Assembly: GCA_902551185.1 (NCBI GenBank)
Contig: CACDCN010000001.1
Location: 3,049-67,048, forward strand
Length of the DNA: 64,000 bases
Source of the DNA: an uncultured SAR86 cluster bacterium
GTDB lineage: Bacteria > Pseudomonadota > Gammaproteobacteria > Magnimaribacterales > D2472
Reading direction: 5' to 3'
Numbering within the stretch: the first letter of the stretch is position 1; each line of letters begins with the position of its first letter. Shown here piece by piece: positions 1-64,000 of the stretch. Made by a program: the position numbers and the translations under genes. The notes beneath the pieces are model-generated. The model made no database searches and was not told where the DNA came from. It worked only from the letters and a program-made list of their open reading frames with translations.

Positions 1-10
1 GGCAGTCTAA

Positions 11-517
11 ATGATAACAATTTCTCATGTAGTTGCGCTTTCAAATAATAATGTAATTGGGGTTAATAATAGCCTGCCTTGGAATCTTAAAACTGATCTC
101 GCACATTTTAAAAATTACACGTCCAATAAAATTATCGTGATGGGGAGAAAAACTTATGAATCTATTGGTCGCCCTCTTCCAAATAGAATAAATCTGATAG
201 TTTCTAACACTATCAAAGAAATTAATGGTGCTGAATTATTTAAAAGTACAGAAGATGCAATTAATAAAGCTAGAGAACTTTGTATTAATAAGAATCTTAA
301 AGAAATTATAATTATTGGTGGTGGATATCTTTTTAGGGATACGTTATCTATTACAAATAAATTAGTTCTAACTAAAGTTGATTGTAATATTGAAGGAGAT
401 GTTTTTTATCCAGATATTGATCTTGATGAATGGAAAAAGTTAAGTTCTGAACATTTTACAAAGGATTCAGATAATGATTATGACTTCACAGTCATAACAT
501 ACGAAAAATCTATGTAG
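11..517 (+). CDS. folA: dihydrofolate reductase
   Basis: 168-aa ORF. Contains IGxxNxLPW, MGRKTYESIG and IIGGG motifs typical of bacterial DHFR. Confidence 0.93.
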   Translation: MITISHVVALSNNNVIGVNNSLPWNLKTDLAHFKNYTSNKIIVMGRKTYESIGRPLPNRINLIVSNTIKEINGAELFKSTEDAINKARELCINKNLKEIIIIGGGYLFRDTLSITNKLVLTKVDCNIEGDVFYPDIDLDEWKKLSSEHFTKDSDNDYDFTVITYEKSM

Positions 518-1922
518 AGTTTTGTTGGATATAGTCTCTTCTTAAAGCTAAATTTGCGACCCTGATTTCTTCATTTTCAGTATATTTAATCCAATTATTA
601 GCCTGAGTCTTAATCTTTTTCTTTTTATCTCGTGCGGCTATTCTAAAATTTTTCTTTGCTTCTTCAAATTCTTGAAGCTCAAAATAAGCTTGGCCAAGTG
701 TTAAATATACTTGAGAAAGGTTTTTTATTTTCCCCTTTTCTAGTCCTTTCTTTATTGAGGCAACTGCTTCGTTGACCCTGTCTTCAGATAAATATAAATT
801 ACCTAAAAGAACATAAGACTCGCCGTCTTTTGACATAGATGCAGATTTTTCTAAAACTGGAATTGCTCTATCTATTTCTTGCGCCATTCTTAAGGAATCC
901 GCTAAAAGTTTAAGATTTTTTTCTGTATCTTTGACTACTGGAACAATTTTTTCTTCTTCGGTTTTTTCGTCAACAATAGTGATCATCTTCTTTTGGCCTG
1001 ATATTAGAACTTCCGCAGCCCAATAAGGATTTTTATTCAATAAGAGTAATTGAGCTAATGCTTTATATTCAGATTCTTTATCTAAAAAATCTTTTGCATG
1101 AGCTGCCTTTAAGGTAATCATGTAATCCCTTTCCCTTCCAAGCTGACCATAAACGCCACCAAGTTGGATGAAGTATAATTTTTTAGGATAAAGATTTACT
1201 AAAATTTCATAAATCGGTAGCTGTCTCCTAAGAGATTCTTTTTCACCGATTTCACTCTTCATTTCACTTATGTTGGCTGCCATAATCACATACCAATTTT
1301 CTCTTGGTTTATATCCCTCTTCTTCTGCTAATTTAATAGCTGTTTCTATAGAAGATAATGATTTTTTGTAATCTTCTAATGAAAAATATGCTTGTCCAAG
1401 CAGAGCATATGATTGAGCAGTTACTTTTTCGATCTCTTTTTGCCACTGAAGAACATATTGAATTCCTCTTTCATAATCTTCTTGAACCATATAGAGTTGT
1501 CCTAAAGACAAAAGAGCTCCTGTTCTTAATGGAATAGTTACTTCAGGCTCAGCAATTAATTTTCGATATGCATCCATTGCTTGTGTATATTTTTCACTAC
1601 TGAAATATACATATGCCCACGCGTTCCACATAACCGATCGGTCATAACTCTTTAATTCATCTTTATCATTTCTTAATTCAGTTAAGATTCTTGTCACAGT
1701 CTCCATGTCTGGTGCTGGCTCACCTTTGTCATCAACCACTTCAAGCGCTTCATATACTTTAGCCATTTTTTTAGCTGTTGATGCTTGAAGTGCTCTTGCT
1801 TTTTTATATTTAACTGGTTGTTTTTTTAATGCTTCATCTTCTTGAGCTCCTATATGTAAAGAAGAAAAAGAAAAACTAATTGCAAGTATTGAAAAAAGGA
1901 AGAATGAAATTTGTTTTCTCAT
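510..1922 (-). CDS. TPR-repeat periplasmic protein, terminal gene of the TonB2-type cluster (TtpD-like position)
   Basis: 470 aa with an N-terminal signal peptide. Repeated TPR-like helices are present (LGQLYMVQEDYERGIQY, LGQAYFSLEDYKKS, LGNLYLSEDRVNEA, LGQAYFELQEFEEA). It lies directly downstream of tonB. Confidence 0.7.
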   Translation of the reverse strand: MRKQISFFLFSILAISFSFSSLHIGAQEDEALKKQPVKYKKARALQASTAKKMAKVYEALEVVDDKGEPAPDMETVTRILTELRNDKDELKSYDRSVMWNAWAYVYFSSEKYTQAMDAYRKLIAEPEVTIPLRTGALLSLGQLYMVQEDYERGIQYVLQWQKEIEKVTAQSYALLGQAYFSLEDYKKSLSSIETAIKLAEEEGYKPRENWYVIMAANISEMKSEIGEKESLRRQLPIYEILVNLYPKKLYFIQLGGVYGQLGRERDYMITLKAAHAKDFLDKESEYKALAQLLLLNKNPYWAAEVLISGQKKMITIVDEKTEEEKIVPVVKDTEKNLKLLADSLRMAQEIDRAIPVLEKSASMSKDGESYVLLGNLYLSEDRVNEAVASIKKGLEKGKIKNLSQVYLTLGQAYFELQEFEEAKKNFRIAARDKKKKIKTQANNWIKYTENEEIRVANLALRRDYIQQNST

Positions 1923-1931
1923 AATATTAAA

Positions 1932-2633
1932 TTAACCCTCATCAAGTATATATGTAAACCTATGCAATACATCATCTACCGGAACTGCTTTACCATCAAC
2001 GATTTTAGGTTTGTATTTTAATTTTAATGCTGCTCTTGCTGATGCACTATTAAACATAGAACATGGTCTAAATTCTACAGTAGGATCTTCAGGGCTTTTG
2101 CTGGAACAATATCCTTCAACTGGAACAGCATTTTCTACACTACCTGTTTCAGTAATTGTAAATGATACTAATGCATAACCCATTGTCCCTCTTTCTTGAG
2201 CTCTCCTAGGGTAAATAGGTACAACTTTAAATAATGGGATATATTCACCATCTCTAAAAAATGACCCGCCTGCTTTAAAATTTGGTTTTGGTTTTGCTAT
2301 GCTGACATCTAGACCTGTGAGCGGCTGAAGATCAAGCTCTGGTTGAGCTATATCTTCTGGTTGTTCGTCTGGCTTATCTGGTTTATCAAGCTCACTCATA
2401 AAAGTATCAATTTCTCTTTCTGGCATAACAATATCTGTAAGTTTTACCGAAGTATCTTCCTTAATGCCACTATCCCCTAAAGCAATTAAAATCACCATTA
2501 TAAAAAATAATGCGATAGTTATAAGAGAGGAGAATCCTATTCCAGCTGCATATTTATTTGCATTAAAAGCCTTAACATACATTTCATGTATTGGCTTTGT
2601 AACAGAATTTAAAGCAGAAAGGACCTGATCCAT
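1932..2633 (-). CDS. tonB: energy transducer TonB
   Basis: 233 aa with one N-terminal TM helix and an acidic/Pro-rich linker (DKPDKPDEQPEDIAQPELDLQP). The C-terminal TonB_C-like domain reads PIYPRRAQERGTMGYALVSFTITETGSV ... LKYKPK. It follows exbB-exbD. Confidence 0.82.
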   Translation of the reverse strand: MDQVLSALNSVTKPIHEMYVKAFNANKYAAGIGFSSLITIALFFIMVILIALGDSGIKEDTSVKLTDIVMPEREIDTFMSELDKPDKPDEQPEDIAQPELDLQPLTGLDVSIAKPKPNFKAGGSFFRDGEYIPLFKVVPIYPRRAQERGTMGYALVSFTITETGSVENAVPVEGYCSSKSPEDPTVEFRPCSMFNSASARAALKLKYKPKIVDGKAVPVDDVLHRFTYILDEG

Positions 2634-2636
2634 AAT

Positions 2637-3047
2637 TTATTTTGGTTCTGAAGCTAATGAAATTGCATTTACGCCTGCTTCTCTAGCACCATCCATAACC
2701 TTTATTATTGTGTCAGCGATTGCTTGCTCATCAGCCTGAATTACAACTGATCCTTGAGGGTTATCAGCAAGCATTTTTACAACGTTTGCTTTTACCTGTC
2801 TAACATCAATTCTTCTTCCATCCATCCAAACCTCATCATTAGCTCCTACCGCAATTAATATAGCAGCATTCTCTTGAGTTTCTGCTGTTTCAGAATCCGG
2901 TCTATTAATTTCAAGTCCTGGCTCTTTTATAAAATTTGCAGTAACAATAAAGAAAATAAGCATGATGAAAACAACATCAAGCATAGGAGTTAAATTAATT
3001 TCACTTTCTTCGTCTTTTACTGCGGTAGTTATTGCATTTCTTCTCAT
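2637..3047 (-). CDS. exbD: biopolymer transport protein ExbD/TolR
   Basis: 136 aa. Contains INLTPMLDVVFIMLIFFIV, the typical ExbD N-terminal TM segment, followed by a periplasmic domain. Confidence 0.9.
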   Translation of the reverse strand: MRRNAITTAVKDEESEINLTPMLDVVFIMLIFFIVTANFIKEPGLEINRPDSETAETQENAAILIAVGANDEVWMDGRRIDVRQVKANVVKMLADNPQGSVVIQADEQAIADTIIKVMDGAREAGVNAISLASEPK

Positions 3048-3056
3048 TTCAATCTC

Positions 3057-3587
3057 CTATAATTCTCTCTTAATTAATTCATTTAAATCATTTGAATGTC
3101 TTTCTGATGCACTATTTAAATATATGCTCGCGAATACTCCAGAAAGAGCGACAACCATACCTGCCATAGTTGGTAAAGTAGCCTTTGAAACTCCTCCTGC
3201 CATTGCTCTAGCATCGCCGCCACCATTAAATGCCATTACTTGGAATACTTCTATCATTCCTGTAACTGTACCTAACAATCCAAATAATGGAGCAAGCACT
3301 ACACAAGTCTGAATTATTGAAAGATTTTTATTAATCTCTACCTTTGCTTGTGAAATCATCTTTTCACGAATTTGTAGCGCATGCCATGAAGTCTTATCTG
3401 ATCTGTTTTTCCATTTACTAGATAGATCTTGAATATAAAAATCATGGCTATGAGAAAAATACCAAATTCTTTCAAAAATTAATGCCCACATAAAGAAGAC
3501 CAAGATTGCAATTAGCCATAAGACAGTGCCGCCCGCTTCCATAAAATCTCTTATGGAAGAAAAAGCTTCTGTTATAGCAAAAAACAT
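3057..3587 (-). CDS. exbB: MotA/TolQ/ExbB proton-channel protein (short ExbB)
   Basis: 176 aa. Carries the conserved LAPLFGLLGTVTGMIEVF and AGGVSKAT motifs of the MotA_ExbB family. Confidence 0.87.
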   Translation of the reverse strand: MFFAITEAFSSIRDFMEAGGTVLWLIAILVFFMWALIFERIWYFSHSHDFYIQDLSSKWKNRSDKTSWHALQIREKMISQAKVEINKNLSIIQTCVVLAPLFGLLGTVTGMIEVFQVMAFNGGGDARAMAGGVSKATLPTMAGMVVALSGVFASIYLNSASERHSNDLNELIKREL

Positions 3588-3596
3588 AATTGGCTA

Positions 3597-4982
3597 CTAT
3601 TTCCCTGCACGTTCTGCAAGAATTCCTGTGCTCTGCTCTTCTAAAACACTAATAATTCCTTTAGCAGAAGATGCTGCAAAAGAATGTAATAGAGTTGTAG
3701 GAATTGCAACTAAGAGGCCTAGAACCGTTGTAACAAGGGCTTGAGAAATACCTCCAGCCATTAATTTTGGATCTCCAGTACCATATAAAGTAATCATCTG
3801 GAAAGTTACAATCATACCTGTAACTGTTCCTAGCAAACCTGCCAAAGGTGCTACGACTGATATTATCCTAACTGCTCCAATACCCTTTTCAATTTCAGGC
3901 CTTTCAGCCATAATTGCTTCAGCAAGTTTTAATTCTAATGTATCAATGTCTTTCTTAAAGTTATCTTCTCCAGCTTTAAGAACTCTTCCTAATGGATTTC
4001 TTACATCAATAGCTTTAGATTTCGTCTGTTTTTTAACTGCTAAACCTAACATATATAAGCTATAAAGTTTCCAGAAAGCTAGACCAATACCAATTAAACC
4101 AACAAATATGATTGCATACCCAACCTCTCTACCTTGTTGAGCTCTCTCAAGCAATGATGGAGTTTGGATTAAGTTTGCTAAAAGACTTCCGCCTTGTGGT
4201 CCAGTTGGGTCCACTCCAAACTTTACTAGTTCGCCTGCATCAGCATTACCCACTTTTTTAGCAGTCTTCGTATATCTACCCTCAGGCTGCCTTGGTAAAA
4301 ATGCATAATCGCCAGTTGATGAAATATATTCTAAATATTTACCATCACACACAGCATTAAATAATCCAACCCTAGTTACATTACATGCAGATGACTCTCC
4401 ATCAGGGTCTATAACATTTGTATCAAATGATACGACCTGGCCACTAGCTATCATTTCTCTTTGTAATTCGAACCATAAACCTTCAATTTCTCTTATTGTA
4501 GGAAGTTCAGTTGTTTCTGACATTTTTGAGGTTAGATTATTTAAAAAAGCAACTCTCTCTACTCCGTATTGCGGGCCGGTTAATGAGCCTGAGAATTGAA
4601 CAGCAGCCTCACCTGCAGAACTCTGTAAATGACCAAAAAGCTCTACCAGTGAACCAAGTTCTTTTTGATAAGCTTCTTCTTTTACTACTAGTATTGCTTC
4701 ATTCTTTTTATATTCAGCCTCTAATTGATCTGCAATCTTTTCTTGTCGAGCTAGTTCTCTTTTTTCAGCTGCAAGAATGGATGCTTGTTTGTTCTTATCA
4801 GCCATAAATTTAGCTTCTCTATCTGAATTAGCAGCTTGTTCTTTTGTTTTGCCTTCTTTAACAAGCATTAAAAGAGCTTCAACTGTTGAAACTTCATTTG
4901 CCTCTTCTTCAGAATCTTGTGCAAATACAAAAGCATTAAATGAAAGTATAAGAACAAAAAATATTGATAAAAACTTATTCAT
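3597..4982 (-). CDS. MotA/TolQ/ExbB family protein with a large periplasmic N-terminal domain (TtpC-like)
   Basis: 461 aa with a signal peptide and a long coiled-coil/periplasmic region. The C-terminal channel motifs are APLAGLLGTVTGMIVTF and AGGISQALVTT. It occupies the same position as TtpC in Vibrio TonB2 systems. Confidence 0.8.
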   Translation of the reverse strand: MNKFLSIFFVLILSFNAFVFAQDSEEEANEVSTVEALLMLVKEGKTKEQAANSDREAKFMADKNKQASILAAEKRELARQEKIADQLEAEYKKNEAILVVKEEAYQKELGSLVELFGHLQSSAGEAAVQFSGSLTGPQYGVERVAFLNNLTSKMSETTELPTIREIEGLWFELQREMIASGQVVSFDTNVIDPDGESSACNVTRVGLFNAVCDGKYLEYISSTGDYAFLPRQPEGRYTKTAKKVGNADAGELVKFGVDPTGPQGGSLLANLIQTPSLLERAQQGREVGYAIIFVGLIGIGLAFWKLYSLYMLGLAVKKQTKSKAIDVRNPLGRVLKAGEDNFKKDIDTLELKLAEAIMAERPEIEKGIGAVRIISVVAPLAGLLGTVTGMIVTFQMITLYGTGDPKLMAGGISQALVTTVLGLLVAIPTTLLHSFAASSAKGIISVLEEQSTGILAERAGK

Positions 4983-5749
4983 TATACTTCTCCTTTAATA
5001 ACTGGCATTAGTAGCATATCAACTGGAGCTAACTTCTTAGCCATTCTTATACCATCTCTAATTGGCTTTCTATAACTTCCTGGAAGCTCAACCCATTCAC
5101 CAACTTCGTTATCCCATCTTCCGCTAGTTCTTTCATCTTTTGTTTGATAGAACATACCTATTCTTCCAATCACTAGTATGTTTACGACAGTGCCGTCTGA
5201 CAATTTGTCTTCGTAGGTATCTATTTTTCTTCCATACTCAGCTTCAATATTATAAGCCTCTAATACTTGTCTAACTTGCTCAGAAGCAGTAACTTTAGGT
5301 TTAGACATTGAAGATCTAACTAGATCAACTCTAGCTCTTCTCTCTTCAGCCCTGAAAGGGGTATCTAATTTAATAAATGTTTCTAGACTATCAAGCATTT
5401 TCCCTGCCAACGGAGGTATTTGTCTTTGCATGACAACAACTTGAACAAGCTGTTCATCTAGCTTATCCATTAAATCAAGCTGAGCTTGGATTTGTATTCT
5501 TTTTTGTGCGTTATAAAGTTTCAAGCCTTCTACTTGTTTTGAAACAACTTTATATTCATTGACTATCTTATCTGTTTGTCTTTCCGTTGCATCAATCTTA
5601 TCTTGCGATGTTGCAGAAAGCTGTTGATTGTCTCTACCAACCTCTAAAACACTCTCCATATTAACTTCAACAACTTCATTTGCTAATGAAATAACGCTAA
5701 AACCAATAAGCACAGGTAAAGAAATATTCTTCATAAATTTATACATCAT
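4982..5749 (-). CDS. DUF3450-family periplasmic coiled-coil protein (TtpB-like)
   Basis: 255 aa with a signal peptide and a coiled-coil N-terminal half. It is the first gene of the TonB2-type cluster, its stop overlaps the start of the next gene, and it is preceded by the RBS AAGGGAGAAA. Confidence 0.62.
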   Translation of the reverse strand: MMYKFMKNISLPVLIGFSVISLANEVVEVNMESVLEVGRDNQQLSATSQDKIDATERQTDKIVNEYKVVSKQVEGLKLYNAQKRIQIQAQLDLMDKLDEQLVQVVVMQRQIPPLAGKMLDSLETFIKLDTPFRAEERRARVDLVRSSMSKPKVTASEQVRQVLEAYNIEAEYGRKIDTYEDKLSDGTVVNILVIGRIGMFYQTKDERTSGRWDNEVGEWVELPGSYRKPIRDGIRMAKKLAPVDMLLMPVIKGEV

Positions 5750-5794
5750 TTTCTCCCTTTCCCAAAGTCAGGTAATATTAACAGGCTATTTAGA

Positions 5795-5815
5795 ATAAAT
5801 AAATTATTTATTTAT
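5795..5815. promoter_or_regulatory. 21-bp AT-rich palindrome upstream of the TonB2-type operon (candidate operator)
   Basis: ATAAATAAAT-T-ATTTATTTAT forms perfect 10+1+10 inverted arms, 46-66 nt upstream of the 5749 start codon. It contains one NATWAT-type hexamer (AATAAT), so the resemblance to a Fur box is only loose. Confidence 0.25.
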
Positions 5816-5898
5816 AGGTTGTTTAATCTAAATACGCACATAAATCAACTAATATTATATAACTTTTATAAATATAGCTTCAATTCAAGGTTCTTACC

Positions 5899-6780
5899 TT
5901 AAAATCTTGGAATAATTCTTGGAGTTTTGTCCTTATAATCCTTATATTCTTCAAGATGTCCCCATTTTTTATTGCCCATATCTTCAAGCATTCTTACCCC
6001 GCTAATATGAACCAAAAGAATATATGTAAAAACAGGAGATATTAATGTTAAATACTGTGCTCCACTTAAAGATGGCAATGCAATTAAAGCTATGCCGGTC
6101 CAAAGCATAATTTCTCCAAAATAGTTAGGATGTCTTGATTTTGCCCATAAACCAGTAGTAATGAATTTATCTTTATTTTCTTCAAGGGATCTAAAGGTAT
6201 TTTTTTGATTATCTGCAACAATTTCGATACTAAAACCTATTAAGAATAGTACAACTCCAATACAGAAAAATATGTTGACTGAAATCTCACCTAGATTTCC
6301 AGAGTACCAAATTGTAGCAACACCCATTTCACTTGACATCGCAGTTAAAGCACACATAGAACAAATGGAAACCCAAAAACCTTGGAGCGTCCAAGTCATA
6401 AAGAATTGAGAGGCTGATGGCTTTATTGTTCTAAACCTTTTATCTTCTCCAGCTTTATGAATTCTTAAAAATAAAAAACTTCCTAGTCGAACTGCCCAGA
6501 TTGTAATTAATGATGCCAATATAAAATTTCCTTCTATTCCTGATGAACCACCACCTGAAAGAATATATGTAAACCAAACAACTGTTAAATAAGTCAAGGT
6601 TCCAGTTAAGTCATAAAACTTTTCAGTTTGAAAGGTATACGCAGGAATATAAGCAACCCATTGGATTAAAAATGCCAATATAACCGCATTTAGAACTATA
6701 TAACTTCCAGTTAAATAAGCTATTCCAGTTCCAATAAAAAATACAATTATTGATATTAATAAATTAACATACCACTTCAT
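5899..6780 (-). CDS. DUF1295 family membrane protein (steroid 5-alpha-reductase / isoprenylcysteine methyltransferase-like fold)
   Basis: Polytopic membrane protein with a C-terminal GLWAKSRHPNYFGEIMLW motif. I place the start at Met-7 (6780), which removes the overlap with the upstream stop. The ORF track extends to 6798. Confidence 0.72.
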   Translation of the reverse strand: MKWYVNLLISIIVFFIGTGIAYLTGSYIVLNAVILAFLIQWVAYIPAYTFQTEKFYDLTGTLTYLTVVWFTYILSGGGSSGIEGNFILASLITIWAVRLGSFLFLRIHKAGEDKRFRTIKPSASQFFMTWTLQGFWVSICSMCALTAMSSEMGVATIWYSGNLGEISVNIFFCIGVVLFLIGFSIEIVADNQKNTFRSLEENKDKFITTGLWAKSRHPNYFGEIMLWTGIALIALPSLSGAQYLTLISPVFTYILLVHISGVRMLEDMGNKKWGHLEEYKDYKDKTPRIIPRF

Positions 6781-6782
6781 AA

Positions 6783-8597
6783 TTATTTCCACCCACAAGT
6801 TCTTTGTTTATTTTGATCATCAAGCCAATCTTTTAGTGGCGCATAATAATTTAATATCGATTTACCGCTGAGCTGTCTAGACCCTGTTAAATTTTCAAAA
6901 GTATCTTGCCATGGCTGGCTCTCACCCAATGCCATGGTTGATATTATTTTCTCTCCGGCAGTCTTGCTTCCATAAATAGAGCATTCATGAAGCGGGCCAT
7001 CAAACCCCATTTCTTTGCATAAAGCTTCATGAAATTGATATTGCATTATCCTTGCTAAGTAATATCTTGTATAAGGGGTATTTCCTGGAATATGGTATTT
7101 TGCCCCAGGATCAAAGTACTCCTCAGACCTTTCGCTGCTTGTGCTAATACCTTGATATTGTTCTCTTAGATCCCACCATGATGAATTTAAGTTGCTCTCA
7201 TCTATTTCACCATTAAATACTCCAGACCTCCATTTATCTAACATTAATGCCCAAGGAATAACAACAACCCCTTCTAAGGCTTGTTTCATTAATAAGCCTA
7301 TTGGATCTTCCTTTGCTATAGTTGCTTCATCCTCAGAAATAAAATCAATATTCATAAGATAATCTGGTGTAATAGATAAGGTTAAAAGGTCTCCAAACGC
7401 TTCATGAAAACCATCATTTGCACCTCCTTGAAAAAGATAAGGTAAGTGATTATATGCTTGATAATAAAAAATATGTCCCAACTCATGATGGATTGTAATA
7501 AAGTCCTCTTCATTTTTTTGTATACACATTTTAATTCTAAGATCATTATTAGCAGGATCTAAATTCCATGCAGAAGCATGACAAACTACTGACCTGTCAC
7601 TAGGCTTAACAAACAATGATCTCTCCCAAAAAGTATCTGGTAATGGCTTGAACCCTATAGATAAAAAGAAATCTTCAGCATATTCAACCATTTCGATTTC
7701 ATTTAATGATTTTTCTTCAATTATCCTAGTAACATTTACAGAATTTGATTTCGAGCCTTCTGTATAAATTATGTCATATATATTCGACCAGGTTTGTCCC
7801 CACATATTTCCTAAAAGGTGCACCGGTAATGGTCCTGAATCTGAAACAATGTCATCTCCATAATAATCATTTAATTTGGCTCTAGCGTGACAATGCAAAG
7901 CATCATAAAGTGGTTTAACTTCCTCCCACACTCTATCAGTTTCGCTAAGAAAATCTTCTGCCGGCATATCATATTTACTAAACCATAAATCGCTTAGCCC
8001 TTTATAACCCAGATCTTTTGATCCTTGATTTCCAATTTCTACCATACGCATATACATTGGTTTCATAGGCTTCCCAATTTCATGCCAACCTTTCCAGGCA
8101 CTTAATAGTTCTTCTGGATTTCTAGATTTATCAATAATTGCTTCAAATGCCTCTAAATCAAAACAACTGCCATCTTCATAGCAATACTCTCCGTTTCCAT
8201 ACATAGCTTCTAGACTAGTAGTTATTTTTGATAATTCTTTTGCTAAGTTACTATCAAATGGAGGCGGCATTACAAAAGAACTTTTAAGAATATTTAACAT
8301 TCTCTTCTTATCAGACGTAGTATCAACATTATTAAAATCAGATGCTCTTCTAGAATTTTCTAAAGATTTAAGTGTATATCTGGTTCCATAATCAGCTATT
8401 ACTTTTTGTGAATCATAAGTAATAAAGTTTGAACTTATCCAAGAAGCAGAGTTTATAATTGGACCTTCTTCTTTATATTCTTGCTCAACTTCTAATAAAA
8501 ACTTATCTAAATCTTCACTTGTATTACTTTTTTCGCTACCTGGAGCACAAGAAGTTACAATTAGTATTATGAATATGATACTTAAAAAGTTTTTCAT
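6783..8597 (-). CDS. M2-family peptidyl-dipeptidase A (angiotensin-converting-enzyme-like zinc metallopeptidase), lipoprotein
   Basis: HHELGH ... HEAFGD zinc-binding motifs are spaced as in ACE. Start chosen at MKNFLSIIFIILIVTSCAPG (lipobox, RBS GAGGGA) at 8597. The longer track ORF would run into the efp start. Confidence 0.85.
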   Translation of the reverse strand: MKNFLSIIFIILIVTSCAPGSEKSNTSEDLDKFLLEVEQEYKEEGPIINSASWISSNFITYDSQKVIADYGTRYTLKSLENSRRASDFNNVDTTSDKKRMLNILKSSFVMPPPFDSNLAKELSKITTSLEAMYGNGEYCYEDGSCFDLEAFEAIIDKSRNPEELLSAWKGWHEIGKPMKPMYMRMVEIGNQGSKDLGYKGLSDLWFSKYDMPAEDFLSETDRVWEEVKPLYDALHCHARAKLNDYYGDDIVSDSGPLPVHLLGNMWGQTWSNIYDIIYTEGSKSNSVNVTRIIEEKSLNEIEMVEYAEDFFLSIGFKPLPDTFWERSLFVKPSDRSVVCHASAWNLDPANNDLRIKMCIQKNEEDFITIHHELGHIFYYQAYNHLPYLFQGGANDGFHEAFGDLLTLSITPDYLMNIDFISEDEATIAKEDPIGLLMKQALEGVVVIPWALMLDKWRSGVFNGEIDESNLNSSWWDLREQYQGISTSSERSEEYFDPGAKYHIPGNTPYTRYYLARIMQYQFHEALCKEMGFDGPLHECSIYGSKTAGEKIISTMALGESQPWQDTFENLTGSRQLSGKSILNYYAPLKDWLDDQNKQRTCGWK

Positions 8598-8640
8598 TTT
8601 TGTTCCCTCACCATTAAAATAACATAAAAGTGAGTATGTT

Positions 8641-9207
8641 ATGAAGATTTCAACCAATCAATTTAAAAATGGAACTAAGCTAATAATTGATAACGCCCCA
8701 TGCACAATAGTAGAACATGAATTTCATAAGCCAGGCAAGGGACAGGCAGTTATGAGAATCAAATATAAAAATCTTTTGACTGGCAATACTAATGATAAAA
8801 CTTACAAATCAGGCGAAAGTGTCGAGTCTGCTGATGTTAATCATAAGGAAATGGAATTTCTGTACCATGATAAAGAATCTTGGCATTTTATGGATAAGGA
8901 TACTTACGAACAAATAGAAATAAACTCTTCACAAATGGGAGATGCAACAAAATGGCTTACAGGACAAGAAATATGTGAGGTTGTTCTATGGAATAATCAA
9001 CCAATACTAGTTAGTCCACCTGCAATTGTTGAATTAAAAATTATTAAATCCGAGCCGGGTGTAAAAGGTGATACAGTTTCTGGAGCTACTAAAAATGCAA
9101 CACTTGAAACTGGTATAGATGTTCAAGTTCCTTTATTTGTAAATGAAAATGAAGTTATTAAAGTTGATACTAGGGATATAACTTATGTCGGGAGAGCAAA
9201 GTCTTGA
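8641..9207 (+). CDS. efp: elongation factor P
   Basis: 188 aa, full-length EF-P architecture. The KPGKGQA loop carries the lysine that is modified in the EpmAB-type pathway. Confidence 0.95.
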   Translation: MKISTNQFKNGTKLIIDNAPCTIVEHEFHKPGKGQAVMRIKYKNLLTGNTNDKTYKSGESVESADVNHKEMEFLYHDKESWHFMDKDTYEQIEINSSQMGDATKWLTGQEICEVVLWNNQPILVSPPAIVELKIIKSEPGVKGDTVSGATKNATLETGIDVQVPLFVNENEVIKVDTRDITYVGRAKS

Positions 9208-10946
9208 TAGATATTGTAAATAAAGAAATCGAATCATTTTTATCATCAATTGATGGAATGGACGAAAATGTTTTATCAACAATCAATGAAAAATATTCTA
9301 CTACCATTTCTGACGATCTAAAAAATGGTCATTTGACTAGTAATGTATGTATGGTTGCTGCAAGTATATTGAATCTTAATCCAAAAGATTTAGCTAAAGA
9401 ATTAGAAGAAAAACTTAAAAAATTAAATAAATTCCAAGAAATTAAGGTAGCTGGTGCTGGATTTATAAATATATCTCTTAATAGAAAAGATTTTATTTCT
9501 ATTTTAGATGAAATAAATAACAACAAAGAGAAATTTGGAGAATCTAACCTAGGTAATGGAAATAAAATACAAATTGAGTTTGTGTCTGCAAACCCTACTG
9601 GACCTTTACATGTTGGCCATGGAAGAGGTGCTGCATATGGTGACGCCCTAGCAAGAATCCTTACAAAGACAGGGTCTATAGTAGAAAAAGAATATTATAT
9701 TAATGATGCTGGAAGACAAATAGATATTTTAACAGCTAGTGTAATCACTAAGTTGCTTCAAAAAAATATTGGCAATTTTTCTCCTCAAAATACTTATAAA
9801 GGTAAATATATAGAAGAAATAGGCATTGCCTTTAGTAAAGAAAAAGTTGTTTCTTATAAAGAACCTAAATTAATAATTAATAATCTTCCGGGAGATGCTG
9901 AAGAAGAAATTGATCAAATCATATCTAATCTAAAAGAGATGGATAATAAAATCTGGGATGAGGTTAAGGAGTTTTCTCTTAAAAATATTTTAGATCTAAT
10001 TAAACAAGATCTAGGAAGCTTTAATGTAAATTTTGACAACTGGTTCCAAGAATCTTCTCTAGGCGATTTAAAAGATCCAAATTCACAGATTTCTACTTTA
10101 GTAAATAAATTAAAAGAGGATGATAATGCATATGAGAAAGATGGAGCTCTTTGGTTAAATACTGATGTAAGTGGTGACGATAAGCATAGAGTATTAATTA
10201 GAGATGATGGAAGAGCAACCTATTTTGCATCTGATGTCGCATATCATAAAAATAAAGTCGATAGAAAATTTGATACGTTAATTAATATCTGGGGCGCTGA
10301 TCATCATGGTTATATAAAAAGGATTGAAGCCTCAATAGAGGCACTGGGGTCAAAAAAAGAAAAGTTAGTTGTCAAATTGGTGCAGTTTGCAAATTTATTT
10401 AAAGATGGAAAAAAGGTAAAAATGTCTACAAGGTCAGGCGAATTTTTTACATTAAAAGATCTGATAAATGATATTGGGGCTGATGCAGCCAGATTTTATT
10501 ATTTATCAAGACAAGCTGATCAGCATTTGGATTTTGATATAGATCTAGCAAAATCAGATAGTAAAGAAAACATTTTTTATTATATTCAGTATGCGCATGC
10601 AAGAATTTTTTCATTAGAAAAAAAATTTATCGAGAACAATCAAGGCAAAAATATTAACTCTATATCTGAAGAAAGTACTTCATATGATAAATACGATAAA
10701 TTAATTCATGAAATATCAAAATATCCAAACATTGTTAAAAAGTCTGCACAAACCCTTCAACCGCATTTAATTATTTTTTATCTAAGAGATTTGTCTCAAC
10801 TATTTCATAGCTACTATAACGACAATCATGTACTCTCCGAATCAGAAGAAAATATGAAATCAATTATTTTTTGCTTATCCGCTGTTAGACAAACTATTGC
10901 AAATGGGCTCACTCTCTTAGGCATCAGCCCGATGCAAAAAATGTAA
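9204..10946 (+). CDS. argS: arginine--tRNA ligase
   Basis: 580 aa with class I signatures PTGPLHVGHGRG and KMSTRSG. The TTG start overlaps the efp TGA stop. Confidence 0.95.
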   Translation: MIDIVNKEIESFLSSIDGMDENVLSTINEKYSTTISDDLKNGHLTSNVCMVAASILNLNPKDLAKELEEKLKKLNKFQEIKVAGAGFINISLNRKDFISILDEINNNKEKFGESNLGNGNKIQIEFVSANPTGPLHVGHGRGAAYGDALARILTKTGSIVEKEYYINDAGRQIDILTASVITKLLQKNIGNFSPQNTYKGKYIEEIGIAFSKEKVVSYKEPKLIINNLPGDAEEEIDQIISNLKEMDNKIWDEVKEFSLKNILDLIKQDLGSFNVNFDNWFQESSLGDLKDPNSQISTLVNKLKEDDNAYEKDGALWLNTDVSGDDKHRVLIRDDGRATYFASDVAYHKNKVDRKFDTLINIWGADHHGYIKRIEASIEALGSKKEKLVVKLVQFANLFKDGKKVKMSTRSGEFFTLKDLINDIGADAARFYYLSRQADQHLDFDIDLAKSDSKENIFYYIQYAHARIFSLEKKFIENNQGKNINSISEESTSYDKYDKLIHEISKYPNIVKKSAQTLQPHLIIFYLRDLSQLFHSYYNDNHVLSESEENMKSIIFCLSAVRQTIANGLTLLGISPMQKM

Positions 10947-10950
10947 TGAG

Positions 10951-11484
10951 ATGAAAGATTTTGCAAATAGAAATAATAAAAGAAATAGCAATGTTAAAAA
11001 TAAGCGTGTATTTAGGTCAAAAAAACCAAACGCCCAAACCATTTCAAGTAATACAATTATATTCTTGTTGATTATCTTCTTTGGGCTGAGCTCAGTTTCC
11101 TTTCTATATTTTAAAACTGATGTGGTCTCGATTAAGCCTGAGGATTCAATAAATTCAGTTACAATTGATTTCCCAACATCATTGATAGAAGATTCTATTT
11201 TAATAGAATCAAATAAGAACATTTCTAAGATGGAATGTGAATATTTTGTTCAAATAGGCGCCTATGGAAATAAAAAATATGCGTTAGAAGCAAAAAGCAT
11301 GCTTCAAGCAGAAATCCAAAGAATTTCAATTAATGAGGTTTTTAGCTCTCTTCAGTCAGGTAAATTACTACATAGTGTAATTTCAGGTCCATATGAAAAT
11401 AAATCTTCAGCAAATAATGCAAAAGAAAAAATTACAAAAACAGGTTTTGACCCTCGTCTTAGAACGCTATGCAAACAAAAATAA
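10951..11484 (+). CDS. SPOR-domain (peptidoglycan-binding) membrane protein
   Basis: 177 aa with a basic N-terminus and one TM helix. The C-terminal SPOR-like domain reads YFVQIGAYGNKKYALEAK ... SGPYENKSSANNAKEKI. Its position after argS matches Pseudomonas-type synteny. Confidence 0.7.
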   Translation: MKDFANRNNKRNSNVKNKRVFRSKKPNAQTISSNTIIFLLIIFFGLSSVSFLYFKTDVVSIKPEDSINSVTIDFPTSLIEDSILIESNKNISKMECEYFVQIGAYGNKKYALEAKSMLQAEIQRISINEVFSSLQSGKLLHSVISGPYENKSSANNAKEKITKTGFDPRLRTLCKQK

Positions 11485-12155
11485 TTAACAATATTAAGGA
11501 AATTAGAAAAAAAATTGATACAGCTTGTATGTTAGAAAATATTGATCCAAATAATCTAACCCTTATAGCAGTTTCTAAGAAAAAGAGTCATGAGTTAATT
11601 AATATCGCTTTAGAAAATGGGGTTTATGATTTTGGTGAAAATTATGTACAAGAGTTGATAGAAAAATCTAAACTTATAAAATCAAATAAAATTATTTGGC
11701 ATTATATTGGGCCCATCCAGTCAAATAAGGTAAAAGGTATCGCTGCTTGCGCTAATTGGGTGCATACCCTCCATAGAGAAAAGATAATTACAAAATTAAA
11801 TACTGAGTGTAAAAAAATTAATAAGGTTATTAATGCATGTATCCAAGTGAACATATCATCCGAATCATCAAAAAATGGATGCAAAACAAATGAACTTATG
11901 GATATTGCAAAAATAATTAAATCTATGAAAAATATTAATTTAAGAGGCATAATGGCTCTTCCAAAATTAACTACTAACAAAATTGAGCGAGCAGAAATAA
12001 TGGAATCAGTAAAAAATCTTAGTTTAGAGCTTCAATCTTCGTATCCTAATGCGACCTCTATCTCTTTAGGAACTTCATCAGATTTTCAGGATGCAATAAT
12101 TCATGGTTCTACAATGATCAGAATTGGTGAGTCTATTTTTGGAAAAAGGTTATGA
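11469..12155 (+). CDS. yggS: YggS-family pyridoxal-phosphate homeostasis protein
   Basis: 228 aa. Contains LIAVSKKK (the PLP lysine), FGENYVQE and WHYIGPIQSNKVK motifs. Confidence 0.9.
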   Translation: MQTKIINNIKEIRKKIDTACMLENIDPNNLTLIAVSKKKSHELINIALENGVYDFGENYVQELIEKSKLIKSNKIIWHYIGPIQSNKVKGIAACANWVHTLHREKIITKLNTECKKINKVINACIQVNISSESSKNGCKTNELMDIAKIIKSMKNINLRGIMALPKLTTNKIERAEIMESVKNLSLELQSSYPNATSISLGTSSDFQDAIIHGSTMIRIGESIFGKRL

Positions 12156-12940
12156 ATATTGTTTTTTATGGTGGTGGGAATATAGCCCAAGCATTTATAG
12201 AAGGGCTAATAAATTCTGGTTATAAAAAAAATAATATCTTTTATATAGATAGAAATCTTAAAAATAAAAATAAGCTTAAAAAACTAAAAATAAAAAGCCT
12301 TAATAACAAAGAATCACTACAAATAGATTTATTTATACTTGCTGTTAAGCCTAAAGATGCTATTCATGCATACAAAGACATATTAAAAAATTATAGAAAT
12401 CCAAAAATTGTTAGTTTTGTAGCTGGGATAAGAACTAATAAATATAAACATATAAATAAAAAGGTTGAGTTTCTTCGAGCAATGCCAAATACATCATCAA
12501 AATTCAATTTAGGCATTACTGCAATCTATAATTCAAGTTTTAAAAAAAGCAATCTTTTAAAAGTTATTAATATTTTTAAAAAGGTTGGGATTGTGATGCA
12601 ACTTGAAAAAGAATCTAAAATTGACACATTTACAGGGATTATTGGGAGCGGTCCTGCCTACTTCTTTTACCTTTTAAAGATATATGAGAAAAAATTATTA
12701 ACTTTATGCAATGGCAATAAAAAAGAGGTAAATGCAATTATTGTAAATCTTATGAAAGGTGTATGACTATCAATAAAAGATGGTAAAGATTTGGATGCGC
12801 TAATTATGAAGGTGGCTTCTAAAAAAGGCACAACAGAAGCAGGCTTAAAATCTTTTGAATCTAACTCAATTAATAAGATCTTTGAACAAGGCCTAAATGA
12901 TGCGATAAAACGCTCTAAAGAAATCTCTAATGAATACTAA
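12152..12940 (+). pseudogene. proC: pyrroline-5-carboxylate reductase, reading frame interrupted by one in-frame TGA at 12764-12766
   Basis: The N-terminal 204 codons carry a Rossmann GGGNIAQA motif plus RAMPNT and GSGPAYFFY. The same frame continues after the TGA for 57 codons (LSIKDGKDLDALIMKVASKKGTTEAGLKSFE...) to TAA at 12938-12940. The gene sits in yggS-proC-yggT synteny. Confidence 0.8.
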
Positions 12941-13454
12941 TTACCAAATTCTTGGGCTGTTTTTAAATGTTATAAACTATATGTTTATATTTCTATTAAT
13001 TTTTAATCTTCTCAAAGTTAATTATTTCAACCCTATTGTTGCTGCCTTGGTAAGGATATACAAACCAATATCCAAAATCTTTTTTATTTTTACAAATCAA
13101 ATTATAAATATTTTAATTCTTGCCATTATTTTTAAACTTCTATCTTTAATAATCTACTTCGGCAATCAATATGAAACAATTACACTTTTAGGTGTAGCAA
13201 TAATCCAAACTTTAATGGCGATATTGCGAATAATTTTCTTTGCTGTCATTGGTGGAGTCATTCTCAGCTGGGTTTCGCCAGAAAATTCAAATGCATTTCT
13301 TCAATTGATTGAAGAAATATCATATAAAACTCTTGCACCGATAAGAAAATATATACCATCAGCTGGAGGTCTCGATTTTTCGCCTTTATTTATTCTAATA
13401 ATGATAAATTTACTTGAAAGTTTCCTAACTGATATTCTTAGGGCAATAGTATGA
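12930..13454 (+). CDS. yggT: YggT-family integral membrane protein
   Basis: 174 aa, multi-TM. Conserved position after proC. Contains a GGLDFSP motif typical of YggT. Confidence 0.78.
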   Translation: MNTNYQILGLFLNVINYMFIFLLIFNLLKVNYFNPIVAALVRIYKPISKIFFIFTNQIINILILAIIFKLLSLIIYFGNQYETITLLGVAIIQTLMAILRIIFFAVIGGVILSWVSPENSNAFLQLIEEISYKTLAPIRKYIPSAGGLDFSPLFILIMINLLESFLTDILRAIV

Positions 13455-14539
13455 AATCAATAACAAAGCTTATTAATTTTACTAAAGGCATAGCTTTAGA
13501 GTCAGGTAAAAGACTAGATTCATTTGATCTAATGGTGGAAACATATGGGGAGCTTAATGAATCTAAAACCAATGCTATTCTTCTATGTCATGCCTTTTCT
13601 GGCGATCATCATGCTGCTGGCAAAAATGAAGATCAGGGTATTGGTTGGTGGGACCAAATTGTAGGACCAAGCAAAGCAATAGATACAGACGAATATTATG
13701 TTGTTTGTTGCAATAATATTGGCGGATGCTCTGGGTCCTCTGGCCCAACAAGCATCAATCCTAATACTAAAAAAGTATATGGAAGTGACTTCCCAATAGT
13801 CAGTGTTAGTGATTGGGTAAATACTCAAAAAATGCTTATGGATAAATTAAATATTCCATATTGGCATTTTGTTGCCGGAGGAAGCTTGGGTGGGATGCAA
13901 GCCCTTCAATGGTCTATTGCTTATCCAGACAAAATAAAAAAAGCAGGAATTTTTGCTGCTGCAGCCAAATCAAGCACACAAAATATTGCAATGAACGAAG
14001 TAGCAAGAGAATCAATAAGAAAGGATAAAAATTTCCACAATGGAAACTATATTGAGCAAAATGTTATCCCAAAAAATGGAATTAAAACTGCAAGGATGCT
14101 AGGCCATATAACATATCTTTCGGAAAAACATATGGATCTTAGGTTTGGTAGAAAATTTCAAGACGATGCTTCAAAAATAGATAAAGAAGTAGATTTTGAA
14201 GTTGAGAATTATCTGCAATATAAAGGTGAAAAATTTTCAGAATCATTTGATGCGAACTCTTATATCATCATGACAAAGGCGATGGATGGATATGATGCTG
14301 CTGGTAAAGAAGATAGTCTTGATGAAGCTTTAAAGGAAATAAGAGCTGAGCTACTCATTGTTGGTTTTTATTCTGATTGGCTGTATCCCCCAGAAAGAGG
14401 AAAAGAAATTCAAATAGCAGCAATAAATAATAATATAAAATCTTCATACGTAGTTTTAGATGGAGAGCATGGGCATGATAGTTTCTTATTTCATTCAGAG
14501 CAGTATTCAAAAATAATTAAAAAATTTATTCAATCATAA
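13451..14539 (+). CDS. metX: homoserine O-acetyltransferase
   Basis: 362 aa alpha/beta hydrolase with LLCHAFSGDHH and the GGSLGGMQALQW nucleophile elbow. It is followed by metW. Confidence 0.92.
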   Translation: MKSITKLINFTKGIALESGKRLDSFDLMVETYGELNESKTNAILLCHAFSGDHHAAGKNEDQGIGWWDQIVGPSKAIDTDEYYVVCCNNIGGCSGSSGPTSINPNTKKVYGSDFPIVSVSDWVNTQKMLMDKLNIPYWHFVAGGSLGGMQALQWSIAYPDKIKKAGIFAAAAKSSTQNIAMNEVARESIRKDKNFHNGNYIEQNVIPKNGIKTARMLGHITYLSEKHMDLRFGRKFQDDASKIDKEVDFEVENYLQYKGEKFSESFDANSYIIMTKAMDGYDAAGKEDSLDEALKEIRAELLIVGFYSDWLYPPERGKEIQIAAINNNIKSSYVVLDGEHGHDSFLFHSEQYSKIIKKFIQS

Positions 14540-15129
14540 TGGCTAGAGAACTTTCAAAAATAATAAATAATTGGGTCCCTGAAGAAAGTAAAGTAATAGA
14601 CTTTGGTTGTGGAGATGGATCTTTGTTACAAAAGCTAATCCAGACAAAAAATGTTCTAGGCTATGGAGTTGAAATTAATGATTCAAAAATTGAAGAATGT
14701 ATTGCAAAAGGAGTTCCTGTAATAAAACAGGATATTGACAAAGGTATTAATGAATTTGAATCTTCAAACTTTGATTTATCAATAATGGCAAGATCGATTC
14801 AATGCTTGAAAAGCCCAAATCTAGCTTTAGAAAGGATGCTAAATCTTTCAAAAAGATGTGTGGTTACTCTTCCAAATCTTGGTTATTGGAGATGTCGACT
14901 AAATCTAGCCTCTGGAAAGATGCCCGTCACTCCTGAACTTCCATCTAGTTGGTATGAAACAAAAAATATTCATCTTTGTACTATCAAAGACTTCGAACAG
15001 CTTTGTATAGATCAAAATATTAAAATTAAAGATAAAGTTTTCTTAAATTCAAATGGTAGTTCTGGGATCCTAGCTTCTATAAATCCAAATTTATTTGCAA
15101 TTGAAGGGGTTTATTTACTTGAAAAATAA
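14539..15129 (+). CDS. metW: methionine biosynthesis protein MetW
   Basis: 196 aa with a SAM-MTase-like DFGCGDG motif. TAATG junction with metX. Confidence 0.9.
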   Translation: MARELSKIINNWVPEESKVIDFGCGDGSLLQKLIQTKNVLGYGVEINDSKIEECIAKGVPVIKQDIDKGINEFESSNFDLSIMARSIQCLKSPNLALERMLNLSKRCVVTLPNLGYWRCRLNLASGKMPVTPELPSSWYETKNIHLCTIKDFEQLCIDQNIKIKDKVFLNSNGSSGILASINPNLFAIEGVYLLEK

Positions 15130-15712
15130 TAAAGAAATATTAATAGCAACATCTAACCCCGGGAAAGTAAAAGAATTCGAAAAACTACTTAAGCATCATA
15201 AATTATTTTCTTTAACAGACTTAAATATTGAGGATGCTATAGAAGATGGGAGCTCTTTTCTTGAAAATGCTCTAATCAAAGCAAAACATGGCTCATTAAG
15301 TTCAAGTAAATATACTATTGCTGATGATTCTGGGCTTGTAGTACCTGCATTAAACTTTGAACCAGGAATATTTTCTGCTAGGTACGCAGGAAAGGAAGCT
15401 TCAGATAAAGAAAATAGAGAAAAAATAATAGACAAATTAAACAAGCTAAAAGTTAAAGACCTTGATGCTTACTATGTTTGTGTTCTTGTAGGAGTAAGAA
15501 GTCATGATGATCCTATGCCAAAAATTTCTGAAGGTAGAATTTTTGGAAAGGTATCTATTAAAAGTTCTGGTGATGGAGGTTTTGGATATGACAAAATTTT
15601 CTACCCAGATAATTATTCTTGCTCAATGGCATCTATCGATTCAGAAATTAAAAACAAAATTAGCCACAGGGCTATTGCATCAGAAAAATTTTTAAAGATT
15701 TATGAAAATTAA
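15095..15712 (+). CDS. rdgB: dITP/XTP pyrophosphatase (RdgB/HAM1 family)
   Basis: ILIATSNPGKVKEF, DDSGL and GFGYD motifs. The true start may be the TTG at 15119, because the ATG at 15095 lies inside metW. Confidence 0.88.
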   Translation: MQLKGFIYLKNNKEILIATSNPGKVKEFEKLLKHHKLFSLTDLNIEDAIEDGSSFLENALIKAKHGSLSSSKYTIADDSGLVVPALNFEPGIFSARYAGKEASDKENREKIIDKLNKLKVKDLDAYYVCVLVGVRSHDDPMPKISEGRIFGKVSIKSSGDGGFGYDKIFYPDNYSCSMASIDSEIKNKISHRAIASEKFLKIYEN

Positions 15713-16356
15713 TTTATTTTTTGATAATTAAAGTTAAAAATCTGCCTACCTTGTTCTTCACCTCTTTTCTCAAATTTTGAAAGGCGTTTTTTTTCTAAGA
15801 ATTTTTTTGTAGAAGATGTAAAGAATTCACTATTATTTAATATCTCGGCAATGCTTTCAGCATAATTTTCCCAATCAGTTGAGATATATAAATAAGCATT
15901 CATTTTCATCGAATTATTAAGTATTCTTAGAAAATCATTATTAATCAATCTTCTTTTATGGTGTCTTTCTTTTGGCCATGGGTCAGGACATATTATTTTA
16001 ATGGCATCAAAAATTTCTATGGAATTTTTATCTAATAAAATTCTAATATCATCAGGAAAAATTCTTACATTATTAATATTGCTCTCTTTTATATTTCCTA
16101 ATAAAGTTCCTATTCCTGACATATATACCTCTGAGCCTATAAATAGCACTTCTGGGTTACTAAGAGCTTCTTGAGAAATGTTTTCTGCATTACCAAAACC
16201 AATTTCTAAACAACATGAAGAAAATTTAGTGCATTCTTCTTGAAGATCATTCATATCTTCTATAGCAAAATTTGATAAATTTTTTAGATTTTCTTCTTGT
16301 TTTTTTGTTATGCGTCCCCTTCTTTTAACAAAAGAAGGTAAGAACTTTAATCGCAT
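15709..16356 (-). CDS. trmB: tRNA (guanine46-N7)-methyltransferase
   Basis: 215 aa with EIGFGNAE and PDPWPKERHHKRRL motifs. Confidence 0.9.
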   Translation of the reverse strand: MRLKFLPSFVKRRGRITKKQEENLKNLSNFAIEDMNDLQEECTKFSSCCLEIGFGNAENISQEALSNPEVLFIGSEVYMSGIGTLLGNIKESNINNVRIFPDDIRILLDKNSIEIFDAIKIICPDPWPKERHHKRRLINNDFLRILNNSMKMNAYLYISTDWENYAESIAEILNNSEFFTSSTKKFLEKKRLSKFEKRGEEQGRQIFNFNYQKIN

Positions 16357-16371
16357 TCAAGGTAATTTGCG

Positions 16372-17232
16372 CTAAGCAAAATCTACCATCAAGGATTTTA
16401 ATTTTTTTAGAGCGCTATTTTCTATTTGTCTTATTCTTTCAGCTGAAACTTTATATTCATCAGCTAAATCATGAAGAGTAGCTTTTTGATCTGCTAGATA
16501 CCTTCGCTGAAGAATGTCTTTGCTTCTATCATCTAACATCTTCATCGCCTGAATTAATTCTTCCTTATTTACATCATCGGCTTGTTCGGTTGCAACAATA
16601 ACTTCTGGATCATATCTTTTATCTTCAAGATATTGTGATGGAGACATAATCTCATCATCATCTCCAGTTGGTACAGGTGAATCAAATGAAGAATCATTAG
16701 ATGAAAGTCTATTTTCCATATGCAATACATCTTTAACTTCAACATTTAAATCAGCTGCTATTTTCTCTGCTTCTTCTTTAGTTAGCCAGTCTAGACTTTT
16801 CTTTTTGCTTCTTAGGTTAAAAAATAATTTTCTTTGGGCTTTTGTTGTTGCAATTTTAACAAGCCTCCAATTTCTTAAAATATATTCATGTATTTCGGCT
16901 TTAATCCAATGAACAGCAAATGAAACTAATTTAACACCTCTATGAGGATCATATTTATCAACTGCCTTCATAAGGCCAACATTCCCTTCTTGGATAATAT
17001 CACCTAATGGCAATCCATAACCTTGATATGACCTTGCTATATGCACAACAAATCTTAGATGATGAATAACCAGCATCCTTGCTGCATCTAAATCATCTTC
17101 TTCATATAATTTAAGCGCAAGCTCTTGCTCTTCTTCCTTAGAAAGAATGGGTATTGCATGAACTGATGAAAGATATGATTCAATATCCTTACCTGGACTA
17201 TTTAGCTGTGAAGGTTGTAGTTGTGTGCCCAT
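16372..17232 (-). CDS. rpoH: RNA polymerase sigma-32 (heat-shock sigma factor)
   Basis: 286 aa sigma-70 family protein with regions 2-4. Carries the RpoH-box-like sequence QRKLFFNLRSKK. Confidence 0.93.
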   Translation of the reverse strand: MGTQLQPSQLNSPGKDIESYLSSVHAIPILSKEEEQELALKLYEEDDLDAARMLVIHHLRFVVHIARSYQGYGLPLGDIIQEGNVGLMKAVDKYDPHRGVKLVSFAVHWIKAEIHEYILRNWRLVKIATTKAQRKLFFNLRSKKKSLDWLTKEEAEKIAADLNVEVKDVLHMENRLSSNDSSFDSPVPTGDDDEIMSPSQYLEDKRYDPEVIVATEQADDVNKEELIQAMKMLDDRSKDILQRRYLADQKATLHDLADEYKVSAERIRQIENSALKKLKSLMVDFA

Positions 17233-17290
17233 TTTATATTAAAATTTTATAATTAATTATATTAATTAATTAATTATGATTAATTAGAAA

Positions 17291-18103
17291 TTATACCAAT
17301 TTTTGAAAAAAATCTCTTAAAACAGGTAAAAATTCATCTTTTATTGCATTATTCCTAAAAGCAATGAAGTAAGGATTGAGTATAGAATTGGTTTTTGCAT
17401 AACTTAATTCTCTTTCATCTTCGACGCTGATTACGCTTCCGCCAAAGCTTGAAAGAACAGCATGAGCAGCAGCTATATCCCATTCTGAAGTAGGGCCAAA
17501 TCTTGGGTAAATGTCTGCATTACTGTCAGCTAAACTACAAAGTTTTAAGGAGCTCCCCTTTTCAATTATCTTATATTTAATATCTTTTTTTTCTAAAAAT
17601 AATAAGAAAGCTTTATCATTTTCACTCTTATGGCTTTTACTCATAACAATCCTTAACTCATCTAAACTAGAAGAATCTGAGTGATTATTGTTAAAGACAG
17701 AACCATACCAAATCTTATTCATTACTGGAGCTCCAACTATTCCAAAGACCGCCCTTTTATTCTCTATTAAAGCTATATTTACTGTAAATTCATTAGTTTT
17801 ATTTATAAATTCTTTGGTCCCGTCTAATGGATCTACTAACCAATAAACATCTTCTAGATTTGAAAGACAATCTTGATTAAAAGTTTCTTCAGATATTACT
17901 GGGATTGATGAAGATATAGATTTAAGTCTTTCTAATATTAATTCGTTTGCCCTTTTATCAGCTAACGTTAATGGGGAGCCATCAGATTTGTTAATTTCAC
18001 CAAAATCATCACTTTCATATACATCCATAATCTCTTTAGATGCATCAATAACACAACTTTTTAACGTTGCTATATGTTCAGTAATAAAATGTTCGTTAGC
18101 CAT
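17291..18103 (-). CDS. cysQ: 3'(2'),5'-bisphosphate nucleotidase (inositol monophosphatase family)
   Basis: 270 aa with SPLTLADKRANE and WLVDPLDGTKEF motifs. Confidence 0.8.
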   Translation of the reverse strand: MANEHFITEHIATLKSCVIDASKEIMDVYESDDFGEINKSDGSPLTLADKRANELILERLKSISSSIPVISEETFNQDCLSNLEDVYWLVDPLDGTKEFINKTNEFTVNIALIENKRAVFGIVGAPVMNKIWYGSVFNNNHSDSSSLDELRIVMSKSHKSENDKAFLLFLEKKDIKYKIIEKGSSLKLCSLADSNADIYPRFGPTSEWDIAAAHAVLSSFGGSVISVEDERELSYAKTNSILNPYFIAFRNNAIKDEFLPVLRDFFQKLV

Positions 18104-18112
18104 TAGAAAGTT

Positions 18113-18949
18113 CTATTCAAGGGCTTTTAATCTTTGATTTACTCTATCACTTTGCTCAGGAAAACAACTCCAGCAATGTTCATATAAAGCTTCTTCCCAC
18201 TCGCCATACATTGGATTAATTAACATATACCATTTTTCTCCCCACATGTTTGAATACTTATCAATAAGTGCCTTCCTATTATTAATGCTCGTTGCAGTCT
18301 CCTCTAGGGGTATAAAGTCATCTAATTGATCTCCGAAAATTTGGATAACGCGATAATCTTTCTTTATTAAATCTCTTCGACTTGTCTTATCTGAAGCCCA
18401 ACCATTCTCATTCTTCATAAGAAGTACATCTCTATCATTATCAAAGGGAAGTCCTACAGCTATAAGGTTATTTTTTGTATATGTCTCTAAATCATGAGTC
18501 CTATTTGTAACATAGAATATTTTTATACCCTTAGAATCAGCATAACCAAGAAATTCTTTAACTCCAGGTAATGCGCTTGCAGACTCTTCGGAAACCCATT
18601 CCTTCCATCCAATTGGATAACTTGTTCCATTTAGAATACTTCTTACCTGATGCTCTGAATTATCAAGAACAGTTTCATCGACATCTAAAATAATTGCTGG
18701 CGGAAGGTTTTGGTAGCCTTTATTTTGGTTTATAAGAGCCGTCCAAGATTTATCTTCTAATGCATTATCAATATTACTTTTAGCAGACGTATAAATTTGA
18801 AAGGTATTGGCCTTGTATTCTGCAGATGTTCTCTTAAACAAGACTGCAAGAAGTGATTGTTTTTGATAAGAATTATCAATTTCACTAGCAAGCGGAGCAT
18901 TATTAAAAAAAATTATGCAGTATAAAAAAATATGTCTTAGTGATTTCAT
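18113..18949 (-). CDS. secreted HAD-superfamily acid phosphatase / 5'-nucleotidase (class C, e(P4)-like)
   Basis: 278 aa with a signal peptide. Contains LDVDETVLDNS and FGDQLDDF DDDD-type motifs. Confidence 0.75.
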   Translation of the reverse strand: MKSLRHIFLYCIIFFNNAPLASEIDNSYQKQSLLAVLFKRTSAEYKANTFQIYTSAKSNIDNALEDKSWTALINQNKGYQNLPPAIILDVDETVLDNSEHQVRSILNGTSYPIGWKEWVSEESASALPGVKEFLGYADSKGIKIFYVTNRTHDLETYTKNNLIAVGLPFDNDRDVLLMKNENGWASDKTSRRDLIKKDYRVIQIFGDQLDDFIPLEETATSINNRKALIDKYSNMWGEKWYMLINPMYGEWEEALYEHCWSCFPEQSDRVNQRLKALE

Positions 18950-18957
18950 TGTTTAAG

Positions 18958-18971
18958 AGCATTATAATGCT
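18958..18971. promoter_or_regulatory. 14-bp perfect palindrome AGCATTATAATGCT in a divergent intergenic region
   Basis: Read directly from the sequence. The core ATTATAAT gives a TATAAT hexamer on both strands. It lies between the divergent starts at 18949 (-) and 19001 (+). Confidence 0.25.
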
Positions 18972-19000
18972 TAATTAAATTAAGTCACAAAAAGCATATT

Positions 19001-19159
19001 ATGGATAATAAAATAATAGAGAATTTAGAAAAGTTAAAAAAAATGTTAATTCTTCTTAGCGAAGAAAGAAAAGTTGTATTATCTCACCATAAAACATTCG
19101 AACATGTTGAAAAAATGAGATCAATCGTAAATGAATCAATAGATATAGCGAGGAAATAA
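19001..19159 (+). CDS. hypothetical small helical protein (52 aa), not in the ORF track
   Basis: ATG at 19001, translating to MDNKIIENLEKLKKMLILLSEERKVVLSHHKTFEHVEKMRSIVNESIDIARK. Its TAA overlaps the ATG of the next gene (TAATG at 19157-19161). No homology recognised. Confidence 0.3.
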   Translation: MDNKIIENLEKLKKMLILLSEERKVVLSHHKTFEHVEKMRSIVNESIDIARK

Positions 19160-20025
19160 TGGCTGATAAAGAATATAAATGTTTTCAGATAAATGTTACC
19201 AATCATGTAGCTAGCCTGGTTTTATCTCGACCAGATGAACTAAATACTATGTCCAGAGACTTCTGGGTTGAGCTTGGAGATGTACTAGAAGAAATAAATC
19301 GAAATTCAGACATAAGAGTGGTTGTAATGTCTTCAACTGGTAAACATTTTTGTGCAGGAATGGATTTAAATGCCTTTGATAATGGTGTAGACAATATCCC
19401 AGATGATAAAAAACCAGATGATGCACGTATTGGCGAAGCTGTATACAGAGTAGCTAAGGAACTTCAAGAATATATCAGCACTTTAGAAAAAATAAGAGTG
19501 CCTGTAATTGCTGCAATTCAAGGGGGTTGTGTTGGTGGTGCTGTTGATTTGGTTACAGCTTGTGATATTAGACTTGCCTCTAGCGATGCATTTTTCTGTA
19601 TTCAAGAAATTAATATTGGTATGGCTGCAGATGTTGGAACTCTTCAAAGACTTCCTAGGATTATCCCAGATTCTAAGATGCGTGAAATGGCATATACGGG
19701 AAGAAGAATGTATGCAGAAGAAGCAAAAGATACTGGTTTGGTAAGTGATACCTTTGAGTCGCAAGAAAAACTTCTTGATGCTGCAAATAAATTAGCTAAT
19801 GAAATTGCTTCAAAGTCTCCGGTTGCTATATATGGTCTTAAAGCAGTTATGAACTATTCAAGAGACCATACTGTAAGCGAGAGTTTGGAATATAACGCAT
19901 TATGGAGTGGAGCTATGTTAAGTCAAAAAGATATGACTGAAGCAATGACCGCTAACATGGAAAAAAGAGAAGCATCATTTAATAAATTAGTTGATGTAAA
20001 GAAATTTAACGAGTCAGACTCTTAA
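19159..20025 (+). CDS. enoyl-CoA hydratase/isomerase family protein (dienoyl-CoA isomerase-like)
   Basis: 288 aa crotonase fold with FCAGMDL and GGCVGGAVDLVTACDIR motifs. Confidence 0.85.
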   Translation: MADKEYKCFQINVTNHVASLVLSRPDELNTMSRDFWVELGDVLEEINRNSDIRVVVMSSTGKHFCAGMDLNAFDNGVDNIPDDKKPDDARIGEAVYRVAKELQEYISTLEKIRVPVIAAIQGGCVGGAVDLVTACDIRLASSDAFFCIQEINIGMAADVGTLQRLPRIIPDSKMREMAYTGRRMYAEEAKDTGLVSDTFESQEKLLDAANKLANEIASKSPVAIYGLKAVMNYSRDHTVSESLEYNALWSGAMLSQKDMTEAMTANMEKREASFNKLVDVKKFNESDS

Positions 20026-20792
20026 GCTTTTCTTAAAAAAACAGGGACGGTACTTGTTGATTCAGATTTTGAATACTTATATCCATCTGAATTAAAGTTA
20101 ACTAAATCCTCATGATCAGTTACTTTATTTTTTATAATCCACCTAGCCATTAAGCCTCTAGCTTTTTTTGCATAAAAACTAATAATTTTATAATTTCCAT
20201 TTTTATAATCTTTGAAACATGGTGAAATTACATTTAACTCTTTAGGCATCTTTCCTAGAGCAGTAAAATATTCTTTTGAAGCAAGATTAATTAAAAGGCC
20301 TGATTTTTGTTCTTTAAGATCGTCTAGGACATTTTGTTGTATTTTATTCCCCCAAAATTCATATAAATTTTTCCCTTTTGGAGTTTCTAACTTTGTTCCC
20401 ATTTCTAACCTATAAGGCTCCATGACATCTAATGGTTTTAAAATCCCGTATAAGCCTGACAATATCCTTATATGTTTTTGAGCGAATTTCATATCTACTT
20501 CAGATAAATTTTCTGCCTGAAGGCCTTGATATACATCTCCTTTAAAGACAAGCATGGATTGCTTTGAGTCACTTGAAATATTTTTTGAAGCCGCCCATGA
20601 CTGATACCTATCATAATTCAAAGCAGCCAATTTATCGCTAAGCCCCATTAAAGAAGCAATATCTTTTGGTTCTTTCTGTTTTAGTTGACCAATAAGTTCA
20701 GTGGATTGACTAAGAAATGCTGGAACAGAATGCTTGCTATTAGTTTCAAATTCGTAATCAAGTGTTTTTGCTGGAGAAAGTACTATAATCAT
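20022..20792 (-). CDS. yaaA: peroxide stress protein YaaA (UPF0246)
   Basis: 256 aa. N-terminus MIIVLSPAKTLDYE and overall length are typical of YaaA. Confidence 0.9.
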   Translation of the reverse strand: MIIVLSPAKTLDYEFETNSKHSVPAFLSQSTELIGQLKQKEPKDIASLMGLSDKLAALNYDRYQSWAASKNISSDSKQSMLVFKGDVYQGLQAENLSEVDMKFAQKHIRILSGLYGILKPLDVMEPYRLEMGTKLETPKGKNLYEFWGNKIQQNVLDDLKEQKSGLLINLASKEYFTALGKMPKELNVISPCFKDYKNGNYKIISFYAKKARGLMARWIIKNKVTDHEDLVNFNSDGYKYSKSESTSTVPVFLRKA

Positions 20793-20827
20793 GGCTGTAT
20801 TTTAACGAAAACTATAAAGCTTATCCA

Positions 20828-21292
20828 ATGATGTATCTAGAAAAAACCATAATTTCTTTAGGGAGATGTATATCATTAATGATACCTATAATGGTGATTC
20901 TAATGGTAGTGATAATTGTTGCCAGGTATTTTCTTGGAATTGGTCTAACTGGTATTCAAGAGTTAGTTATGTACATCCATGCATTGGTATTCCTTGGTTG
21001 TGCTGGATATGTCCAATATAAAGATGAGCATGTCAGAGTAGATATTTTTTATAGAGATGCATCTAATGAATATAAAAATAAGGTAAATCTAATATTTGGG
21101 ATTTTATTCTTAATGCCAATGATATTTGTTATTGGGTATTTTTCCATAGACCTTATTGAGATGTCCTGGGAAATTAAAGAAACTTCTACTGAAGCTGGTG
21201 GGCTGAATTATGTCTATATACAAAAAACTCTTATTTTATTATTTCCACTAAGCTTGGTGTTAACAATTATTTACCAACTAAGAGAAAAGTAA
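20828..21292 (+). CDS. TRAP transporter small permease subunit (DctQ-like)
   Basis: 154 aa with 4 TM helices. It immediately precedes the large permease, and its stop abuts the next ATG. Confidence 0.8.
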   Translation: MMYLEKTIISLGRCISLMIPIMVILMVVIIVARYFLGIGLTGIQELVMYIHALVFLGCAGYVQYKDEHVRVDIFYRDASNEYKNKVNLIFGILFLMPMIFVIGYFSIDLIEMSWEIKETSTEAGGLNYVYIQKTLILLFPLSLVLTIIYQLREK

Positions 21293-22629
21293 TGGAAGTA
21301 ATACCTCTTCTACTTTTGATAATCATTTGTGCTGCTTTATTGATAGGTTATCCAGTAGCTTTTACTTTGGCAGGAATATCAATTCTATTTGCTTTGATAT
21401 GCATTCCTTTTGGGATATTTGATCCCACTATATTTAAAAGTATTCCAATAAGGATTTTTGGAATTATGAATAACATAACATTGCTTGCAGTGCCTTTATT
21501 TATTTTTATGGGGACCATTTTAGAGAAATCAGGGATTGCAGCAAAAATGTTAGAAAATATGGCTGCTGCTTTTAAGAAAACTAAGGGTGGATTATCGATA
21601 TCAATTATTGTCGTTGGAGCTCTACTTGCTGCAAGCACCGGTATTGTTGGGGCAACAGTAGTGACTATGGGCTTAATGTCTTTGCCAATATTAATAAATC
21701 AAGGATATGAAAAGGGTTTCTCAGCAGGATTGGTTGCATCAACAGGGACTTTAGGGCAAATCATACCCCCTTCCATTGCATTGGTTTTGCTTGGCGATGT
21801 TATGTCAAATGCTTATCAAAGAGCTCAAAATGATATGGGTATATTTTCTCAACAGACGGTTACAGTAGGAGATCTTTTTATAGGCGCAGTAATCCCAGGA
21901 ATGATGATATGTCTTGGGTATCTTATCTATACGATTTATAAAAATGGTAAAAATAAAGATTTAAAAGACTACTCTAATGAAGTCCCAATTCAAAGAATTG
22001 AGTTATTAAAAACTCTTGCCCTTCCAATAGTATTAATCTTTCTTGTGCTTGGTTCTATATTTGCTGGGATTGCGACCCCAACAGAAGCAGCAGCAATTGG
22101 AGCTTTTGGAGCAATGCTAATTGCATTTATAAATAGCAAGATTAATTTTCAATTTATAAAGGAAACCTCAGAGAAGACAGCAATAGTATCTACTATGATT
22201 TTTACTATACTTATTGGAGCTTCAATTTTTTCATTAATCTTTAGAGGTGTGGGTGGAGATGAGTTAATTAATCTTATTTTTAGTTCTCTTCCAGGCGGAC
22301 CCCTCACAGCACTAATCTTTGTTTTAATAGTAATTTTCTTATTAGGATTTATCTTAGACTTTATAGAAATCTGTTATGTAATAGTTCCTTTGATAGCCCC
22401 GCCACTTTTAATGATGGGCTTTGATCCAGTATGGTTAGCCATACTGTTTGCAATAAATTTACAAACCTCATTCCTAACACCACCTTTTGGATTCTCTTTA
22501 TTTTATTTGAGAGGGGTTGCAGATGAGAGTATTCAAACTTCAGAAATCTATAGTGGCGTAATACCTTTTATCCTCATTCAGCTATTAGTGCTATTAATAG
22601 TTATGATTTTTCCTGTTTTTGTTTTATAA
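21292..22629 (+). CDS. TRAP transporter large permease subunit (DctM-like)
   Basis: 445 aa polytopic protein. Conserved DctM-type segments are present (LLAVPLFIFMG, ATPTEAAAIGA). Confidence 0.9.
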   Translation: MEVIPLLLLIIICAALLIGYPVAFTLAGISILFALICIPFGIFDPTIFKSIPIRIFGIMNNITLLAVPLFIFMGTILEKSGIAAKMLENMAAAFKKTKGGLSISIIVVGALLAASTGIVGATVVTMGLMSLPILINQGYEKGFSAGLVASTGTLGQIIPPSIALVLLGDVMSNAYQRAQNDMGIFSQQTVTVGDLFIGAVIPGMMICLGYLIYTIYKNGKNKDLKDYSNEVPIQRIELLKTLALPIVLIFLVLGSIFAGIATPTEAAAIGAFGAMLIAFINSKINFQFIKETSEKTAIVSTMIFTILIGASIFSLIFRGVGGDELINLIFSSLPGGPLTALIFVLIVIFLLGFILDFIEICYVIVPLIAPPLLMMGFDPVWLAILFAINLQTSFLTPPFGFSLFYLRGVADESIQTSEIYSGVIPFILIQLLVLLIVMIFPVFVL

Positions 22630-22636
22630 ATTAAGA

Positions 22637-23599
22637 CTAAAGTCCTGCATTATTTTTCTCTAATGCTCGCTCTGCTCTATAACTTGAACGAACCATAGGA
22701 CCAGATACAACTTCAAGAAAGCCTTTTTTTAGTCCAATTTGTCTATATTTCTCAAATTCTTCTGGAGTTACCCATCTTTCAATTGGGTGATGATTAACAG
22801 TAGGTCTTAGATACTGTCCAATAGTTAATATATCAACCTTGTTTTCTATAAGATCATCCATGGTTTGCTCTATTTCAGCATCAGTTTCACCAAGACCAAG
22901 AATAATACTTGTTTTAGTAAGCACTGTTGGATTAATACGTTTTGATTCTGCAAGCACATCTAGGGTTTGCTGATAGCCTGCTCTGATATCTCTAACTTGG
23001 TGCGTAAGTCTCTCAACTGTTTCAATATTTTGCGCAAACACCTCTAAGCCACAATTGACTAATGTATCTATAGAAGAAGATAAGCCTTTGAAATCTGGAG
23101 TTAAGGCCTCTACTGCAGTATTTGGGTTTAATTCTTTAATTAATTTTACGGTATCAGCAAAATGTTGAGCTCCACCATCAGGGAGATCATCTCTATTAAC
23201 AGAAGTAAGCACAACATATTTTAATTTCATTATCTTAACTGCTTTTGCAGTATTCATTGGTTCATCTTTATCCAGCCATCCATTTGGGTTGCCAGTATCA
23301 ACAGAACAAAACTTACACGCTCTTGTACAAACAGATCCCATTAACATAAATGTTGCAGTGCCAGCAGACCAGCATTCATTAATATTAGGGCAGTGTGCTT
23401 CTTCGCAAACTGTATAAAGCCGTTTACTTTGAACCTGTTCTTTTACTTTATGAAAGTTTGGATTAAATTCAGCTTTTACTTTTAACCAACTAGGTTTTTT
23501 TGGAGTAGGAATATCTGCGTATTTATTAAATTTTTGACCATTCTTAATAGACTTGATGCCATCTCTATTGATGGTTTTTGTTGTAGCTATTAACTCCAT
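22637..23599 (-). CDS. lipA: lipoyl synthase
   Basis: 320 aa with the radical-SAM CxxxCxxC ([10 protein letters not shown]) plus the N-terminal [12 protein letters not shown] cluster. Confidence 0.95.
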
Positions 23600-23601
23600 A
23601 A

Positions 23602-24204
23602 TTAAAATATATGTCTAAGTTTTTCTATTACAAGTTCTTCTAATTGTAATTTAGAAATATTTCTATTGAAATCTTTTATCTGTGTTACCTCCAAGCCCTC
23701 ATACCCACATGGATTGATATAGGTAAAAGGTTTTAAGTCCATATCAAAATTTATGCTAATTCCATGATAGGTTTTATTTTTTGAGATTCTTAAGCCAATT
23801 GAAGCAATTTTTTTATCATTAACATAAACCCCAGGAGCCCCCTCAATAAATGAACTTTCAATTGACAGATCGGATAATAATTCTTTAATAAATTCTTGAA
23901 TAGAAACAACCAGCTTGTTTGGACCACATCCTAATTTCTTTATATCTAATAAAAAATATATTATGAGCTGTCCAGGACCGTGATAAGTCACCTCCCCACC
24001 TCTATCAGACTGTACAATAGGAATCTCTTTTGGATCTAATACATGACTATTATCTGCAGCAGTTCCAAGGGTAAATACTGGAGGGTGCTCTAGTAACCAA
24101 ATTTCATTACTAAAATCTTTTTCTTTTATATGAGATCTCATTAATTCGAGAGTCTCATGATAATTAACAGTACCTAATGATTTAAAGGTTAAATTTTCTA
24201 ACAC
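23602..24204 (-). CDS. lipB: lipoyl(octanoyl) transferase
   Basis: 200 aa with [13 protein letters not shown] and a catalytic-region PCG motif. The GTG start overlaps the upstream TAG by 1 nt. Confidence 0.9.
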
Positions 24205-25289
24205 TACTTATTTCTTGATTCTACGAATGCATCTTCAGATATCTCATGGTATGCCGACACATCGTTTTTAAATTTAAGATAAGAATCATATACTTTTGAG
24301 ATTACTTCATCTTCTTTTGCAAGCTCATCTAAAATTTTATTGGAAATCTTTCTAAATTCTTCGATTACATCATCCGGTAATTTTCTTAACTCTACTCCAT
24401 GGACTTCTATTAACTCAGTTAGTGCTTGATTATTTTTTGCAAGATACTCATCAAGCATATCTTGATTAACTGCTTTCGTGGCTGTTTCAATAATAACTTG
24501 TAAATGATTTGGCAAAGAGTTCCAAGCATCTATATTTATCAGAAGTTCTAGCATAGGTCCTGGCTCATGCCATCCTGGATAATAATAGTATTTTGCAGCT
24601 TGATGAAAGCCAAATGTTAAATCATTATATGGGCCAACCCATTCAGTCGCATCAATCACTCCTGTTTGTAATGCAGTAAATAATTCTCCACCAGGCAGAG
24701 TTACTGGGATACCTCCTGCTTCTTTTAAAACTTCGCCTCCAATTCCTGGTATTCGCATCTTTAAGCCTTTGATATCTTCGAGAGAATTTATTTCTTTATT
24801 AAACCAACCAAACATTTGGGTTCCAGTGTTTCCAGCTGGGATTGGATAAATATTAAATGGGGCATATATTTCTCTCCATAATTCTAGCCCTCCACCTCTA
24901 TTTACCCATGCGTTAATTTCATCTGCGGTTAGGCCAAATGGAACACTTGTAAAAAATTGAGCTGCTGGAACTTTTCCTTTCCAAAAATAACCCCCGCTAT
25001 GCCCCATCTGATGCGACCCGCTTGAGACAGCATCAAATACTCCAAATGCGGGAACTTGTTCTTCAGCTCCATAGACAGTTATCACCATTTGCCCATCGCT
25101 CATTTCTTCAACCAAATCTGCAATTCTTTCAGGCGCCATACCAAGGCCAGGATAATTTTTTGGCCAAGATGTAACCAATCTCCAATTATATTTTTCTTCT
25201 TTAGAAGATTTGATTGCTTCTGTGGTATTTGAAGCATCTGAACAACTAACAACAAAAATTAATATACTTAAATAAATTAAATATCTCAT
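24204..25289 (-). CDS. TRAP transporter substrate-binding protein (DctP family), lipoprotein
   Basis: Start taken at MRYLIYLSILIFVVSCS (25289), which forms a TAATG junction with uvrD. The mature part is typical of DctP-type SBPs (WRLVTSWPKNYPGLG...). Confidence 0.85.
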   Translation of the reverse strand: MRYLIYLSILIFVVSCSDASNTTEAIKSSKEEKYNWRLVTSWPKNYPGLGMAPERIADLVEEMSDGQMVITVYGAEEQVPAFGVFDAVSSGSHQMGHSGGYFWKGKVPAAQFFTSVPFGLTADEINAWVNRGGGLELWREIYAPFNIYPIPAGNTGTQMFGWFNKEINSLEDIKGLKMRIPGIGGEVLKEAGGIPVTLPGGELFTALQTGVIDATEWVGPYNDLTFGFHQAAKYYYYPGWHEPGPMLELLINIDAWNSLPNHLQVIIETATKAVNQDMLDEYLAKNNQALTELIEVHGVELRKLPDDVIEEFRKISNKILDELAKEDEVISKVYDSYLKFKNDVSAYHEISEDAFVESRNK

Positions 25290-27463
25290 TACAATTTCTC
25301 TAGGTTTGCATAAGCCATTACTAGCCATTTAGTTCCTGAATTATCAAAATTTACTTGAACTCTAGCTGTATCACCAGAGCCCTCATAGTTTAAAACAATC
25401 CCTTCACCAAATTTCTTATGTTTTACTTTTTGGCCAAGAGCAATCCCAATCTCCTCCTCAAATTCCATTTTCGTTTCTTTAAAATCTTTTCTATTATAAG
25501 GAATATTGGTTTGTGCTCTAGGTCTTATTTCATCAATAAGTTCTTTTGGAATCTCTCGTAAAAATCTTGATGGAGGGTTGAAAGTGTCTGTTCCATGAAG
25601 CCTTCTTGATTCTGCATGTGTGATATATAACTTTTCCATAGCTCTGGTTATAGCTACATAACAAAGCCTTCTTTCTTCTTCTAGTTGAGAAGCGCTTTCC
25701 ATAGACCTTCCGTGCGGAAATAAACTCTCCTCTAGTCCTGTTATAAGTACTAACTTAAATTCTAGGCCTTTAGCAGAATGCATTGTCATTAATTGCGCTG
25801 CGTCATCATGCTCTGATGCCTGCCTATCGCCTGAATCTAATGAAATAATATCAAGATAACTCTCAGCTATTTCAAGGTTTGATTTATCCTCTTTAATACT
25901 CTGTTCAAAGTTCTTTGTTGCAGTGATTAGCTCTTCTAAATTTTCTATTCTGGTTTTACCTTTTTCACCCGCCTCTTTTGCATGATATGCATATAAGCCT
26001 GATTCTTTAATTATTAATTCCATTAATTCAGACAATGTATTTTCTTCAATAAAAGCTTTGCAACCTGCAATAAATTCTAGATAGTCCCTAAGCCCTGCTC
26101 CTCCTCTTCCAGATATTAAACCTTCATCGATTAATTTAGCTGAAGCTTTTATATAAGAGATATTATATTTCTTAGAAGTTTGTCTAATCTTCCCTAAAGT
26201 CTTCTCTCCAACACCTCTTGTTGGATTTGAAATAGACCTTTCAAATGATGGGTTATCATTGTTATTAAAAATTATTCTTAGATATGCTATTGCGTTTTTA
26301 ATTTCTAATCTTTCATAAAAACGTAAGCCGCCATAAATCCTATATGGAATACTCACCCTTAATAAAGCCTCTTCAATAGCTCTAGATTGGGCATTTGATC
26401 TATAGAGAACTGCTGCCTCTTCATAGGCACCACCTTTATTCATCCAATCTTTTAAAACATCAGCCACAAATCGAGCTTCGTCTTGTTCGTTGTATGCTTG
26501 GTATAATATTATTTGTTCACCTTCAAGTTTGTCAGTCCATAAATTTTTTCCAAGCCTTTCTTTATTATTATCAATTAGTGCATTGGCTGCATTAAGGATG
26601 ATATTGGTAGATCTATAATTCTGCTCAAGTCTAATAATTTCAGTATTCTTATAATCTTCTGTAAAAGAATTAACATGTTCCACTTTTGCGCCTCTCCAAC
26701 CATAGATTGACTGATCATCATCTCCAACAGCAGTTACATTAGCTTTGTCAGATGCTATTTCTTGAAGCCATTTATACTGAATAGTATTTGTATCTTGAAA
26801 CTCATCGATTAATATTGATTGAAATCTTGTTTGAAAAAAAGATTTAACAGAAGGAGATTCTGCTAATACCTCATATGATTTTAATAGCAATTCTCCAAAA
26901 TCAACCAAATCATCTCTTTGGCAAACTTCTTCATATTCTTTATTGATCTTATTTACTGTTTCAGTATAAAAATCGTCTTTATCATTAACCTCTTTACTTC
27001 TTAACCCCTCATCCTTCCAAGTATTAATTTGCCACTGACTTTGTCTGGCTGGCCAGGTAGCCTCATCTAAATTTAATTCTTTTGAAATTCTCTTGATTAT
27101 CCTTAATTGATCATCTGAGTCTAAAATTGTAAAACTGCTAGATAGGCCAGCTTCTTTATGGAATCTTTTTAAAAGTTTATGAGATAAGCCATGAAATGTT
27201 CCAACCCAAGAATCTAACATTGGAGCTTGAAGAAGAGCTTCAATTCTTGACCGCATTTCATTAGCAGCTTTATTCGTAAAGGTTACAGCCATTATTGCTG
27301 ATGGATTTCTTCCTTGCGCTTCAACTTCCCAAGCTATTTTATGAACTAAGACTCTTGTTTTACCAGAGCCTGCCCCAGCAAGCACAAGTAAATGCTGTTT
27401 TTCTGAAGTAACAGCATTTCTTTGATCTTCGTTTAAATTGTCTAAAATATGAGATACATCCAT
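25289..27463 (-). CDS. uvrD: DNA helicase II (UvrD)
   Basis: 724 aa SF1 helicase with AGAGSGKT, DEFQDTN and VGDDDQSIYGWRGA motifs. The UvrD-type C-terminal domain reads KFGEGIVLNYEG. Confidence 0.9.
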   Translation of the reverse strand: MDVSHILDNLNEDQRNAVTSEKQHLLVLAGAGSGKTRVLVHKIAWEVEAQGRNPSAIMAVTFTNKAANEMRSRIEALLQAPMLDSWVGTFHGLSHKLLKRFHKEAGLSSSFTILDSDDQLRIIKRISKELNLDEATWPARQSQWQINTWKDEGLRSKEVNDKDDFYTETVNKINKEYEEVCQRDDLVDFGELLLKSYEVLAESPSVKSFFQTRFQSILIDEFQDTNTIQYKWLQEIASDKANVTAVGDDDQSIYGWRGAKVEHVNSFTEDYKNTEIIRLEQNYRSTNIILNAANALIDNNKERLGKNLWTDKLEGEQIILYQAYNEQDEARFVADVLKDWMNKGGAYEEAAVLYRSNAQSRAIEEALLRVSIPYRIYGGLRFYERLEIKNAIAYLRIIFNNNDNPSFERSISNPTRGVGEKTLGKIRQTSKKYNISYIKASAKLIDEGLISGRGGAGLRDYLEFIAGCKAFIEENTLSELMELIIKESGLYAYHAKEAGEKGKTRIENLEELITATKNFEQSIKEDKSNLEIAESYLDIISLDSGDRQASEHDDAAQLMTMHSAKGLEFKLVLITGLEESLFPHGRSMESASQLEEERRLCYVAITRAMEKLYITHAESRRLHGTDTFNPPSRFLREIPKELIDEIRPRAQTNIPYNRKDFKETKMEFEEEIGIALGQKVKHKKFGEGIVLNYEGSGDTARVQVNFDNSGTKWLVMAYANLEKL

Positions 27464-27505
27464 TTAGGGATTCATTTTTTTACTTAAGTTAGATATTCTA
27501 ACCTT

Positions 27506-28351
27506 ATGTCGACTAAATTATTGAGACAAATAAAAAATTCGCTACCAGAATTAAGGAAATCTGAAAAAATTGTAGGTGAATTTGTATTAAATGATCCTAA
27601 ATCAATAATTACAATGAAAACTGCAGAAGCTTCTAATGCGATGGGTATTAGTGAGCCAACTTTAATAAGATTCTGTAAAGCAATGGGATTTTCAGGTTTT
27701 CAAGAATTTAAGATTAACTTATCGCAACAATTAGCAGCTGATGATTATTTTGTTATGTATGAAATAAATGAGGACGATTCAATTCATGAGCTTTGTGAAA
27801 AAGTCTTTGATACTTCAATTAGTGAAATTCTAAATGTCAGATCTCAAATCGATCAAAATATATTAGAAAATGCCATTGATACTTTAGTTAATGCACAAAG
27901 GGTTGAATTTTATGCTTTTGGTGGTTCTGCTCCTGTAGCTATGGACGGACAGCATAAATTTTTTAGACTAAAAATACCTTCTTCATATATATCAGATCCT
28001 CATCTCCAATTTATGTCAGCAAACTCTCTAGAAAAAGATGACGTTGTAGTAGCAATTTCTCAGTCAGGAACAACCTCAGCCTTAATCGATAGTGTAAAAA
28101 TTGTAAGAAAAAATGGGGTTAAAGTAATAGGTATTATGCCTGGCAATACTCCATTGGCAGATATATGTGATTTTCCTTTATCTATAAATGTAGGTGTTGA
28201 TAATAGAATATCTAAACCCGTTACTTCAAGAATTGCATACACTGCAGTTATTGATGTTTTAACAATGGGAGTTGCGCAATTAAAGCCGGAAGCACAAGAG
28301 CACCTATATAATATTGCTGACAGTCAAAGATCTCTTAAGGTTGATAATTGA
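27506..28351 (+). CDS. RpiR/HexR-family transcriptional regulator (HTH + SIS domain)
   Basis: 281 aa with an N-terminal HTH_6-type region (GISEPTLIRFCKAMGFSGFQEFK) and a SIS domain (ISQSGTT). Confidence 0.85.
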   Translation: MSTKLLRQIKNSLPELRKSEKIVGEFVLNDPKSIITMKTAEASNAMGISEPTLIRFCKAMGFSGFQEFKINLSQQLAADDYFVMYEINEDDSIHELCEKVFDTSISEILNVRSQIDQNILENAIDTLVNAQRVEFYAFGGSAPVAMDGQHKFFRLKIPSSYISDPHLQFMSANSLEKDDVVVAISQSGTTSALIDSVKIVRKNGVKVIGIMPGNTPLADICDFPLSINVGVDNRISKPVTSRIAYTAVIDVLTMGVAQLKPEAQEHLYNIADSQRSLKVDN

Positions 28352-28414
28352 TATATTTTTAAAATATATATTCAATCAGATGCTAGAATTGTAAGATAAA
28401 ATTTAGGAGAAAAA

Positions 28415-28831
28415 ATGAGCGAAGAGATCAAGAAATTCTTTACTACATATACTGATTTTGTAACAAAAGTAACAAGCAATCCAAGCATTGAATTAGATGC
28501 ACTTAAGAAAAGCTTTGATGAAATTGAAAAAAAATCAGGTATCAAAACTCCTCGCCTTTTAACTGCTGCTCTTGGTCTTGGAAGTGAAACCGGAGAATTT
28601 GTAGAAATTGTAAAAAAAATGTTTTTACAAGGGAAGCCTCCTTCGGAGGAAAATATCTTTCATATGAAAAGAGAGCTTGGGGACATAATGTGGTATTGGG
28701 TTACAGCGTGTGCAGCTCTTGGTTTGGACCCTTATGAAGTAATAAGCGAAAATCAAGAGAAGTTAGCTGCTAGATATGGTGAAAAATTTGAAGTTCAAAG
28801 AAGTGAAGTTCGAAAGGAAGGAGACCTATAA
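28415..28831 (+). CDS. MazG-like nucleotide pyrophosphohydrolase domain protein
   Basis: 138 aa with GLGSETGEFVE and ELGDIMWYW all-alpha NTP-PPase motifs. RBS AGGAGA upstream. Confidence 0.72.
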   Translation: MSEEIKKFFTTYTDFVTKVTSNPSIELDALKKSFDEIEKKSGIKTPRLLTAALGLGSETGEFVEIVKKMFLQGKPPSEENIFHMKRELGDIMWYWVTACAALGLDPYEVISENQEKLAARYGEKFEVQRSEVRKEGDL

Positions 28832-28847
28832 CGATTAATCTTAAATA

Positions 28848-29633
28848 ATGGATCATATTAAAGATTTAAAAATTGTTATCACTGCTGGAGCCTCTGGTAT
28901 AGGCTCTGAAGTAGCAATTGCTTTATCGAAAGCAGGTGCCAAAATTATAATCTGTGACATAGATGAAAGTCTTTTAGAATCTTTTTCTAATCAAAATCCC
29001 CAAATTACTACCTATCGTGCTGATGTATCAAATGAATCTGAAATTCGGTCTTTCTTTAAAGAAATAAAAAATAAATTTAATAATATTGATGTATTAATTA
29101 ACAATGCCGGCATCTCAGGCCCCTCTGGAAAACTCGAAGATATTAATTTTAATAGATGGAAAGAAACATTAAATGTTAATTTGGATGGAGTTTTCCTTGC
29201 GACAAGATCTGCCATACCTCTTCTAAAAAATAATGGCGGTTCAATTATAAATATTGGTTCTACTTCTTCTTTTTTGGGTAATCCTTTAAGATCGGCATAC
29301 TCTGCAACTAAATGGGGTTTAATAGGATTAACAAAAACATGGGCTATGGAGTACGGTGAAAATAATATAAGAGTTAATGCTGTCTGTCCTTGTTCGGTTA
29401 ATGGGGAGCGGATCGAAAACGTTATTAAAAGAGAGGCCGAATATAGAAATACTTCAACTGAAAAAATTAGGTCTGCTTATTTAGAACAAACCTCTCTTCA
29501 AACATTCATCGATGTCGAAGAAGTTATTGGAATGTTAGTATATTTAATGTCGCCTTTAGCTAAAAAAATTACAGGGCAAATGTTAGTTATAGATGGGAAT
29601 ACTGAGAGTCTATCTATTAAGGGTATAGATTAA
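28848..29633 (+). CDS. short-chain dehydrogenase/reductase (SDR)
   Basis: 261 aa with TAGASGIG, NNAG and YSATK motifs. Confidence 0.9.
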   Translation: MDHIKDLKIVITAGASGIGSEVAIALSKAGAKIIICDIDESLLESFSNQNPQITTYRADVSNESEIRSFFKEIKNKFNNIDVLINNAGISGPSGKLEDINFNRWKETLNVNLDGVFLATRSAIPLLKNNGGSIINIGSTSSFLGNPLRSAYSATKWGLIGLTKTWAMEYGENNIRVNAVCPCSVNGERIENVIKREAEYRNTSTEKIRSAYLEQTSLQTFIDVEEVIGMLVYLMSPLAKKITGQMLVIDGNTESLSIKGID

Positions 29634-29635
29634 TA

Positions 29636-30616
29636 ATGAAAGCAGTATGGTATACAAAAACTGGAAGAGCAGCAGATGTTCTTCAGGTTGGAGAGTTAGA
29701 TAATCCTATGCCAGTTGCAGGAGAGGTATTAGTCAAGATTAAAGCATCTGGTATAAATCCATCAGATGTGAAAACGCGAGCTGGGGCAAGGGGCGAACTT
29801 CAATTTCCAAAAATAATACCGCATTCTGACGGTAGTGGAGAAATTATAGACGTTGGTGAGGGAGTTAATAAAAATAGAATTGGTGAAAGAGTATGGATAT
29901 GGAACGGAGCATTTGGAAGGGCTGATGGTACATGCGCAGAATTAATTGCATTGCCTGAACTTCAAGCAGTAAAGATAAATAATGAAGTTTCATATAATTC
30001 GGCTGCATGTATGGGCATACCAGCATCTACTGCTTATTACGGAGTATTGGCAAATGGATCTGTTAAAAACAAAACATTATTAATTTCTGGTGGTGCTGGC
30101 GCTGTAGGTTTTTATGGAATCCAAATAGCTAAATTATCTGGCGCCAATGTAATCACTACCATAAGTAATGATGAGAAAGCCAAAATAGCAAATAATGCTG
30201 GAGCAGACAAAATTATTAATTATAAAAGTGAAAATGTTTTCGAAGAGATAATGGAATATACCAATAATAATGGTGTTGATAGAATTTTTGAGGTTGAGTT
30301 TGGGGGGAACTTACCACTTAATGAAAAAATTATAAAACCTAATGGTGTAATTGCTGCATATGGGTCAATGGCAAAAATGGAACCAAAATTACCCTTTTAT
30401 AATTTAATGTTTAAGGGAGTAAAAATAGATACTTTTCTTATATATACGATTGAAAATAAATTCAGAGAAGAAATATCAACTCGGCTTTCAGAATTGCTAA
30501 ATCAAAACTCTTTAAAACATATGATCTCTAAAACCTATTCGATTGATAAAACTATCGATGCTCATGAAGCTATGGAAAGTGGGTCTATTATTGGAAATAT
30601 AGTGATAGAAATTTAA
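29636..30616 (+). CDS. medium-chain (zinc-type) alcohol dehydrogenase / quinone oxidoreductase family protein
   Basis: 326 aa with a GINPSD GroES-like region and a GGAGAVG nucleotide-binding motif. Confidence 0.85.
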   Translation: MKAVWYTKTGRAADVLQVGELDNPMPVAGEVLVKIKASGINPSDVKTRAGARGELQFPKIIPHSDGSGEIIDVGEGVNKNRIGERVWIWNGAFGRADGTCAELIALPELQAVKINNEVSYNSAACMGIPASTAYYGVLANGSVKNKTLLISGGAGAVGFYGIQIAKLSGANVITTISNDEKAKIANNAGADKIINYKSENVFEEIMEYTNNNGVDRIFEVEFGGNLPLNEKIIKPNGVIAAYGSMAKMEPKLPFYNLMFKGVKIDTFLIYTIENKFREEISTRLSELLNQNSLKHMISKTYSIDKTIDAHEAMESGSIIGNIVIEI

Positions 30617-30635
30617 TGAGGTTTTCTAAATAAAT

Positions 30636-31004
30636 ATGCTTATCTTATTATCATCTTTATATTTCATTTACGGTTTCATCCTTTTTTACACATATTTAAA
30701 AGGTTATAGCCTTTTAAGATACTTACTAAAAAGAAAAAATATAAATGCCCTTTTGTCTATAGAATTTATATTTATCATACTTTCTTCTTTAATTGTATTT
30801 ACAAGCCAACCACTAAACTGGATTGTTGCTCTGGTAATGTTCTCACATTTAGTTGGAGTAGTTTGGATAATTACCAACCCTGATGGTTATTATAGAATGG
30901 CTGAAGAAAGTCAGATTGATATCGATTCACTTGAAACAGCTTCAGCAATGATAGTTTTTGCTTATGGAATCTTTGTTTACTTTTCTTATACCTTTTTAGG
31001 CTAA
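30636..31004 (+). CDS. hypothetical membrane protein (about 4 TM)
   Basis: 122-aa hydrophobic ORF at the end of a co-directional gene string. No family recognised. Confidence 0.45.
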   Translation: MLILLSSLYFIYGFILFYTYLKGYSLLRYLLKRKNINALLSIEFIFIILSSLIVFTSQPLNWIVALVMFSHLVGVVWIITNPDGYYRMAEESQIDIDSLETASAMIVFAYGIFVYFSYTFLG

Positions 31005-31005
31005 T

Positions 31006-31881
31006 TTATATTAAATCTTTTATTCTTTTTAATAAACTTGAGGTATCTAGTCTACCGCCGCCTGCTTTTTGAATATCTTTATAATAATTATTTACAACCT
31101 TTGTTATATCTATAGAGATATTATTTTTTTCAGCTTTTTTTAGAATAATATCAAGGTCTTTTCTCATCAAATCTACTGCAAATCCATGATCATATTCACC
31201 ATTTATCATAGTCTCCCATCTATTTTCCATCTGCCAAGATTGAGCGGCACCTTTTGAGATGACTTCAATAACATCCTTCGTATTTAGTCCAACTTCATCT
31301 GAGAAATTAATACCTTCTGCAAGAGCCTGAATTAAGCCTGCTATACAAATTTGATTTACCATTTTTGTTAGTTGGCCTGAGCCACTCTCACCCATATATT
31401 TTATGAACTTTGAATAAGTACCTATAATTTCTTTGACATCTTCATATGATTCCTTATTTCCACCAACCATCACTGACAATATGCCCGATTCTGCCCCCGC
31501 TTGACCCCCTGATACTGGAGCATCTAAAAAGCTTACTTCCTTTAAATGTAAAGATTTATTTAGCTCAATTGGTAATTCAGCTGAGGTTGTAGTGTGATCA
31601 ACTAATATCGTTCCAGGTTTTAAATAATTAATAATGCCGTCATCTCCATTGATGATATTCTTAACATCAATATCGTTCCCAACGCACAAAAATATTACTT
31701 CTGAAGATTCTGCTAATTCAGAAAGTGATTCGCATAAGGTACCATTATATTTTTTAATCCAATCTTGAGATTTTCTTAGAGTTCTATTAAAGACTGTTAA
31801 TTTATAACCATTGGTTGCGAGATGCCCAGCCATGGGGAACCCCATAATTCCTAAACCAATAAAACCTAGGGCCTTTTGCAT
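31006..31881 (-). CDS. NAD(P)-dependent 3-hydroxyisobutyrate/6-phosphogluconate dehydrogenase-like oxidoreductase
   Basis: 291 aa with GFIGLGIMGFPMAGHL and DAPVSGG motifs. Confidence 0.85.
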   Translation of the reverse strand: MQKALGFIGLGIMGFPMAGHLATNGYKLTVFNRTLRKSQDWIKKYNGTLCESLSELAESSEVIFLCVGNDIDVKNIINGDDGIINYLKPGTILVDHTTTSAELPIELNKSLHLKEVSFLDAPVSGGQAGAESGILSVMVGGNKESYEDVKEIIGTYSKFIKYMGESGSGQLTKMVNQICIAGLIQALAEGINFSDEVGLNTKDVIEVISKGAAQSWQMENRWETMINGEYDHGFAVDLMRKDLDIILKKAEKNNISIDITKVVNNYYKDIQKAGGGRLDTSSLLKRIKDLI

Positions 31882-31891
31882 ATAATAAGAT

Positions 31892-32863
31892 TTATTTTAT
31901 CTTTGATTTAAATTCCTCAAAAGCTAGTTCATACTCTGATTTTAATCTACCAACAAGCTCTTCAACTGATGGCGAGTCTTCAATTAATCCAATTCCTTGG
32001 CCTGAGCCCCAAATATCTTTCCAAGCCTTGGAGTCAGTATTTCCACCAGAGCCAAAATTCATTGATGTTTTGTCTGCATCAGGCAAATTATCAGGATCAA
32101 GACCGGCATTTGAAATTGAAGGCTTTAAATAATTTCCTAAGACCCCTGTAAATAATGAAGAATATACTATGTCTGCTGCTGCGCTTTCTTCAAGCATCTT
32201 TTTGTATTCTGGTTCTGCGTTAGCTTCATGAGTTGCAATAAATCTAGTGCCTATATAAGCAAAATCTGCACCAAGTGCAATTGCTGAAGCAACAGAATGA
32301 CCATCTCCAATTGAACCAGACAAAATAACAGTACCATCAAACCATTCTTTTACCTCCCTTAAAAGAGCAAAAGGAGATAAGGTGCCTGCATGCCCTCCGG
32401 CTCCTGCACAAACTAATATTAATCCATCCACTCCTTGTTCTGCAGCTTTTTGTGCATGCCTAACACTAATAACATCATGATAAACAAGCCCCCCATAACT
32501 ATGAGCAGCCTCTACAACTTCTGAAGGTGGTCTCAAAGAAGTAATAATGATAGGAACCTCATGTTTCACACAGGTTTCCATGTCAGCCATTAATCTATCA
32601 TTAGAACCATGACATATTTGATTTACTGCAAACGGAGCTACCTTTGCATCAGGATTTGCCTCTTTATATTCAGCAAGCTCAGTTTTAATTCTTGTTAGCC
32701 ACTCATCTAAAACATGTTGAGGCCTTGCATTTAAAGCTGGAAAAGAACCAATAATACCCGCCTTACATTGAGCTATTACTAAATCTGGCCCGGAAACCAA
32801 AAACAGTGGTGCTCCTATTACAGGCATAGAAATATTCTCTTTTATATGTTTGTGTATAGCCAC
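31892..32863 (-). CDS. nitronate monooxygenase (NMO / 2-nitropropane dioxygenase family)
   Basis: 323 aa FMN TIM-barrel with VIGAPLF, AGAGGHAG and IGTRF motifs. Confidence 0.85.
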   Translation of the reverse strand: MAIHKHIKENISMPVIGAPLFLVSGPDLVIAQCKAGIIGSFPALNARPQHVLDEWLTRIKTELAEYKEANPDAKVAPFAVNQICHGSNDRLMADMETCVKHEVPIIITSLRPPSEVVEAAHSYGGLVYHDVISVRHAQKAAEQGVDGLILVCAGAGGHAGTLSPFALLREVKEWFDGTVILSGSIGDGHSVASAIALGADFAYIGTRFIATHEANAEPEYKKMLEESAAADIVYSSLFTGVLGNYLKPSISNAGLDPDNLPDADKTSMNFGSGGNTDSKAWKDIWGSGQGIGLIEDSPSVEELVGRLKSEYELAFEEFKSKIK

Positions 32864-32887
32864 TTGCTACTCCTTATATTTTAAATT

Positions 32888-34204
32888 CTAATTATATTGT
32901 TTTGGATAATCATCTACTAGATATACAAATGCTTTTACTCCTTTATCTAATGCCGAATCATCAACATAGAAATAAGGAGAATGATTCCCTGCAGCCCCTG
33001 TTCTTTCACCAAAATTTTTTGATTCAAGGCCAATGCCTGGCTTGTTAACTCCTAGCCAAAAATACATCCCAGGAATCTCTTGAGAAAAATATGAAAAATC
33101 CTCAGCACCGGTCACAGGAATGTTAGATTCATAGAACCTTCCTGGTGATGCTTCCATTAAAGAAGGTTTCATAGCCTCAACAAGTTTTATATTGTTATAT
33201 GTAACTGGAAAAAATCCGCCAACATCAAATTCGACCGTGATGTCAGTTCCTGTTCCTGTTGCAACTCCTCTAGCAATTTGTTCAATTTCCTCATATATTT
33301 CTTTCCTTAAATCTGGATCAAATGTTCTAATAGTTCCCATTATTAAAGAATCTTCTGGAATAATATTACCTCTAGTTCCAGACTCAACCATTCCTACAGA
33401 TACTACAGCTGGATTATTAATAATATTTATTCTCCTGCTGACAACTGTGTTTAATGATTCAATTAATTCAGCTGTTGCCATAATTGGGTCAATGCCTGCC
33501 CAAGGAGTTGAGCCATGAGTCTGAACGCCTTTAATTTTTATCCTATAAGTTGAAGCTGCAGCCATTGCTGGGCCTGATTTAACAGATAAAACACCATTTG
33601 GAATATTTGTTACATGAAGTCCAAAAATTACTTCCGGTTTATATTTATCAAAAATGCCTTCAGCTAACATCATTTTTGCGCCACCACCTTCATCTTCTGG
33701 AGGGCCTTCTTCTGCAGGCTGAAATATCAACATGATATTACCTCTTATCTTTGACTTATTTTTAGCTAAGAATTCGGCTACTCCCATCAATATTGCAACA
33801 TGAGCATCATGACCACATGCATGCATTACTCCAACATCATTACCTAGATAAGTTGTTCTTACTTTTGAAGCAAAAGGTAGTCCTGTTTTTTCTTCAATCG
33901 GGAGCGCATCCATGTCAGCTCTTAAGGCAATTGTTGGGCCCGGCATTCCACCTTTGATTAGCCCTACGACACCTGTGTAAGCGATTTTAGTTTCAACTTG
34001 AATTCCAAGTGAAACAAGATGATCTTCAATTTTTTTTGAAGTTCTAAACTCTCTGTTTCCTAGCTCTGGGTATTGATGAATGTCATGTCGCCACTCTATA
34101 ACTTTTTCCATTAAAGAATCTATTTCTTTATCTAATGAATTTTTTAAATCTGCATTTAATGTAAAAGCAAAAATTAAAGTTATAAATAAAACTGTCTTTC
34201 TCAT
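32888..34204 (-). CDS. secreted M20-family amidohydrolase (aminoacylase/hippurate-hydrolase-like)
   Basis: 438 aa with a signal peptide. Contains ALRADMDALP, MHACGHDAH and QPAEE motifs. Confidence 0.85.
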   Translation of the reverse strand: MRKTVLFITLIFAFTLNADLKNSLDKEIDSLMEKVIEWRHDIHQYPELGNREFRTSKKIEDHLVSLGIQVETKIAYTGVVGLIKGGMPGPTIALRADMDALPIEEKTGLPFASKVRTTYLGNDVGVMHACGHDAHVAILMGVAEFLAKNKSKIRGNIMLIFQPAEEGPPEDEGGGAKMMLAEGIFDKYKPEVIFGLHVTNIPNGVLSVKSGPAMAAASTYRIKIKGVQTHGSTPWAGIDPIMATAELIESLNTVVSRRINIINNPAVVSVGMVESGTRGNIIPEDSLIMGTIRTFDPDLRKEIYEEIEQIARGVATGTGTDITVEFDVGGFFPVTYNNIKLVEAMKPSLMEASPGRFYESNIPVTGAEDFSYFSQEIPGMYFWLGVNKPGIGLESKNFGERTGAAGNHSPYFYVDDSALDKGVKAFVYLVDDYPKQYN

Positions 34205-34210
34205 TTTTAT

Positions 34211-34402
34211 TTATATATTACAACTCATATCTTTGCCACAACAAAGCGGTGATTTGATTTTTCCACATCCTTCAGGACACTCTGCTATTTGAACGCTAGA
34301 GCCATCTTCAAGCTCTAAAGATCCATTTACCAAATCTGTATTACAATTTCCGCAGCTAGTATTAACTGACATGCCACAAGAATTACATTCATATTTAGCC
34401 AT
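34211..34402 (-). CDS. small cysteine-rich metal-binding protein (63 aa) with desulforedoxin-like YxCxxCG ... CCGxDM motifs
   Basis: Start at MAKYECNSCG (34402) with the RBS GGGAGA, 2 nt after the upstream stop. Nine Cys are arranged C6xxC9, C17xxC20, C42xxxC46, C54C55 and C61. Confidence 0.6.
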   Translation of the reverse strand: MAKYECNSCGMSVNTSCGNCNTDLVNGSLELEDGSSVQIAECPEGCGKIKSPLCCGKDMSCNI

Positions 34403-34404
34403 TT

Positions 34405-35280
34405 TTAATCTCCCATTGCTTCTAAAATATCTAGCAATAGATTTATGATATCTAAATATAAAATAAATGCCATTCTCATGGCTGTTCCCCAATCATTTGA
34501 GCCTAATTCTTGCATTCTTATAAGGTTAAAATCATAAAGTAAAAATAATGAGAATAGCAATGATCCAAAAATTGCAGCTGCTCTTATTGTATTTCGACTA
34601 AAATCTTTAACAAAACGTGCAAAATGAAAAACTATTAAGCCAAATAAAGATAAGCAAAGCGTTGCCCCAAAAATGTCATTTTGAGAAAAAGAATAAAAAT
34701 CGCCATATCCTATAAAACCAGTAAGAAGTGTTACAAAAAATACAATTTTTAAAGCTGTAAATCCATCATTTTCATCCATTTCTAGCATTATGATAGCCAA
34801 TAAGGGGCCAAAACTTGCGCTACATAAAGTAAATATCGTCATTCCAATCCATATATTTGAGCTAAAAAAATTTACTAACACTAAAGTGATCCATAAAGCG
34901 ATCATGTTGAAAAAGAATAAGCTAACAACCTTCCAAGCGCCTTCTGTTTCATGGGAATAGCCCTCTTTAAGAAATTTAATTACTTCGTCTTGATCTTTTA
35001 CTTCTTTAATAAGATTTGGGTTATTTTTTTCATACAATACCATTTTCTTTGGGAAGGTATCTTTTGGTTTTAGATATGGAATAAGGTCTAACTTTCCTTT
35101 TAAATTAACTGAGCCTTTAAAAGAAATTCCAAAAAAAGTTGTATTATTTTCATATGCTTCTTTTGCTTTGAAGAGGAAATAAGAACATGTTGCTAAAATT
35201 ACAATTATCTGGCCAGATAAGATAAATAAAGTCTTAAAAAGTAATGTTGTTTCTATAAACATTTGCAAACAATACCACAA
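34405..35280 (-). CDS. Bax-inhibitor-1/YccA family membrane protein with an extra N-terminal TM helix and a soluble insert
   Basis: The C-terminal LYLDIINLLLDILEAMG matches the BI-1 signature, and 6 TM helices form the core. The first ~110 residues are absent from typical members. The start is uncertain (M1 or M6). Confidence 0.68.
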   Translation of the reverse strand: MWYCLQMFIETTLLFKTLFILSGQIIVILATCSYFLFKAKEAYENNTTFFGISFKGSVNLKGKLDLIPYLKPKDTFPKKMVLYEKNNPNLIKEVKDQDEVIKFLKEGYSHETEGAWKVVSLFFFNMIALWITLVLVNFFSSNIWIGMTIFTLCSASFGPLLAIIMLEMDENDGFTALKIVFFVTLLTGFIGYGDFYSFSQNDIFGATLCLSLFGLIVFHFARFVKDFSRNTIRAAAIFGSLLFSLFLLYDFNLIRMQELGSNDWGTAMRMAFILYLDIINLLLDILEAMGD

Positions 35281-35301
35281 TATGTGTTTTTTTAATTTAT
35301 A

Positions 35302-35805
35302 TTATTTCTTAAAATAAGCTACTGAACCTGTTCCTGAATCATAATTTCCTATCTCCTTAAAACCAAAGTTAATATGAAAATCGATTGAAACTTTATTTAA
35401 TGGCTTGGTATTAACTTCGCAACATAATGGTATGTTCTTTTCCATTGCTATTGATTCTATATATTGATATAAATTTAATCCTATTCCTTTTCGTCTAAAA
35501 GTATCTTTTATTACAACTCTATCAATATATAAAAATTTGGTTTCATTTTTTGAGAAAAATTTATAATTTAATGAACTATATGACGACCCCTCTCTAAAGC
35601 AGACAATAAAGCCAATAATTTCATTATCCAATAAAACAAAAAAGTTTTTTGATGCTACGGTTAATAAATACTTAAGGTGCTCTATTGAATCTAGGCTTCC
35701 TACTTCAGGTGTATTTAATTGATTTAGATCAAAAATAGAATTTAAAAAGTCATCTTCTGGTTCTTTAGGAAATTCTACTATGTTGAATTTAAGATCCGAT
35801 TTCAC
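35302..35805 (-). CDS. GNAT-family N-acetyltransferase
   Basis: 167 aa with an acetyl-CoA binding motif RRKGIGLNLY. Confidence 0.8.
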   Translation of the reverse strand: MKSDLKFNIVEFPKEPEDDFLNSIFDLNQLNTPEVGSLDSIEHLKYLLTVASKNFFVLLDNEIIGFIVCFREGSSYSSLNYKFFSKNETKFLYIDRVVIKDTFRRKGIGLNLYQYIESIAMEKNIPLCCEVNTKPLNKVSIDFHINFGFKEIGNYDSGTGSVAYFKK

Positions 35806-35814
35806 AAATTAGAA

Positions 35815-36507
35815 TTATTTTCCTAGCTGAGCTTCTTTGATGGCATCATTTATTTTTTTCATGGGCTCTGCAATTAACAGCTCTTTTGTTATGGAGTAGC
35901 TCGGGTGGCCCATGGTAGAAAGATATGTAGCCTTCTCCATGGCTGCATCAGCTAAAGAATCCTCATCAACAATATCATCAATAATTCCTGCCTCTTGAGC
36001 GCCTTCCATGCTAAACATTTCAGCACCTAAAATTGATCTATATTTATATGCCTGGCTAACCCTAAACTTTATAAGTTCTAATATTGGAATTGGTATTACC
36101 ATATTAGTTATCATCTCGTTGGCGCCAATCTTATATTCACCTTTAACTCCAATTCTATAATCACAACAACAAAGCAAAAAAGTTCCGAGCGCAATTCCAT
36201 GCCCTGAGCACGCAGCTATAACAGGCCTTGGAAAAGAAAAAAGTCTTGCTAATAATAAAAATGCTTTCTCAGACATATCTTTAATTAATTCCATGTCTCC
36301 TGACTGAATTGTTTTCAAATCTAACCCGCCTGAAAATATCCCTTGCCTACCAGAAATAATTAAAGCGCCTTCTTCGGTTGGAACTTCATCTAAGCAATCA
36401 TTTACTTGAGAGCTCATTTCGGCTGAAAAGACATTTGCCTTTCCATCATCTAGGGTAATGATCGATATATTTCCATCTTTTTTTAGAGTAGCTATTTTTT
36501 CTGACAT
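35815..36507 (-). CDS. enoyl-CoA hydratase/isomerase (crotonase) family protein
   Basis: 230 aa with FSGGLDL and the oxyanion-hole region ACSGHGIALG. Confidence 0.83.
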   Translation of the reverse strand: MSEKIATLKKDGNISIITLDDGKANVFSAEMSSQVNDCLDEVPTEEGALIISGRQGIFSGGLDLKTIQSGDMELIKDMSEKAFLLLARLFSFPRPVIAACSGHGIALGTFLLCCCDYRIGVKGEYKIGANEMITNMVIPIPILELIKFRVSQAYKYRSILGAEMFSMEGAQEAGIIDDIVDEDSLADAAMEKATYLSTMGHPSYSITKELLIAEPMKKINDAIKEAQLGK

Positions 36508-36541
36508 AATATAAATAATTGTTTAGATAGGAAATTTTATC

Positions 36542-38368
36542 ATGATAAAAAAAATACTTAAGTACTCATTAAGATTTTTAGCAATTGTTATTGGTGTTAT
36601 ATCTTTATATTTAGTCAATCTATTTTTAATGAAGCCCGTCTCAATAGATCACTACTTGGGAAAAGAATTAATTTTAGGTCTTGTGGATTCACCTGAGGCA
36701 TTAACTTATATAGGAATATTTGATAGATATAATTGGATAACAAAACACAATTCTAGGCTTTCTATTCCAGAAGAGGATGATTTAGAAAATGATATTAAGG
36801 AAATAGAAAAAGGAATTAAAACTCTTTATAAATATAAAGATTCGGGCTTGTCAGATATCCAGAGAAATACTAAAGAAATTGCTATATTTGATTGGGAAAA
36901 CAATCTAGAGGAACTTAAAAAGTACCCCTACCATGACTATCCGCTAAATCAAATCGGTGGAACACATCTTAATACAATAGAGTTTATGAATAGCATGCAT
37001 CCTATTAGAAAATATTCTGAAGCAAAAGATTTTATTAGTAGAGTTGATTTAATTAAAGATGTTTATGAAGGGACATTAAAAGATCTTGAGAAACAAGCAG
37101 CTATAGGCATCTTCCCTCCAGAATTTGTATTTGATCATGTAATAACTCAACTTAATGAATTTATTAATTATCCGTATTCTGAACATCCTTTATACACTGA
37201 GTTTATGAAGAAAGTTAAAGAATTAGATTTAAGTGTTGAAGAAGAAAGTTATCTTGACAGTGAAATTAAAAGAGCAATAGATGAAAGTGTGACCCCAGGC
37301 TTTAGGCTTCTCAATGAATTTATGCTTAAGACGCAAAAATATGCGAACAAAAATCATGGTATATGGTCCCAACCAGATGGCGATGAATACTACAAACTTC
37401 GAATTAGATCTTACACCACTACAGATTATTCACCTGAAAAAATACATCAGATGGGTCTAAGTGAGGTAGCTAGAATCTCGAAAAGGATGAGAGATATTTT
37501 AACAACATTGGGTTATGACGAAAACAAAACAACTGGTGAGCTTATGAATGAGCTTAATGAAAATCCTGATTTTCTATATGCCGATACATCTGATAGAAAA
37601 GAAATAGTTGTTAATGATTATATGGAAATGGTCAATGAAGCTATAGAAGTTATGACTGATTACTTTCATACGATGCCAAAATCAGAGGTTGTGGTCAAAG
37701 CTGTTCCAGAATATTCTGAAGCCACTCAAGCTGGAGGATATTATCAAGCGCCCGCACTTGATGGAAGTAGACCGGGAGTTTTCTATGCAAATCTTTATGA
37801 TATAAAACAAACGCCAACTTATAGTATGAGAACCTTGGCATATCATGAAGCAACCCCAGGCCATCACCATCAAATAGCACATTCGTTAGAAAATGAAGAT
37901 CTGACTTTATACAGAAGATTTGGTTATGGTACATCTGCTTTTTCAGAAGGGTGGGCTTTATATGCTGAAAGACTGGCGCTTGAAGTTGGCCTGGCTGAAA
38001 ATCCTTATGATGAGCTTGGCATTCTCCAAAGTGAACTATTTAGATCTGTTAGATTAGTGGTGGATACTGGGATGCACTATAAAAGATGGACTCGAGAAGA
38101 AGCAATGGATTATATGAAATCAATTACGGGGATGTCAGATACTGAGGTCAGAGTTGAAATCGAAAGATATATTGTTTGGCCAGGACAAGCATTAAGTTAT
38201 AAAGTTGGGATGATAAAGATGTTAGAACTTAGAGAAAAAGCAAAGCAGGAATTAGGTGATCAATTTAACATTAAAGATTTTCATTCTGCTGTCTTAGATC
38301 ATGGAAATCCACCATTATTTATCGTTGAAAAAATGATAGATAAAATGATAAGTGATGCTAAGAGTTAA
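36542..38368 (+). CDS. DUF885-family protein (putative metallopeptidase fold)
   Basis: 608 aa with an N-terminal TM/signal anchor. The HEATPGHHHQ motif is characteristic of DUF885. Confidence 0.83.
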   Translation: MIKKILKYSLRFLAIVIGVISLYLVNLFLMKPVSIDHYLGKELILGLVDSPEALTYIGIFDRYNWITKHNSRLSIPEEDDLENDIKEIEKGIKTLYKYKDSGLSDIQRNTKEIAIFDWENNLEELKKYPYHDYPLNQIGGTHLNTIEFMNSMHPIRKYSEAKDFISRVDLIKDVYEGTLKDLEKQAAIGIFPPEFVFDHVITQLNEFINYPYSEHPLYTEFMKKVKELDLSVEEESYLDSEIKRAIDESVTPGFRLLNEFMLKTQKYANKNHGIWSQPDGDEYYKLRIRSYTTTDYSPEKIHQMGLSEVARISKRMRDILTTLGYDENKTTGELMNELNENPDFLYADTSDRKEIVVNDYMEMVNEAIEVMTDYFHTMPKSEVVVKAVPEYSEATQAGGYYQAPALDGSRPGVFYANLYDIKQTPTYSMRTLAYHEATPGHHHQIAHSLENEDLTLYRRFGYGTSAFSEGWALYAERLALEVGLAENPYDELGILQSELFRSVRLVVDTGMHYKRWTREEAMDYMKSITGMSDTEVRVEIERYIVWPGQALSYKVGMIKMLELREKAKQELGDQFNIKDFHSAVLDHGNPPLFIVEKMIDKMISDAKS

Positions 38369-38970
38369 AAGTTTTCAGGGTGTCTTGGTGTAAAAGAACG
38401 GAAATAATCTTTTAAGTCTTTTAAGTCCTTCTCTCTCTTACCGCTTAGCCTAAAGAATTCTCCAAGTAATATTTCTTTCTTTGCAAAATCTAAAGAAACT
38501 GGAATAATTTTTGCATTTATTTCTTCTGCTATCCTTAGGAATCCTGTTTTCCATTCTGCAACCTTTGATCGGGTTCCTTCTGGAGCCATTCCAATTAATG
38601 AGATCTCTATATTCTTAATTTTTTTAATTGCGTCTCCTATTGCTCCGCCTGGGTTTGCTCTATTTACAGGAATACCGCCCATATACTTTAAAAAAGCCCC
38701 TAAACCAAAATATCTAAATATTGTATGCTTTCCAAAAAAAGAAATTTTTGCATCTAGTCCTGCTAAAGCCGCCATTCCAAGAATGCCATCCCAGTTTGAT
38801 GTATGTGGGGCCACAACTATAACTATCTTTTGATTCTTATGCTCTTCTTTAATTGAACCTGTTACTTTCCAACCCAATGATGATAGAACAAATCTCCCAA
38901 GCCATTGAACTGACTTAGGTCTATTTGCCCTAAAACTCTTTGCTACTTGTGAATTTGAAACGCTTGTCAT
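38365..38970 (-). CDS. 1-acyl-sn-glycerol-3-phosphate acyltransferase family protein
   Basis: 201 aa with the HX4D motif (APHTSNWDG) and PEGTRS. Confidence 0.8.
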   Translation of the reverse strand: MTSVSNSQVAKSFRANRPKSVQWLGRFVLSSLGWKVTGSIKEEHKNQKIVIVVAPHTSNWDGILGMAALAGLDAKISFFGKHTIFRYFGLGAFLKYMGGIPVNRANPGGAIGDAIKKIKNIEISLIGMAPEGTRSKVAEWKTGFLRIAEEINAKIIPVSLDFAKKEILLGEFFRLSGKREKDLKDLKDYFRSFTPRHPENF

Positions 38971-38980
38971 AATAATAATG

Positions 38981-39670
38981 TCATCTTGAATTCATTTTAT
39001 CTTTTATAAAATAAGGTAAATATATTAAGTAGCATACGATAACTGCAAGTAAATATATATCAATCATATGATATGGGGCTTCACGCATCCATTCTGTTAC
39101 GTTAAATCCTGGTGGTTTTTCAAACACATACCAGTAATTAGCAGGAGGTCCTAATAGATAATTTATCGGATACATCAGAAGCAGCAAAATTGATAGGAAT
39201 ATTAATATTCTATGGACATCTTTTAATTGAGGTCTTTGATCCTCAACAATCATTGCATATGTAACGCCCAATAAGATCATAGAGTGCCCTATCATGTGTC
39301 TTAAATAATCAATATGTGGGAATGAATATAGAACGTCTGGGGTTAATATAGCCATTCCAGCTCCAGATATGCCTGCAAAATAAGCAAATAAAAAGAACTC
39401 CTTTTTTTTTGTTATAAAATAAAGAATTATTGATGCAGAAGAAAAATCACAAAGATGCAGCGGCAAGCCTAGCCTCCAGTCATCCATAATACCTTCTCTA
39501 TAAAAATCCATACCTTGATTAATTAGAATTAATGAAATGATTGTCATTATTAAAACTTGTTTCGGAGCATCATTTTTATTAACAAAAAATCTAGGTAAAA
39601 AAACAATAATAAAAATACATAACAAGGTAATTAAGATATGAGATGGACTTGAAAGGTTAAAATCTATCAT
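38981..39670 (-). CDS. integral membrane protein (YwaF/TMEM164-like)
   Basis: 229 aa with 7 TM helices and an LPLHLCD motif resembling the TIGR02206-type family. The family call is from memory. Confidence 0.45.
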   Translation of the reverse strand: MIDFNLSSPSHILITLLCIFIIVFLPRFFVNKNDAPKQVLIMTIISLILINQGMDFYREGIMDDWRLGLPLHLCDFSSASIILYFITKKKEFFLFAYFAGISGAGMAILTPDVLYSFPHIDYLRHMIGHSMILLGVTYAMIVEDQRPQLKDVHRILIFLSILLLLMYPINYLLGPPANYWYVFEKPPGFNVTEWMREAPYHMIDIYLLAVIVCYLIYLPYFIKDKMNSR

Positions 39671-39687
39671 TGTTAAATAAAAAAAGT

Positions 39688-40698
39688 TTATATATATACT
39701 TGGCCAAATTTATTATCAATAAAATCATCCCAAGATAGTGACTCCTGTTTTACAAATCCATTTTGAGGTATTTTCCCATTTAAAAACATTTCTAGAGAAC
39801 TACATACCCCTGATGCTGTTGTTAATTGAATAGCACTAAACTTTTCATCTCCATATATTTTTCTTAAATAAGTCTTTTCCTGAAGAGCTCCTTCTGACAT
39901 ACCAATTACTTTAACAAAGAAAATGATTAAATCGTTTTTAGTCCGTGGTACTTCCTTATCAAAAAGCTTTTCAAGCACATCTTTATTTTTCTTTAAATGT
40001 AAGTCATTAAAAAGAAATTTCATATGATTTAAATGTCCAGGATATCTTATTGTCTTATATGAAAGATTCTCTACCTTACCTGCATAGGTTTCACACATGG
40101 TTGCGCATCCCCCACTAGTATTAAAGGCTTCAAAGCTTTCACCCTCAATAACAATTTTCTCAGCTCCTTCAAGAGGCATTGCTTTTATATGCTTCCCCTC
40201 ATAAATTGCATCCGCTTCATTGCAATATTCATTAATCAATCCATTCGTAGACCAGCTTAAGTAATAGCTCATTTCATTTGTTGTAAATCTTGGAAGGGCT
40301 CCTACACGCATCAAAACCTCATTTACGCTATCAAATTCTTCCATCATGCTTGCGGCACATATGTTTATCGCGCCTGGAGCTAGTCCACACTGTGGCATTA
40401 ATATGCTTTTTGATTTTATAGTTTTGATAAAATCTGTGGTTTCTACATCCTCAGTTAAATCAAAATATCCTATACCCTCTTCTGCTGCGACTGTTGCAAT
40501 GTTTTTATTTACTGCAAAAGGTGCAGCTGAAATAACAGCATCAGCACCTTTTAAAAAATCTTTTACTTGCTTAATATCTTTGGCATCAAATCCATCAGCT
40601 ATATCGCCTTGTCTTAAATCATAATCACTTTTTAGCAACTGCTTTAAAGCCCATCCTATATTTCCACTTCCAACTATGGCTATCTTAGCTTTCATCAA
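39688..40698 (-). CDS. saccharopine dehydrogenase family NAD(P)-binding oxidoreductase
   Basis: 336 aa with a Rossmann IAIVGSGNIG motif and MPQCGLAPG. The C-terminal half is typical of the Sacchrp_dh family. It overlaps the upstream ALDH by 14 nt. Confidence 0.72.
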   Translation of the reverse strand: MMKAKIAIVGSGNIGWALKQLLKSDYDLRQGDIADGFDAKDIKQVKDFLKGADAVISAAPFAVNKNIATVAAEEGIGYFDLTEDVETTDFIKTIKSKSILMPQCGLAPGAINICAASMMEEFDSVNEVLMRVGALPRFTTNEMSYYLSWSTNGLINEYCNEADAIYEGKHIKAMPLEGAEKIVIEGESFEAFNTSGGCATMCETYAGKVENLSYKTIRYPGHLNHMKFLFNDLHLKKNKDVLEKLFDKEVPRTKNDLIIFFVKVIGMSEGALQEKTYLRKIYGDEKFSAIQLTTASGVCSSLEMFLNGKIPQNGFVKQESLSWDDFIDNKFGQVYI

Positions 40699-42055
40699 AC
40701 TCCACTCCTTGTGCTAATGGAAGCTCATCTCCGTAATTTACCGTTGCTGTTAATCTTCTCATATAATTTTTCCATGCATCAGAGCCGGATTCTCTGCCAC
40801 CTCCAGTGTCTTTTTCACCACCAAAAGCTCCACCAATTTCTGCGCCACTAGTTCCAATATTTACATTTGCAATGCCACAGTCACTTCCACATTCGCTTAA
40901 AAATAATTCTGATTCTCTCATGTCATTTGTAAATATTGAGCTACTTAGACCCTGTGATACACCATTTTGCATTTGAATTGCTTCATTAATTTCTTTATAT
41001 GTTTTTATATACAATATTGGTGCAAATGTTTCTTGAAGCATCTCATCTTCTACTTTATCAACCAAGACTAGGGCTGGTTTAACATAATATTCATTTGGAT
41101 CCTCAATCTCTAATCTTTCACCACCAATAACTTCAATTTTTTTACCTTTCAAGGATGTAAGTATTGCTTGCATAGATTGATAACTTGCTTCAGATATCAA
41201 TGGTCCGATTTGTGAAGATTCTTTAGTTGGACAGCCAATTATTAATTCTTCAAAACAAGTTTTAAGTCTTGCAACACAATCATCATATATATCTTCATGA
41301 ACAAAAAGTCTTCTCAATGAAGTGCATCTTTGTCCCGTTGTTCCACATGCTGAAAATGCTATGCCTTTTATCGTTAAGTCTAAATCTGCAGATGGACAAA
41401 CAATTGCAGCATTATTTCCACCAAGTTCTAATAGAAGCTTACCTAATCTCTTTGATACAAGAGGTGCTAACTCTTTACCCATTTGAGTGCTTCCAGTAGC
41501 AGAGATTAAAGAAATTGCAGAATCTTCACACATTGCTACTGCTTCTTCTTTTTCTCCTTCTAAGATTAATATCAAATCTGCAAACTCATCGCTTACTTTA
41601 TCCCAAGCATCTTTAATCCCTTTAGCGCAAAGATTTGAGTGAGGGCTTGGTTTCCAAATAACGCTATTCCCACATACTGCTGCTAAACAAAAATTCCATG
41701 CAAAAACGGCCATAGGAAAATTAAAAGCAGTTATACAACCAACTACTCCAAGAGGATGCCATAGTTCTTGCAATCTATGGTTAGGTCGCTCACTTGGCAT
41801 TGTTAAACCATATAATTGCCTGCTTAAGCCAACAGCAAAGTCACACATATCAATTGCTTCTTGAACCTCTCCCTGAGATTCTGTTTGAATCTTTCTTGCC
41901 TCTTTTGTAATTGTTTCAGCTAGATAATCTTTCTTAGCTCTAAGCTCTTCACCAAATTTTCTTATATATTCGCCTCTTTGTGGTGCGGGGATACTCCTCC
42001 ATTTAACAAAAATATCTTTAGATCTTTTTACTATTTCATCATAATTTTTATTCAT
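40685..42055 (-). CDS. aldehyde dehydrogenase, ALDH7 (alpha-aminoadipic-semialdehyde / piperideine-6-carboxylate dehydrogenase)-like
   Basis: LELGGNNAAIV and GTTGQRCTSLRR motifs as in antiquitin-type ALDHs. The ATG at 42055 with its G-rich RBS is preferred over the GTG at 42067. Confidence 0.82.
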   Translation of the reverse strand: MNKNYDEIVKRSKDIFVKWRSIPAPQRGEYIRKFGEELRAKKDYLAETITKEARKIQTESQGEVQEAIDMCDFAVGLSRQLYGLTMPSERPNHRLQELWHPLGVVGCITAFNFPMAVFAWNFCLAAVCGNSVIWKPSPHSNLCAKGIKDAWDKVSDEFADLILILEGEKEEAVAMCEDSAISLISATGSTQMGKELAPLVSKRLGKLLLELGGNNAAIVCPSADLDLTIKGIAFSACGTTGQRCTSLRRLFVHEDIYDDCVARLKTCFEELIIGCPTKESSQIGPLISEASYQSMQAILTSLKGKKIEVIGGERLEIEDPNEYYVKPALVLVDKVEDEMLQETFAPILYIKTYKEINEAIQMQNGVSQGLSSSIFTNDMRESELFLSECGSDCGIANVNIGTSGAEIGGAFGGEKDTGGGRESGSDAWKNYMRRLTATVNYGDELPLAQGVEFDES

Positions 42056-42545
42056 GATAGCCCCCACCCCTAATTATATAGATTTGGAACAAAGCAAACA
42101 CCCCATAAATAAATACATATGCTATATAAAACTTCATAACCAATGGGTCATCAATAGAGTCTACAAATGGATCTTGGGGTGGTAATCTTTTTAGTACTTC
42201 TGCAGTTGTAGGCAACATGCTAAAGAAAACTGTAGACGAAAGAGATAACTCTTTTAAATACGAATTAAATAATCCGAAAATCTTTACATAATCCAAAGTT
42301 ATTGCAAAAAATATTGCTAATATTGTTATAACAGACAATAGATGAGCTATATTAAAACTCCCAGTTGAATTATAAATAAATAGGGATGATCCAGCTGTAA
42401 TGACTGTACTAACCAAATAGAACCTTCCAAGAAACGATTTAATGCTTATAAAGTTTTCTTTTATTAATAGAAATAGGCCAGTCAATATCGCTGCAATGCC
42501 CAAAATAGTATGAAACCATCCTAGAAATGTTATTCCCCCATACAC
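42048..42545 (-). CDS. hypothetical integral membrane protein (5 TM)
   Basis: 165-aa hydrophobic ORF whose 3' end overlaps the ALDH start by 8 nt. No family recognised. Confidence 0.45.
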   Translation of the reverse strand: MYGGITFLGWFHTILGIAAILTGLFLLIKENFISIKSFLGRFYLVSTVITAGSSLFIYNSTGSFNIAHLLSVITILAIFFAITLDYVKIFGLFNSYLKELSLSSTVFFSMLPTTAEVLKRLPPQDPFVDSIDDPLVMKFYIAYVFIYGVFALFQIYIIRGGGYHE

Positions 42546-42574
42546 AAATGATTCTCCTAAAAATATATTAGAGC

Positions 42575-42880
42575 TTAGAAAATCTTATGCTTGCCTTGTA
42601 ATATCTCAATATACATCTTGTGATCACCGATAAAGCTATAAAAAGGATATTTAAATGTTGCAGGTTTATTTTTTTCAATAAAAAAATGTCCGACCCAGGC
42701 AAATGCATATCCTGATATTAGTGCAAATAAAAGATATATAAAATTAAACGATAAGAGAAATTTAATTAAGAAAAAAATTCCTATGCTTGTTCCTATAAAA
42801 TGCATTAACTTGGTGTGTTTATTATTATGCTCTGATAAATAGTATGGGTAAAAATCTTTAAATGTTTTATATCGCTCCAT
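42575..42880 (-). CDS. DUF962 (Mpo1/YGL010w-like) membrane protein
   Basis: FKDFYPYYLSEH ... GHFFIEKNKPATFKYP motifs. The start at 42880 has the RBS AAGGAAG, whereas the track start at 42907 overlaps the upstream gene. Confidence 0.68.
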   Translation of the reverse strand: MERYKTFKDFYPYYLSEHNNKHTKLMHFIGTSIGIFFLIKFLLSFNFIYLLFALISGYAFAWVGHFFIEKNKPATFKYPFYSFIGDHKMYIEILQGKHKIF

Positions 42881-42884
42881 AATT

Positions 42885-43196
42885 TTACTTCCTTGGTGGT
42901 AAGCCACTAATTCTAGTCAAAGTTGTTGTAACGCTTGCTCGTCTGTGTTCTGACAAATCTTGATATTCAGGATCTGAATACCACTCTTCTGCATGCTTGG
43001 CGGTGGGAAAGCTAAATAATATAACTCTTCCCTCCATAGGTTTTTCACCCTCAACATTAACAATATTGTCATCATAAGTTATAAACTCACCACTATGTTT
43101 TTTTAATAATGGAAAAAATCCTTTTTCGTATTCTCTATATCTATCTGCATCATGAATTTGCAGGTTTGCAATCATATAAACTTTTACTTCCTCCAT
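42885..43196 (-). CDS. DUF1330 domain protein
   Basis: 103 aa dimeric alpha/beta-barrel-like protein. Segments YMIANLQIHDADRYREYE and VILFSFPTAKHAEEWYSDPEYQ match the DUF1330 pattern. Confidence 0.72.
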   Translation of the reverse strand: MEEVKVYMIANLQIHDADRYREYEKGFFPLLKKHSGEFITYDDNIVNVEGEKPMEGRVILFSFPTAKHAEEWYSDPEYQDLSEHRRASVTTTLTRISGLPPRK

Positions 43197-43202
43197 TGTT
43201 CT

Positions 43203-43826
43203 TTATTTTGGAGCTGCTTCTGGTTGGAACATATAATAACCCTCAAAAGGAATCATTAAATGAGCATAAGGAGTTCCTTTAAACATTTGATATGGCTCTC
43301 CAGTTGTAAAATCTGTTGTGAAATTTTCAACAGTTTTTGGGTCTTTTGGCATAAGCATTAAATGAGGGCCTGATTCTATAAAATGATTCATTTTCATTGC
43401 ATCCTCTTTATTACCGCCATATAAAGAAGAAACCCTATTGTCTTCTCCTACGTCGCCATGAAGCATCCAAATATATGCATCACGATTCATATCTGGTTTA
43501 GTTCCATTCACATAAGCCTCAACCCATTTAAAACCCTCTATATCTGCGCATGAAGCATTTGTGTCTTGTGCATCCTTATATCCACCCTTGGGCATTGGTC
43601 TTCCTGGAGAGCATGTCCACCCATTAGTTCCCTCTCTTAAAATTTTGCCATCGTAAGTTGCAACTGATGCTTTGTTTCCAATAAAAGATGGTGCTGCAGT
43701 TGATAAAATTTTAATCATCCATTCTTTTGATTTTCCATCATCGCTATGTGAATGGCCGTCATGAGCAACTGATGAAATGCTTACAGTAAATATAATTGCT
43801 ATTAAACTAATAAATCTTATATTCAT
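43203..43826 (-). CDS. hypothetical secreted protein with a His-rich mature N-terminus
   Basis: 207 aa with a signal peptide ending ISSVA, followed by HDGHSHSDDGKS. RBS GAGGAGAAAA. No family recognised. Confidence 0.5.
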   Translation of the reverse strand: MNIRFISLIAIIFTVSISSVAHDGHSHSDDGKSKEWMIKILSTAAPSFIGNKASVATYDGKILREGTNGWTCSPGRPMPKGGYKDAQDTNASCADIEGFKWVEAYVNGTKPDMNRDAYIWMLHGDVGEDNRVSSLYGGNKEDAMKMNHFIESGPHLMLMPKDPKTVENFTTDFTTGEPYQMFKGTPYAHLMIPFEGYYMFQPEAAPK

Positions 43827-43851
43827 TTTTCTCCTCTAATTTAAAAATGTT

Positions 43852-43876
43852 ATTTAATTCTATGAAAGAATTAAAT
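43852..43876 (-). terminator. candidate weak intrinsic terminator after the serine-hydrolase gene
   Basis: A 10-bp AT-rich stem (ATTTAATTCT / AGAATTAAAT) with a 5-nt loop. On the minus strand it is followed by ACATTTTT. Confidence 0.3.
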
Positions 43877-43890
43877 GTAATACAAATAGA

Positions 43891-45099
43891 TTAACTGCTT
43901 TGTTGTGAAACATGTTTGGCTATTGCTCTAAACATGGCTATATGAACTGCCTTGGAATAATCTTTTTCAGATCTAAACCTGTGATTTGAGGATGTCTTTG
44001 CAATTACCACCCCACTAACTGGGTCTACATAAACAAACTGATTGTAAACTCCATGCGCTGTAAAATCTGTCATGGGACTTCCTGGAATCCACCACTGATA
44101 CCCATAACCCCATTCGCTAGATGTAAGATCATCGCCTGCATTAGGCATTAAGTGTGGCGCATCTGGTGTATGAGAATCTATCACCCATTGTTCGGGAACG
44201 ATTTGCTCTCCAAACCAATTGCCATTATTTAAATACAAATAGCCAAATTTTGCATAATCCCTTAAAGTTGCATTTAGACCACCAAGAGCTAAATCCACCC
44301 CAGTTTTATCAGTTATATAGTAAGCATCACTTTCCATGCCTATTTTGCTCCAAATCTTTTTATATAAATATTCTCTCAAAGGCATATCTGTAACTGATTC
44401 TAGGAGGAATCCTAATACTTGGGTATCGATGCTCACATAATGATTATATGTTCCCTGTTCTCTTCCATTTTTGAGAGTCTTTGCAAAATCTATCATGGGC
44501 GAACCTCTAGCAATAGATCTTCCAAATTTATTTATATCAGAATTTGGATCTGCATAATCCTCATTAAAAGCTACCCCTGAAGACATCTGCAGAATATTTT
44601 TAATTTTTACTCCCTCATATCCAGTGTCTTTGAATTCTGGTAAATATTTAGTAACAGGGTCATCAATGCTATCAATTAGGCCCTCATCTAATACAATACC
44701 CATAAGAGCAGAAAGAAAAGATTTAGCAACCGACCAAGAAATATGTTTGCTATTTTTATCATTATCATTCCAATATTCCTCATAGAGCATTTTATTGTCA
44801 TGCAAAATTATTAGTCCATCGGTTTTAAAATGAGCCAGCCCCTCTAAAAGATCATGCTCACTCCCTTCAAATGAATACTTTTCCGGCAGTTCAAAATCAT
44901 CTTTCTCGAATATGTATGGATTGTCTGATGGCTCAATTGGCTCCGAAGCAATAAAAACTTTATCCATATTTATAAAGTTATGTGCAATGGTTTTTTCATT
45001 ATATAAATTTGATAATTTATATACCCTGATCAAATTAGGGGTATAAATAGATATTGAAACAACTAATAAAAGTAATATAAACGTTAAGATCTTACCCAT
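43891..45099 (-). CDS. serine hydrolase, beta-lactamase/transpeptidase-like family
   Basis: 402 aa with an N-terminal membrane anchor and an SxxK motif (SVAKS). Confidence 0.8.
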   Translation of the reverse strand: MGKILTFILLLLVVSISIYTPNLIRVYKLSNLYNEKTIAHNFINMDKVFIASEPIEPSDNPYIFEKDDFELPEKYSFEGSEHDLLEGLAHFKTDGLIILHDNKMLYEEYWNDNDKNSKHISWSVAKSFLSALMGIVLDEGLIDSIDDPVTKYLPEFKDTGYEGVKIKNILQMSSGVAFNEDYADPNSDINKFGRSIARGSPMIDFAKTLKNGREQGTYNHYVSIDTQVLGFLLESVTDMPLREYLYKKIWSKIGMESDAYYITDKTGVDLALGGLNATLRDYAKFGYLYLNNGNWFGEQIVPEQWVIDSHTPDAPHLMPNAGDDLTSSEWGYGYQWWIPGSPMTDFTAHGVYNQFVYVDPVSGVVIAKTSSNHRFRSEKDYSKAVHIAMFRAIAKHVSQQSS

Positions 45100-45140
45100 A
45101 TGAATAATCTATCATAGATAAGGCGTAATATATGAAAAAT

Positions 45141-45500
45141 TTATACCCACTCATCATTTGGAGCGGTCAATTTATCTTCTTTGTCTCCTGTGTTAACCAC
45201 ACCAGATGGCTCAACTAACATAATCTTGGCTTCTTTGTTTGCATATGGTTTATGCTTGATTCCTTTTGGAACAACTATCATTTCTCCTTCATTAATTTGA
45301 ATTGTCTCATCTTCAAACTCAATAAAAATAGTGCCATCTAAGACAATAAATACTTCATCTGTATCGTCGTGTTTATGCCAAATAAAATCATCTTTAATTT
45401 TTACAAGCTTAAATTGATAATCATTCATTTCTGCAATAACTTTTGGAGACCATCTATCATTAAATTTAGTAAATTTAGAACTAAAATTTATTTTTTTCAT
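45141..45500 (-). CDS. cupin-domain protein
   Basis: 119 aa with a cupin motif (HKHDDTDEVFIVLDG ... VVPKGIKH). Confidence 0.75.
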   Translation of the reverse strand: MKKINFSSKFTKFNDRWSPKVIAEMNDYQFKLVKIKDDFIWHKHDDTDEVFIVLDGTIFIEFEDETIQINEGEMIVVPKGIKHKPYANKEAKIMLVEPSGVVNTGDKEDKLTAPNDEWV

Positions 45501-45503
45501 GAC

Positions 45504-45986
45504 CTATTCTCTTAATACCGCAGACCTAGTTCCATCTTCTTCATTTATTATTACATCCATTGGCTTCCATTCTTCATGTCCACAAACTCTTAATAAACAA
45601 CCTTCAACCTTTAGATTGCCATTGTCTAATAAATATAAGTTTGATTTAAAGATTCTCCCTCTGCCTGGATCGTATATCTTGCCTCCTTTTAGCTCTGTCA
45701 AATCTTTATCAACAAATTTGAATTGATCCAGCAAATTAACTCCTACCAAAGGTCTGCTTCTTAGTGATTTATCACGATTATTTTCATCTAATATAGATTT
45801 TGGATCTACTCCCTCATCAACAAATATATGTTCGATTGTTGCGCATAAACTTTGTTCACAATCTTTAACATGGACAATAGATGCAGAAGTTAGCCAATAG
45901 CCTAAGAATCTATTATTGCTTTCAGAAAAAATATTAATTGATAAGAAGGCTAGTATTAATAAATATACGGATTTTCTATAGCCCAT
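45504..45986 (-). CDS. DUF2147-domain exported protein
   Basis: 160 aa with a signal peptide. Contains GGKIYDPGRGRIFKSNLYL ... LKVEGC, typical of DUF2147. Confidence 0.68.
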   Translation of the reverse strand: MGYRKSVYLLILAFLSINIFSESNNRFLGYWLTSASIVHVKDCEQSLCATIEHIFVDEGVDPKSILDENNRDKSLRSRPLVGVNLLDQFKFVDKDLTELKGGKIYDPGRGRIFKSNLYLLDNGNLKVEGCLLRVCGHEEWKPMDVIINEEDGTRSAVLRE

Positions 45987-47007
45987 AAATCCAATCTCTT
46001 ACCATCTCAACTGCTTCTTTGTGGGTTAACGCTCTACCTGATTCTGGCATCATTACTCCAGGATCCATTGACTCCATTCTATATAGTAAGATTGATTCCT
46101 CAGGCTTCCCAGGGACAATAGAGTACTTATATCCTCCGCTGCCTCTTCCTGTTGCAACAGGTTTTTTAAATATTCCTAAATTGATATCTCTTGTTTCATT
46201 TAAATGTAAATATAATCCAGTTGAGTTAGCGTTGCCTGTTGGTGAGTGACAGTGTCCACAATTAACATCTAAGTATGACCTAACTCTATCATTAATATCC
46301 TTAGTTTCATCTGTCCAATCAACTGGAGAAATTAAATCCATAGGGTAATCATCAATAATCTCTCTATTCATCCAATAAACTAATTGGTTAAACTCACCAT
46401 CTTTAAAATCAAATTCTTTATTTATATTTCTTGCTTTGGGGCCTATCGGGCTAATCTTGTCATCTGCATCATGACATTCTTTACATTGATTAACATTGGG
46501 AACTCTATATCGAACTGTTTTTTCTTCCCCCATAAAATCTGTCCATTCCGTATTGATAGTTTTGCCGGCAATTTTTTTATATGCTTCATTTTGTTCTTCA
46601 TTCCATGCATAAGAAACAGCTTCCCATCCGCTTTCTTTTCTTAATAATAATCTGGTTTCAAGAAGTTGCTTGCCTAACTCTGGAGCTCTTTCATCTACTG
46701 GGTAATAAAAAGTTTTTATAAGAGCAGAGCCTGTGGGGAAATCAAAAACCCAATTCTCTACATATTTTGCTTTCTTATTGCCAGGAACATAAACCCATCT
46801 CTGTTTATATGAATAATCAGAAAAAAGTGTTGATATTAATTCATATGGGATGACTTTGTCGTTAGGTAATTGAGCAGAATCATCTAAAAAAAATTCAAAC
46901 TCAGAAAGCTTCTCTGGAAATGATTCTGCTAATATCAAGTTGTCATTTACAGAATGAAGATTGCTGCAATACAAGAAAATAAAAAAATAAGAAAATATTT
47001 TTTTCAT
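45976..47007 (-). CDS. exported diheme c-type cytochrome (SO_2930/HNE_0200-like family)
   Basis: 343 aa with a signal peptide and two CxxCH haem-binding motifs (CKECH, CGHCH). It is paired with a parallel beta-helix protein. Confidence 0.75.
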   Translation of the reverse strand: MKKIFSYFFIFLYCSNLHSVNDNLILAESFPEKLSEFEFFLDDSAQLPNDKVIPYELISTLFSDYSYKQRWVYVPGNKKAKYVENWVFDFPTGSALIKTFYYPVDERAPELGKQLLETRLLLRKESGWEAVSYAWNEEQNEAYKKIAGKTINTEWTDFMGEEKTVRYRVPNVNQCKECHDADDKISPIGPKARNINKEFDFKDGEFNQLVYWMNREIIDDYPMDLISPVDWTDETKDINDRVRSYLDVNCGHCHSPTGNANSTGLYLHLNETRDINLGIFKKPVATGRGSGGYKYSIVPGKPEESILLYRMESMDPGVMMPESGRALTHKEAVEMVRDWIYGL

Positions 47008-47012
47008 TTGTG

Positions 47013-48239
47013 TTAAAAGGTCTTGATACTGATTGACTCTAATGGTTTTATTTTCCCTTCAAATTCTTTTATATCAGTCCTAATAGGACTTGAGAAACCA
47101 AGCATATATTTTATAGGACTAATTGTTAAAAAACTTGTAGTATCCTCTTCATTTAATACCAGCCTCTCTTCTTTTGGTTGCCCTAATATCATCTGTGATA
47201 AAGGAACAACTCCATCCCAAAAAATGTCTGGCATATCTCCAGCACTTATTTCATATAAGGCCTTTGCTAAATCTCCGGTTTCTAAGTCAGGGTCAAAACC
47301 ACTTGGGCCATAGGTATTATTATGTACTTGGATATTTTTAGGGTGTGGATAATAATTTTTATCGTCCGTTTCATCGCTATATGAAACTATAGAAAGATTA
47401 ACTGTTCCATTGCCACTCATTACATTGTTGAATATCTCAACATCAGAGTTGGCCATTACAATAATTCCAGTGCCTCTAGGAACTTCGCCTACAATATTTC
47501 CTTCAGGTGCAAAATTATCGGTATCATTATCAATTGCTTGATTATCAAATACTCTAATATGATGTCCGCCCTGTTGAGGTAAATCTGGAAGATCAAAAAC
47601 TAAAATTCCTGCGGTATTATGGGATGCTAAATTATCATATACATCTGCATAATAAGAATTCTCAATTTCTATTCCTGCAACATTGTATTGAGCCACACTG
47701 TTTCTAACAATTATATTTTTTGATTGTCCAACATATATGCCAGCATCTGATGCTCCAATCGCAACACATCCATCAATTAAAATATCTTCTGATTCAACTG
47801 GATAAAATCCATATGCTCCATTGGTGCTTTTCGGACCACCAGTCCATTCAGTTTTTAAGTTAAGCATACTGATGCCTTTAGACCCAATAACTTTCAAAGC
47901 ATCTCCTTTAGCATCCATAATTGAAAAATTTTCTAATATTACTTGATTGGATGTAACCAAAAGGCCCTGAGCCCCTGATTTCTGATTTTTAAAATCAAGT
48001 ATTGTCTTATCCATTCCCTCTCCTCTAACAGTTACTTTACTTACATCTAGAGAGAGCCCATCTTCAAAACTATAGTATCCAGACTTTATTGTTAGAATAT
48101 CTCCTTCTTGCAAAAGGATCATTGCCTCTTGCAATCTTTCATGTTCGTTTGGGCCTGGTTCAATAAATATTTCTTTTGCATTTATATTTAAAAGCAAAAC
48201 TGAAATTATTGAAATGCAAAAAATATTAAATTTTTTCAT
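47013..48239 (-). CDS. exported parallel beta-helix repeat protein (NosD/CASH-like)
   Basis: 408 aa with a signal peptide. Repeated beta-helix rungs are visible (GIYVGQSKNIIVRNS, AGIEIENSYYADVYDN, AGILVFD...). Confidence 0.75.
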   Translation of the reverse strand: MKKFNIFCISIISVLLLNINAKEIFIEPGPNEHERLQEAMILLQEGDILTIKSGYYSFEDGLSLDVSKVTVRGEGMDKTILDFKNQKSGAQGLLVTSNQVILENFSIMDAKGDALKVIGSKGISMLNLKTEWTGGPKSTNGAYGFYPVESEDILIDGCVAIGASDAGIYVGQSKNIIVRNSVAQYNVAGIEIENSYYADVYDNLASHNTAGILVFDLPDLPQQGGHHIRVFDNQAIDNDTDNFAPEGNIVGEVPRGTGIIVMANSDVEIFNNVMSGNGTVNLSIVSYSDETDDKNYYPHPKNIQVHNNTYGPSGFDPDLETGDLAKALYEISAGDMPDIFWDGVVPLSQMILGQPKEERLVLNEEDTTSFLTISPIKYMLGFSSPIRTDIKEFEGKIKPLESISIKTF

Positions 48240-48281
48240 GAGTTTTATTGTATTAAAAAAAGCATGGGAGCAAAAGCTATA

Positions 48282-48749
48282 CTAGGCACCATCAGAAACC
48301 TCTATATAAATTTTCTCTGAAGTAATTGGTTGATAGTTATTGCTTGATCCAATCGGCTTAACCGGTCTGTGTTCATAATCACCCAAAACTAATTGAAGAG
48401 AATATTTTCCTGGAGGCAATGATAGCTCAGCCTCTGTTTGCCCTCCGCCAAAATGCAAAATGTTTTTTCCGTATGGTATTGGCATATCTTTTGAATTATT
48501 TACATCATATTCATCATTAATTATTAGATGATGATGTCCGGATACCATACAATCTTTAATATTATCTACAATAACCCCCGCTGGGTTTATTGATATATTT
48601 TTTGATCCAAATACAACCTTAAATTTCGATCCTTCTGATATAAACCCATTGCTTGGATACTCGAAATAAAGTTTGGCTTTTTCGCATGAACTTATATCAG
48701 CTTTCATAGCAAAAGAAAAAGCCATAACGATTAAAAGAAGAAGTTTCAT
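48282..48749 (-). CDS. DUF4399-domain exported protein
   Basis: 155 aa with a signal peptide and a GHHHLIIND motif typical of DUF4399. It abuts the FMO stop. Confidence 0.62.
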   Translation of the reverse strand: MKLLLLIVMAFSFAMKADISSCEKAKLYFEYPSNGFISEGSKFKVVFGSKNISINPAGVIVDNIKDCMVSGHHHLIINDEYDVNNSKDMPIPYGKNILHFGGGQTEAELSLPPGKYSLQLVLGDYEHRPVKPIGSSNNYQPITSEKIYIEVSDGA

Positions 48750-50051
48750 TTATACCTCCAATGCTGGTTTGCAACTTTTTAATTCTTTTTTAAGTCTTTC
48801 TCTAAAGGCTGGGTCATCCACTGTTATGGTGTGTCTTGGGGTGTCTAACTGAGGGACATCTGGGTTTGCCATTTCTTTAGCAAGCAAATCTTTTATAGGT
48901 TTTTTTGGCTTCCATTGTCCTAATAAATGTCTTGCAGCAAGTTTTGACTGAAGCTCCGCACCAGGCCATATACACCCTAGTGGCTGGAATAAGCCAATAA
49001 AATATATGTTATTTATATCTGCAGGTATCATTCTATGTAATAAAGGCACCATACCTTCTTCATAATTTATAAAATCTTTATCAAAAAAAGAATGCTTTAT
49101 TCTAAATCCGGTACAAGCTATAACCACATCAAATTCTTCTTCATGACCATCAATAAAAGTAACTTTATTATTATTAAATTCTTTTATGTCTTTTTGTGGA
49201 CTTACCTTGCCATGTCGTACTGCATAATACAGCTCAGAGTTGACAGTTGGATGAGTTGCAAATATAGGTTGAGTAGGTTTTTGTAACCCAATGTCTTCAT
49301 TTTTGCCCTGGAATCTTTCAAGCATAAATCTTATGAAGGGAGCCCTAAAAATTCTTGGAACCCATCTATTTTTCATTGCATATAAGTCTGTTGGTAGTCC
49401 GTACATAAATTTTGGAATTAAGTAATAGCCCCTTCTCCAACTTATTGAGATTGATTTTGCAACTCTTGCTGTCTCAACAGCTACATCACAAGCTGAATTG
49501 CCTCCCCCAATAACAAGCACCCTTTTGTCTTTAAATGGTTTTGCTGACTTAAAATCATGCGAATGAATAAATTCGCCTGTAAATTTCCCTGGGTAATCAG
49601 GGTACCTTGGCTCATGATGATGACCATTGCATACTACCAATGCATCATATATGTCTGTTCTGACCTGATCTGATTCTAATTCCTTCCATGTAATTTCCCA
49701 TTTATCAGATTCTATTTGCTTGCAATGTTGCACCTCTGTGCCAAATTTAATTAACTTTCTAATATCAAAGTGATCGGTGTAGTTATTGAAATATTCCAAT
49801 AAATCTTTGTGAGAGGGATAGTCAGCTGCGTTTTCAGGTAATGGGTAATCCTCATAATAAGAAGTATATTTTGAACTTATAATGTGCGTTGTCTCAAAAA
49901 CACTTGAATGTCCTGATGGATCATTAAACCTCCAATTTCCTCCTACTCCTTGGCATCTCTCAAACGCCGTCACCTCAAAACCAAGATCTGAAAAATTTTT
50001 TATTGCAGTTATCCCACAAGGTCCTGCTCCTATTATTGCTACTTTATTCAT
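48750..50051 (-). CDS. flavin-containing monooxygenase (class B FMO)
   Basis: 433 aa with GAGPCG (FAD), the FMO motif FTGEFIHSHDF and GGGNSACD (NADPH). Confidence 0.85.
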   Translation of the reverse strand: MNKVAIIGAGPCGITAIKNFSDLGFEVTAFERCQGVGGNWRFNDPSGHSSVFETTHIISSKYTSYYEDYPLPENAADYPSHKDLLEYFNNYTDHFDIRKLIKFGTEVQHCKQIESDKWEITWKELESDQVRTDIYDALVVCNGHHHEPRYPDYPGKFTGEFIHSHDFKSAKPFKDKRVLVIGGGNSACDVAVETARVAKSISISWRRGYYLIPKFMYGLPTDLYAMKNRWVPRIFRAPFIRFMLERFQGKNEDIGLQKPTQPIFATHPTVNSELYYAVRHGKVSPQKDIKEFNNNKVTFIDGHEEEFDVVIACTGFRIKHSFFDKDFINYEEGMVPLLHRMIPADINNIYFIGLFQPLGCIWPGAELQSKLAARHLLGQWKPKKPIKDLLAKEMANPDVPQLDTPRHTITVDDPAFRERLKKELKSCKPALEV

Positions 50052-50887
50052 AACTTATGTTTTGTTTTTGGAGGGCCAAAGAAAAAATACATTGCTTCAT
50101 TTATATTTTTTGCCTCCATCATATCTTTAAATATCTGTTGCCATCCCATAAATGTAATTTTAGTTGGATTAAACGTATTAACATTATTAACTAATCCATA
50201 TTTTACCGATTCTTTTTCAGGCTCAAAAGTGCCAAACATACGATCCCATATTATTAAAAGATTGCCATAATTTTTATCTATATATTGGCTGTTTGCTCCA
50301 TGATGAACTCTATGATGCGAAGGAGTGTTAAAAATCCACTCAAGTGGTCCCAACTTACCAACAATTTGAGTATGGCCAACTATTCCCCACAAGGTGCTTA
50401 TTACTCCTGCGACTGCAATTATTGTTGGATCAAATCCCAACAATGGCATAACCATGAAAAATGGAACTTTGGATAATGGTCCAAACCAAGCCTGCCTAAA
50501 AGACACAGCAAAATTCATTTCTTCACTTGAGTGATGGCTCATATGAATCGCCCATAGGAAATTAACTCTATGAGAAATACGATGGTAAATATAAAAAACT
50601 AAATCTATCATCACAAAAGTTGCAACCCATATCATCCAAACTGGCATCAGGTCTGATAAATTAAATAACTTAAATTTGAATAAATAAAAATGAAGAGCAA
50701 GGGTTGCGCCTTTTAAAGCAAAAACCATAAGAATATTTCCAGTTAATAACCCAATTGTGCATAAACTATCATTCTTCTTGTATAGGTTCTTGTTATATGC
50801 ACTAGAGAACATCACCTCAATTAAGATCATAGCCAATACTATCGGGGCGCCAATTGCGTAAACCTGATTAATGGTTAATTCAGTCAT
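50048..50887 (-). CDS. fatty acid hydroxylase / sterol desaturase family membrane di-iron oxygenase
   Basis: 279 aa with histidine boxes HRISH, HMSHH and HHRVHH. 4-nt overlap with the FMO gene. Confidence 0.83.
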   Translation of the reverse strand: MTELTINQVYAIGAPIVLAMILIEVMFSSAYNKNLYKKNDSLCTIGLLTGNILMVFALKGATLALHFYLFKFKLFNLSDLMPVWMIWVATFVMIDLVFYIYHRISHRVNFLWAIHMSHHSSEEMNFAVSFRQAWFGPLSKVPFFMVMPLLGFDPTIIAVAGVISTLWGIVGHTQIVGKLGPLEWIFNTPSHHRVHHGANSQYIDKNYGNLLIIWDRMFGTFEPEKESVKYGLVNNVNTFNPTKITFMGWQQIFKDMMEAKNINEAMYFFFGPPKTKHKL

Positions 50888-50969
50888 TAAAAAATTTTAT
50901 ATTTTAGATCCTGCATATGTATATTATGTCTATAATTAGCAGTGCGAAGCAAACTTTAAGGGGTTAAAT

Positions 50970-51407
50970 ATGTTCGAAGTGTATCAATCTTCTCTAATAG
51001 GATTATGGCTAATATTAGCAACTATCATGATTCAGGCAATGGTTGCTATTAGGGTCCATCGTAGGCAGAAGGGGGGATATAAGCCCGGTATTGTTGACCC
51101 CTCTTTAGATCATTCATCATTTGTTTTTAGAACACATAGAACTTTCCAAAACTCCATAGAAAATATTATCCCAATGTTAGGAATGTCAGTTATTGCAATG
51201 CTTAGCGAGTATTCAGCCTCTAGACTTTCAACGATAATATGGATATATGCTATTTCAAGAATTATTTATATGATTCTTTACTATAAGATTGCGACTAATA
51301 AAAATCCTAGTAAAAGGAGTATTTTTTGGGCAATTGGTTTTCTGGTAAATGTATACCTTATAGTAGATTTAGGATTTTACCTTTTAGCATCATATTTATA
51401 CGGCTAA
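50970..51407 (+). CDS. MAPEG-family membrane protein (glutathione-transferase-like)
   Basis: 145 aa with 4 TM helices and an FRTHRTFQNSIENIIP motif (R..H.N..E..P). Confidence 0.62.
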   Translation: MFEVYQSSLIGLWLILATIMIQAMVAIRVHRRQKGGYKPGIVDPSLDHSSFVFRTHRTFQNSIENIIPMLGMSVIAMLSEYSASRLSTIIWIYAISRIIYMILYYKIATNKNPSKRSIFWAIGFLVNVYLIVDLGFYLLASYLYG

Positions 51408-51853
51408 AAAGATTTTAGTAAGGTTTTAATATTAGACATAAGGCTTGGATTGCCTTTAAAACTTTTAATTGATTTATCTGGCTCATTCCATTTATTTGCT
51501 GAATCGGTAAAAAAATTAGAATCTATCTTAACCCAACTCGAATCATCTAATGTGCCTGCTTTAATGAAGACAATGTGTGAAAGCTCTTTCTGATAACTTA
51601 GCACACCTGATCCGCAATTAGGACAAAATCCTCTGCTAACATGATTGCCTGAAGTGCCTTGGCTTTCAAAAAACTTTAAATCGCCATTCATCTCAACATA
51701 TTTCTTTGCAATAAATAAAATTGTGGCTTTTCCTGACCCGGTTGCTCTTTGACAATCCTTGCAATGACAATGATGCGCTGAAATAACCTTATTTGCATTA
51801 AAAGCATATGATATTTCGCCACACTGACATCTACCTCTTTGGATGTTGTTCAT
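51404..51853 (-). CDS. GFA-family (glutathione-dependent formaldehyde-activating / CENP-V-like) zinc protein
   Basis: 149 aa with CQCGE, CHCKDCQRATG and CPNCG cysteine motifs. Confidence 0.8.
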   Translation of the reverse strand: MNNIQRGRCQCGEISYAFNANKVISAHHCHCKDCQRATGSGKATILFIAKKYVEMNGDLKFFESQGTSGNHVSRGFCPNCGSGVLSYQKELSHIVFIKAGTLDDSSWVKIDSNFFTDSANKWNEPDKSIKSFKGNPSLMSNIKTLLKSF

Positions 51854-51884
51854 AAATTTATTCTACAGTAAACTCATGACAATC

Positions 51885-52343
51885 ATGAAAAATTACAAAA
51901 AATTACTTCTAACTTTCTTTATTTTCATGGCATGCAGTGTTAGTGCAGAAGTTGTTATTGATGAATATGGTTGTAAAACAAGGTTGACTCAGATGCTAAT
52001 ACCCGATTGGCCTAATGCTAATTACCAAGGTTATAGTATTGTTAGCTTTAATATTAATGAAGATGGTGAAATCTCAAAGTCTATTATTAAAGAATCTAAG
52101 TGCGCTATGGAAAGAGATAAAAATGGAATTATAGTTTTTGAGACATGTCCTTTCTTTAAAAAAGTTTCTTTTGCTGCATCAAAATATTTAAAGTATAAAA
52201 AACCTATTAATAAAGAAGGCTTGCCCTGTTCTATTGAAAATCATAAATATAAATATAATTTCTCTTTATATAATATTGAAATAAAGAACAATGATTTTCT
52301 ATTAAGAGAAGAGTATGAAGCTATGATGTATGATTCAAAATAA
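51885..52343 (+). CDS. secreted stand-alone TonB C-terminal-domain-like protein
   Basis: Start at MKNYKKLLLTFFIFMACSVSA (signal peptide). Contains PDWPNANYQGYSIVSFNINEDGEISK and C...C..F..A..KYLKYKKP. This parallels the TonB C-terminus encoded at 1932-2633 (PIYPRRAQERGTMGYALVSFTITETGSV ... C...C ... LKLKYKPK). Confidence 0.45.
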   Translation: MKNYKKLLLTFFIFMACSVSAEVVIDEYGCKTRLTQMLIPDWPNANYQGYSIVSFNINEDGEISKSIIKESKCAMERDKNGIIVFETCPFFKKVSFAASKYLKYKKPINKEGLPCSIENHKYKYNFSLYNIEIKNNDFLLREEYEAMMYDSK

Positions 52344-52350
52344 TCCTTAA

Positions 52351-52743
52351 TTACTTAATTCTCAACAATCCACATAATTTATGTCCTGTTGGGTCTCTTA
52401 AGTAGGCTAAGTACATACTAAATCTATCATAATCACGAATGCCTGGCGCTTCTTCAATTGAGGTTCCTCCATTTTCAATTCCTGCCTTATGCCATTGATC
52501 TCCTTGCTCTATGCTTTCTAAATTAAATCCAATCGTTGCTCCATTAGCAACAGTTGCTTTATTGCCATCAATTGGCTCTGTAATTGAGAAACTTGTTCCT
52601 TGAAAGTTATAAAAATATCTTTTTTGACCAGTTCGACTTGGATACATTTTCCCTGGGCCTGCACCAAGTACTTCAAATAACTTGTCATAAAATATTTTAG
52701 ATTCTTCTATATCATTTGTACCTACCATTATATGACTAAACAT
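52351..52743 (-). CDS. VOC (glyoxalase/bleomycin-resistance/dioxygenase) family protein
   Basis: 130 aa, single VOC domain, N-terminus MFSHIMVGTNDIEESKIFY. Confidence 0.8.
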   Translation of the reverse strand: MFSHIMVGTNDIEESKIFYDKLFEVLGAGPGKMYPSRTGQKRYFYNFQGTSFSITEPIDGNKATVANGATIGFNLESIEQGDQWHKAGIENGGTSIEEAPGIRDYDRFSMYLAYLRDPTGHKLCGLLRIK

Positions 52744-52758
52744 AAATTCACTCCTTTA

Positions 52759-53670
52759 TTAAAATAAATTAACTAATGAATAAGAAAATATTAGTGTAAA
52801 TGTCCACAAAACAAAAGCTACAGAAAATGTTTTGATATCTATCTGCTTCATTGCCTCTAAGCTAATCTGGGCCCCAATACAAAAAAGGGCTGCAACTAAG
52901 AATATCTGACTCATTGAATCCAATGCTAATAAAGTTTGCTCTTCAAAATTTAATGCTGAGCCCAATACAATTGCTAAAATAAAGATAAAAACGAAGATTG
53001 GAAATTTTGGTTTTGTGCTCTTTTCATCTTTATAAAAAATACCAAGGATTACAATCAATGGTATTAACCAAATTGTTCTTCCCAGCTTTAAAGTGGTAGC
53101 TACTTCTAAAGCAGCTCCCCCATAAGCCATTGCTGCGCCTACAACCGAACTGGTATCATGAATTGCCATTGCTGCCCATGCACCAAAACTCACATCAGCC
53201 ATACCTATGCTATTTGCAATTAATGGGAATAGCGCTATTGCCAAAGCATTAAATGAAAAAATAATAGCCATAGAAACTAATAATTCTCTTGGTTTTGCTT
53301 TTATTAATGGAGAAATTGCTGCCATTGCTGTCGCGCCACAAATTGCAGTCCCAGACGCTATTAAAAGAGCAAGTCTTTTTTCTATGTTAAAAATTTTACC
53401 TAATAAGAGTCCTGTTAAAAATACAACAAATACAAAAATTGAAATATATGGAAAATATAGAGCAGTTAATTCAAGGGCACTAGATGCTGATATGGTTAAA
53501 CCTAAAATTACTATTCCTGCTTGAAGAAATTTTGTTCCAATTGATTTGCTTATAAAGTCATCTGGTAATTTAAAAATTAACGCAAATCCCATGCCTGTTA
53601 CTAAAGCCAATAATGGTGATCCTATTAAAATAGCTAAAATTGCTAACAGTATTCCTATGCAAAGCTTCAT
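52759..53670 (-). CDS. YeiH/UPF0324 family membrane protein (putative sulfate exporter family)
   Basis: 303 aa with about 9-10 TM helices. The Gly/Ala-rich helices pattern is typical of UPF0324. The family call is from memory. Confidence 0.6.
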   Translation of the reverse strand: MKLCIGILLAILAILIGSPLLALVTGMGFALIFKLPDDFISKSIGTKFLQAGIVILGLTISASSALELTALYFPYISIFVFVVFLTGLLLGKIFNIEKRLALLIASGTAICGATAMAAISPLIKAKPRELLVSMAIIFSFNALAIALFPLIANSIGMADVSFGAWAAMAIHDTSSVVGAAMAYGGAALEVATTLKLGRTIWLIPLIVILGIFYKDEKSTKPKFPIFVFIFILAIVLGSALNFEEQTLLALDSMSQIFLVAALFCIGAQISLEAMKQIDIKTFSVAFVLWTFTLIFSYSLVNLF

Positions 53671-54509
53671 TTAGTATGTTCTATTAGTAAGGTTGGAACA
53701 TTGTTGGTGTGGGATTTTATGGTAGCTACCAAGGTATTTTCTTTTAAGCCACTTCTAATATCAGTTATCTCAACACCCTCCTTAATAAGTCTTCCATGAG
53801 TTTTTCCAATCGATTCAACCTCCCATGCCAAACCCCATAAACTATCCAATGAATCCTTGTCATCTTTCTTTTCAACCACCTCTATGGTGGTCTTATTTAA
53901 TCTGAAAAATAACATCCTGCTATTCCAATGTTCTATTACTTTATCTAGAGCAAGCCTGATATCAAATTCATTTTTATAAATATCTATAAACCCATCAGCA
54001 TCATTTGTATTAATAACTACGTGATCCAATTTATTGAAAGCGGTATCTGGATATGAGTCTATTGATGGGAGCTTTCCTTCGGTATGTTCGATAATAAAAG
54101 AAAAAAGCCCTCGAGTAAGCTCTGGCGGCAAAAAAAGATTTTTCCATTTTCTTATAGATTGATTATTAGAGTTTGTGCCTTCACCTAGCAATGGATCATT
54201 CATCATGTAGCCATTATCTTTTAATACTCTAGTAACCTTATCAATATTTTCTGTGCCAAAAACTATTCCTGTTAACCCCTCGCCCTTTTTCTGTATTGCA
54301 TCATTGACCAACGCAGCGCCTAATCCCTCTCCTTTTGCAGATAAAAGTTCAAAATAAGTATTCTTAAAATTAAAAATTGAATTAGCGGTGCCCAGCTCTT
54401 TGTGTTCGCCCTTCCACACCGGATCAATACCAAAAACTTTTTGATAATTTTTTTCTGCCTCATCAAGATCCTTAACAGCTACTATAAGATGGTCTAGTGT
54501 ATTTATCAT
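53667..54509 (-). CDS. two-domain VOC family protein
   Basis: 280 aa with two glyoxalase-like modules (LDHLIVAVKDLDEAEKNY and LDHVVINTNDADGF). Confidence 0.7.
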   Translation of the reverse strand: MINTLDHLIVAVKDLDEAEKNYQKVFGIDPVWKGEHKELGTANSIFNFKNTYFELLSAKGEGLGAALVNDAIQKKGEGLTGIVFGTENIDKVTRVLKDNGYMMNDPLLGEGTNSNNQSIRKWKNLFLPPELTRGLFSFIIEHTEGKLPSIDSYPDTAFNKLDHVVINTNDADGFIDIYKNEFDIRLALDKVIEHWNSRMLFFRLNKTTIEVVEKKDDKDSLDSLWGLAWEVESIGKTHGRLIKEGVEITDIRSGLKENTLVATIKSHTNNVPTLLIEHTK

Positions 54510-55000
54510 TCCTTATGCTTATACCATCTTGGTATATCCCTTTTTTTCCAAGTACAAAAATGTGCTTTCTCTCCCATATAGAAATTCTGATAAGCAATTA
54601 TTGAGTCATCGCACTTATATTCATCAGGCATACATTGCGGTGGCTGTTTAAAAGGCATGTCTTTTTGAATATTTTCTGGTGGCATTTCTAGAACATCTCT
54701 TAATAATAAATCTGTTGAATGTTTTTTTTCATATCTATAGGAGTATTCGTCTGATAAAGCTACAAATAAGCTGTATAACCAATTATATTGTGCTTCATTT
54801 TCTCTTGTCCAAACTGTACTTGGATGGTTTAAATGCGCTCTTTTATACATAGAAAGACTATCTGCTCTTTCATCACCATCTCGCTCTCGATGAGCTGTTG
54901 ATAACATTTGTGCGTATTCCAATATCATTTTTACACAGTGTTTATCATTATGCTCAATGGCAGCAATTTTTGGATCTTTATTTAAATAAAAAATATTCAT
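54506..55000 (-). CDS. conserved hypothetical protein (MNIFYL..DP..AA....DKH..KMILE.AQ.LS family)
   Basis: 164-aa ORF. The N-terminal motif recalls a family I remember from marine bacteria, phages and large DNA viruses, with no function known to me. 4-nt overlap with the downstream VOC gene. Confidence 0.5.
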   Translation of the reverse strand: MNIFYLNKDPKIAAIEHNDKHCVKMILEYAQMLSTAHRERDGDERADSLSMYKRAHLNHPSTVWTRENEAQYNWLYSLFVALSDEYSYRYEKKHSTDLLLRDVLEMPPENIQKDMPFKQPPQCMPDEYKCDDSIIAYQNFYMGEKAHFCTWKKRDIPRWYKHKE

Positions 55001-55031
55001 TAATTATTTGTTATATATTTTTGGTAAAAAT

Positions 55032-55256
55032 TTACGTTTGAGATTTATGAGTTCTACTTTCAATTTGTTCATTAATACTTTTTGCGCAATCACTGGCAGC
55101 TGTTTCAAATAAGAAAGGGAAAATAGAATGAATAATTGCTGCGATTCCAGAGAATATCATCTTAATTCCATATTTTGCAGAGCACCTTTGATGTTGAAAA
55201 TATGTTTCCCCGACTGCCTTTGGATGGCTAGTAAATAATTTAATAATTTTGTTCAA
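55032..55256 (-). CDS. small membrane protein (DUF6356-like)
   Basis: 74 aa with HPKAVGETYFQHQRCSAKYG followed by one TM helix. The family call is from memory. Confidence 0.45.
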   Translation of the reverse strand: MNKIIKLFTSHPKAVGETYFQHQRCSAKYGIKMIFSGIAAIIHSIFPFLFETAASDCAKSINEQIESRTHKSQT

Positions 55257-55288
55257 ACTAAAAATAGTCTACAGGATATTTTTCTTTT

Positions 55289-55567
55289 TTAAAAACCCTT
55301 TTCTTCCTTAAGCAGTCTTCTTTTAGTCTTTTCTCCTCCTGGCCCACTATACCCGCCAATACCTCCATCAGATCTGATTGCTCTATGACATGGAATCTCT
55401 ATTGGCCTTGGATTCTTGCCGCATGCATTTGCAACTGCCCTAGATGAATTGGGGTGTCCAATTGCTATTGCTATTTCTTTATATGATCTTGTGTGTCCTC
55501 GCGGAATCTTTTTAAGTTGTGCCCAAACTTTTTTTTGAAAGATTGTTCCAGATATTCTTTTATTCAA
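55289..55567 (-). CDS. MGMT-family methylated-DNA--protein-cysteine methyltransferase, C-terminal domain only
   Basis: 92 aa with the active-site IPCHRAI and an HTH-like region (SYKEIAIAIGHPNSSRAVANAC). Confidence 0.85.
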   Translation of the reverse strand: MNKRISGTIFQKKVWAQLKKIPRGHTRSYKEIAIAIGHPNSSRAVANACGKNPRPIEIPCHRAIRSDGGIGGYSGPGGEKTKRRLLKEEKGF

Positions 55568-55573
55568 TTTAAT

Positions 55574-55894
55574 TTACGATTTAAATAAGTTCACAATTGT
55601 AACGCCTATTACAATTAAAAATAATCCAGCAATTGTTTGCCAATTTAAAGTTTGTTTATAAAAAATATAGCTCAAAATAGCTATCGAAAATATTCCTATC
55701 CCAGACCATGAGGCATAAACAATTGAAAGGGGAAGTTTTTGAGAAACGATTGCAAGAAAATAGAAAGACATTCCATATGAGGTTAGCAATATTGCTGTTG
55801 GGGCTATTTTTGTAAAATTTTGTGATGCTGGTAAAAGCATGGTGCCAACAACCTCTAATGCAATTGCTATAAAAAGCAATGCATAGACATTCAT
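55574..55894 (-). CDS. SMR-family small multidrug-resistance transporter (EmrE/Qac-like)
   Basis: MNVYALLFIAIALEVVGT carries the membrane Glu, and YASWSGIG is present. 4 TM helices. The ATG at 55894 is preferred over the GTG at 55906. Confidence 0.85.
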   Translation of the reverse strand: MNVYALLFIAIALEVVGTMLLPASQNFTKIAPTAILLTSYGMSFYFLAIVSQKLPLSIVYASWSGIGIFSIAILSYIFYKQTLNWQTIAGLFLIVIGVTIVNLFKS

Positions 55895-55918
55895 TTTTCT
55901 ACCCACAGCATAAAGTTG

Positions 55919-57298
55919 TTATTTTTCATTATTAATTTGCCAAATTGTGCCGCAAGCATTTTCATTACATCTATCTACTAACTTTGTTGAAAGTGTAAAA
56001 TTATTTTCTTCTATTGATAAATTATTTAAATCAGGAATTACATTTCTTGTGGTTACTCCTATTACCTTGCAACTATTATTTTGAGTGTTGTTACTCCACC
56101 AACTAATTGTATCTTTTGCAGACAGAACAGGTCTTTGAATGTTTGAATAAAGTTCTTCAGCCGCAAAATATATTATTTCATCAAATTCTGAACGAAAAAG
56201 AATGTTTGAATCAAAGCCAGTTTCATTTTCAAAAAATAAAGGCATTCCATCACATTCTGCTTGATGTGAGCTTGCAATTATTCCTTCAAAATTTGTATAT
56301 GGAGTTATTGCTCGTGGACCATACAAAAGAATAATAAGTAAAAACGAAGCAATTTTTAAACCCATAAAATGCTTTCTCTCAAGATGAGTTATTAAAAATA
56401 AAGATAAAAAGGGGAAAAATGCTGTGAAATATCTGCCCTGATAGAAGGGGGACGTAATAGCCGAATAAGTAAAAATAATAACTATAGAAAAAATTATAGG
56501 ACTTATATCAAATAGGATCTTTTTAAATTTCTTTTTTGACATACTAAAAAGTAAAAAAATCCCAGTTATTATCAAAGGGATCATAAATGCTCCCGTATTT
56601 CTTATATGTCTAAAGTAAGAATCAATATGGTAATCGTTATTTAAAAGAACGCTTCCAGAAGAAAAAATTAATACAAACGAACATGATATAAAAATTACAA
56701 TTAATACAAAGCATCTTTTAAATATAGAATTGTTTTCAATAAAAAACTTAGCCATTACAGATACTACTAACAATCCTGCCAAAGCATGAAAGGCTGATAA
56801 GACTAAGCCTGATAATATGAATAAGTAAAAATAAAAATTTTCATCTTTTGATTTCGTCAATAGGTATGAGGATGAAAAAAGAACTGACCATGAAAATACA
56901 AACCCATAGGTTCTTAATTCAAAAAAGAATCTTAGGAAATATTCTGAGGCAAATAATACAAAAGCAAACATTAATATTCTTTCAAATGAGAGGACTCTTC
57001 TTAATAAAAAGAAAGAAAAAAATACAATCAATAAAGAAATAAAATGTATTGAAACTAAGATATCAAAATTTTTTAATCCGAGCAGATTGAAATAAAGCTT
57101 ATAAATAATAGTATGGAGAAGATAGTTTGGGTCAGCTGTTGTTATTGTAATAATAGAATTTATATCTTTTGAAGTAATCCAGTATTGATAAATCTCATCG
57201 TGCCATAACGGTAATGTCAGTTGAAAAGCAGCAAAGAAAAAAATAACTATAGGAATACTTATATTAAGAAGCATTTCAAAAGTTTTTTTATTGCTCAT
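55919..57298 (-). CDS. polytopic membrane protein, GT-C-type (ArnT/PMT-like) glycosyltransferase candidate
   Basis: About 460 aa with more than 10 TM helices and an acidic first-loop motif LPLWHDEIYQY. A soluble C-terminal domain carries several Cys. The gene is very AT-rich. The call rests on architecture only. Confidence 0.5.
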   Translation of the reverse strand: MSNKKTFEMLLNISIPIVIFFFAAFQLTLPLWHDEIYQYWITSKDINSIITITTADPNYLLHTIIYKLYFNLLGLKNFDILVSIHFISLLIVFFSFFLLRRVLSFERILMFAFVLFASEYFLRFFFELRTYGFVFSWSVLFSSSYLLTKSKDENFYFYLFILSGLVLSAFHALAGLLVVSVMAKFFIENNSIFKRCFVLIVIFISCSFVLIFSSGSVLLNNDYHIDSYFRHIRNTGAFMIPLIITGIFLLFSMSKKKFKKILFDISPIIFSIVIIFTYSAITSPFYQGRYFTAFFPFLSLFLITHLERKHFMGLKIASFLLIILLYGPRAITPYTNFEGIIASSHQAECDGMPLFFENETGFDSNILFRSEFDEIIYFAAEELYSNIQRPVLSAKDTISWWSNNTQNNSCKVIGVTTRNVIPDLNNLSIEENNFTLSTKLVDRCNENACGTIWQINNEK

Positions 57299-57349
57299 TC
57301 TTATCTCTATTCTACCCAATAATTGAGTGAAAGTTACACGTATTTATCG

Positions 57350-57355
57350 TATAAT
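57350..57355 (+). promoter_or_regulatory. candidate -10 hexamer TATAAT for the plus-strand ORFan pair
   Basis: A perfect TATAAT lies about 95 nt upstream of the ATG at 57450. There is no convincing -35 element. Confidence 0.2.
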
Positions 57356-57449
57356 TAAAAGTGTACATCAAGAAATAAATTCCTTATTTCAAATTCAAAC
57401 ACATACAACAATATACCTAATTTCGGGTATGTTATTTATGGAGAAAACT

Positions 57450-57743
57450 ATGGAACAAATCTATAGAAAAGAGTTTCCCCATGGCAGTCATTCTGTCTAT
57501 GGCGAATATGGAATTAATAGAGACTTGGTTCTCAGTTCTTATCACTACGGTTCTGATGTTGAGGATTTCTGGGGTAATGATGAGTATGAATACTATCTCA
57601 TTGTCGAGAAAGATGATGTCCCTAAATTCCTTTTAGAGAGTCTAACCAAGGGTTTCAATTCTGAGGAAAAGTTTACCCTTCATGACTTAAAAGAAATGTG
57701 TGACAAAAAGGGAATCAAATATACAACAACTTCTTATGTCTAA
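57450..57743 (+). CDS. hypothetical protein (97 aa, acidic/aromatic-rich)
   Basis: The ATG at 57450 is preceded by GGAGAAAACT. The track ORF begins at a GTG at 57327, which I do not favour. No family recognised. Confidence 0.45.
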   Translation: MEQIYRKEFPHGSHSVYGEYGINRDLVLSSYHYGSDVEDFWGNDEYEYYLIVEKDDVPKFLLESLTKGFNSEEKFTLHDLKEMCDKKGIKYTTTSYV

Positions 57744-57960
57744 TTATGAAATTAGAAATGATGATGATCTAAGACTTTGGTTTAGGATTAAATCTATTGA
57801 AAAGAAAATACATAAACTTGGTCCTATGTACTCTAAAGAATTTGATTGGGTAGAGTGGGAAGGTCTTGAGGCAGAATCAGCAATATATGTTTCACAATTA
57901 TCTATTTATAAAGATGTTGTTAAAAAGATTGTTGCTAGATACAACCTTTTTAAAAAATAA
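57736..57960 (+). CDS. hypothetical protein (74 aa)
   Basis: The ATG at 57736 overlaps the upstream stop by 8 nt (ATGTCTAA), suggesting translational coupling. No family recognised. Confidence 0.42.
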   Translation: MSNYEIRNDDDLRLWFRIKSIEKKIHKLGPMYSKEFDWVEWEGLEAESAIYVSQLSIYKDVVKKIVARYNLFKK

Positions 57961-58101
57961 TCATTTTTTTAAAAACATTAATGAAGTTGTTGCTAATATA
58001 ACAAGCATCAAAATTGCAAACTGCTTTTCTTCAACGATAGCAACAACAAGAATTGCTGCTGCCCACATGATTGAATTAGAAATTAATAATTTTTTACTCA
58101 T
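57961..58101 (-). CDS. hypothetical small hydrophobic peptide (46 aa, 2 predicted TM), not in the ORF track
   Basis: Translates to MSKKLLISNSIMWAAAILVVAIVEEKQFAILMLVILATTSLMFLKK. AAGGTG lies 12 nt upstream of the ATG. Its 3' end abuts the convergent plus-strand ORF. Confidence 0.3.
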   Translation of the reverse strand: MSKKLLISNSIMWAAAILVVAIVEEKQFAILMLVILATTSLMFLKK

Positions 58102-58117
58102 ATTATGAAGACACCTT

Positions 58118-58143
58118 TATCTACTCTACAGTAACGGAGTAGA
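58118..58143. repeat. copy A of a 19-nt motif TATCTACTCTACAGTAACG, embedded in a 7-bp-stem hairpin
   Basis: TCTACTC (58120-58126) pairs with GAGTAGA (58137-58143). 17/19 identical to the copy at 58793-58811. Confidence 0.45.
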
Positions 58144-58153
58144 CATAACCAAA

Positions 58154-58354
58154 TTATATTGACTCATAATTATCTGAATAATGTTTTTCTCTCTCTTCTT
58201 TCTTCATACCAACTGTATCGTTCATAAAATTATTTCTTTCTTCTCTAGATTTGAAAACCCAAATGCAAACTGTATCACGTGAATGATAAATTGCTTTTAA
58301 CTCGTCATCTATTTCACAAATTTCTTTTGGTATTTCTGTTTTAATACAAATCAT
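58154..58354 (-). CDS. hypothetical protein (66 aa)
   Basis: ORF whose ATG overlaps the upstream stop (ATGA junction at 58351-58354). No family recognised. Confidence 0.42.
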   Translation of the reverse strand: MICIKTEIPKEICEIDDELKAIYHSRDTVCIWVFKSREERNNFMNDTVGMKKEEREKHYSDNYESI

Positions 58355-58737
58355 GACTCAAATCTTAACTTTCTGTGTATCAATATAAACAAACCTGTTC
58401 CAATTATAGTCCATAGAATATCATTCCAATCGAAGACACCTCTTCCAGGTGTAAAAATTGTAATGAACTCATTGGCAATTAATCCCGATATGGAGATTCC
58501 TACTGACCAATAGAGTCGATTTTTAAATAAAGATGAATTAGGTTTGGATACTTCTGGAATTACTACATATAACAGAGCAGGCAATCCAATTCCTGGTAAG
58601 AAATTTGGAGCAACCCCAAGAAGATAAATTATTATTCCATTAGCGCCATCGTAATTTGGTCTTATGTAATCCTGGACTATAGAAAAAAGCAAAAAAGAAA
58701 TAGCAAAAATAATGTAATAAACGAACTTTCTATTCAT
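58351..58737 (-). CDS. small integral membrane protein (4 TM; weak VanZ-like C-terminal motif)
   Basis: 128 aa. VFDWNDILWTIIGTGLFILI resembles the D..D...N..G...G end of VanZ-like proteins. The assignment is weak. Confidence 0.45.
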   Translation of the reverse strand: MNRKFVYYIIFAISFLLFSIVQDYIRPNYDGANGIIIYLLGVAPNFLPGIGLPALLYVVIPEVSKPNSSLFKNRLYWSVGISISGLIANEFITIFTPGRGVFDWNDILWTIIGTGLFILIHRKLRFES

Positions 58738-58792
58738 TTTTATGTTTTATCACTAATATTTAATATACACAATCTTGTAAAGTGGACAGTTC

Positions 58793-58811
58793 TATCTACT
58801 CAACGGTAACG
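58793..58811. repeat. copy B of the 19-nt motif (TATCTACTCAACGGTAACG)
   Basis: 17/19 identical to 58118-58136, in the same orientation and 675 bp away. An imperfect complementary arm, GAGTgcAGA, lies at 58822-58830. Confidence 0.45.
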
Positions 58812-58905
58812 AATTCATTTTGAGTGCAGAATTAAGAGTATGTCTTTTTCTAAACCCTTTGTGAAATTTTAAATAAAATTCAATTTCTTTTTTGTTCATA
58901 AAAAA

Positions 58906-59262
58906 TCAACATATCATGCAATGATCGATAAGAATTTTGCCTTCTACTTCCTTAAAAATTGCTTGATTGATCAATTCGTCATTACTTGAAGAAGTTTTTT
59001 GTTTCCAAACAATTCCAACTGAGTCGCTTCTTCTAAATAAACACACAAACTCTCTTTTAGTCCAATAAATTTTTGGTTCAATTGATAACTGTCTTTTGAG
59101 TTCTTCAGGTGTAACTATGGACTTCATTCTATTTGTGAAATACTTTGTATGCTTTTTATGGTCACCCTCATTGGAACCCTCCAAACAACTATCCATAATT
59201 GGTTCTACTATACTAAGAATTTCATCTTCACTAAGATTGGGGAGTTTCAATTCTGCACTCAA
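58906..59262 (-). CDS. hypothetical protein (118 aa) immediately downstream of glmS
   Basis: The ORF starts 2 nt after the glmS stop. It is soluble and Cys-terminated (DHCMIC). No family recognised with confidence. Confidence 0.48.
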   Translation of the reverse strand: MSAELKLPNLSEDEILSIVEPIMDSCLEGSNEGDHKKHTKYFTNRMKSIVTPEELKRQLSIEPKIYWTKREFVCLFRRSDSVGIVWKQKTSSSNDELINQAIFKEVEGKILIDHCMIC

Positions 59263-59264
59263 GA

Positions 59265-61091
59265 TTATTCAACCGTGACTGACTTAGCAAGATTTCTTGG
59301 TTGATCAATATCGGTACCCCTTAAAAGAGCAACTTCGTAGGAAAGAATTTGAAGCGGAATAGTATAAATAATTGGAGTTAAAAGAAAATCGCATTTAGGC
59401 ATACTAATAACCTGTCCTGATTTTAAATCGATTGTTATCGAAGGGTCAGCGAATACATATAGAGTTCCACCCCTAGCCTTAACTTCTTCGAGATTTGAAA
59501 CAAGCTTCTCCGCTATATCGCTTTCTGGAGCTAATGCAATAACTGGCATTTCTTCATCAATTAATGCCAAAGGTCCGTGTTTTAATTCGCCGGCCGGGTA
59601 AGCCTCAGCATGAATATAAGAGATTTCTTTAAGCTTAAGAGCGCCTTCTTTTGCAATGGGATAGAAGATACCTCTTCCTAAAAATAAAGCATTATCTTTG
59701 CTTGCTATTTCAGGCGCTATCTCAAGAATTTTGTCTTTTAATTTCAAGGTCTCATTTACAGTATCAGATAACGATCTCATTGCTGTAATAACACGAGTCC
59801 TTAATTTCGGATTTTTACCCCTACTCTTTGCAAGCGCAAGAGAAAGTAGCATTAATGCAGCTAGTTGAGTGGTAAATGCTTTGGTTGAGGCAACGCCTAT
59901 CTCGGGGCCAGCATTAGTAAAAATGGAATAGTCAGACTCTCTTGCTAAAGAGCTGGTCGGCACATTGCAAATTGTTAATGTTGATAAATAATCTTTTTCT
60001 TTTGCATATCTTAATGCGGCGAGTGTATCTGCTGTTTCTCCTGACTGAGATATTGTTACCAATAAAGAATCTTCATCGACATGTGGATTTCTATATCTAT
60101 ATTCTGAAGCATAATCAATCTGGGTTGGCAGCTCTGCGATAGCAGAAAACCAGTTTGCAGCAACCCTTCCTGCATGCAGGCTAGTTCCACAAGCAACAAT
60201 TTGGATTCTTTTTACTTTTTCAAATATTTCAGATGACCCCATACCAAAGATATTATCTAGTACATCATCGCCACCGACTCTACCATCGATAGTATTTAGA
60301 ATTGCATCAGGCTGTTCATATATTTCTTTTTCCATGAAATGTTTGTATTCGCCTTTAGAGGTTGCCTGACTGGAAATGTCAATTTGAGAAATCTCTCTTT
60401 CGACTTTATTTTTTGACTGATCATAGATTGTAAATTCTTCAGATGAGAGCTCAGCCACATCCCCATCTTCTAAGAAAATAAATTCATTTGTCAGCTGTGC
60501 TATAGCAAGAGGATCTGATGCAGCTAAAAACTCATCAGTTCCTATTCCAATTAATAGTGGTGATTTGTTTCTAGCGATAATTATATTTTTGTCATCTTCT
60601 TTATCTATTGCTGCAATTGCATAGGCACCATCAAGCTTTTCTTTAGTTAAGTACATCGAATCTATCATTGAATTACCCTTAGCTAAAAAATACTCAAGCA
60701 TATGGGCTATTAATTCTGAGTCTGTTTGAGAAGAAAAGTTATAGCCCTCCTTTTTTAAAAATTCTTTTAAATCAAGATAGTTTTCAATAATTCCATTGTG
60801 AACAATATAAACTCTTTCATTTGATTTATGAGGATGAGCGTTTTCTTCTGATGGCTCTCCATGAGTTGCCCATCTAGTATGAGCAATCCCTAGCTTACTT
60901 TTTGGCTTTTCGGAGATCATCTTTTCTTCAAGTAATTTAACTTTTCCTAGGGTTCTTAAATGGGCTATTTGATTATTCTGATGAAGTGCGATCCCGGCAG
61001 AGTCATAGCCCCGATACTCCATTTTGTGAAGCCCCTGAACAAGAAGCTTTCCTACATTTCTGTTAGAAGCAGCAGCTATGATTCCACACAT
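59265..61091 (-). CDS. glmS: glutamine--fructose-6-phosphate aminotransferase (isomerizing)
   Basis: 608 aa with the N-terminal MCGI nucleophile, two SIS domains and a C-terminal ...PRNLAKSVTVE. Confidence 0.97.
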   Translation of the reverse strand: MCGIIAAASNRNVGKLLVQGLHKMEYRGYDSAGIALHQNNQIAHLRTLGKVKLLEEKMISEKPKSKLGIAHTRWATHGEPSEENAHPHKSNERVYIVHNGIIENYLDLKEFLKKEGYNFSSQTDSELIAHMLEYFLAKGNSMIDSMYLTKEKLDGAYAIAAIDKEDDKNIIIARNKSPLLIGIGTDEFLAASDPLAIAQLTNEFIFLEDGDVAELSSEEFTIYDQSKNKVEREISQIDISSQATSKGEYKHFMEKEIYEQPDAILNTIDGRVGGDDVLDNIFGMGSSEIFEKVKRIQIVACGTSLHAGRVAANWFSAIAELPTQIDYASEYRYRNPHVDEDSLLVTISQSGETADTLAALRYAKEKDYLSTLTICNVPTSSLARESDYSIFTNAGPEIGVASTKAFTTQLAALMLLSLALAKSRGKNPKLRTRVITAMRSLSDTVNETLKLKDKILEIAPEIASKDNALFLGRGIFYPIAKEGALKLKEISYIHAEAYPAGELKHGPLALIDEEMPVIALAPESDIAEKLVSNLEEVKARGGTLYVFADPSITIDLKSGQVISMPKCDFLLTPIIYTIPLQILSYEVALLRGTDIDQPRNLAKSVTVE

Positions 61092-61093
61092 CT

Positions 61094-62449
61094 TTAGTCC
61101 TTCTTTTTAGACCAGTTTTCTTTATTGTCTTGTTTTGCCCTGCCAACACCAAGAGCATCGTCAGGCACATCTTTTGTAATAACTGATCCTGCTGCAACAT
61201 ATGCATTCGACCCAATTGTAACTGGTGCTACCAAGGAAGAGTTTGTACCAATAAAACTTTTGTCTCCAATTTTAGTTGCGTGTTTATCTTTGCCATCGTA
61301 ATTGCATGTAATAGTTCCAGCTCCAATGTTTGACTCCTCTCCAATTTCAGCATCTCCTAAATATGCGAAATGGTTTGCTTTCGAGTTTTTGCCCACTATT
61401 GTCTTTTTAGTTTCAACAAAATTGCCTATTCTTGCTCCATCATCAATATGACTTCCCTCTCTAAGACGAGCATATGGGCCAATTGAGCAATCTTTCCCTA
61501 CTTTAGATGAGACTAGATGAGAAAATGCCTCAATAGATGAGCCATCTCCAATCTCAACATCTTTAATAATAGTATTAGGCCCAATAACAACATTATTACC
61601 AAGCGTGATTTTTCCATCTAAAATTACATTTACATCTATAACACAATCTTTTCCAACAGATATTTCTCCCCTAACATCAACCCTAGACGGATCTGATAAA
61701 GTTATGCCCATTTTTAATAAATCTTCTGCTTTCATCTTTCTATAAATTTGCTCTAATTCTGCTAGCTCTGTTTTAGTATTTGCGCCTTTAACTTCATCGT
61801 TTGGCACAACACATGTTTTAATTTTAAACCCTTTTGCATTAATTATAGAAACTATATCAGTTAAATAGTATTCTTCAGCTGCATTATTATTTTTTACTTT
61901 ATTTATTGCATCCTCTAAGAGCCTTTTGTTGCAGCATAAAATCCCAGTAAAGATTTCATTAATTAGCTTGTCTTCATTAGAAGCATCTTTTTCTTCAACT
62001 ATTGCTTCTGCTAGACCATCTGAATCCTTTTTTACTCTTCCGTACCCAGCTGGTTTGTCCATAAGGGTTGTTAAAATTGTTAGGCTATCTGTGGTTGAAG
62101 TGATTAAATTTTCTAAAGTATTTTTTTGAATTAATGGAACATCTCCATATAAAACAAGAACTTTAGATTCATCTGATATTGTATCTAATGAAGATTTGAC
62201 TGCATCAGCAGTCCCAATTGCTTCTTTTTGTTCACTTATATTAATTTTGCCATTAAAGGAATTGGCTTCTTTTATTATCGACTCTTTTTCATAGCCAACC
62301 ACAAATGTCGCCTCATCTGTTATGTCTTGAACAGTTTCATAAATTCTTTTAAGCATAGAGTGTCCGCCAACTGGCTGTAGAGATTTTGCTTTAGATGAAA
62401 GCATTCTTGAGCCCTCGCCCGCAGCTAATATTACAGTATGAATTTTCAC
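61094..62449 (-). CDS. glmU: bifunctional UDP-N-acetylglucosamine pyrophosphorylase / glucosamine-1-phosphate N-acetyltransferase
   Basis: 451 aa with LAAGEGSRM and C-terminal left-handed beta-helix hexapeptide repeats. Confidence 0.95.
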   Translation of the reverse strand: MKIHTVILAAGEGSRMLSSKAKSLQPVGGHSMLKRIYETVQDITDEATFVVGYEKESIIKEANSFNGKINISEQKEAIGTADAVKSSLDTISDESKVLVLYGDVPLIQKNTLENLITSTTDSLTILTTLMDKPAGYGRVKKDSDGLAEAIVEEKDASNEDKLINEIFTGILCCNKRLLEDAINKVKNNNAAEEYYLTDIVSIINAKGFKIKTCVVPNDEVKGANTKTELAELEQIYRKMKAEDLLKMGITLSDPSRVDVRGEISVGKDCVIDVNVILDGKITLGNNVVIGPNTIIKDVEIGDGSSIEAFSHLVSSKVGKDCSIGPYARLREGSHIDDGARIGNFVETKKTIVGKNSKANHFAYLGDAEIGEESNIGAGTITCNYDGKDKHATKIGDKSFIGTNSSLVAPVTIGSNAYVAAGSVITKDVPDDALGVGRAKQDNKENWSKKKD

Positions 62450-62473
62450 AATAAATAAGGCTAAATAGATACC

Positions 62474-62887
62474 TTACTGTTTTTTGCGGAGTTTTTGAAT
62501 AGTTTTAAGTCTTGCCACTGCTTCGGCCAGTTGAGCTGATGCTTTGGCATAATCAAGCGTGGCATCTTTATTTGCTAATTCTTGCTCTGCTATTTCTTTT
62601 GCTTTTATTGCTTCAGATTCATCAAGACTGTCTGCCCTTTCTGCTGTGTCTGATAAAACAGTTACTAAATCAGGTTGCACTTCTAAAAAACCACCTGAGC
62701 AAAAGAACGCCTCTTCTTCTGATCCATTTTGAACTCTAACTGGACCAGCAGCTAAACCTGTTAAGAGTGGTGTATGTCCAGGCGCTATGCCTAGCTCGCC
62801 AAGCGTTCCTGTGGCATAGACCATAGTTGCTTCGCCAGAATAGATCTCTTCACTTGAAGAAACTATATTAATTTTAATAGTACTCAT
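62474..62887 (-). CDS. atpC: F0F1 ATP synthase subunit epsilon
   Basis: 137 aa with a beta-sandwich plus C-terminal helical hairpin. It follows atpD. Confidence 0.93.
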   Translation of the reverse strand: MSTIKINIVSSSEEIYSGEATMVYATGTLGELGIAPGHTPLLTGLAAGPVRVQNGSEEEAFFCSGGFLEVQPDLVTVLSDTAERADSLDESEAIKAKEIAEQELANKDATLDYAKASAQLAEAVARLKTIQKLRKKQ

Positions 62888-62889
62888 TG

Positions 62890-64000
<1,111 letters not shown>

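What the first reader, a model, noticed from the sequence alone, without database searches (positions are those of the whole stretch)
45141..48239. Exported cluster of uncharacterised proteins around a diheme cytochrome c (beta-helix, diheme cytochrome, DUF2147, cupin)
Seen in sequence: four tightly packed minus-strand genes, with gaps or overlaps of 3-11 nt. They encode a signal-peptide parallel beta-helix protein, a signal-peptide protein with two CxxCH motifs (CKECH, CGHCH), a signal-peptide DUF2147 protein and a cupin. Established knowledge, with the family names from memory: the beta-helix plus SO_2930/HNE_0200-type diheme cytochrome pair recurs in Proteobacteria and Bacteroidetes without an assigned function, and NosD-like beta-helix proteins take part in periplasmic metal-centre assembly. 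Inference: this is a periplasmic redox or oxidative module with an unknown substrate. DUF4399 and a His-rich secreted ORFan lie nearby.
Basis: partly seen in the sequence, partly recalled or inferred. Interest (0 to 1): 0.55.

Follow-up and report, generated by a model that had tools for sequence, protein, structure and literature searches.

The report
Conserved beta-helix plus dihaem cytochrome pair

Summary
The four minus-strand ORFs and their family names are confirmed. Only the first two form a conserved unit. The beta-helix gene (TIGR03805) lies directly upstream of the dihaem cytochrome (TIGR03806), or is fused to it, in 71 of 79 testable loci from five phyla. Fourteen of 150 family representatives are full-length natural fusions. 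DUF2147 (6/81 loci) and the cupin (3/81, no signal peptide) are SAR86-specific neighbours. Their tight spacing is simply the baseline of a 96%-coding genome. Neither protein has a solved relative by sequence, and the literature gives no function. The cytochrome has one probable His/Met relay haem and one haem with no conserved sixth ligand. That second haem follows a beta-sheet domain whose best structural and profile matches are cytochrome P460/c'-beta, and a near-invariant Lys aligns with the P460 cross-link lysine. This link is weak, at roughly even odds. The beta-helix resembles polyuronate lyases and epimerases in fold only, and it is not a NosD family member. Most likely this is a two-subunit exported haem oxidoreductase with an unknown substrate. 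It is a typical member of a catalogued pair, and the untested P460-like haem is its most interesting aspect.

The parts
47013..48239 (-). Exported parallel beta-helix protein (408 aa), TIGR03805 family; core subunit 1
   Evidence: TIGR03805 411 bits (residues 36-344), Pfam Beta_helix and NosD repeats. AF2 model pLDDT 93, pTM 0.91. Foldseek neighbours are polyuronate lyases and epimerases at 10-15% identity.
47655..47750 (-). Invariant acidic cluster on two consecutive beta-helix coils: SDAGIYVGQS (D165, Y169, Q172, S173) and NVAGIEIENS (E191, E193, N194). Candidate binding or active site (inferred)
   Evidence: Invariant in 55 and in 44 diverse orthologues; coordinates verified. The helix core has no conserved Cys or His.
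45976..47007 (-). Exported dihaem c-type cytochrome (343 aa), TIGR03806 / SO2930 family; core subunit 2
   Evidence: TIGR03806 367 bits. AF2 model pLDDT 94.2, pTM 0.90. No PDB relative by sequence.
46492..46926 (-). N-terminal beta-sheet domain of the cytochrome (residues 28-172). Candidate P460/c'-beta-like fold, with near-invariant K98 inside FPTGSALIKTF (46708-46740)
   Evidence: Foldseek's best hits are cyt P460/c'-beta (prob 0.80-0.85, E 0.012-0.03). PF16694 matches 25/65 members and 3/33 with CxxCH removed. hhalign E 3-5e-4 with K98 placed on the P460 cross-link Lys; permutation controls.
46471..46485 (-). Haem 1 attachment motif CKECH (C175, C178, H179); no conserved sixth ligand, so possibly an open-coordination haem
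   Evidence: Invariant in 65 sequences. No further invariant His, and the only invariant Met is M320.
46246..46260 (-). Haem 2 attachment motif CGHCH (C250, C253, H254); probable His/Met relay haem
   Evidence: Invariant. The PSCyt1/class-I-like region 290-321 ends on M320.
46045..46053 (-). M319-M320-P321: invariant Met-Pro, the probable axial Met of haem 2
   Evidence: M320 and P321 are invariant in 65 sequences, 66 residues after H254; coordinates.
45504..45986 (-). DUF2147 protein (160 aa, signal peptide); adjacent gene, not part of the conserved core
   Evidence: PF09917 72 bits. Near the pair in 6/81 loci. Described as lipocalin-like in bioRxiv 10.1101/2025.07.29.667474.
45141..45500 (-). 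Cupin_2 protein (119 aa, no signal peptide, cytoplasmic); adjacent gene, not part of the core
   Evidence: PF07883. Closest solved structure is 3D82, E 4.9e-41, a structure deposited without an assigned function. Near the pair in only 3/81 loci, all SAR86.
48282..48749 (-). DUF4399 protein (155 aa, signal peptide, SGHHH motif); upstream neighbour, SAR86-specific
   Evidence: PF14347 81 bits. With the pair in only 3/81 loci.

Best explanation
The real unit is a two-gene, sometimes single-polypeptide, exported haem enzyme made of a parallel beta-helix subunit and a dihaem c-type cytochrome subunit that act as one complex. In the cytochrome, haem 2 (C250/C253/H254 with M320) is a class-I-like His/Met electron relay. 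Haem 1 (C175/C178/H179) follows a beta-sheet domain and has no conserved sixth ligand, so it is probably an open-coordination, ligand-binding or catalytic haem of the P460/c'-beta type. Electrons pass between haem 1 and respiratory c-type cytochromes through haem 2. The beta-helix supplies a binding surface, or caps the haem pocket, through its invariant Asp/Glu/Tyr cluster. The substrate is unknown. Shown: the conserved pairing, the fusions and the conserved haem sites. Inferred: the haem ligation, the P460-like fold, the route of electron flow and the role of the beta-helix. DUF2147 and the cupin are lineage-specific neighbours.
For: Pairing: the beta-helix is directly upstream on the same strand, or fused, in 71 of 79 testable loci across Gamma- and Alphaproteobacteria, Bacteroidota, Planctomycetota and Binatia. 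Starting from the beta-helix instead, the cytochrome follows in 5 of 7 loci. Fusions: 5 of 5 tested 785-812-aa proteins carry TIGR03805 then TIGR03806, and 14 full-length fusions occur among 150 representatives, in the same order as the genes. Redox role: both CxxCH motifs are invariant, M320-P321 is invariant, and there is no third invariant His. Some homologues add extra class-I cytochrome c or TIGR02603 haem domains. P460-like domain: Foldseek's top hits are P460/c'-beta. PF16694 matches 25/65 members, best E 5.4e-5, covering residues 67-181 in the window protein. It is the only family hit more than once when the CxxCH is removed. hhalign gives E 3-5e-4, with K98 on the cross-link Lys and CxxCH on CxxCH. 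None of 150 column-permuted or 150 block-permuted controls reached the real score. The identity of the cross-link Lys is confirmed in PMC11928373 and by the chain numbering.
Against: There is no experimental data for any family member. The P460 link is weak. Foldseek E-values exceed 1e-3, with TM only 0.32-0.39. The window protein scores 12.7 bits on PF16694 against a cut-off of 27. PDB profile searches do not reach P460. Plain HMM scores fall to background once CxxCH is masked, and many of those hits map to the second haem motif. hhalign probability is only 22-40%, and one block-permuted control reached 31.7 against a real score of 31.7-32.2. I could not see model coordinates, so haem ligation and the subunit interface are untested. 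About 8% of cytochrome loci (6 of 79) lack a nearby beta-helix, and 2 of 7 beta-helix loci lack the cytochrome.
Confidence: 0.5

Rival explanations
1. The beta-helix is a carbohydrate-active enzyme (a lyase, epimerase or hydrolase acting on an acidic glycan), and the cytochrome only serves it as an electron partner or has a separate role.
For: All top Foldseek neighbours of the beta-helix model are polyuronate-active enzymes: RbmB, PL6 alginate lyases, AlgE4/AlgG epimerases and GH28 (E down to 2.6e-7). The invariant D165/E191/E193 cluster resembles a Ca2+/carboxylate site.
Against: Identity is 10-15%, and the resemblance is the generic right-handed beta-helix fold. No profile places the protein in a characterised lyase or hydrolase family. 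From my memory of PL6 residue spacing, the positions expected to hold the catalytic Lys and Arg hold A198 and D219 (sequence). There is no invariant His for an AlgE/AlgG-type site. No TonB-receptor or SusC/D-type neighbours recur in 81 loci, which is unusual for Bacteroidota glycan enzymes. Lyases and epimerases need no cytochrome, yet the two proteins are fused in many taxa.
Confidence: 0.15
2. The beta-helix is a NosD-like assembly or maturation factor for the cytochrome's cofactor. Alternatively, and in reverse, the dihaem protein acts like MauG to generate a protein-derived cofactor in the beta-helix.
For: The Pfam NosD repeat model matches at 36.7 bits. The inferred pattern of one open haem plus one relay haem resembles the dihaem peroxidase/MauG logic. 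W132, Y143, Y146 and Y169 are invariant in the beta-helix.
Against: The NosD family model scores 30.8 bits against a cut-off of 300. NosD is absent from the top 50 structural neighbours. No NosF/NosY/NosL/NosZ genes lie in the window or recur in 81 loci. CCP_MauG matches only 5/65 members, at E 0.067 or worse. Stable 1:1 fusions fit a holoenzyme better than a chaperone-client pair.
Confidence: 0.1
3. One reading: all four genes (beta-helix, cytochrome, DUF2147, cupin) form one functional periplasmic oxidative module.
For: The four genes are co-directional and tightly spaced in the window. The same order is kept in L001, L002 and, with insertions, L004. DUF2147 also flanks the pair in Sphingomonas, Sphingorhabdus and a Chitinophagaceae MAG.
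Against: Tight spacing is the genome-wide norm, and the genes sit in a 16-gene co-directional run. The cupin accompanies the pair in only 3/81 loci and has no signal peptide. DUF2147 does so in 6/81. Other SAR86 lineages keep only the pair, with unrelated flanks.
Confidence: 0.1
4. The pair is a non-catalytic, surface- or membrane-anchored electron-transfer or adhesion module, with the beta-helix as a scaffold or adhesin and the cytochrome as a pure electron carrier.
For: About half of the single-domain cytochromes (51/104) carry a lipobox-like motif under a loose pattern. PMC4837345 lists the Shewanella members SO_2930/SO_2931 as predicted outer-membrane or extracellular proteins. Extra cytochrome c domains are fused in some homologues.
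Against: Most hosts are aerobic heterotrophs, including streamlined SAR86, with no known extracellular respiration. The deeply conserved polar cluster in the beta-helix and the missing sixth ligand of haem 1 point to chemistry rather than simple relay.
Confidence: 0.1

Closest known systems
TIGR03805 (beta_helix_1) / TIGR03806 (SO2930 or HNE_0200 family dihaem cytochrome) conserved gene pair, as catalogued in TIGRFAMs/NCBIfam
   Same: Both window proteins score above the curated cut-offs. They are adjacent in the usual order, with the beta-helix upstream, as in 71/79 other loci.
   Different: Nothing structural. This is a SAR86 member. The catalogue entry carries no function, and the neighbours in this window (DUF4399, DUF2147, cupin) are not part of the catalogued pair.
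Cytochrome P460 / cytochrome c'-beta superfamily (PF16694; e.g. PDB 2JE2, 6HIU, 7EAD)
   Same: A beta-sheet domain followed by a C-terminal CxxCH, and no conserved sixth ligand. These are the best Foldseek and Pfam matches. The near-invariant K98 aligns with the haem cross-link Lys70 that defines P460 as opposed to c'-beta.
   Different: The score is below Pfam's cut-off and TM-scores are low. Here the domain is one part of a 343-aa dihaem protein with an added His/Met haem and an obligate beta-helix partner. Known P460 and c'-beta proteins are small single-haem homodimers, and the 2025 review mentions no fused or dihaem members. About 47 residues separate the conserved Trp from the CxxCH here, against 24 in P460.
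Bacterial dihaem cytochrome c peroxidase / MauG (PF03150)
   Same: Working logic only: one haem with an open site plus one six-coordinate relay haem that exchanges electrons with small c-type cytochromes (inferred, together with general knowledge of these enzymes).
   Different: No sequence or fold relationship was detected (5/65 members at E 0.067 or worse; absent from the Foldseek list). The CxxCH spacing is 75 residues here, against roughly 145 in CCPs (the latter from memory).
NosD, periplasmic beta-helix component of the NosDFY machinery for nitrous oxide reductase maturation
   Same: A right-handed parallel beta-helix with CASH-type repeats, exported (Pfam NosD 36.7 bits).
   Different: The family model scores 30.8 bits against a cut-off of 300. 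There is no ABC partner NosF/NosY, no NosL and no NosZ nearby, and NosD is not among the top 50 structural neighbours.
Beta-helix polyuronate enzymes: RbmB lyase (9OZL), PL6 alginate lyases, AlgE4/AlgG mannuronan C5-epimerases, GH28
   Same: The overall fold (Foldseek E 2.6e-7 to 1e-4, TM up to 0.58-0.65), and an acidic cluster on successive coils.
   Different: Identity is 10-15%. The characteristic catalytic residues are not evident. None of these enzymes pairs with a cytochrome, and there is no polysaccharide-utilisation-locus context.

Membership tests
TIGR03806 SO2930-family dihaem c-type cytochrome | Score above the curated cut-off over the full model | tested here: met
   367 bits against a cut-off of 313.3; residues 31-341 match profile positions 2-312 of 314.
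TIGR03806 SO2930-family dihaem c-type cytochrome | Two conserved CxxCH haem-attachment motifs | tested here: met
   CKECH at 175-179 and CGHCH at 250-254; the Cys and His are invariant in 65 sequences.
TIGR03806 SO2930-family dihaem c-type cytochrome | Encoded next to a TIGR03805 beta-helix gene | tested here: met
   A 5-nt gap in the window; 71/79 testable loci elsewhere.
TIGR03805 beta_helix_1 | Score above the curated cut-off | tested here: met
   411.3 bits against a cut-off of 141.5; residues 36-344 cover the whole 314-position model.
NosD (TIGR04247) | Score above the family cut-off | tested here: not met
   30.8 bits against a cut-off of 300.
NosD (TIGR04247) | Genomic association with nosF/nosY ABC transporter genes, nosL and nosZ | tested here: not met
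   None in the window ORFs scanned. No recurrent ABC-2 or NosL cluster in 81 loci; the ABC genes present are MacAB-like or unrelated.
Cytochrome P460 / c'-beta superfamily (PF16694) | Pfam score above the gathering threshold | tested here: not met
   Window protein 12.7 bits (E 0.17) against a cut-off of 27. Best family member E 5.4e-5; 25/65 members at E of 1 or less.
Cytochrome P460 / c'-beta superfamily (PF16694) | Beta-sheet fold with the CxxCH at its C-terminal end | tested here: inconclusive
   Foldseek's top hits are 6HIU, 9HRK, 7EAD and 2JE2, but with E 0.012-0.7 and TM 0.26-0.39 normalised to the target. hhalign gives 128 co-linear columns including CxxCH, E 3e-4, probability 40%. The permutation controls support the match; the masked-HMM control does not.
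Cytochrome P460 (as opposed to c'-beta) | Lys at the haem cross-link position (Lys70 in NeP460, Lys106 in NsP460; Met or Phe in c'-beta, per PMC11928373) | tested here: inconclusive
   K98, present in at least 90% of the family (Asn in 2 of 33), aligns with the invariant P460 Lys in every hhalign run. This depends on a low-probability alignment.
Cytochrome P460 (as opposed to c'-beta) | Covalent Lys-haem bond and five-coordinate high-spin haem with a red-shifted Soret band | not testable with these tools
   Needs purified protein, UV-vis/EPR spectroscopy and peptide mass spectrometry. The only indirect support is the absence of a conserved sixth ligand.
PL6 polysaccharide lyases | Ca2+ site (Asn, Glu-x-Glu) plus a catalytic Lys five residues after the second Glu and an Arg about 21 residues later (residue rule from memory) | tested here: inconclusive
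   E191-x-E193 is present, but A198 and D219 occupy the expected Lys and Arg positions. No structural superposition was possible.
Bacterial dihaem cytochrome c peroxidase / MauG (PF03150) | Profile match | tested here: not met
   5/65 members, best E 0.067.
DUF2147 (PF09917) and Cupin_2 (PF07883), neighbouring genes | Pfam score above the cut-off | tested here: met
   72.1 bits against 27, and 46.4 bits against 27.2.

The most novel reading that the evidence does not exclude
SO2930-family cytochromes contain a true P460-type haem (five-coordinate and cross-linked to the near-invariant Lys98) joined to a His/Met relay haem and docked on a beta-helix partner. That would make this widespread pair, present in SAR86, SAR92, Caulobacterales, Sphingomonadales, Cytophagales, Saprospiraceae and Planctomycetota, an unrecognised hydroxylamine/NO-transforming enzyme of aerobic heterotrophs, and a possible source or sink of N2O or NO in oxic waters and soils.
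Probability: 0.12. Interest if true: 0.85.

Novelty: new member of a known kind. Interest (0 to 1): 0.5.

Why it matters
The pair occurs in at least 598 species representatives. About 6,300 clusters at 50% identity match the cytochrome (E up to 0.001), and it is carried by SAR86, one of the most abundant heterotroph lineages of the surface ocean. Yet no member has been studied. The fusions show that the two proteins work together, which turns a vague 'conserved hypothetical' pair into a defined target for expression. If the first haem is an open or P460-type site, the protein would extend a cofactor so far known only from small single-haem proteins (and, with a different cross-link, from HAO) to common heterotrophs, with possible consequences for hydroxylamine, NO and N2O budgets. 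If it is not, the pair is still an abundant exported haem enzyme with no characterised analogue. For annotation, the practical result is that DUF2147, the cupin and DUF4399 should not be given a function from this neighbourhood.

Tried and rejected
- **PDB by sequence:** single-sequence and profile searches found no relative for the cytochrome, its N-domain, the beta-helix, DUF2147 or DUF4399. The one apparently significant hit, a c555 trimer at 7e-8, is a threefold repeat of a weak match to the class-I CxxCH...GP motif.
- **Literature:** searches for SO_2930/SO_2931, the TIGR accessions, and beta-helix plus cytochrome found nothing functional.
- **Rfam:** no RNA families in the window.
- **Promoters and terminators:** fewer sites than in shuffled sequence, so uninformative.
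- **P460 HMM against 150 family members:** the signal was mostly the CxxCH motif, and often the wrong one.
- **Extended landmarks:** E117 on Glu96 and W128 on Trp line up only with relaxed gap penalties, so I do not rely on them.
- **NosDFY-like arrangement:** rejected.
- **Larger conserved operon:** de novo clustering of all flanking ORFs found nothing beyond the pair in more than about 17% of loci; the top clusters were antisense shadow ORFs, generic SDRs, and LytTR/histidine-kinase genes.
- **Tight spacing as operon evidence:** rejected.
- **Limits:** no complex was modelled and no coordinates could be inspected, so the subunit interface was not examined.


Full report
**Observation.** Spacing is a 5-nt gap, an 11-nt overlap and a 3-nt gap. 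The family names, recalled from memory, are correct. The 408-aa protein scores 411 bits on TIGR03805 (cut-off 141.5). The 343-aa protein scores 367 bits on TIGR03806, the 'SO2930 family diheme c-type cytochrome' (cut-off 313.3). The 160-aa protein is DUF2147 and the 119-aa protein is a Cupin_2. CKECH and CGHCH are present, and this is the only CxxCH-bearing ORF of at least 90 aa in the window. A simple hydropathy check finds signal-peptide-like N-termini on the beta-helix, cytochrome, DUF2147, DUF4399, beta-lactamase-fold and 207-aa proteins. The cupin has none, so the cluster is not uniformly exported.

**Organism and packing.** The closest genomes are all SAR86-cluster assemblies, at up to 81% identity for the cytochrome. 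The window has about 32% G+C and is 96% coding. Its median co-directional gap is 6 nt, and 70% of such gaps are 15 nt or less. The four genes sit inside a 16-gene co-directional run, 38365-50887. Tight spacing is therefore the baseline here and says nothing about operon membership. Promoter and terminator scans were uninformative, and no Rfam family matched.

**What is conserved.**
- A scan of one genome per species found at least 598 loci encoding the cytochrome, and I analysed the best 80 plus L001.
- The beta-helix gene lies directly upstream on the same strand, or is fused, in 71 loci. In one locus it is separated by a single inserted gene, and in one it lies 6 kb upstream.
- Two loci are cut off at the contig end. 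Six have no beta-helix within about 10 kb, or within 2.4 kb in the short L058.
- The taxa span SAR86 and SAR92, Caulobacterales, Sphingomonadales, Kordiimonadales, Rhizobiaceae, Cytophagales, Saprospiraceae, Chitinophagales, Planctomycetota and Binatia.
- In the reverse direction, starting from beta-helix proteins chosen without reference to the cytochrome, the cytochrome follows immediately in 5 of 7 loci. It is absent within 6 kb in Runella rosea and in one ENA contig.
- De novo clustering of all flanking ORFs found nothing else in more than about 17% of loci.
- DUF2147 lies near the pair in 6 of 81 loci: three close SAR86 genomes plus Sphingomonas, Sphingorhabdus and a Chitinophagaceae MAG. 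The cupin, DUF4399 and the 207-aa protein occur only in those three SAR86 genomes.
- Other SAR86 lineages keep only the pair, with unrelated flanks.

**Fusions.** In the 50%-identity representative library, 6,263 proteins match the cytochrome at E up to 0.001. All five 785-812-aa representatives I tested carry TIGR03805 at the N-terminus and TIGR03806 at the C-terminus. An HMM scan finds 14 full-length fusions (737-812 aa) and 6 fragments among the 150 listed, always in the same order as the genes. Two of the genome loci are also fused. This is strong evidence that the two proteins act as one unit. Other architectures add class-I cytochrome c or TIGR02603 haem domains at either end. That pattern is what one expects of an enzyme that exchanges electrons with soluble c-type cytochromes.

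**The cytochrome.**
- In 65 diverse sequences the invariant residues are both CxxCH motifs plus E117, W128, Y133, P170, G278, S305 and M320-P321. There is no third invariant His, and only one invariant Met.
- M320 lies 66 residues after H254, in a PSCyt1/class-I-like stretch. Haem 2 is therefore probably His/Met, and haem 1 has no conserved sixth ligand.
- The AF2 model is confident (pLDDT 94.2, pTM 0.90). It shows a beta-rich domain at about residues 30-170, directly before the first CxxCH.
- Foldseek finds no PDB match at E of 1e-3 or better. The best hits, and nine of the top 25, are cytochrome P460 or c'-beta (probability 0.80-0.85 for the top two, about 105 columns, TM 0.26-0.39 normalised to the target).
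- Pfam's Cytochrome_P460 model matches 25 of 65 members at E of 1 or less (best 5.4e-5). In the window protein it covers residues 67-181 at E 0.17.

**Testing the P460 link.**
- My recollection of the N. europaea P460 sequence matched 2JE2 exactly. From it I built a 25-sequence P460 profile.
- hhalign against the N-domain profile gives E 4.7e-4 and probability 33%. With extended alignment it gives 128 co-linear columns, E 3e-4 and probability 40%.
- In every run, FPxGxxLIK98 falls on FRDGTVTVK. That Lys is the haem cross-link residue, Lys70 in NeP460 and Lys106 in NsP460, and it is Met or Phe in c'-beta proteins (PMC11928373; chain numbering).
- Controls: column-permuted profiles score 14.0 +/- 2.8 (0 of 150 reach 32). 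Eight-column block permutations score 20.8 +/- 3.4, with a maximum of 31.7 (0 of 150 reach 32).
- Against the link: PDB profile searches do not reach P460. Plain HMM-versus-sequence scores fall to background when CxxCH is masked, and many of those hits map to the second haem motif.
- With the CxxCH cut off, PF16694 is still the only family hit by more than one member, but that is only 3 of 33, best E 0.011.
- The E117/Glu96 and W128/Trp correspondences appear only with relaxed gap penalties.
- I put the P460/c'-beta-fold assignment at roughly even odds, and a true Lys cross-link well below that.

**The beta-helix.** The AF2 model is confident (pLDDT 93, pTM 0.91). Its structural neighbours are RbmB, PL6 alginate lyases, AlgE4/AlgG epimerases and GH28 enzymes, at 10-15% identity. 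NosD is not in the top 50, and the NosD family model scores 30.8 bits against a cut-off of 300. The invariant residues cluster on consecutive coils as SDAGIYVGQS, NVAGIEIENS and NTGGILVFDLP, together with W132, Y143, Y146 and Y169. There is no conserved Cys or His in the helix core. By my memory of PL6 residue spacing, the positions expected to hold the catalytic Lys and Arg hold Ala and Asp. No polysaccharide-utilisation genes recur nearby. Every source name is generic.

**Accessory genes.** DUF2147 is described as lipocalin-like, on the basis of the HP1028 structure, in bioRxiv 10.1101/2025.07.29.667474. The cupin is close to 3D82, a structure deposited without an assigned function (E 4.9e-41). 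Together with the FA_hydroxylase, FMO-like and beta-lactamase-fold genes, this neighbourhood looks like SAR86-specific metabolism of hydrophobic compounds, not part of the cytochrome unit.

**Interpretation.** The most likely reading (confidence 0.5) is a two-subunit exported haem oxidoreductase. Haem 2 relays electrons to or from respiratory cytochromes. Haem 1 is an open, reactive site. The beta-helix provides the substrate-binding or pocket-capping surface. The pairing, the fusions and the conserved haem sites are shown. The haem ligation, the fold assignment, the direction of electron flow and the substrate are inferred.

**Rivals.**
- A glycan-active beta-helix enzyme served by the cytochrome (0.15).
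- A NosD-like or MauG-like maturation relationship (0.1).
- A non-catalytic, surface- or membrane-anchored electron-transfer module (0.1).

**Novelty.** The pair is already catalogued in TIGRFAMs/NCBIfam as a conserved pair of unknown function, and this is a typical SAR86 member. The new points are the quantified adjacency, the natural fusions, the exclusion of DUF2147 and the cupin, and the tentative P460-like domain with a conserved Lys at the cross-link position.

Noticed in passing
window 43203-43826 (-): A 207-aa secreted protein with no Pfam or NCBIfam match. It is not truly His-rich (7 His), but it has an HDGHSH cluster at the predicted mature N-terminus, which could be a metal-binding tag. 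Homologues were seen only in the three closest SAR86 loci (L001, L002, L004).
   Followed up: partly
window 48282-48749 (-): A DUF4399 protein with an SGHHH motif lies 42 nt upstream of the beta-helix gene. It accompanies the pair only in L001, L002 and L004. It has no solved relative by sequence.
   Followed up: partly
L001 11052-11609: A close SAR86 relative (83% identical cytochrome) has an extra 185-aa ORF with no Pfam hit between the cytochrome and DUF2147. In the window those two genes overlap by 11 nt, so this ORF is absent.
   Followed up: no
L052 6546-7724: In a Caulobacteraceae MAG, an orthologue of the window's beta-lactamase-fold protein (43891-45099; E 4.7e-50) sits directly upstream of the pair on the same strand. 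Weaker beta-lactamase-fold and FA_hydroxylase neighbours also occur in Aquirufa (L038, L046).
   Followed up: partly
L065 11057-12958; L086 9580-11200; L087 1-577: Periplasmic sugar-dehydrogenase-type genes lie near some family members. In L065, a PQQ-dehydrogenase-like 634-aa ORF (judged from its N-terminal sequence by eye, not a profile match) directly follows a cytochrome that has no beta-helix. GMC oxidoreductase, with or without a Gluconate_2-dh3 subunit, lies within 5 kb in L086 and L087.
   Followed up: no
L082 (Runella rosea), L084, L058 (Runella sp.): The pair can be split. Runella rosea and one ENA contig have the beta-helix with no cytochrome within 6 kb, while a Runella MAG has the cytochrome with no beta-helix in the 2.4 kb available upstream. 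I did not determine whether both genes exist elsewhere in the same genome.
   Followed up: partly
L084 5088-5690 and L088 4159-4761: A divergent TetR-family regulator (TetR_N plus TetR_C_37) lies immediately upstream of the beta-helix gene in two unrelated loci.
   Followed up: no
L007 11073-14063 and L008 11039-14020: In another SAR86 lineage the pair is followed by three genes: an adaptor-like ORF, an ABC ATPase and a permease-like ORF. The layout looks MacAB-like from the ATPase motifs and gene sizes, but I ran no profile search on them.
   Followed up: no
window 48750-50051 (-): A flavin monooxygenase (FMO-like, 247 bits) that scores far below the trimethylamine monooxygenase cut-off (130.8 against 675), so it is not a Tmm equivalog. 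Its stop codon overlaps the FA_hydroxylase gene upstream by 4 nt, and it abuts DUF4399 downstream.
   Followed up: no
window 38365-50887 (-): A 16-gene co-directional run in a window that is 96% coding with a median co-directional gap of 6 nt. Inferring operons from spacing is unreliable anywhere in this genome.
   Followed up: yes

What the first reader, a model, noticed from the sequence alone, without database searches (positions are those of the whole stretch)
57320..59262. ORFan islet directly downstream of glmS (attTn7-equivalent position) with no mobility genes
Seen in sequence: the roughly 1.9 kb between the 3' end of glmS (stop at 59265) and the GT-C membrane-protein gene holds seven small ORFs. 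Their lengths are 118, 128, 66, 46, 97 and 74 aa, plus a doubtful 35-aa ORF. I recognise no confident family for any of them. Three encode, or may encode, small hydrophobic proteins. Two pairs overlap (ATGA at 58351-58354 and ATGTCTAA at 57736-57743). The only sizeable non-coding gaps of the neighbourhood fall here (58102-58153 and 58738-58905). Established knowledge: the region just 3' of glmS is the classical attTn7 site and a recurrent landing pad for Tn7-like elements and genomic islets in Gammaproteobacteria. Inference: this is strain-variable cargo left at that hotspot, or a small uncharacterised membrane-associated module. By position it is the best candidate in this window for something undescribed.
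Basis: partly seen in the sequence, partly recalled or inferred. Interest (0 to 1): 0.6.

Follow-up and report, generated by a model that had tools for sequence, protein, structure and literature searches.

The report
Gene-cassette array docked at glmS
The "ORFan islet" after glmS in this SAR86 marine bacterium is a row of small mobile gene cassettes, each bounded by a copy of the last 15-20 bases of glmS. A previously undescribed group of large serine recombinases that target the glmS 3' end most likely inserted them. The arrangement works like an integron or SCCmec island, but in one of the ocean's most abundant bacteria.

Summary
The two "non-coding gaps" are recombination junctions. Each holds a direct copy of the glmS 3' end (GTNACNGTNGARTAR, encoding VTVE-stop), at 58796-58810 and 58121-58135. 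They are the only such copies in 64 kb besides glmS itself.

These copies delimit cassette A (118-aa NTF2-like protein) and cassette B (VanZ-like 128-aa plus 66-aa proteins). Cassette A has plain terminal inverted repeats; cassette B's ends are a hybrid pair.

- In 54 of 60 SAR86 species loci the same copies occur downstream of glmS on the same strand (187 copies), against 4 upstream.
- 223 cassettes (median 675 bp) fall into 161 families.
- Shared cassettes are about 93% identical between genomes whose glmS 3' portion is about 80% identical.
- The dyad axis (120 of 124 units) and the mapped exchange point coincide at a central AC. That is the geometry of a serine-recombinase site.
- Rare 6-10 kb elements at the same site end in a large serine recombinase. 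In 62 of 66 informative metagenome loci, relatives of this recombinase sit next to a glmS-end site.

This is not Tn7 and not a classical integron. The window has no recombinase, so action in trans is inferred. The variable island runs on to 55906.

The parts
59265..61091 (-). glmS (608 aa). Its last 15 nt, 59265-59279 (GTCACGGTTGAATAA = V T V E stop), form the chromosomal attachment core (junction 1, attL-like). The inferred exchange dinucleotide AC is at 59275-59276.
   Evidence: PWM 34.8; synteny with L011 ends at 59266
58811..59264 (-). Cassette A. Its start arm is TCTTGAGTGCAGAATT (59249-59264), which contains the TTG start codon of the 118-aa ORF (58906-59262). Its end arm is 58817-58833 plus GAATTC (58811-58816). 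The two arms are inverted repeats.
   Evidence: the repeat finder I17, 94% complementary; 8-member cassette family at array positions 1, 3 and 5; NTF2-like fold, pLDDT 91.8, Foldseek E 2.5e-4, TM 0.67 to SgcJ
58796..58810 (-). Junction 2: copy of the glmS 3' end (GTTACCGTTGAGTAG, reads ..EFVTVE stop). The doubtful 35-aa ORF (58792-58899) runs across it, so I treat that ORF as not a gene (inference).
   Evidence: PWM 23.6; D4
58136..58795 (-). Cassette B. Start arm ATAGAACTGTCCAC (58782-58795); 128-aa four-helix VanZ-like membrane protein (58351-58737) overlapping a 66-aa ORF (58154-58354); end arm AATTTGGTTATGTC-TACTCC (58136-58155). The two arms are not complementary to each other (a hybrid pair).
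   Evidence: 95-98% DNA identity in L001, L002 and L003, whose glmS is 64-75% identical; 13-member family at positions 1-6; 25 of 43 homologs hit PF04892 VanZ; AF2 pLDDT 87.5; end arm matches the arm next to the recombinase gene of L126 (13 of 18, the lowest score counted as a match)
58121..58135 (-). Junction 3: copy of the glmS 3' end (GTTACTGTAGAGTAG, reads ..YSVTVE stop). It is the last recognisable core in the window.
   Evidence: PWM 27.6
57961..58120 (-). Distal flank: arm ATAAAGGTGTCTTC (58107-58120) plus the 46-aa hydrophobic ORF (57961-58101). The same sequence follows the last core in L006, L007, L021 and L022. It is probably the resident far side of the site in this subclade.
   Evidence: (85% to L011 17026-17162; 93% to L021)
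57327..57960 (+). Opposite-strand pair of 97 aa (57450-57743) and 74 aa (57736-57960), overlapping by ATGTCTAA. No cores flank it. It belongs to the variable island but not to a recognisable cassette.
   Evidence: called as a gene pair on four short metagenome contigs; absent from L011
55919..57319 (-). It is also part of the variable island.
   Evidence: absent at this place in L011; an 85% identical copy lies in the island of L014; no family
55574..55906 (-). SMR transporter gene, the conserved distal anchor of the island. It lies 3.3-9.4 kb from glmS in other SAR86 genomes.

Best explanation
The interval is the glmS-proximal part of a tandem array of small mobile gene cassettes. The array was built by site-specific recombination at the 3' end of glmS. 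Each unit carries an attachment site made of two parts. The inner part imitates the last codons of glmS, so glmS keeps its reading frame after every insertion. The outer arms are, in about half of the units, inverted repeats of each other. After integration, the two halves of the unit's site lie at its two ends, each beside a glmS-end core. Successive insertions stack units downstream of glmS. Most units point the same way as glmS, so they can be read through from it. The catalyst is most likely a clade of large serine recombinases (LSRs) that cut at the central AC of the site. These enzymes are encoded on rare 6-10 kb integrative elements that occupy the same site. The recombinase-less cassettes, including A and B in the window, would be moved in trans. 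Shown: the repeats, the inverted arms, the dyad axis, the exchange interval, cassette mobility between genomes, and the association of the LSR with the glmS end. Inferred: that these LSRs move the small cassettes, that cassettes pass through circles, and that they are expressed from glmS.
For: (1) The window has exactly three high-scoring cores, all on the glmS strand, at 59265, 58796 and 58121. (2) Of 60 SAR86 species loci with at least 2 kb downstream, 54 have downstream copies. There are 141 exact and 46 one-mismatch copies downstream on the same strand, against 0 and 4 upstream and 5 on the other strand. Alteromonas controls have no exact downstream copy, with one 1-mismatch match in L085. 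(3) Start and end arms of the same unit are complementary (92 of 220 score at least 10), whereas arms across a junction are random (9 of 228). (4) In 120 of 124 units with strong inverted repeats, the dyad axis falls exactly between core positions 3 and 4, A|C. (5) Linkage of the variable core positions puts the exchange between positions 2 and 5. Linkage to the left unit is 0.81 and 0.72 at positions -1 and 2, then at baseline at 5. Linkage to the right unit is at baseline at 2, rising to 0.97 at 11. (6) Cassettes are mobile. 77 full-length pairs average 93% identity against 79.6% for the adjacent 915 bp of glmS. 42 pairs are at least 90% identical where glmS is below 80%. The same cassette occurs at array positions 1-9. 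223 cassettes fall into 161 families. (7) The longest ORF runs in the glmS direction in 141 of 163 cassettes. (8) The only recombinase found in arrays is an LSR with Resolvase, Recombinase and Zn_ribbon domains. It is the last gene of 6-9 kb elements directly after glmS in L025, L091, L095, L101, L102 and L114, which have the same cores and inverted arms. (9) Of 80 metagenome loci with relatives of this LSR (31-80% identity), 66 have enough sequence to judge. 62 of these have a glmS-end core 30-150 bp past the gene or a convergent glmS. (10) Contigs L117, L126 and L128 join the right end to the left end through a single site, as a circle or tandem copy would. (11) About 75 of 229 cassette end arms match (at least 13 of 18) arms next to particular LSR lineages, against a shuffled maximum of 12. 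The end arm of window cassette B is among them, at exactly 13 of 18.
Against: The window has no recombinase. Only 1 of about 73 SAR86 species-representative loci (L025) carries the LSR within 10 kb of glmS. Whole genomes could not be searched. Canonical LSRs recombine only attP with attB, but most array junctions are hybrids of two element-type half-sites. Stacking and excision of cassettes would therefore need relaxed site rules, which are untested. The commonest arm class (AAATCACTGTT.../...AACAGTGATTT) was not matched to any sampled LSR lineage. Linkage of core positions 5 and 8 to the right-hand unit is only partial, at 0.49 and 0.79. Window cassette B has non-complementary arms, and about half of all units lack strong inverted repeats. 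Cores were found with a pattern derived from glmS, so degenerate sites are missed and conservation of the core is partly circular. Nothing has been tested experimentally.
Confidence: 0.72

Rival explanations
1. The cassettes are only debris. Full LSR elements integrated repeatedly at glmS and then lost most of their DNA by internal deletion. The remnants spread by ordinary homologous recombination of flanking DNA and not as individually mobile units.
For: Many cassette end arms, and the motif GGAGAATGAAAG before them, match the roughly 35 bp that follow LSR genes. Cassettes A and B travel together in 9 loci. LSR elements are rare and cassettes common, as expected if decay is fast.
Against: No LSR fragments were found in any array. 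The same cassette has identical core-to-core boundaries at different array positions and next to different neighbours, in genomes whose glmS is only 64-80% identical. Homologous recombination would need conserved flanks, and these are absent.
Confidence: 0.15
2. A tyrosine recombinase encoded elsewhere moves the cassettes, for example an integron-type IntI, a phage-type integrase or the host XerCD. The LSR elements are just another user of the site.
For: Small, co-oriented, recombinase-less cassettes in arrays recall integrons and arrays of attC sites without an integrase. The palindromic sites could fold like attC.
Against: The inverted repeats lie at the two ends of a unit, not side by side as in attC. 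The exchange is at AC, not G|TTRRRY. The variable positions 2 and 5 would fall inside any 6-8 bp overlap region, where tyrosine recombinases need identity. A motif scan of 154 array ORFs found no tyrosine-recombinase box (a crude test). The autonomous elements with the same architecture encode an LSR.
Confidence: 0.08
3. The islet is made of remnants of Tn7-like or CAST insertions at attTn7.
For: The position immediately 3' of glmS is the classical Tn7 site (established knowledge).
Against: There are no Tns genes and no multi-copy end repeats. The junctions lie within glmS codons. The duplicated sequence is 15-20 bp of the glmS end, with different synonymous bases in each copy.
Confidence: 0.02
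4. These are ordinary conserved neighbours of glmS, and the repeats are chance or regulatory motifs.
For: A homolog of the 118-aa protein sits directly after glmS, with no second core, in a GC-50% gammaproteobacterial contig.
Against: The content differs between genomes whose GlmS proteins are 99% identical. There are 187 downstream copies against 4 upstream. 133 of 161 cassette families are singletons.
Confidence: 0.01

Closest known systems
SCCmec-type composite islands at rlmH (orfX) in staphylococci, moved by Ccr large serine recombinases
   Same: Integration occurs into the 3' end of a housekeeping gene and preserves its reading frame. Direct repeats imitate the gene's end, with terminal inverted repeats beside them. 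Units stack in tandem, many without a recombinase, and are presumed to be moved in trans. The enzyme is a large serine recombinase. (The SCC features are from my own knowledge.)
   Different: The target is glmS and the host is SAR86, along with other aquatic bacteria. Units are mostly 0.2-1.5 kb with one or two genes, not 20-60 kb. The LSR is single and under 30% identical to the characterised integrases found in the PDB and phage searches (Ccr not compared). Cassette diversity is at integron level.
Integrons (IntI, attI, attC cassettes)
   Same: Both are arrays of small, mostly promoterless-looking, co-oriented cassettes of very high diversity at one docking site. The cassettes lack their own recombinase. 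Palindromic attachment sites vary in sequence but keep their complementarity.
   Different: There is no intI. The recombinase candidate is a serine enzyme, not a tyrosine one. The palindrome is split between the two ends of each integrated cassette. The exchange is at the centre (AC) rather than at G|TT of R'. The docking site is the end of an essential gene.
Tycheposons and tRNA-linked genomic islands of Prochlorococcus (bioRxiv 10.1101/2020.12.28.424599)
   Same: A streamlined, abundant marine bacterium has rare integrase-bearing elements and a common island at the same site. Repeated partial copies of the target gene mark successive integrations that push older DNA inward. The cargo is adaptive or defence-related.
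   Different: The target there is a tRNA gene, and 910 of 937 elements use tyrosine recombinases. Small TIR-bounded one-gene cassettes shared between species are not the described pattern.
Tn7 / attTn7
   Same: Both exploit the extreme conservation of the glmS C-terminal coding sequence to find a safe site.
   Different: Tn7 works by transposition, with TnsABCD, a 5-bp duplication and an insertion point downstream of the gene. Here the process is conservative site-specific recombination inside the last codons.
Phage and ICE serine integrases (phiC31, Bxb1, TP901-1, SPbeta SprA)
   Same: The domain architecture is the same. Sites show dyad symmetry about a non-palindromic central dinucleotide. 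The arms differ between LSR groups and are shared within each group.
   Different: Sequence identity is under 30%. Array junctions made of two element-type halves imply site rules unlike the strict attP x attB rule.

Membership tests
Tn7-like insertion at attTn7 | Transposition genes (TnsA/B/C plus TnsD/TniQ) or their remnants | tested here: not met
   The ORFs in 55919-59262 have no such Pfam or NCBIfam hits.
Tn7-like insertion at attTn7 | Left and right ends with several approximately 22-bp TnsB sites and TGT...ACA termini | tested here: not met
   The repeat finder on 55800-59400 finds only the glmS-end repeat (D4) and the cassette A inverted repeat (I17).
Tn7-like insertion at attTn7 | Insertion about 25 bp downstream of glmS with a 5-bp target duplication | tested here: not met
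   The boundaries lie within the last five codons. The repeated unit is 15-20 bp with non-identical synonymous positions.
Integron | intI tyrosine recombinase beside attI | tested here: not met
   There is none next to glmS in the window or in the roughly 73 SAR86 species-representative loci. Whole genomes were not searched.
Integron | attC: both inverted-repeat halves together at the 3' end of each cassette, with exchange at G|TTRRRY | tested here: not met
   Complementarity is between the start and end of a unit, not across a junction. The axis and exchange are at AC.
Integron | Array of small co-oriented cassettes of diverse content | tested here: met
   Median 675 bp; 161 families among 223 cassettes; 141 of 163 co-oriented.
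Large-serine-recombinase integrative element | LSR gene (Resolvase + Recombinase + zinc ribbon) on the element | tested here: not met
   It is absent from the window. It is present on the related 6-10 kb elements at the same site. The window units would therefore be non-autonomous.
Large-serine-recombinase integrative element | Attachment site with dyad symmetry about a non-palindromic central dinucleotide, where exchange occurs | tested here: met
   The axis lies between core positions 3 and 4 in 120 of 124 units. Linkage places the exchange between positions 2 and 5.
Large-serine-recombinase integrative element | Element flanked by hybrid sites; free form with a single joined site (attP) | tested here: inconclusive
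   Integrated forms are clear. The right-end-to-left-end junctions in L117, L126 and L128 fit a circle but also tandem copies.
Large-serine-recombinase integrative element | Recombinase activity on these sites | not testable with these tools
   This needs an in vivo or in vitro recombination assay.
SCC-type composite island | Tandem units separated by direct repeats of the target gene's 3' end, with inverted repeats beside them, many lacking a recombinase | tested here: met
SCC-type composite island | ccrAB or ccrC recombinase genes and rlmH as the target | tested here: not met
   The target is glmS. Homology of the LSR to Ccr was not tested; the closest solved or phage relatives (SprA, TP901-1, phiC31) are under 30% identical.
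VanZ-like family (PF04892), for the 128-aa protein | Match to the family profile above the curated threshold | tested here: inconclusive
   The window protein scores E 0.09 at 13.8 bits against a cut-off of 30.1. 25 of 43 homologs match at E 0.01 or better, best 2.5e-5. The model is a four-helix membrane bundle, and there is no solved structure to compare.
NTF2-like superfamily, for the 118-aa protein | Alpha+beta cone fold | tested here: met
   AF2 pLDDT 91.8, three to four helices plus a four-stranded sheet. Foldseek finds NTF2/SnoaL/SgcJ proteins at E 2.5e-4 to 1e-3, with TM up to 0.67. There is no sequence-family hit.

The most novel reading that the evidence does not exclude
This is a serine-recombinase counterpart of the integron. 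The 3' end of glmS serves as a universal docking site and, through read-through, as the promoter for an open-ended array of sub-kilobase cassettes. A dedicated clade of large serine recombinases, carried on rare helper elements, captures, shuffles and exchanges these cassettes between species and possibly phyla. The site rules of these enzymes would differ from the canonical attP x attB rule. It would be a main route of flexible-gene acquisition in SAR86 and other streamlined aquatic bacteria.
Probability: 0.4. Interest if true: 0.9.

Novelty: new variant of a known kind. Interest (0 to 1): 0.8.

Why it matters
SAR86 is among the most abundant heterotrophs of the surface ocean. It has a tiny genome and no described route for gene gain. 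This locus gives a concrete, sequence-defined mechanism, with site, exchange point and candidate enzyme. It also offers a catalogue of hundreds of cassette families, including restriction-modification and other defence-like genes, that can be tracked in metagenomes.

The recombinase clade recognises a sequence conserved in nearly all bacteria, the codons for the GlmS C-terminus. That makes it a candidate broad-host-range integration tool that could complement Tn7.

If the enzymes really act on junctions made of two element-type halves, they would also widen the known site logic of large serine recombinases.

Tried and rejected
- **Tn7 ends and TnsB repeats:** none found.
- **Known RNA families and tRNAs:** none in 55800-59400 or 50000-64000.
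- **Promoter and terminator scans:** nothing above shuffled controls. Expression from glmS therefore remains an inference from orientation.
- **Fourth core at 51858-51872 (..EFTVE stop):** rejected, PWM -4.3.
- **Cores hidden in 55906-58120:** none found. The 97/74-aa pair and the 466-aa gene are variable DNA but not recognisable cassettes.
- **LSR in viral contigs:** a single-protein scan found nothing. The profile scan found integrated 8.5-10.8 kb elements called viral by IMG/VR. The one whose genes I scanned (L195) carries methyltransferases and a small resolvase, with no phage structural genes.
- **Fold search for the 128-aa protein:** uninformative. The afdb50 library was unavailable.
- **Model keeping strict attP x attB logic:** here the common AACAGTGATTT-type cassettes would be attB-like and would alternate with LSR-type units. 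Rejected by inspection, because junctions with that arm type on both sides are common.
- **Literature:** searches on SAR86 with glmS, islands or hypervariable regions, on serine recombinase or integrase with glmS, and on integron-like LSR arrays found no prior description. The library covers open-access papers only.
Full report
**What is in the window.** The window comes from a SAR86 gammaproteobacterium. Its GC content is about 33%, and the atp operon, glmU and glmS lie on the minus strand. The GlmS protein is 99% identical to those of the SAR86 single-cell genomes AG-404-N17 and AG-430-O03. None of the small proteins has a confident hit in Pfam, NCBIfam, PHROGs or PADLOC.

**The key observation.** An exact-protein look-up of the 128-aa ORF found it on many contigs, always close to glmS but with different neighbours. 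A segment of about 690 bp (58120-58811) is 95-98% identical in contigs whose glmS is only 64-75% identical.

That segment starts and ends at short sequences which, when translated, read ...(S)VTVE-stop, the C-terminus of GlmS. A position weight matrix built from other genomes scores the true glmS end at 34.8 and these two sites at 23.6 and 27.6. The next best site in 64 kb scores 0.4. The repeat finder recovers the repeat (D4) and a 94% complementary inverted repeat at the two ends of the first unit (I17) without any prior model.

**Generality.** I examined 60 SAR86 species-representative loci with at least 2 kb of sequence after glmS.
- 54 of them carry downstream copies of GTNACNGTNGARTRR on the glmS strand: 141 exact and 46 with one mismatch.
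- The 10 kb upstream holds 0 exact and 4 one-mismatch copies, and the opposite strand holds 5.
- Alteromonas controls have no exact downstream copy, with a single 1-mismatch match in L085.
- The spacing between copies has a median of 675 bp.
- The longest ORF in a unit runs in the glmS direction in 141 of 163 units.
- Content is hyperdiverse. 223 units fall into 161 families, of which 133 are singletons. The 154 larger ORFs fall into 101 clusters. These include restriction-modification enzymes, sulfotransferases, dehydrogenases, methionine sulfoxide reductases and a TetR-desaturase pair.

**Anatomy of the site.** The core is preceded by (C/T)ACTCC and is itself part of a palindrome, ACTCC-GTNACNGT-GGAGT. 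Beyond it lie arms of 14-20 nt.
- The arm at the start of a unit is the reverse complement of the arm at the end of the same unit (92 of 220 strong cases). Arms on either side of one junction are unrelated (9 of 228; random pairs behave the same).
- In 120 of 124 units with strong inverted repeats, the symmetry axis falls exactly between core positions 3 and 4, the A and C of GTNACNGT.
- I then asked where ownership of the variable third-codon positions switches, using junctions de-duplicated by neighbour type. Units sharing a left neighbour agree at positions -1 and 2 (0.81, 0.72) but not at 5 (0.29, baseline 0.31). Units sharing a right neighbour are at baseline at position 2 and rise through 5, 8 and 11 (0.49, 0.79, 0.97) (worked examples).

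Exchange therefore occurs at or next to the central AC, on the dyad axis. This is the geometry of a serine-recombinase site, which has a two-base staggered cut at a non-palindromic central dinucleotide. A tyrosine recombinase would be hindered here, because positions 2 and 5 differ between partners and would lie in its overlap region (established knowledge).

**Mobility.** Full-length cassette pairs between loci average 93% identity, while the adjacent 915 bp of glmS averages 79.6%. 42 pairs are at least 90% identical where glmS is below 80%. One family can sit at array positions 1 to 9. Against the closest available genome (L011, glmS DNA 94% identical), synteny stops at the glmS stop codon (59266) and resumes at the SMR gene (55905). 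Only the 46-aa ORF segment is shared between those points. One locus (L072) has a gene directly after glmS that in L013, L020 and L024 lies after 2-7 cassettes, which looks like an empty site compared with filled ones. L072 has only about 400 bp of downstream sequence.

**The candidate enzyme.** Among all array ORFs of 150 aa or more, the only recombinase is a 551-aa large serine recombinase in L025, with Resolvase, Recombinase and zinc-ribbon domains. It is the last gene of a 6-kb element that begins right after the glmS stop. The element carries a rolling-circle-Rep-like gene and is bounded by cores and complementary arms (GTTTAGTCGGTCTTTC / GAAAGACCGATTAAAC). Relatives at 51-72% identity head equivalent 6-9 kb elements after glmS in other genomes.

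A profile scan of metagenomes returned 80 loci with LSRs at 31-80% identity, from marine and some apparently non-marine samples and from low- and high-GC hosts. Of the 66 with enough flanking sequence, 62 have a glmS-end core 30-150 bp past the gene or a convergent glmS.
- Loci with closely related LSRs share the same arm, and more distant LSR groups have different arms (seen by inspection; no phylogeny was built).
- About 75 of 229 SAR86 cassette end arms match an arm found next to some LSR lineage at 13 or more of 18 positions, against a shuffled maximum of 12. The end of window cassette B (AATTTGGTTATG..TACTCC) matches the L126 lineage at exactly 13 of 18.
- Three contigs (L117, L126, L128) join LSR-arm-core-arm directly to sequence collinear with the left end of the element. 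That is the junction expected of an excised circle, or of tandem copies.
- The LSR is under 30% identical to SPbeta SprA, TP901-1, phiC31 and streptococcal phage integrases.

**What the window units encode.**
- Cassette A holds a 118-aa protein with a confident NTF2-like fold (pLDDT 91.8; Foldseek hits to SgcJ, SnoaL and NTF2 proteins). Its start codon lies inside the start arm, two bases after the glmS stop.
- Cassette B holds a four-helix membrane protein that is a divergent VanZ-like family member (25 of 43 homologs match PF04892), overlapping a 66-aa protein of unknown kind. Cassette B exists with several alternative ends.
- The 35-aa ORF crosses junction 2, so I discount it as a gene.
- Distal to junction 3 lie the 46-aa ORF, an opposite-strand 97/74-aa pair and the 466-aa membrane protein. 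All are variable between genomes but have no recognisable cores.

**Interpretation and limits.** The array, its sites and cassette exchange between genomes are direct observations. That the LSR clade moves the small cassettes is an inference. It rests on the shared site architecture, the shared location, matching arms and the absence of any other recombinase.

Several difficulties remain.
- The window has no LSR, and only one of about 73 SAR86 species-representative loci has one near glmS.
- The commonest arm class has no matched LSR.
- Array junctions consist of two element-type half-sites, which canonical serine integrases do not recombine. Ccr recombinases of SCCmec are reported to be less strict (my own knowledge).
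- Linkage at positions 5 and 8 is only partial.
- How genes become cassettes is unknown.

**Comparison with known systems.** The closest functional analogue is the SCCmec-type composite island at rlmH. The array logic resembles integrons, and the ecology resembles tycheposon islands of Prochlorococcus (bioRxiv 10.1101/2020.12.28.424599). It fails the defining tests for Tn7 and for integrons. Searches of the open-access literature found no description of glmS-targeting serine recombinases or of this SAR86 array.

Noticed in passing
L012 ~12366, L024 ~12398, L028 ~12630, L011 ~13354, L094 ~3185, L096 ~2295: A recurrent mini-unit follows a core in many arrays. It consists of a start arm plus a terminator-like hairpin (…TTTTAATCCCGCATTCTGCGGGG…). 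It may act as a transcription stop for glmS or may be a minimal non-coding cassette.
   Followed up: no
It is itself variable DNA: absent at this place in L011, with an 85% identical copy in the island of L014.
   Followed up: partly
L002 6572-9053; L100 2980-7018; L091 5380-6990; L195 1082-7068: Cargo of cassettes and LSR elements is rich in DNA-modification and defence-type genes. Examples are MazG-like plus C5 methylase, N6/N4 methylase plus ResIII helicase, MvaI/BcnI endonuclease, and a QueC-like/C5-methylase fusion with a small resolvase.
   Followed up: partly
L161, L162, L168, L169, L184: In some distant LSR lineages (32-35% identity) the recombinase gene faces the glmS 3' end directly in convergent orientation. 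The element is therefore flipped relative to the SAR86 type.
   Followed up: no
L190 8001-8402: A 60% identical homolog of the 118-aa protein lies directly after glmS, with no second core, on a 3.9-Mb GC-50% gammaproteobacterial contig. Other homologs occur in Flavobacteriaceae-labelled contigs away from glmS (L187-L189). The gene family is widely dispersed.
   Followed up: partly
L072 ~11828 compared with L013 14058, L020 13618, L024 15508: The same downstream gene, preceded by ..AAACAGTGATTT.., follows glmS directly in L072. In the other three loci it lies after 2-7 cassettes. This suggests that the commonest cassette arm type resembles the native far side of the site. L072 has only about 400 bp of downstream sequence.
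   Followed up: partly
window 55289-55567 and 54506-55000: Just beyond the island lie a 92-aa protein made only of the methylguanine-methyltransferase DNA-binding domain (with a PCHR motif) and a weak pyrimidine-dimer glycosylase-like protein (E 5.7e-4, below the family cut-off). Both are small DNA-repair genes conserved with L011.
   Followed up: no
window 51858-51887: An ORF end reads ..EFTVE-stop and resembles the glmS end at 13 of 15 bases. It is conserved in L011 and L021. Its PWM score is -4.3, so it is most likely chance resemblance and not an array boundary.
   Followed up: yes
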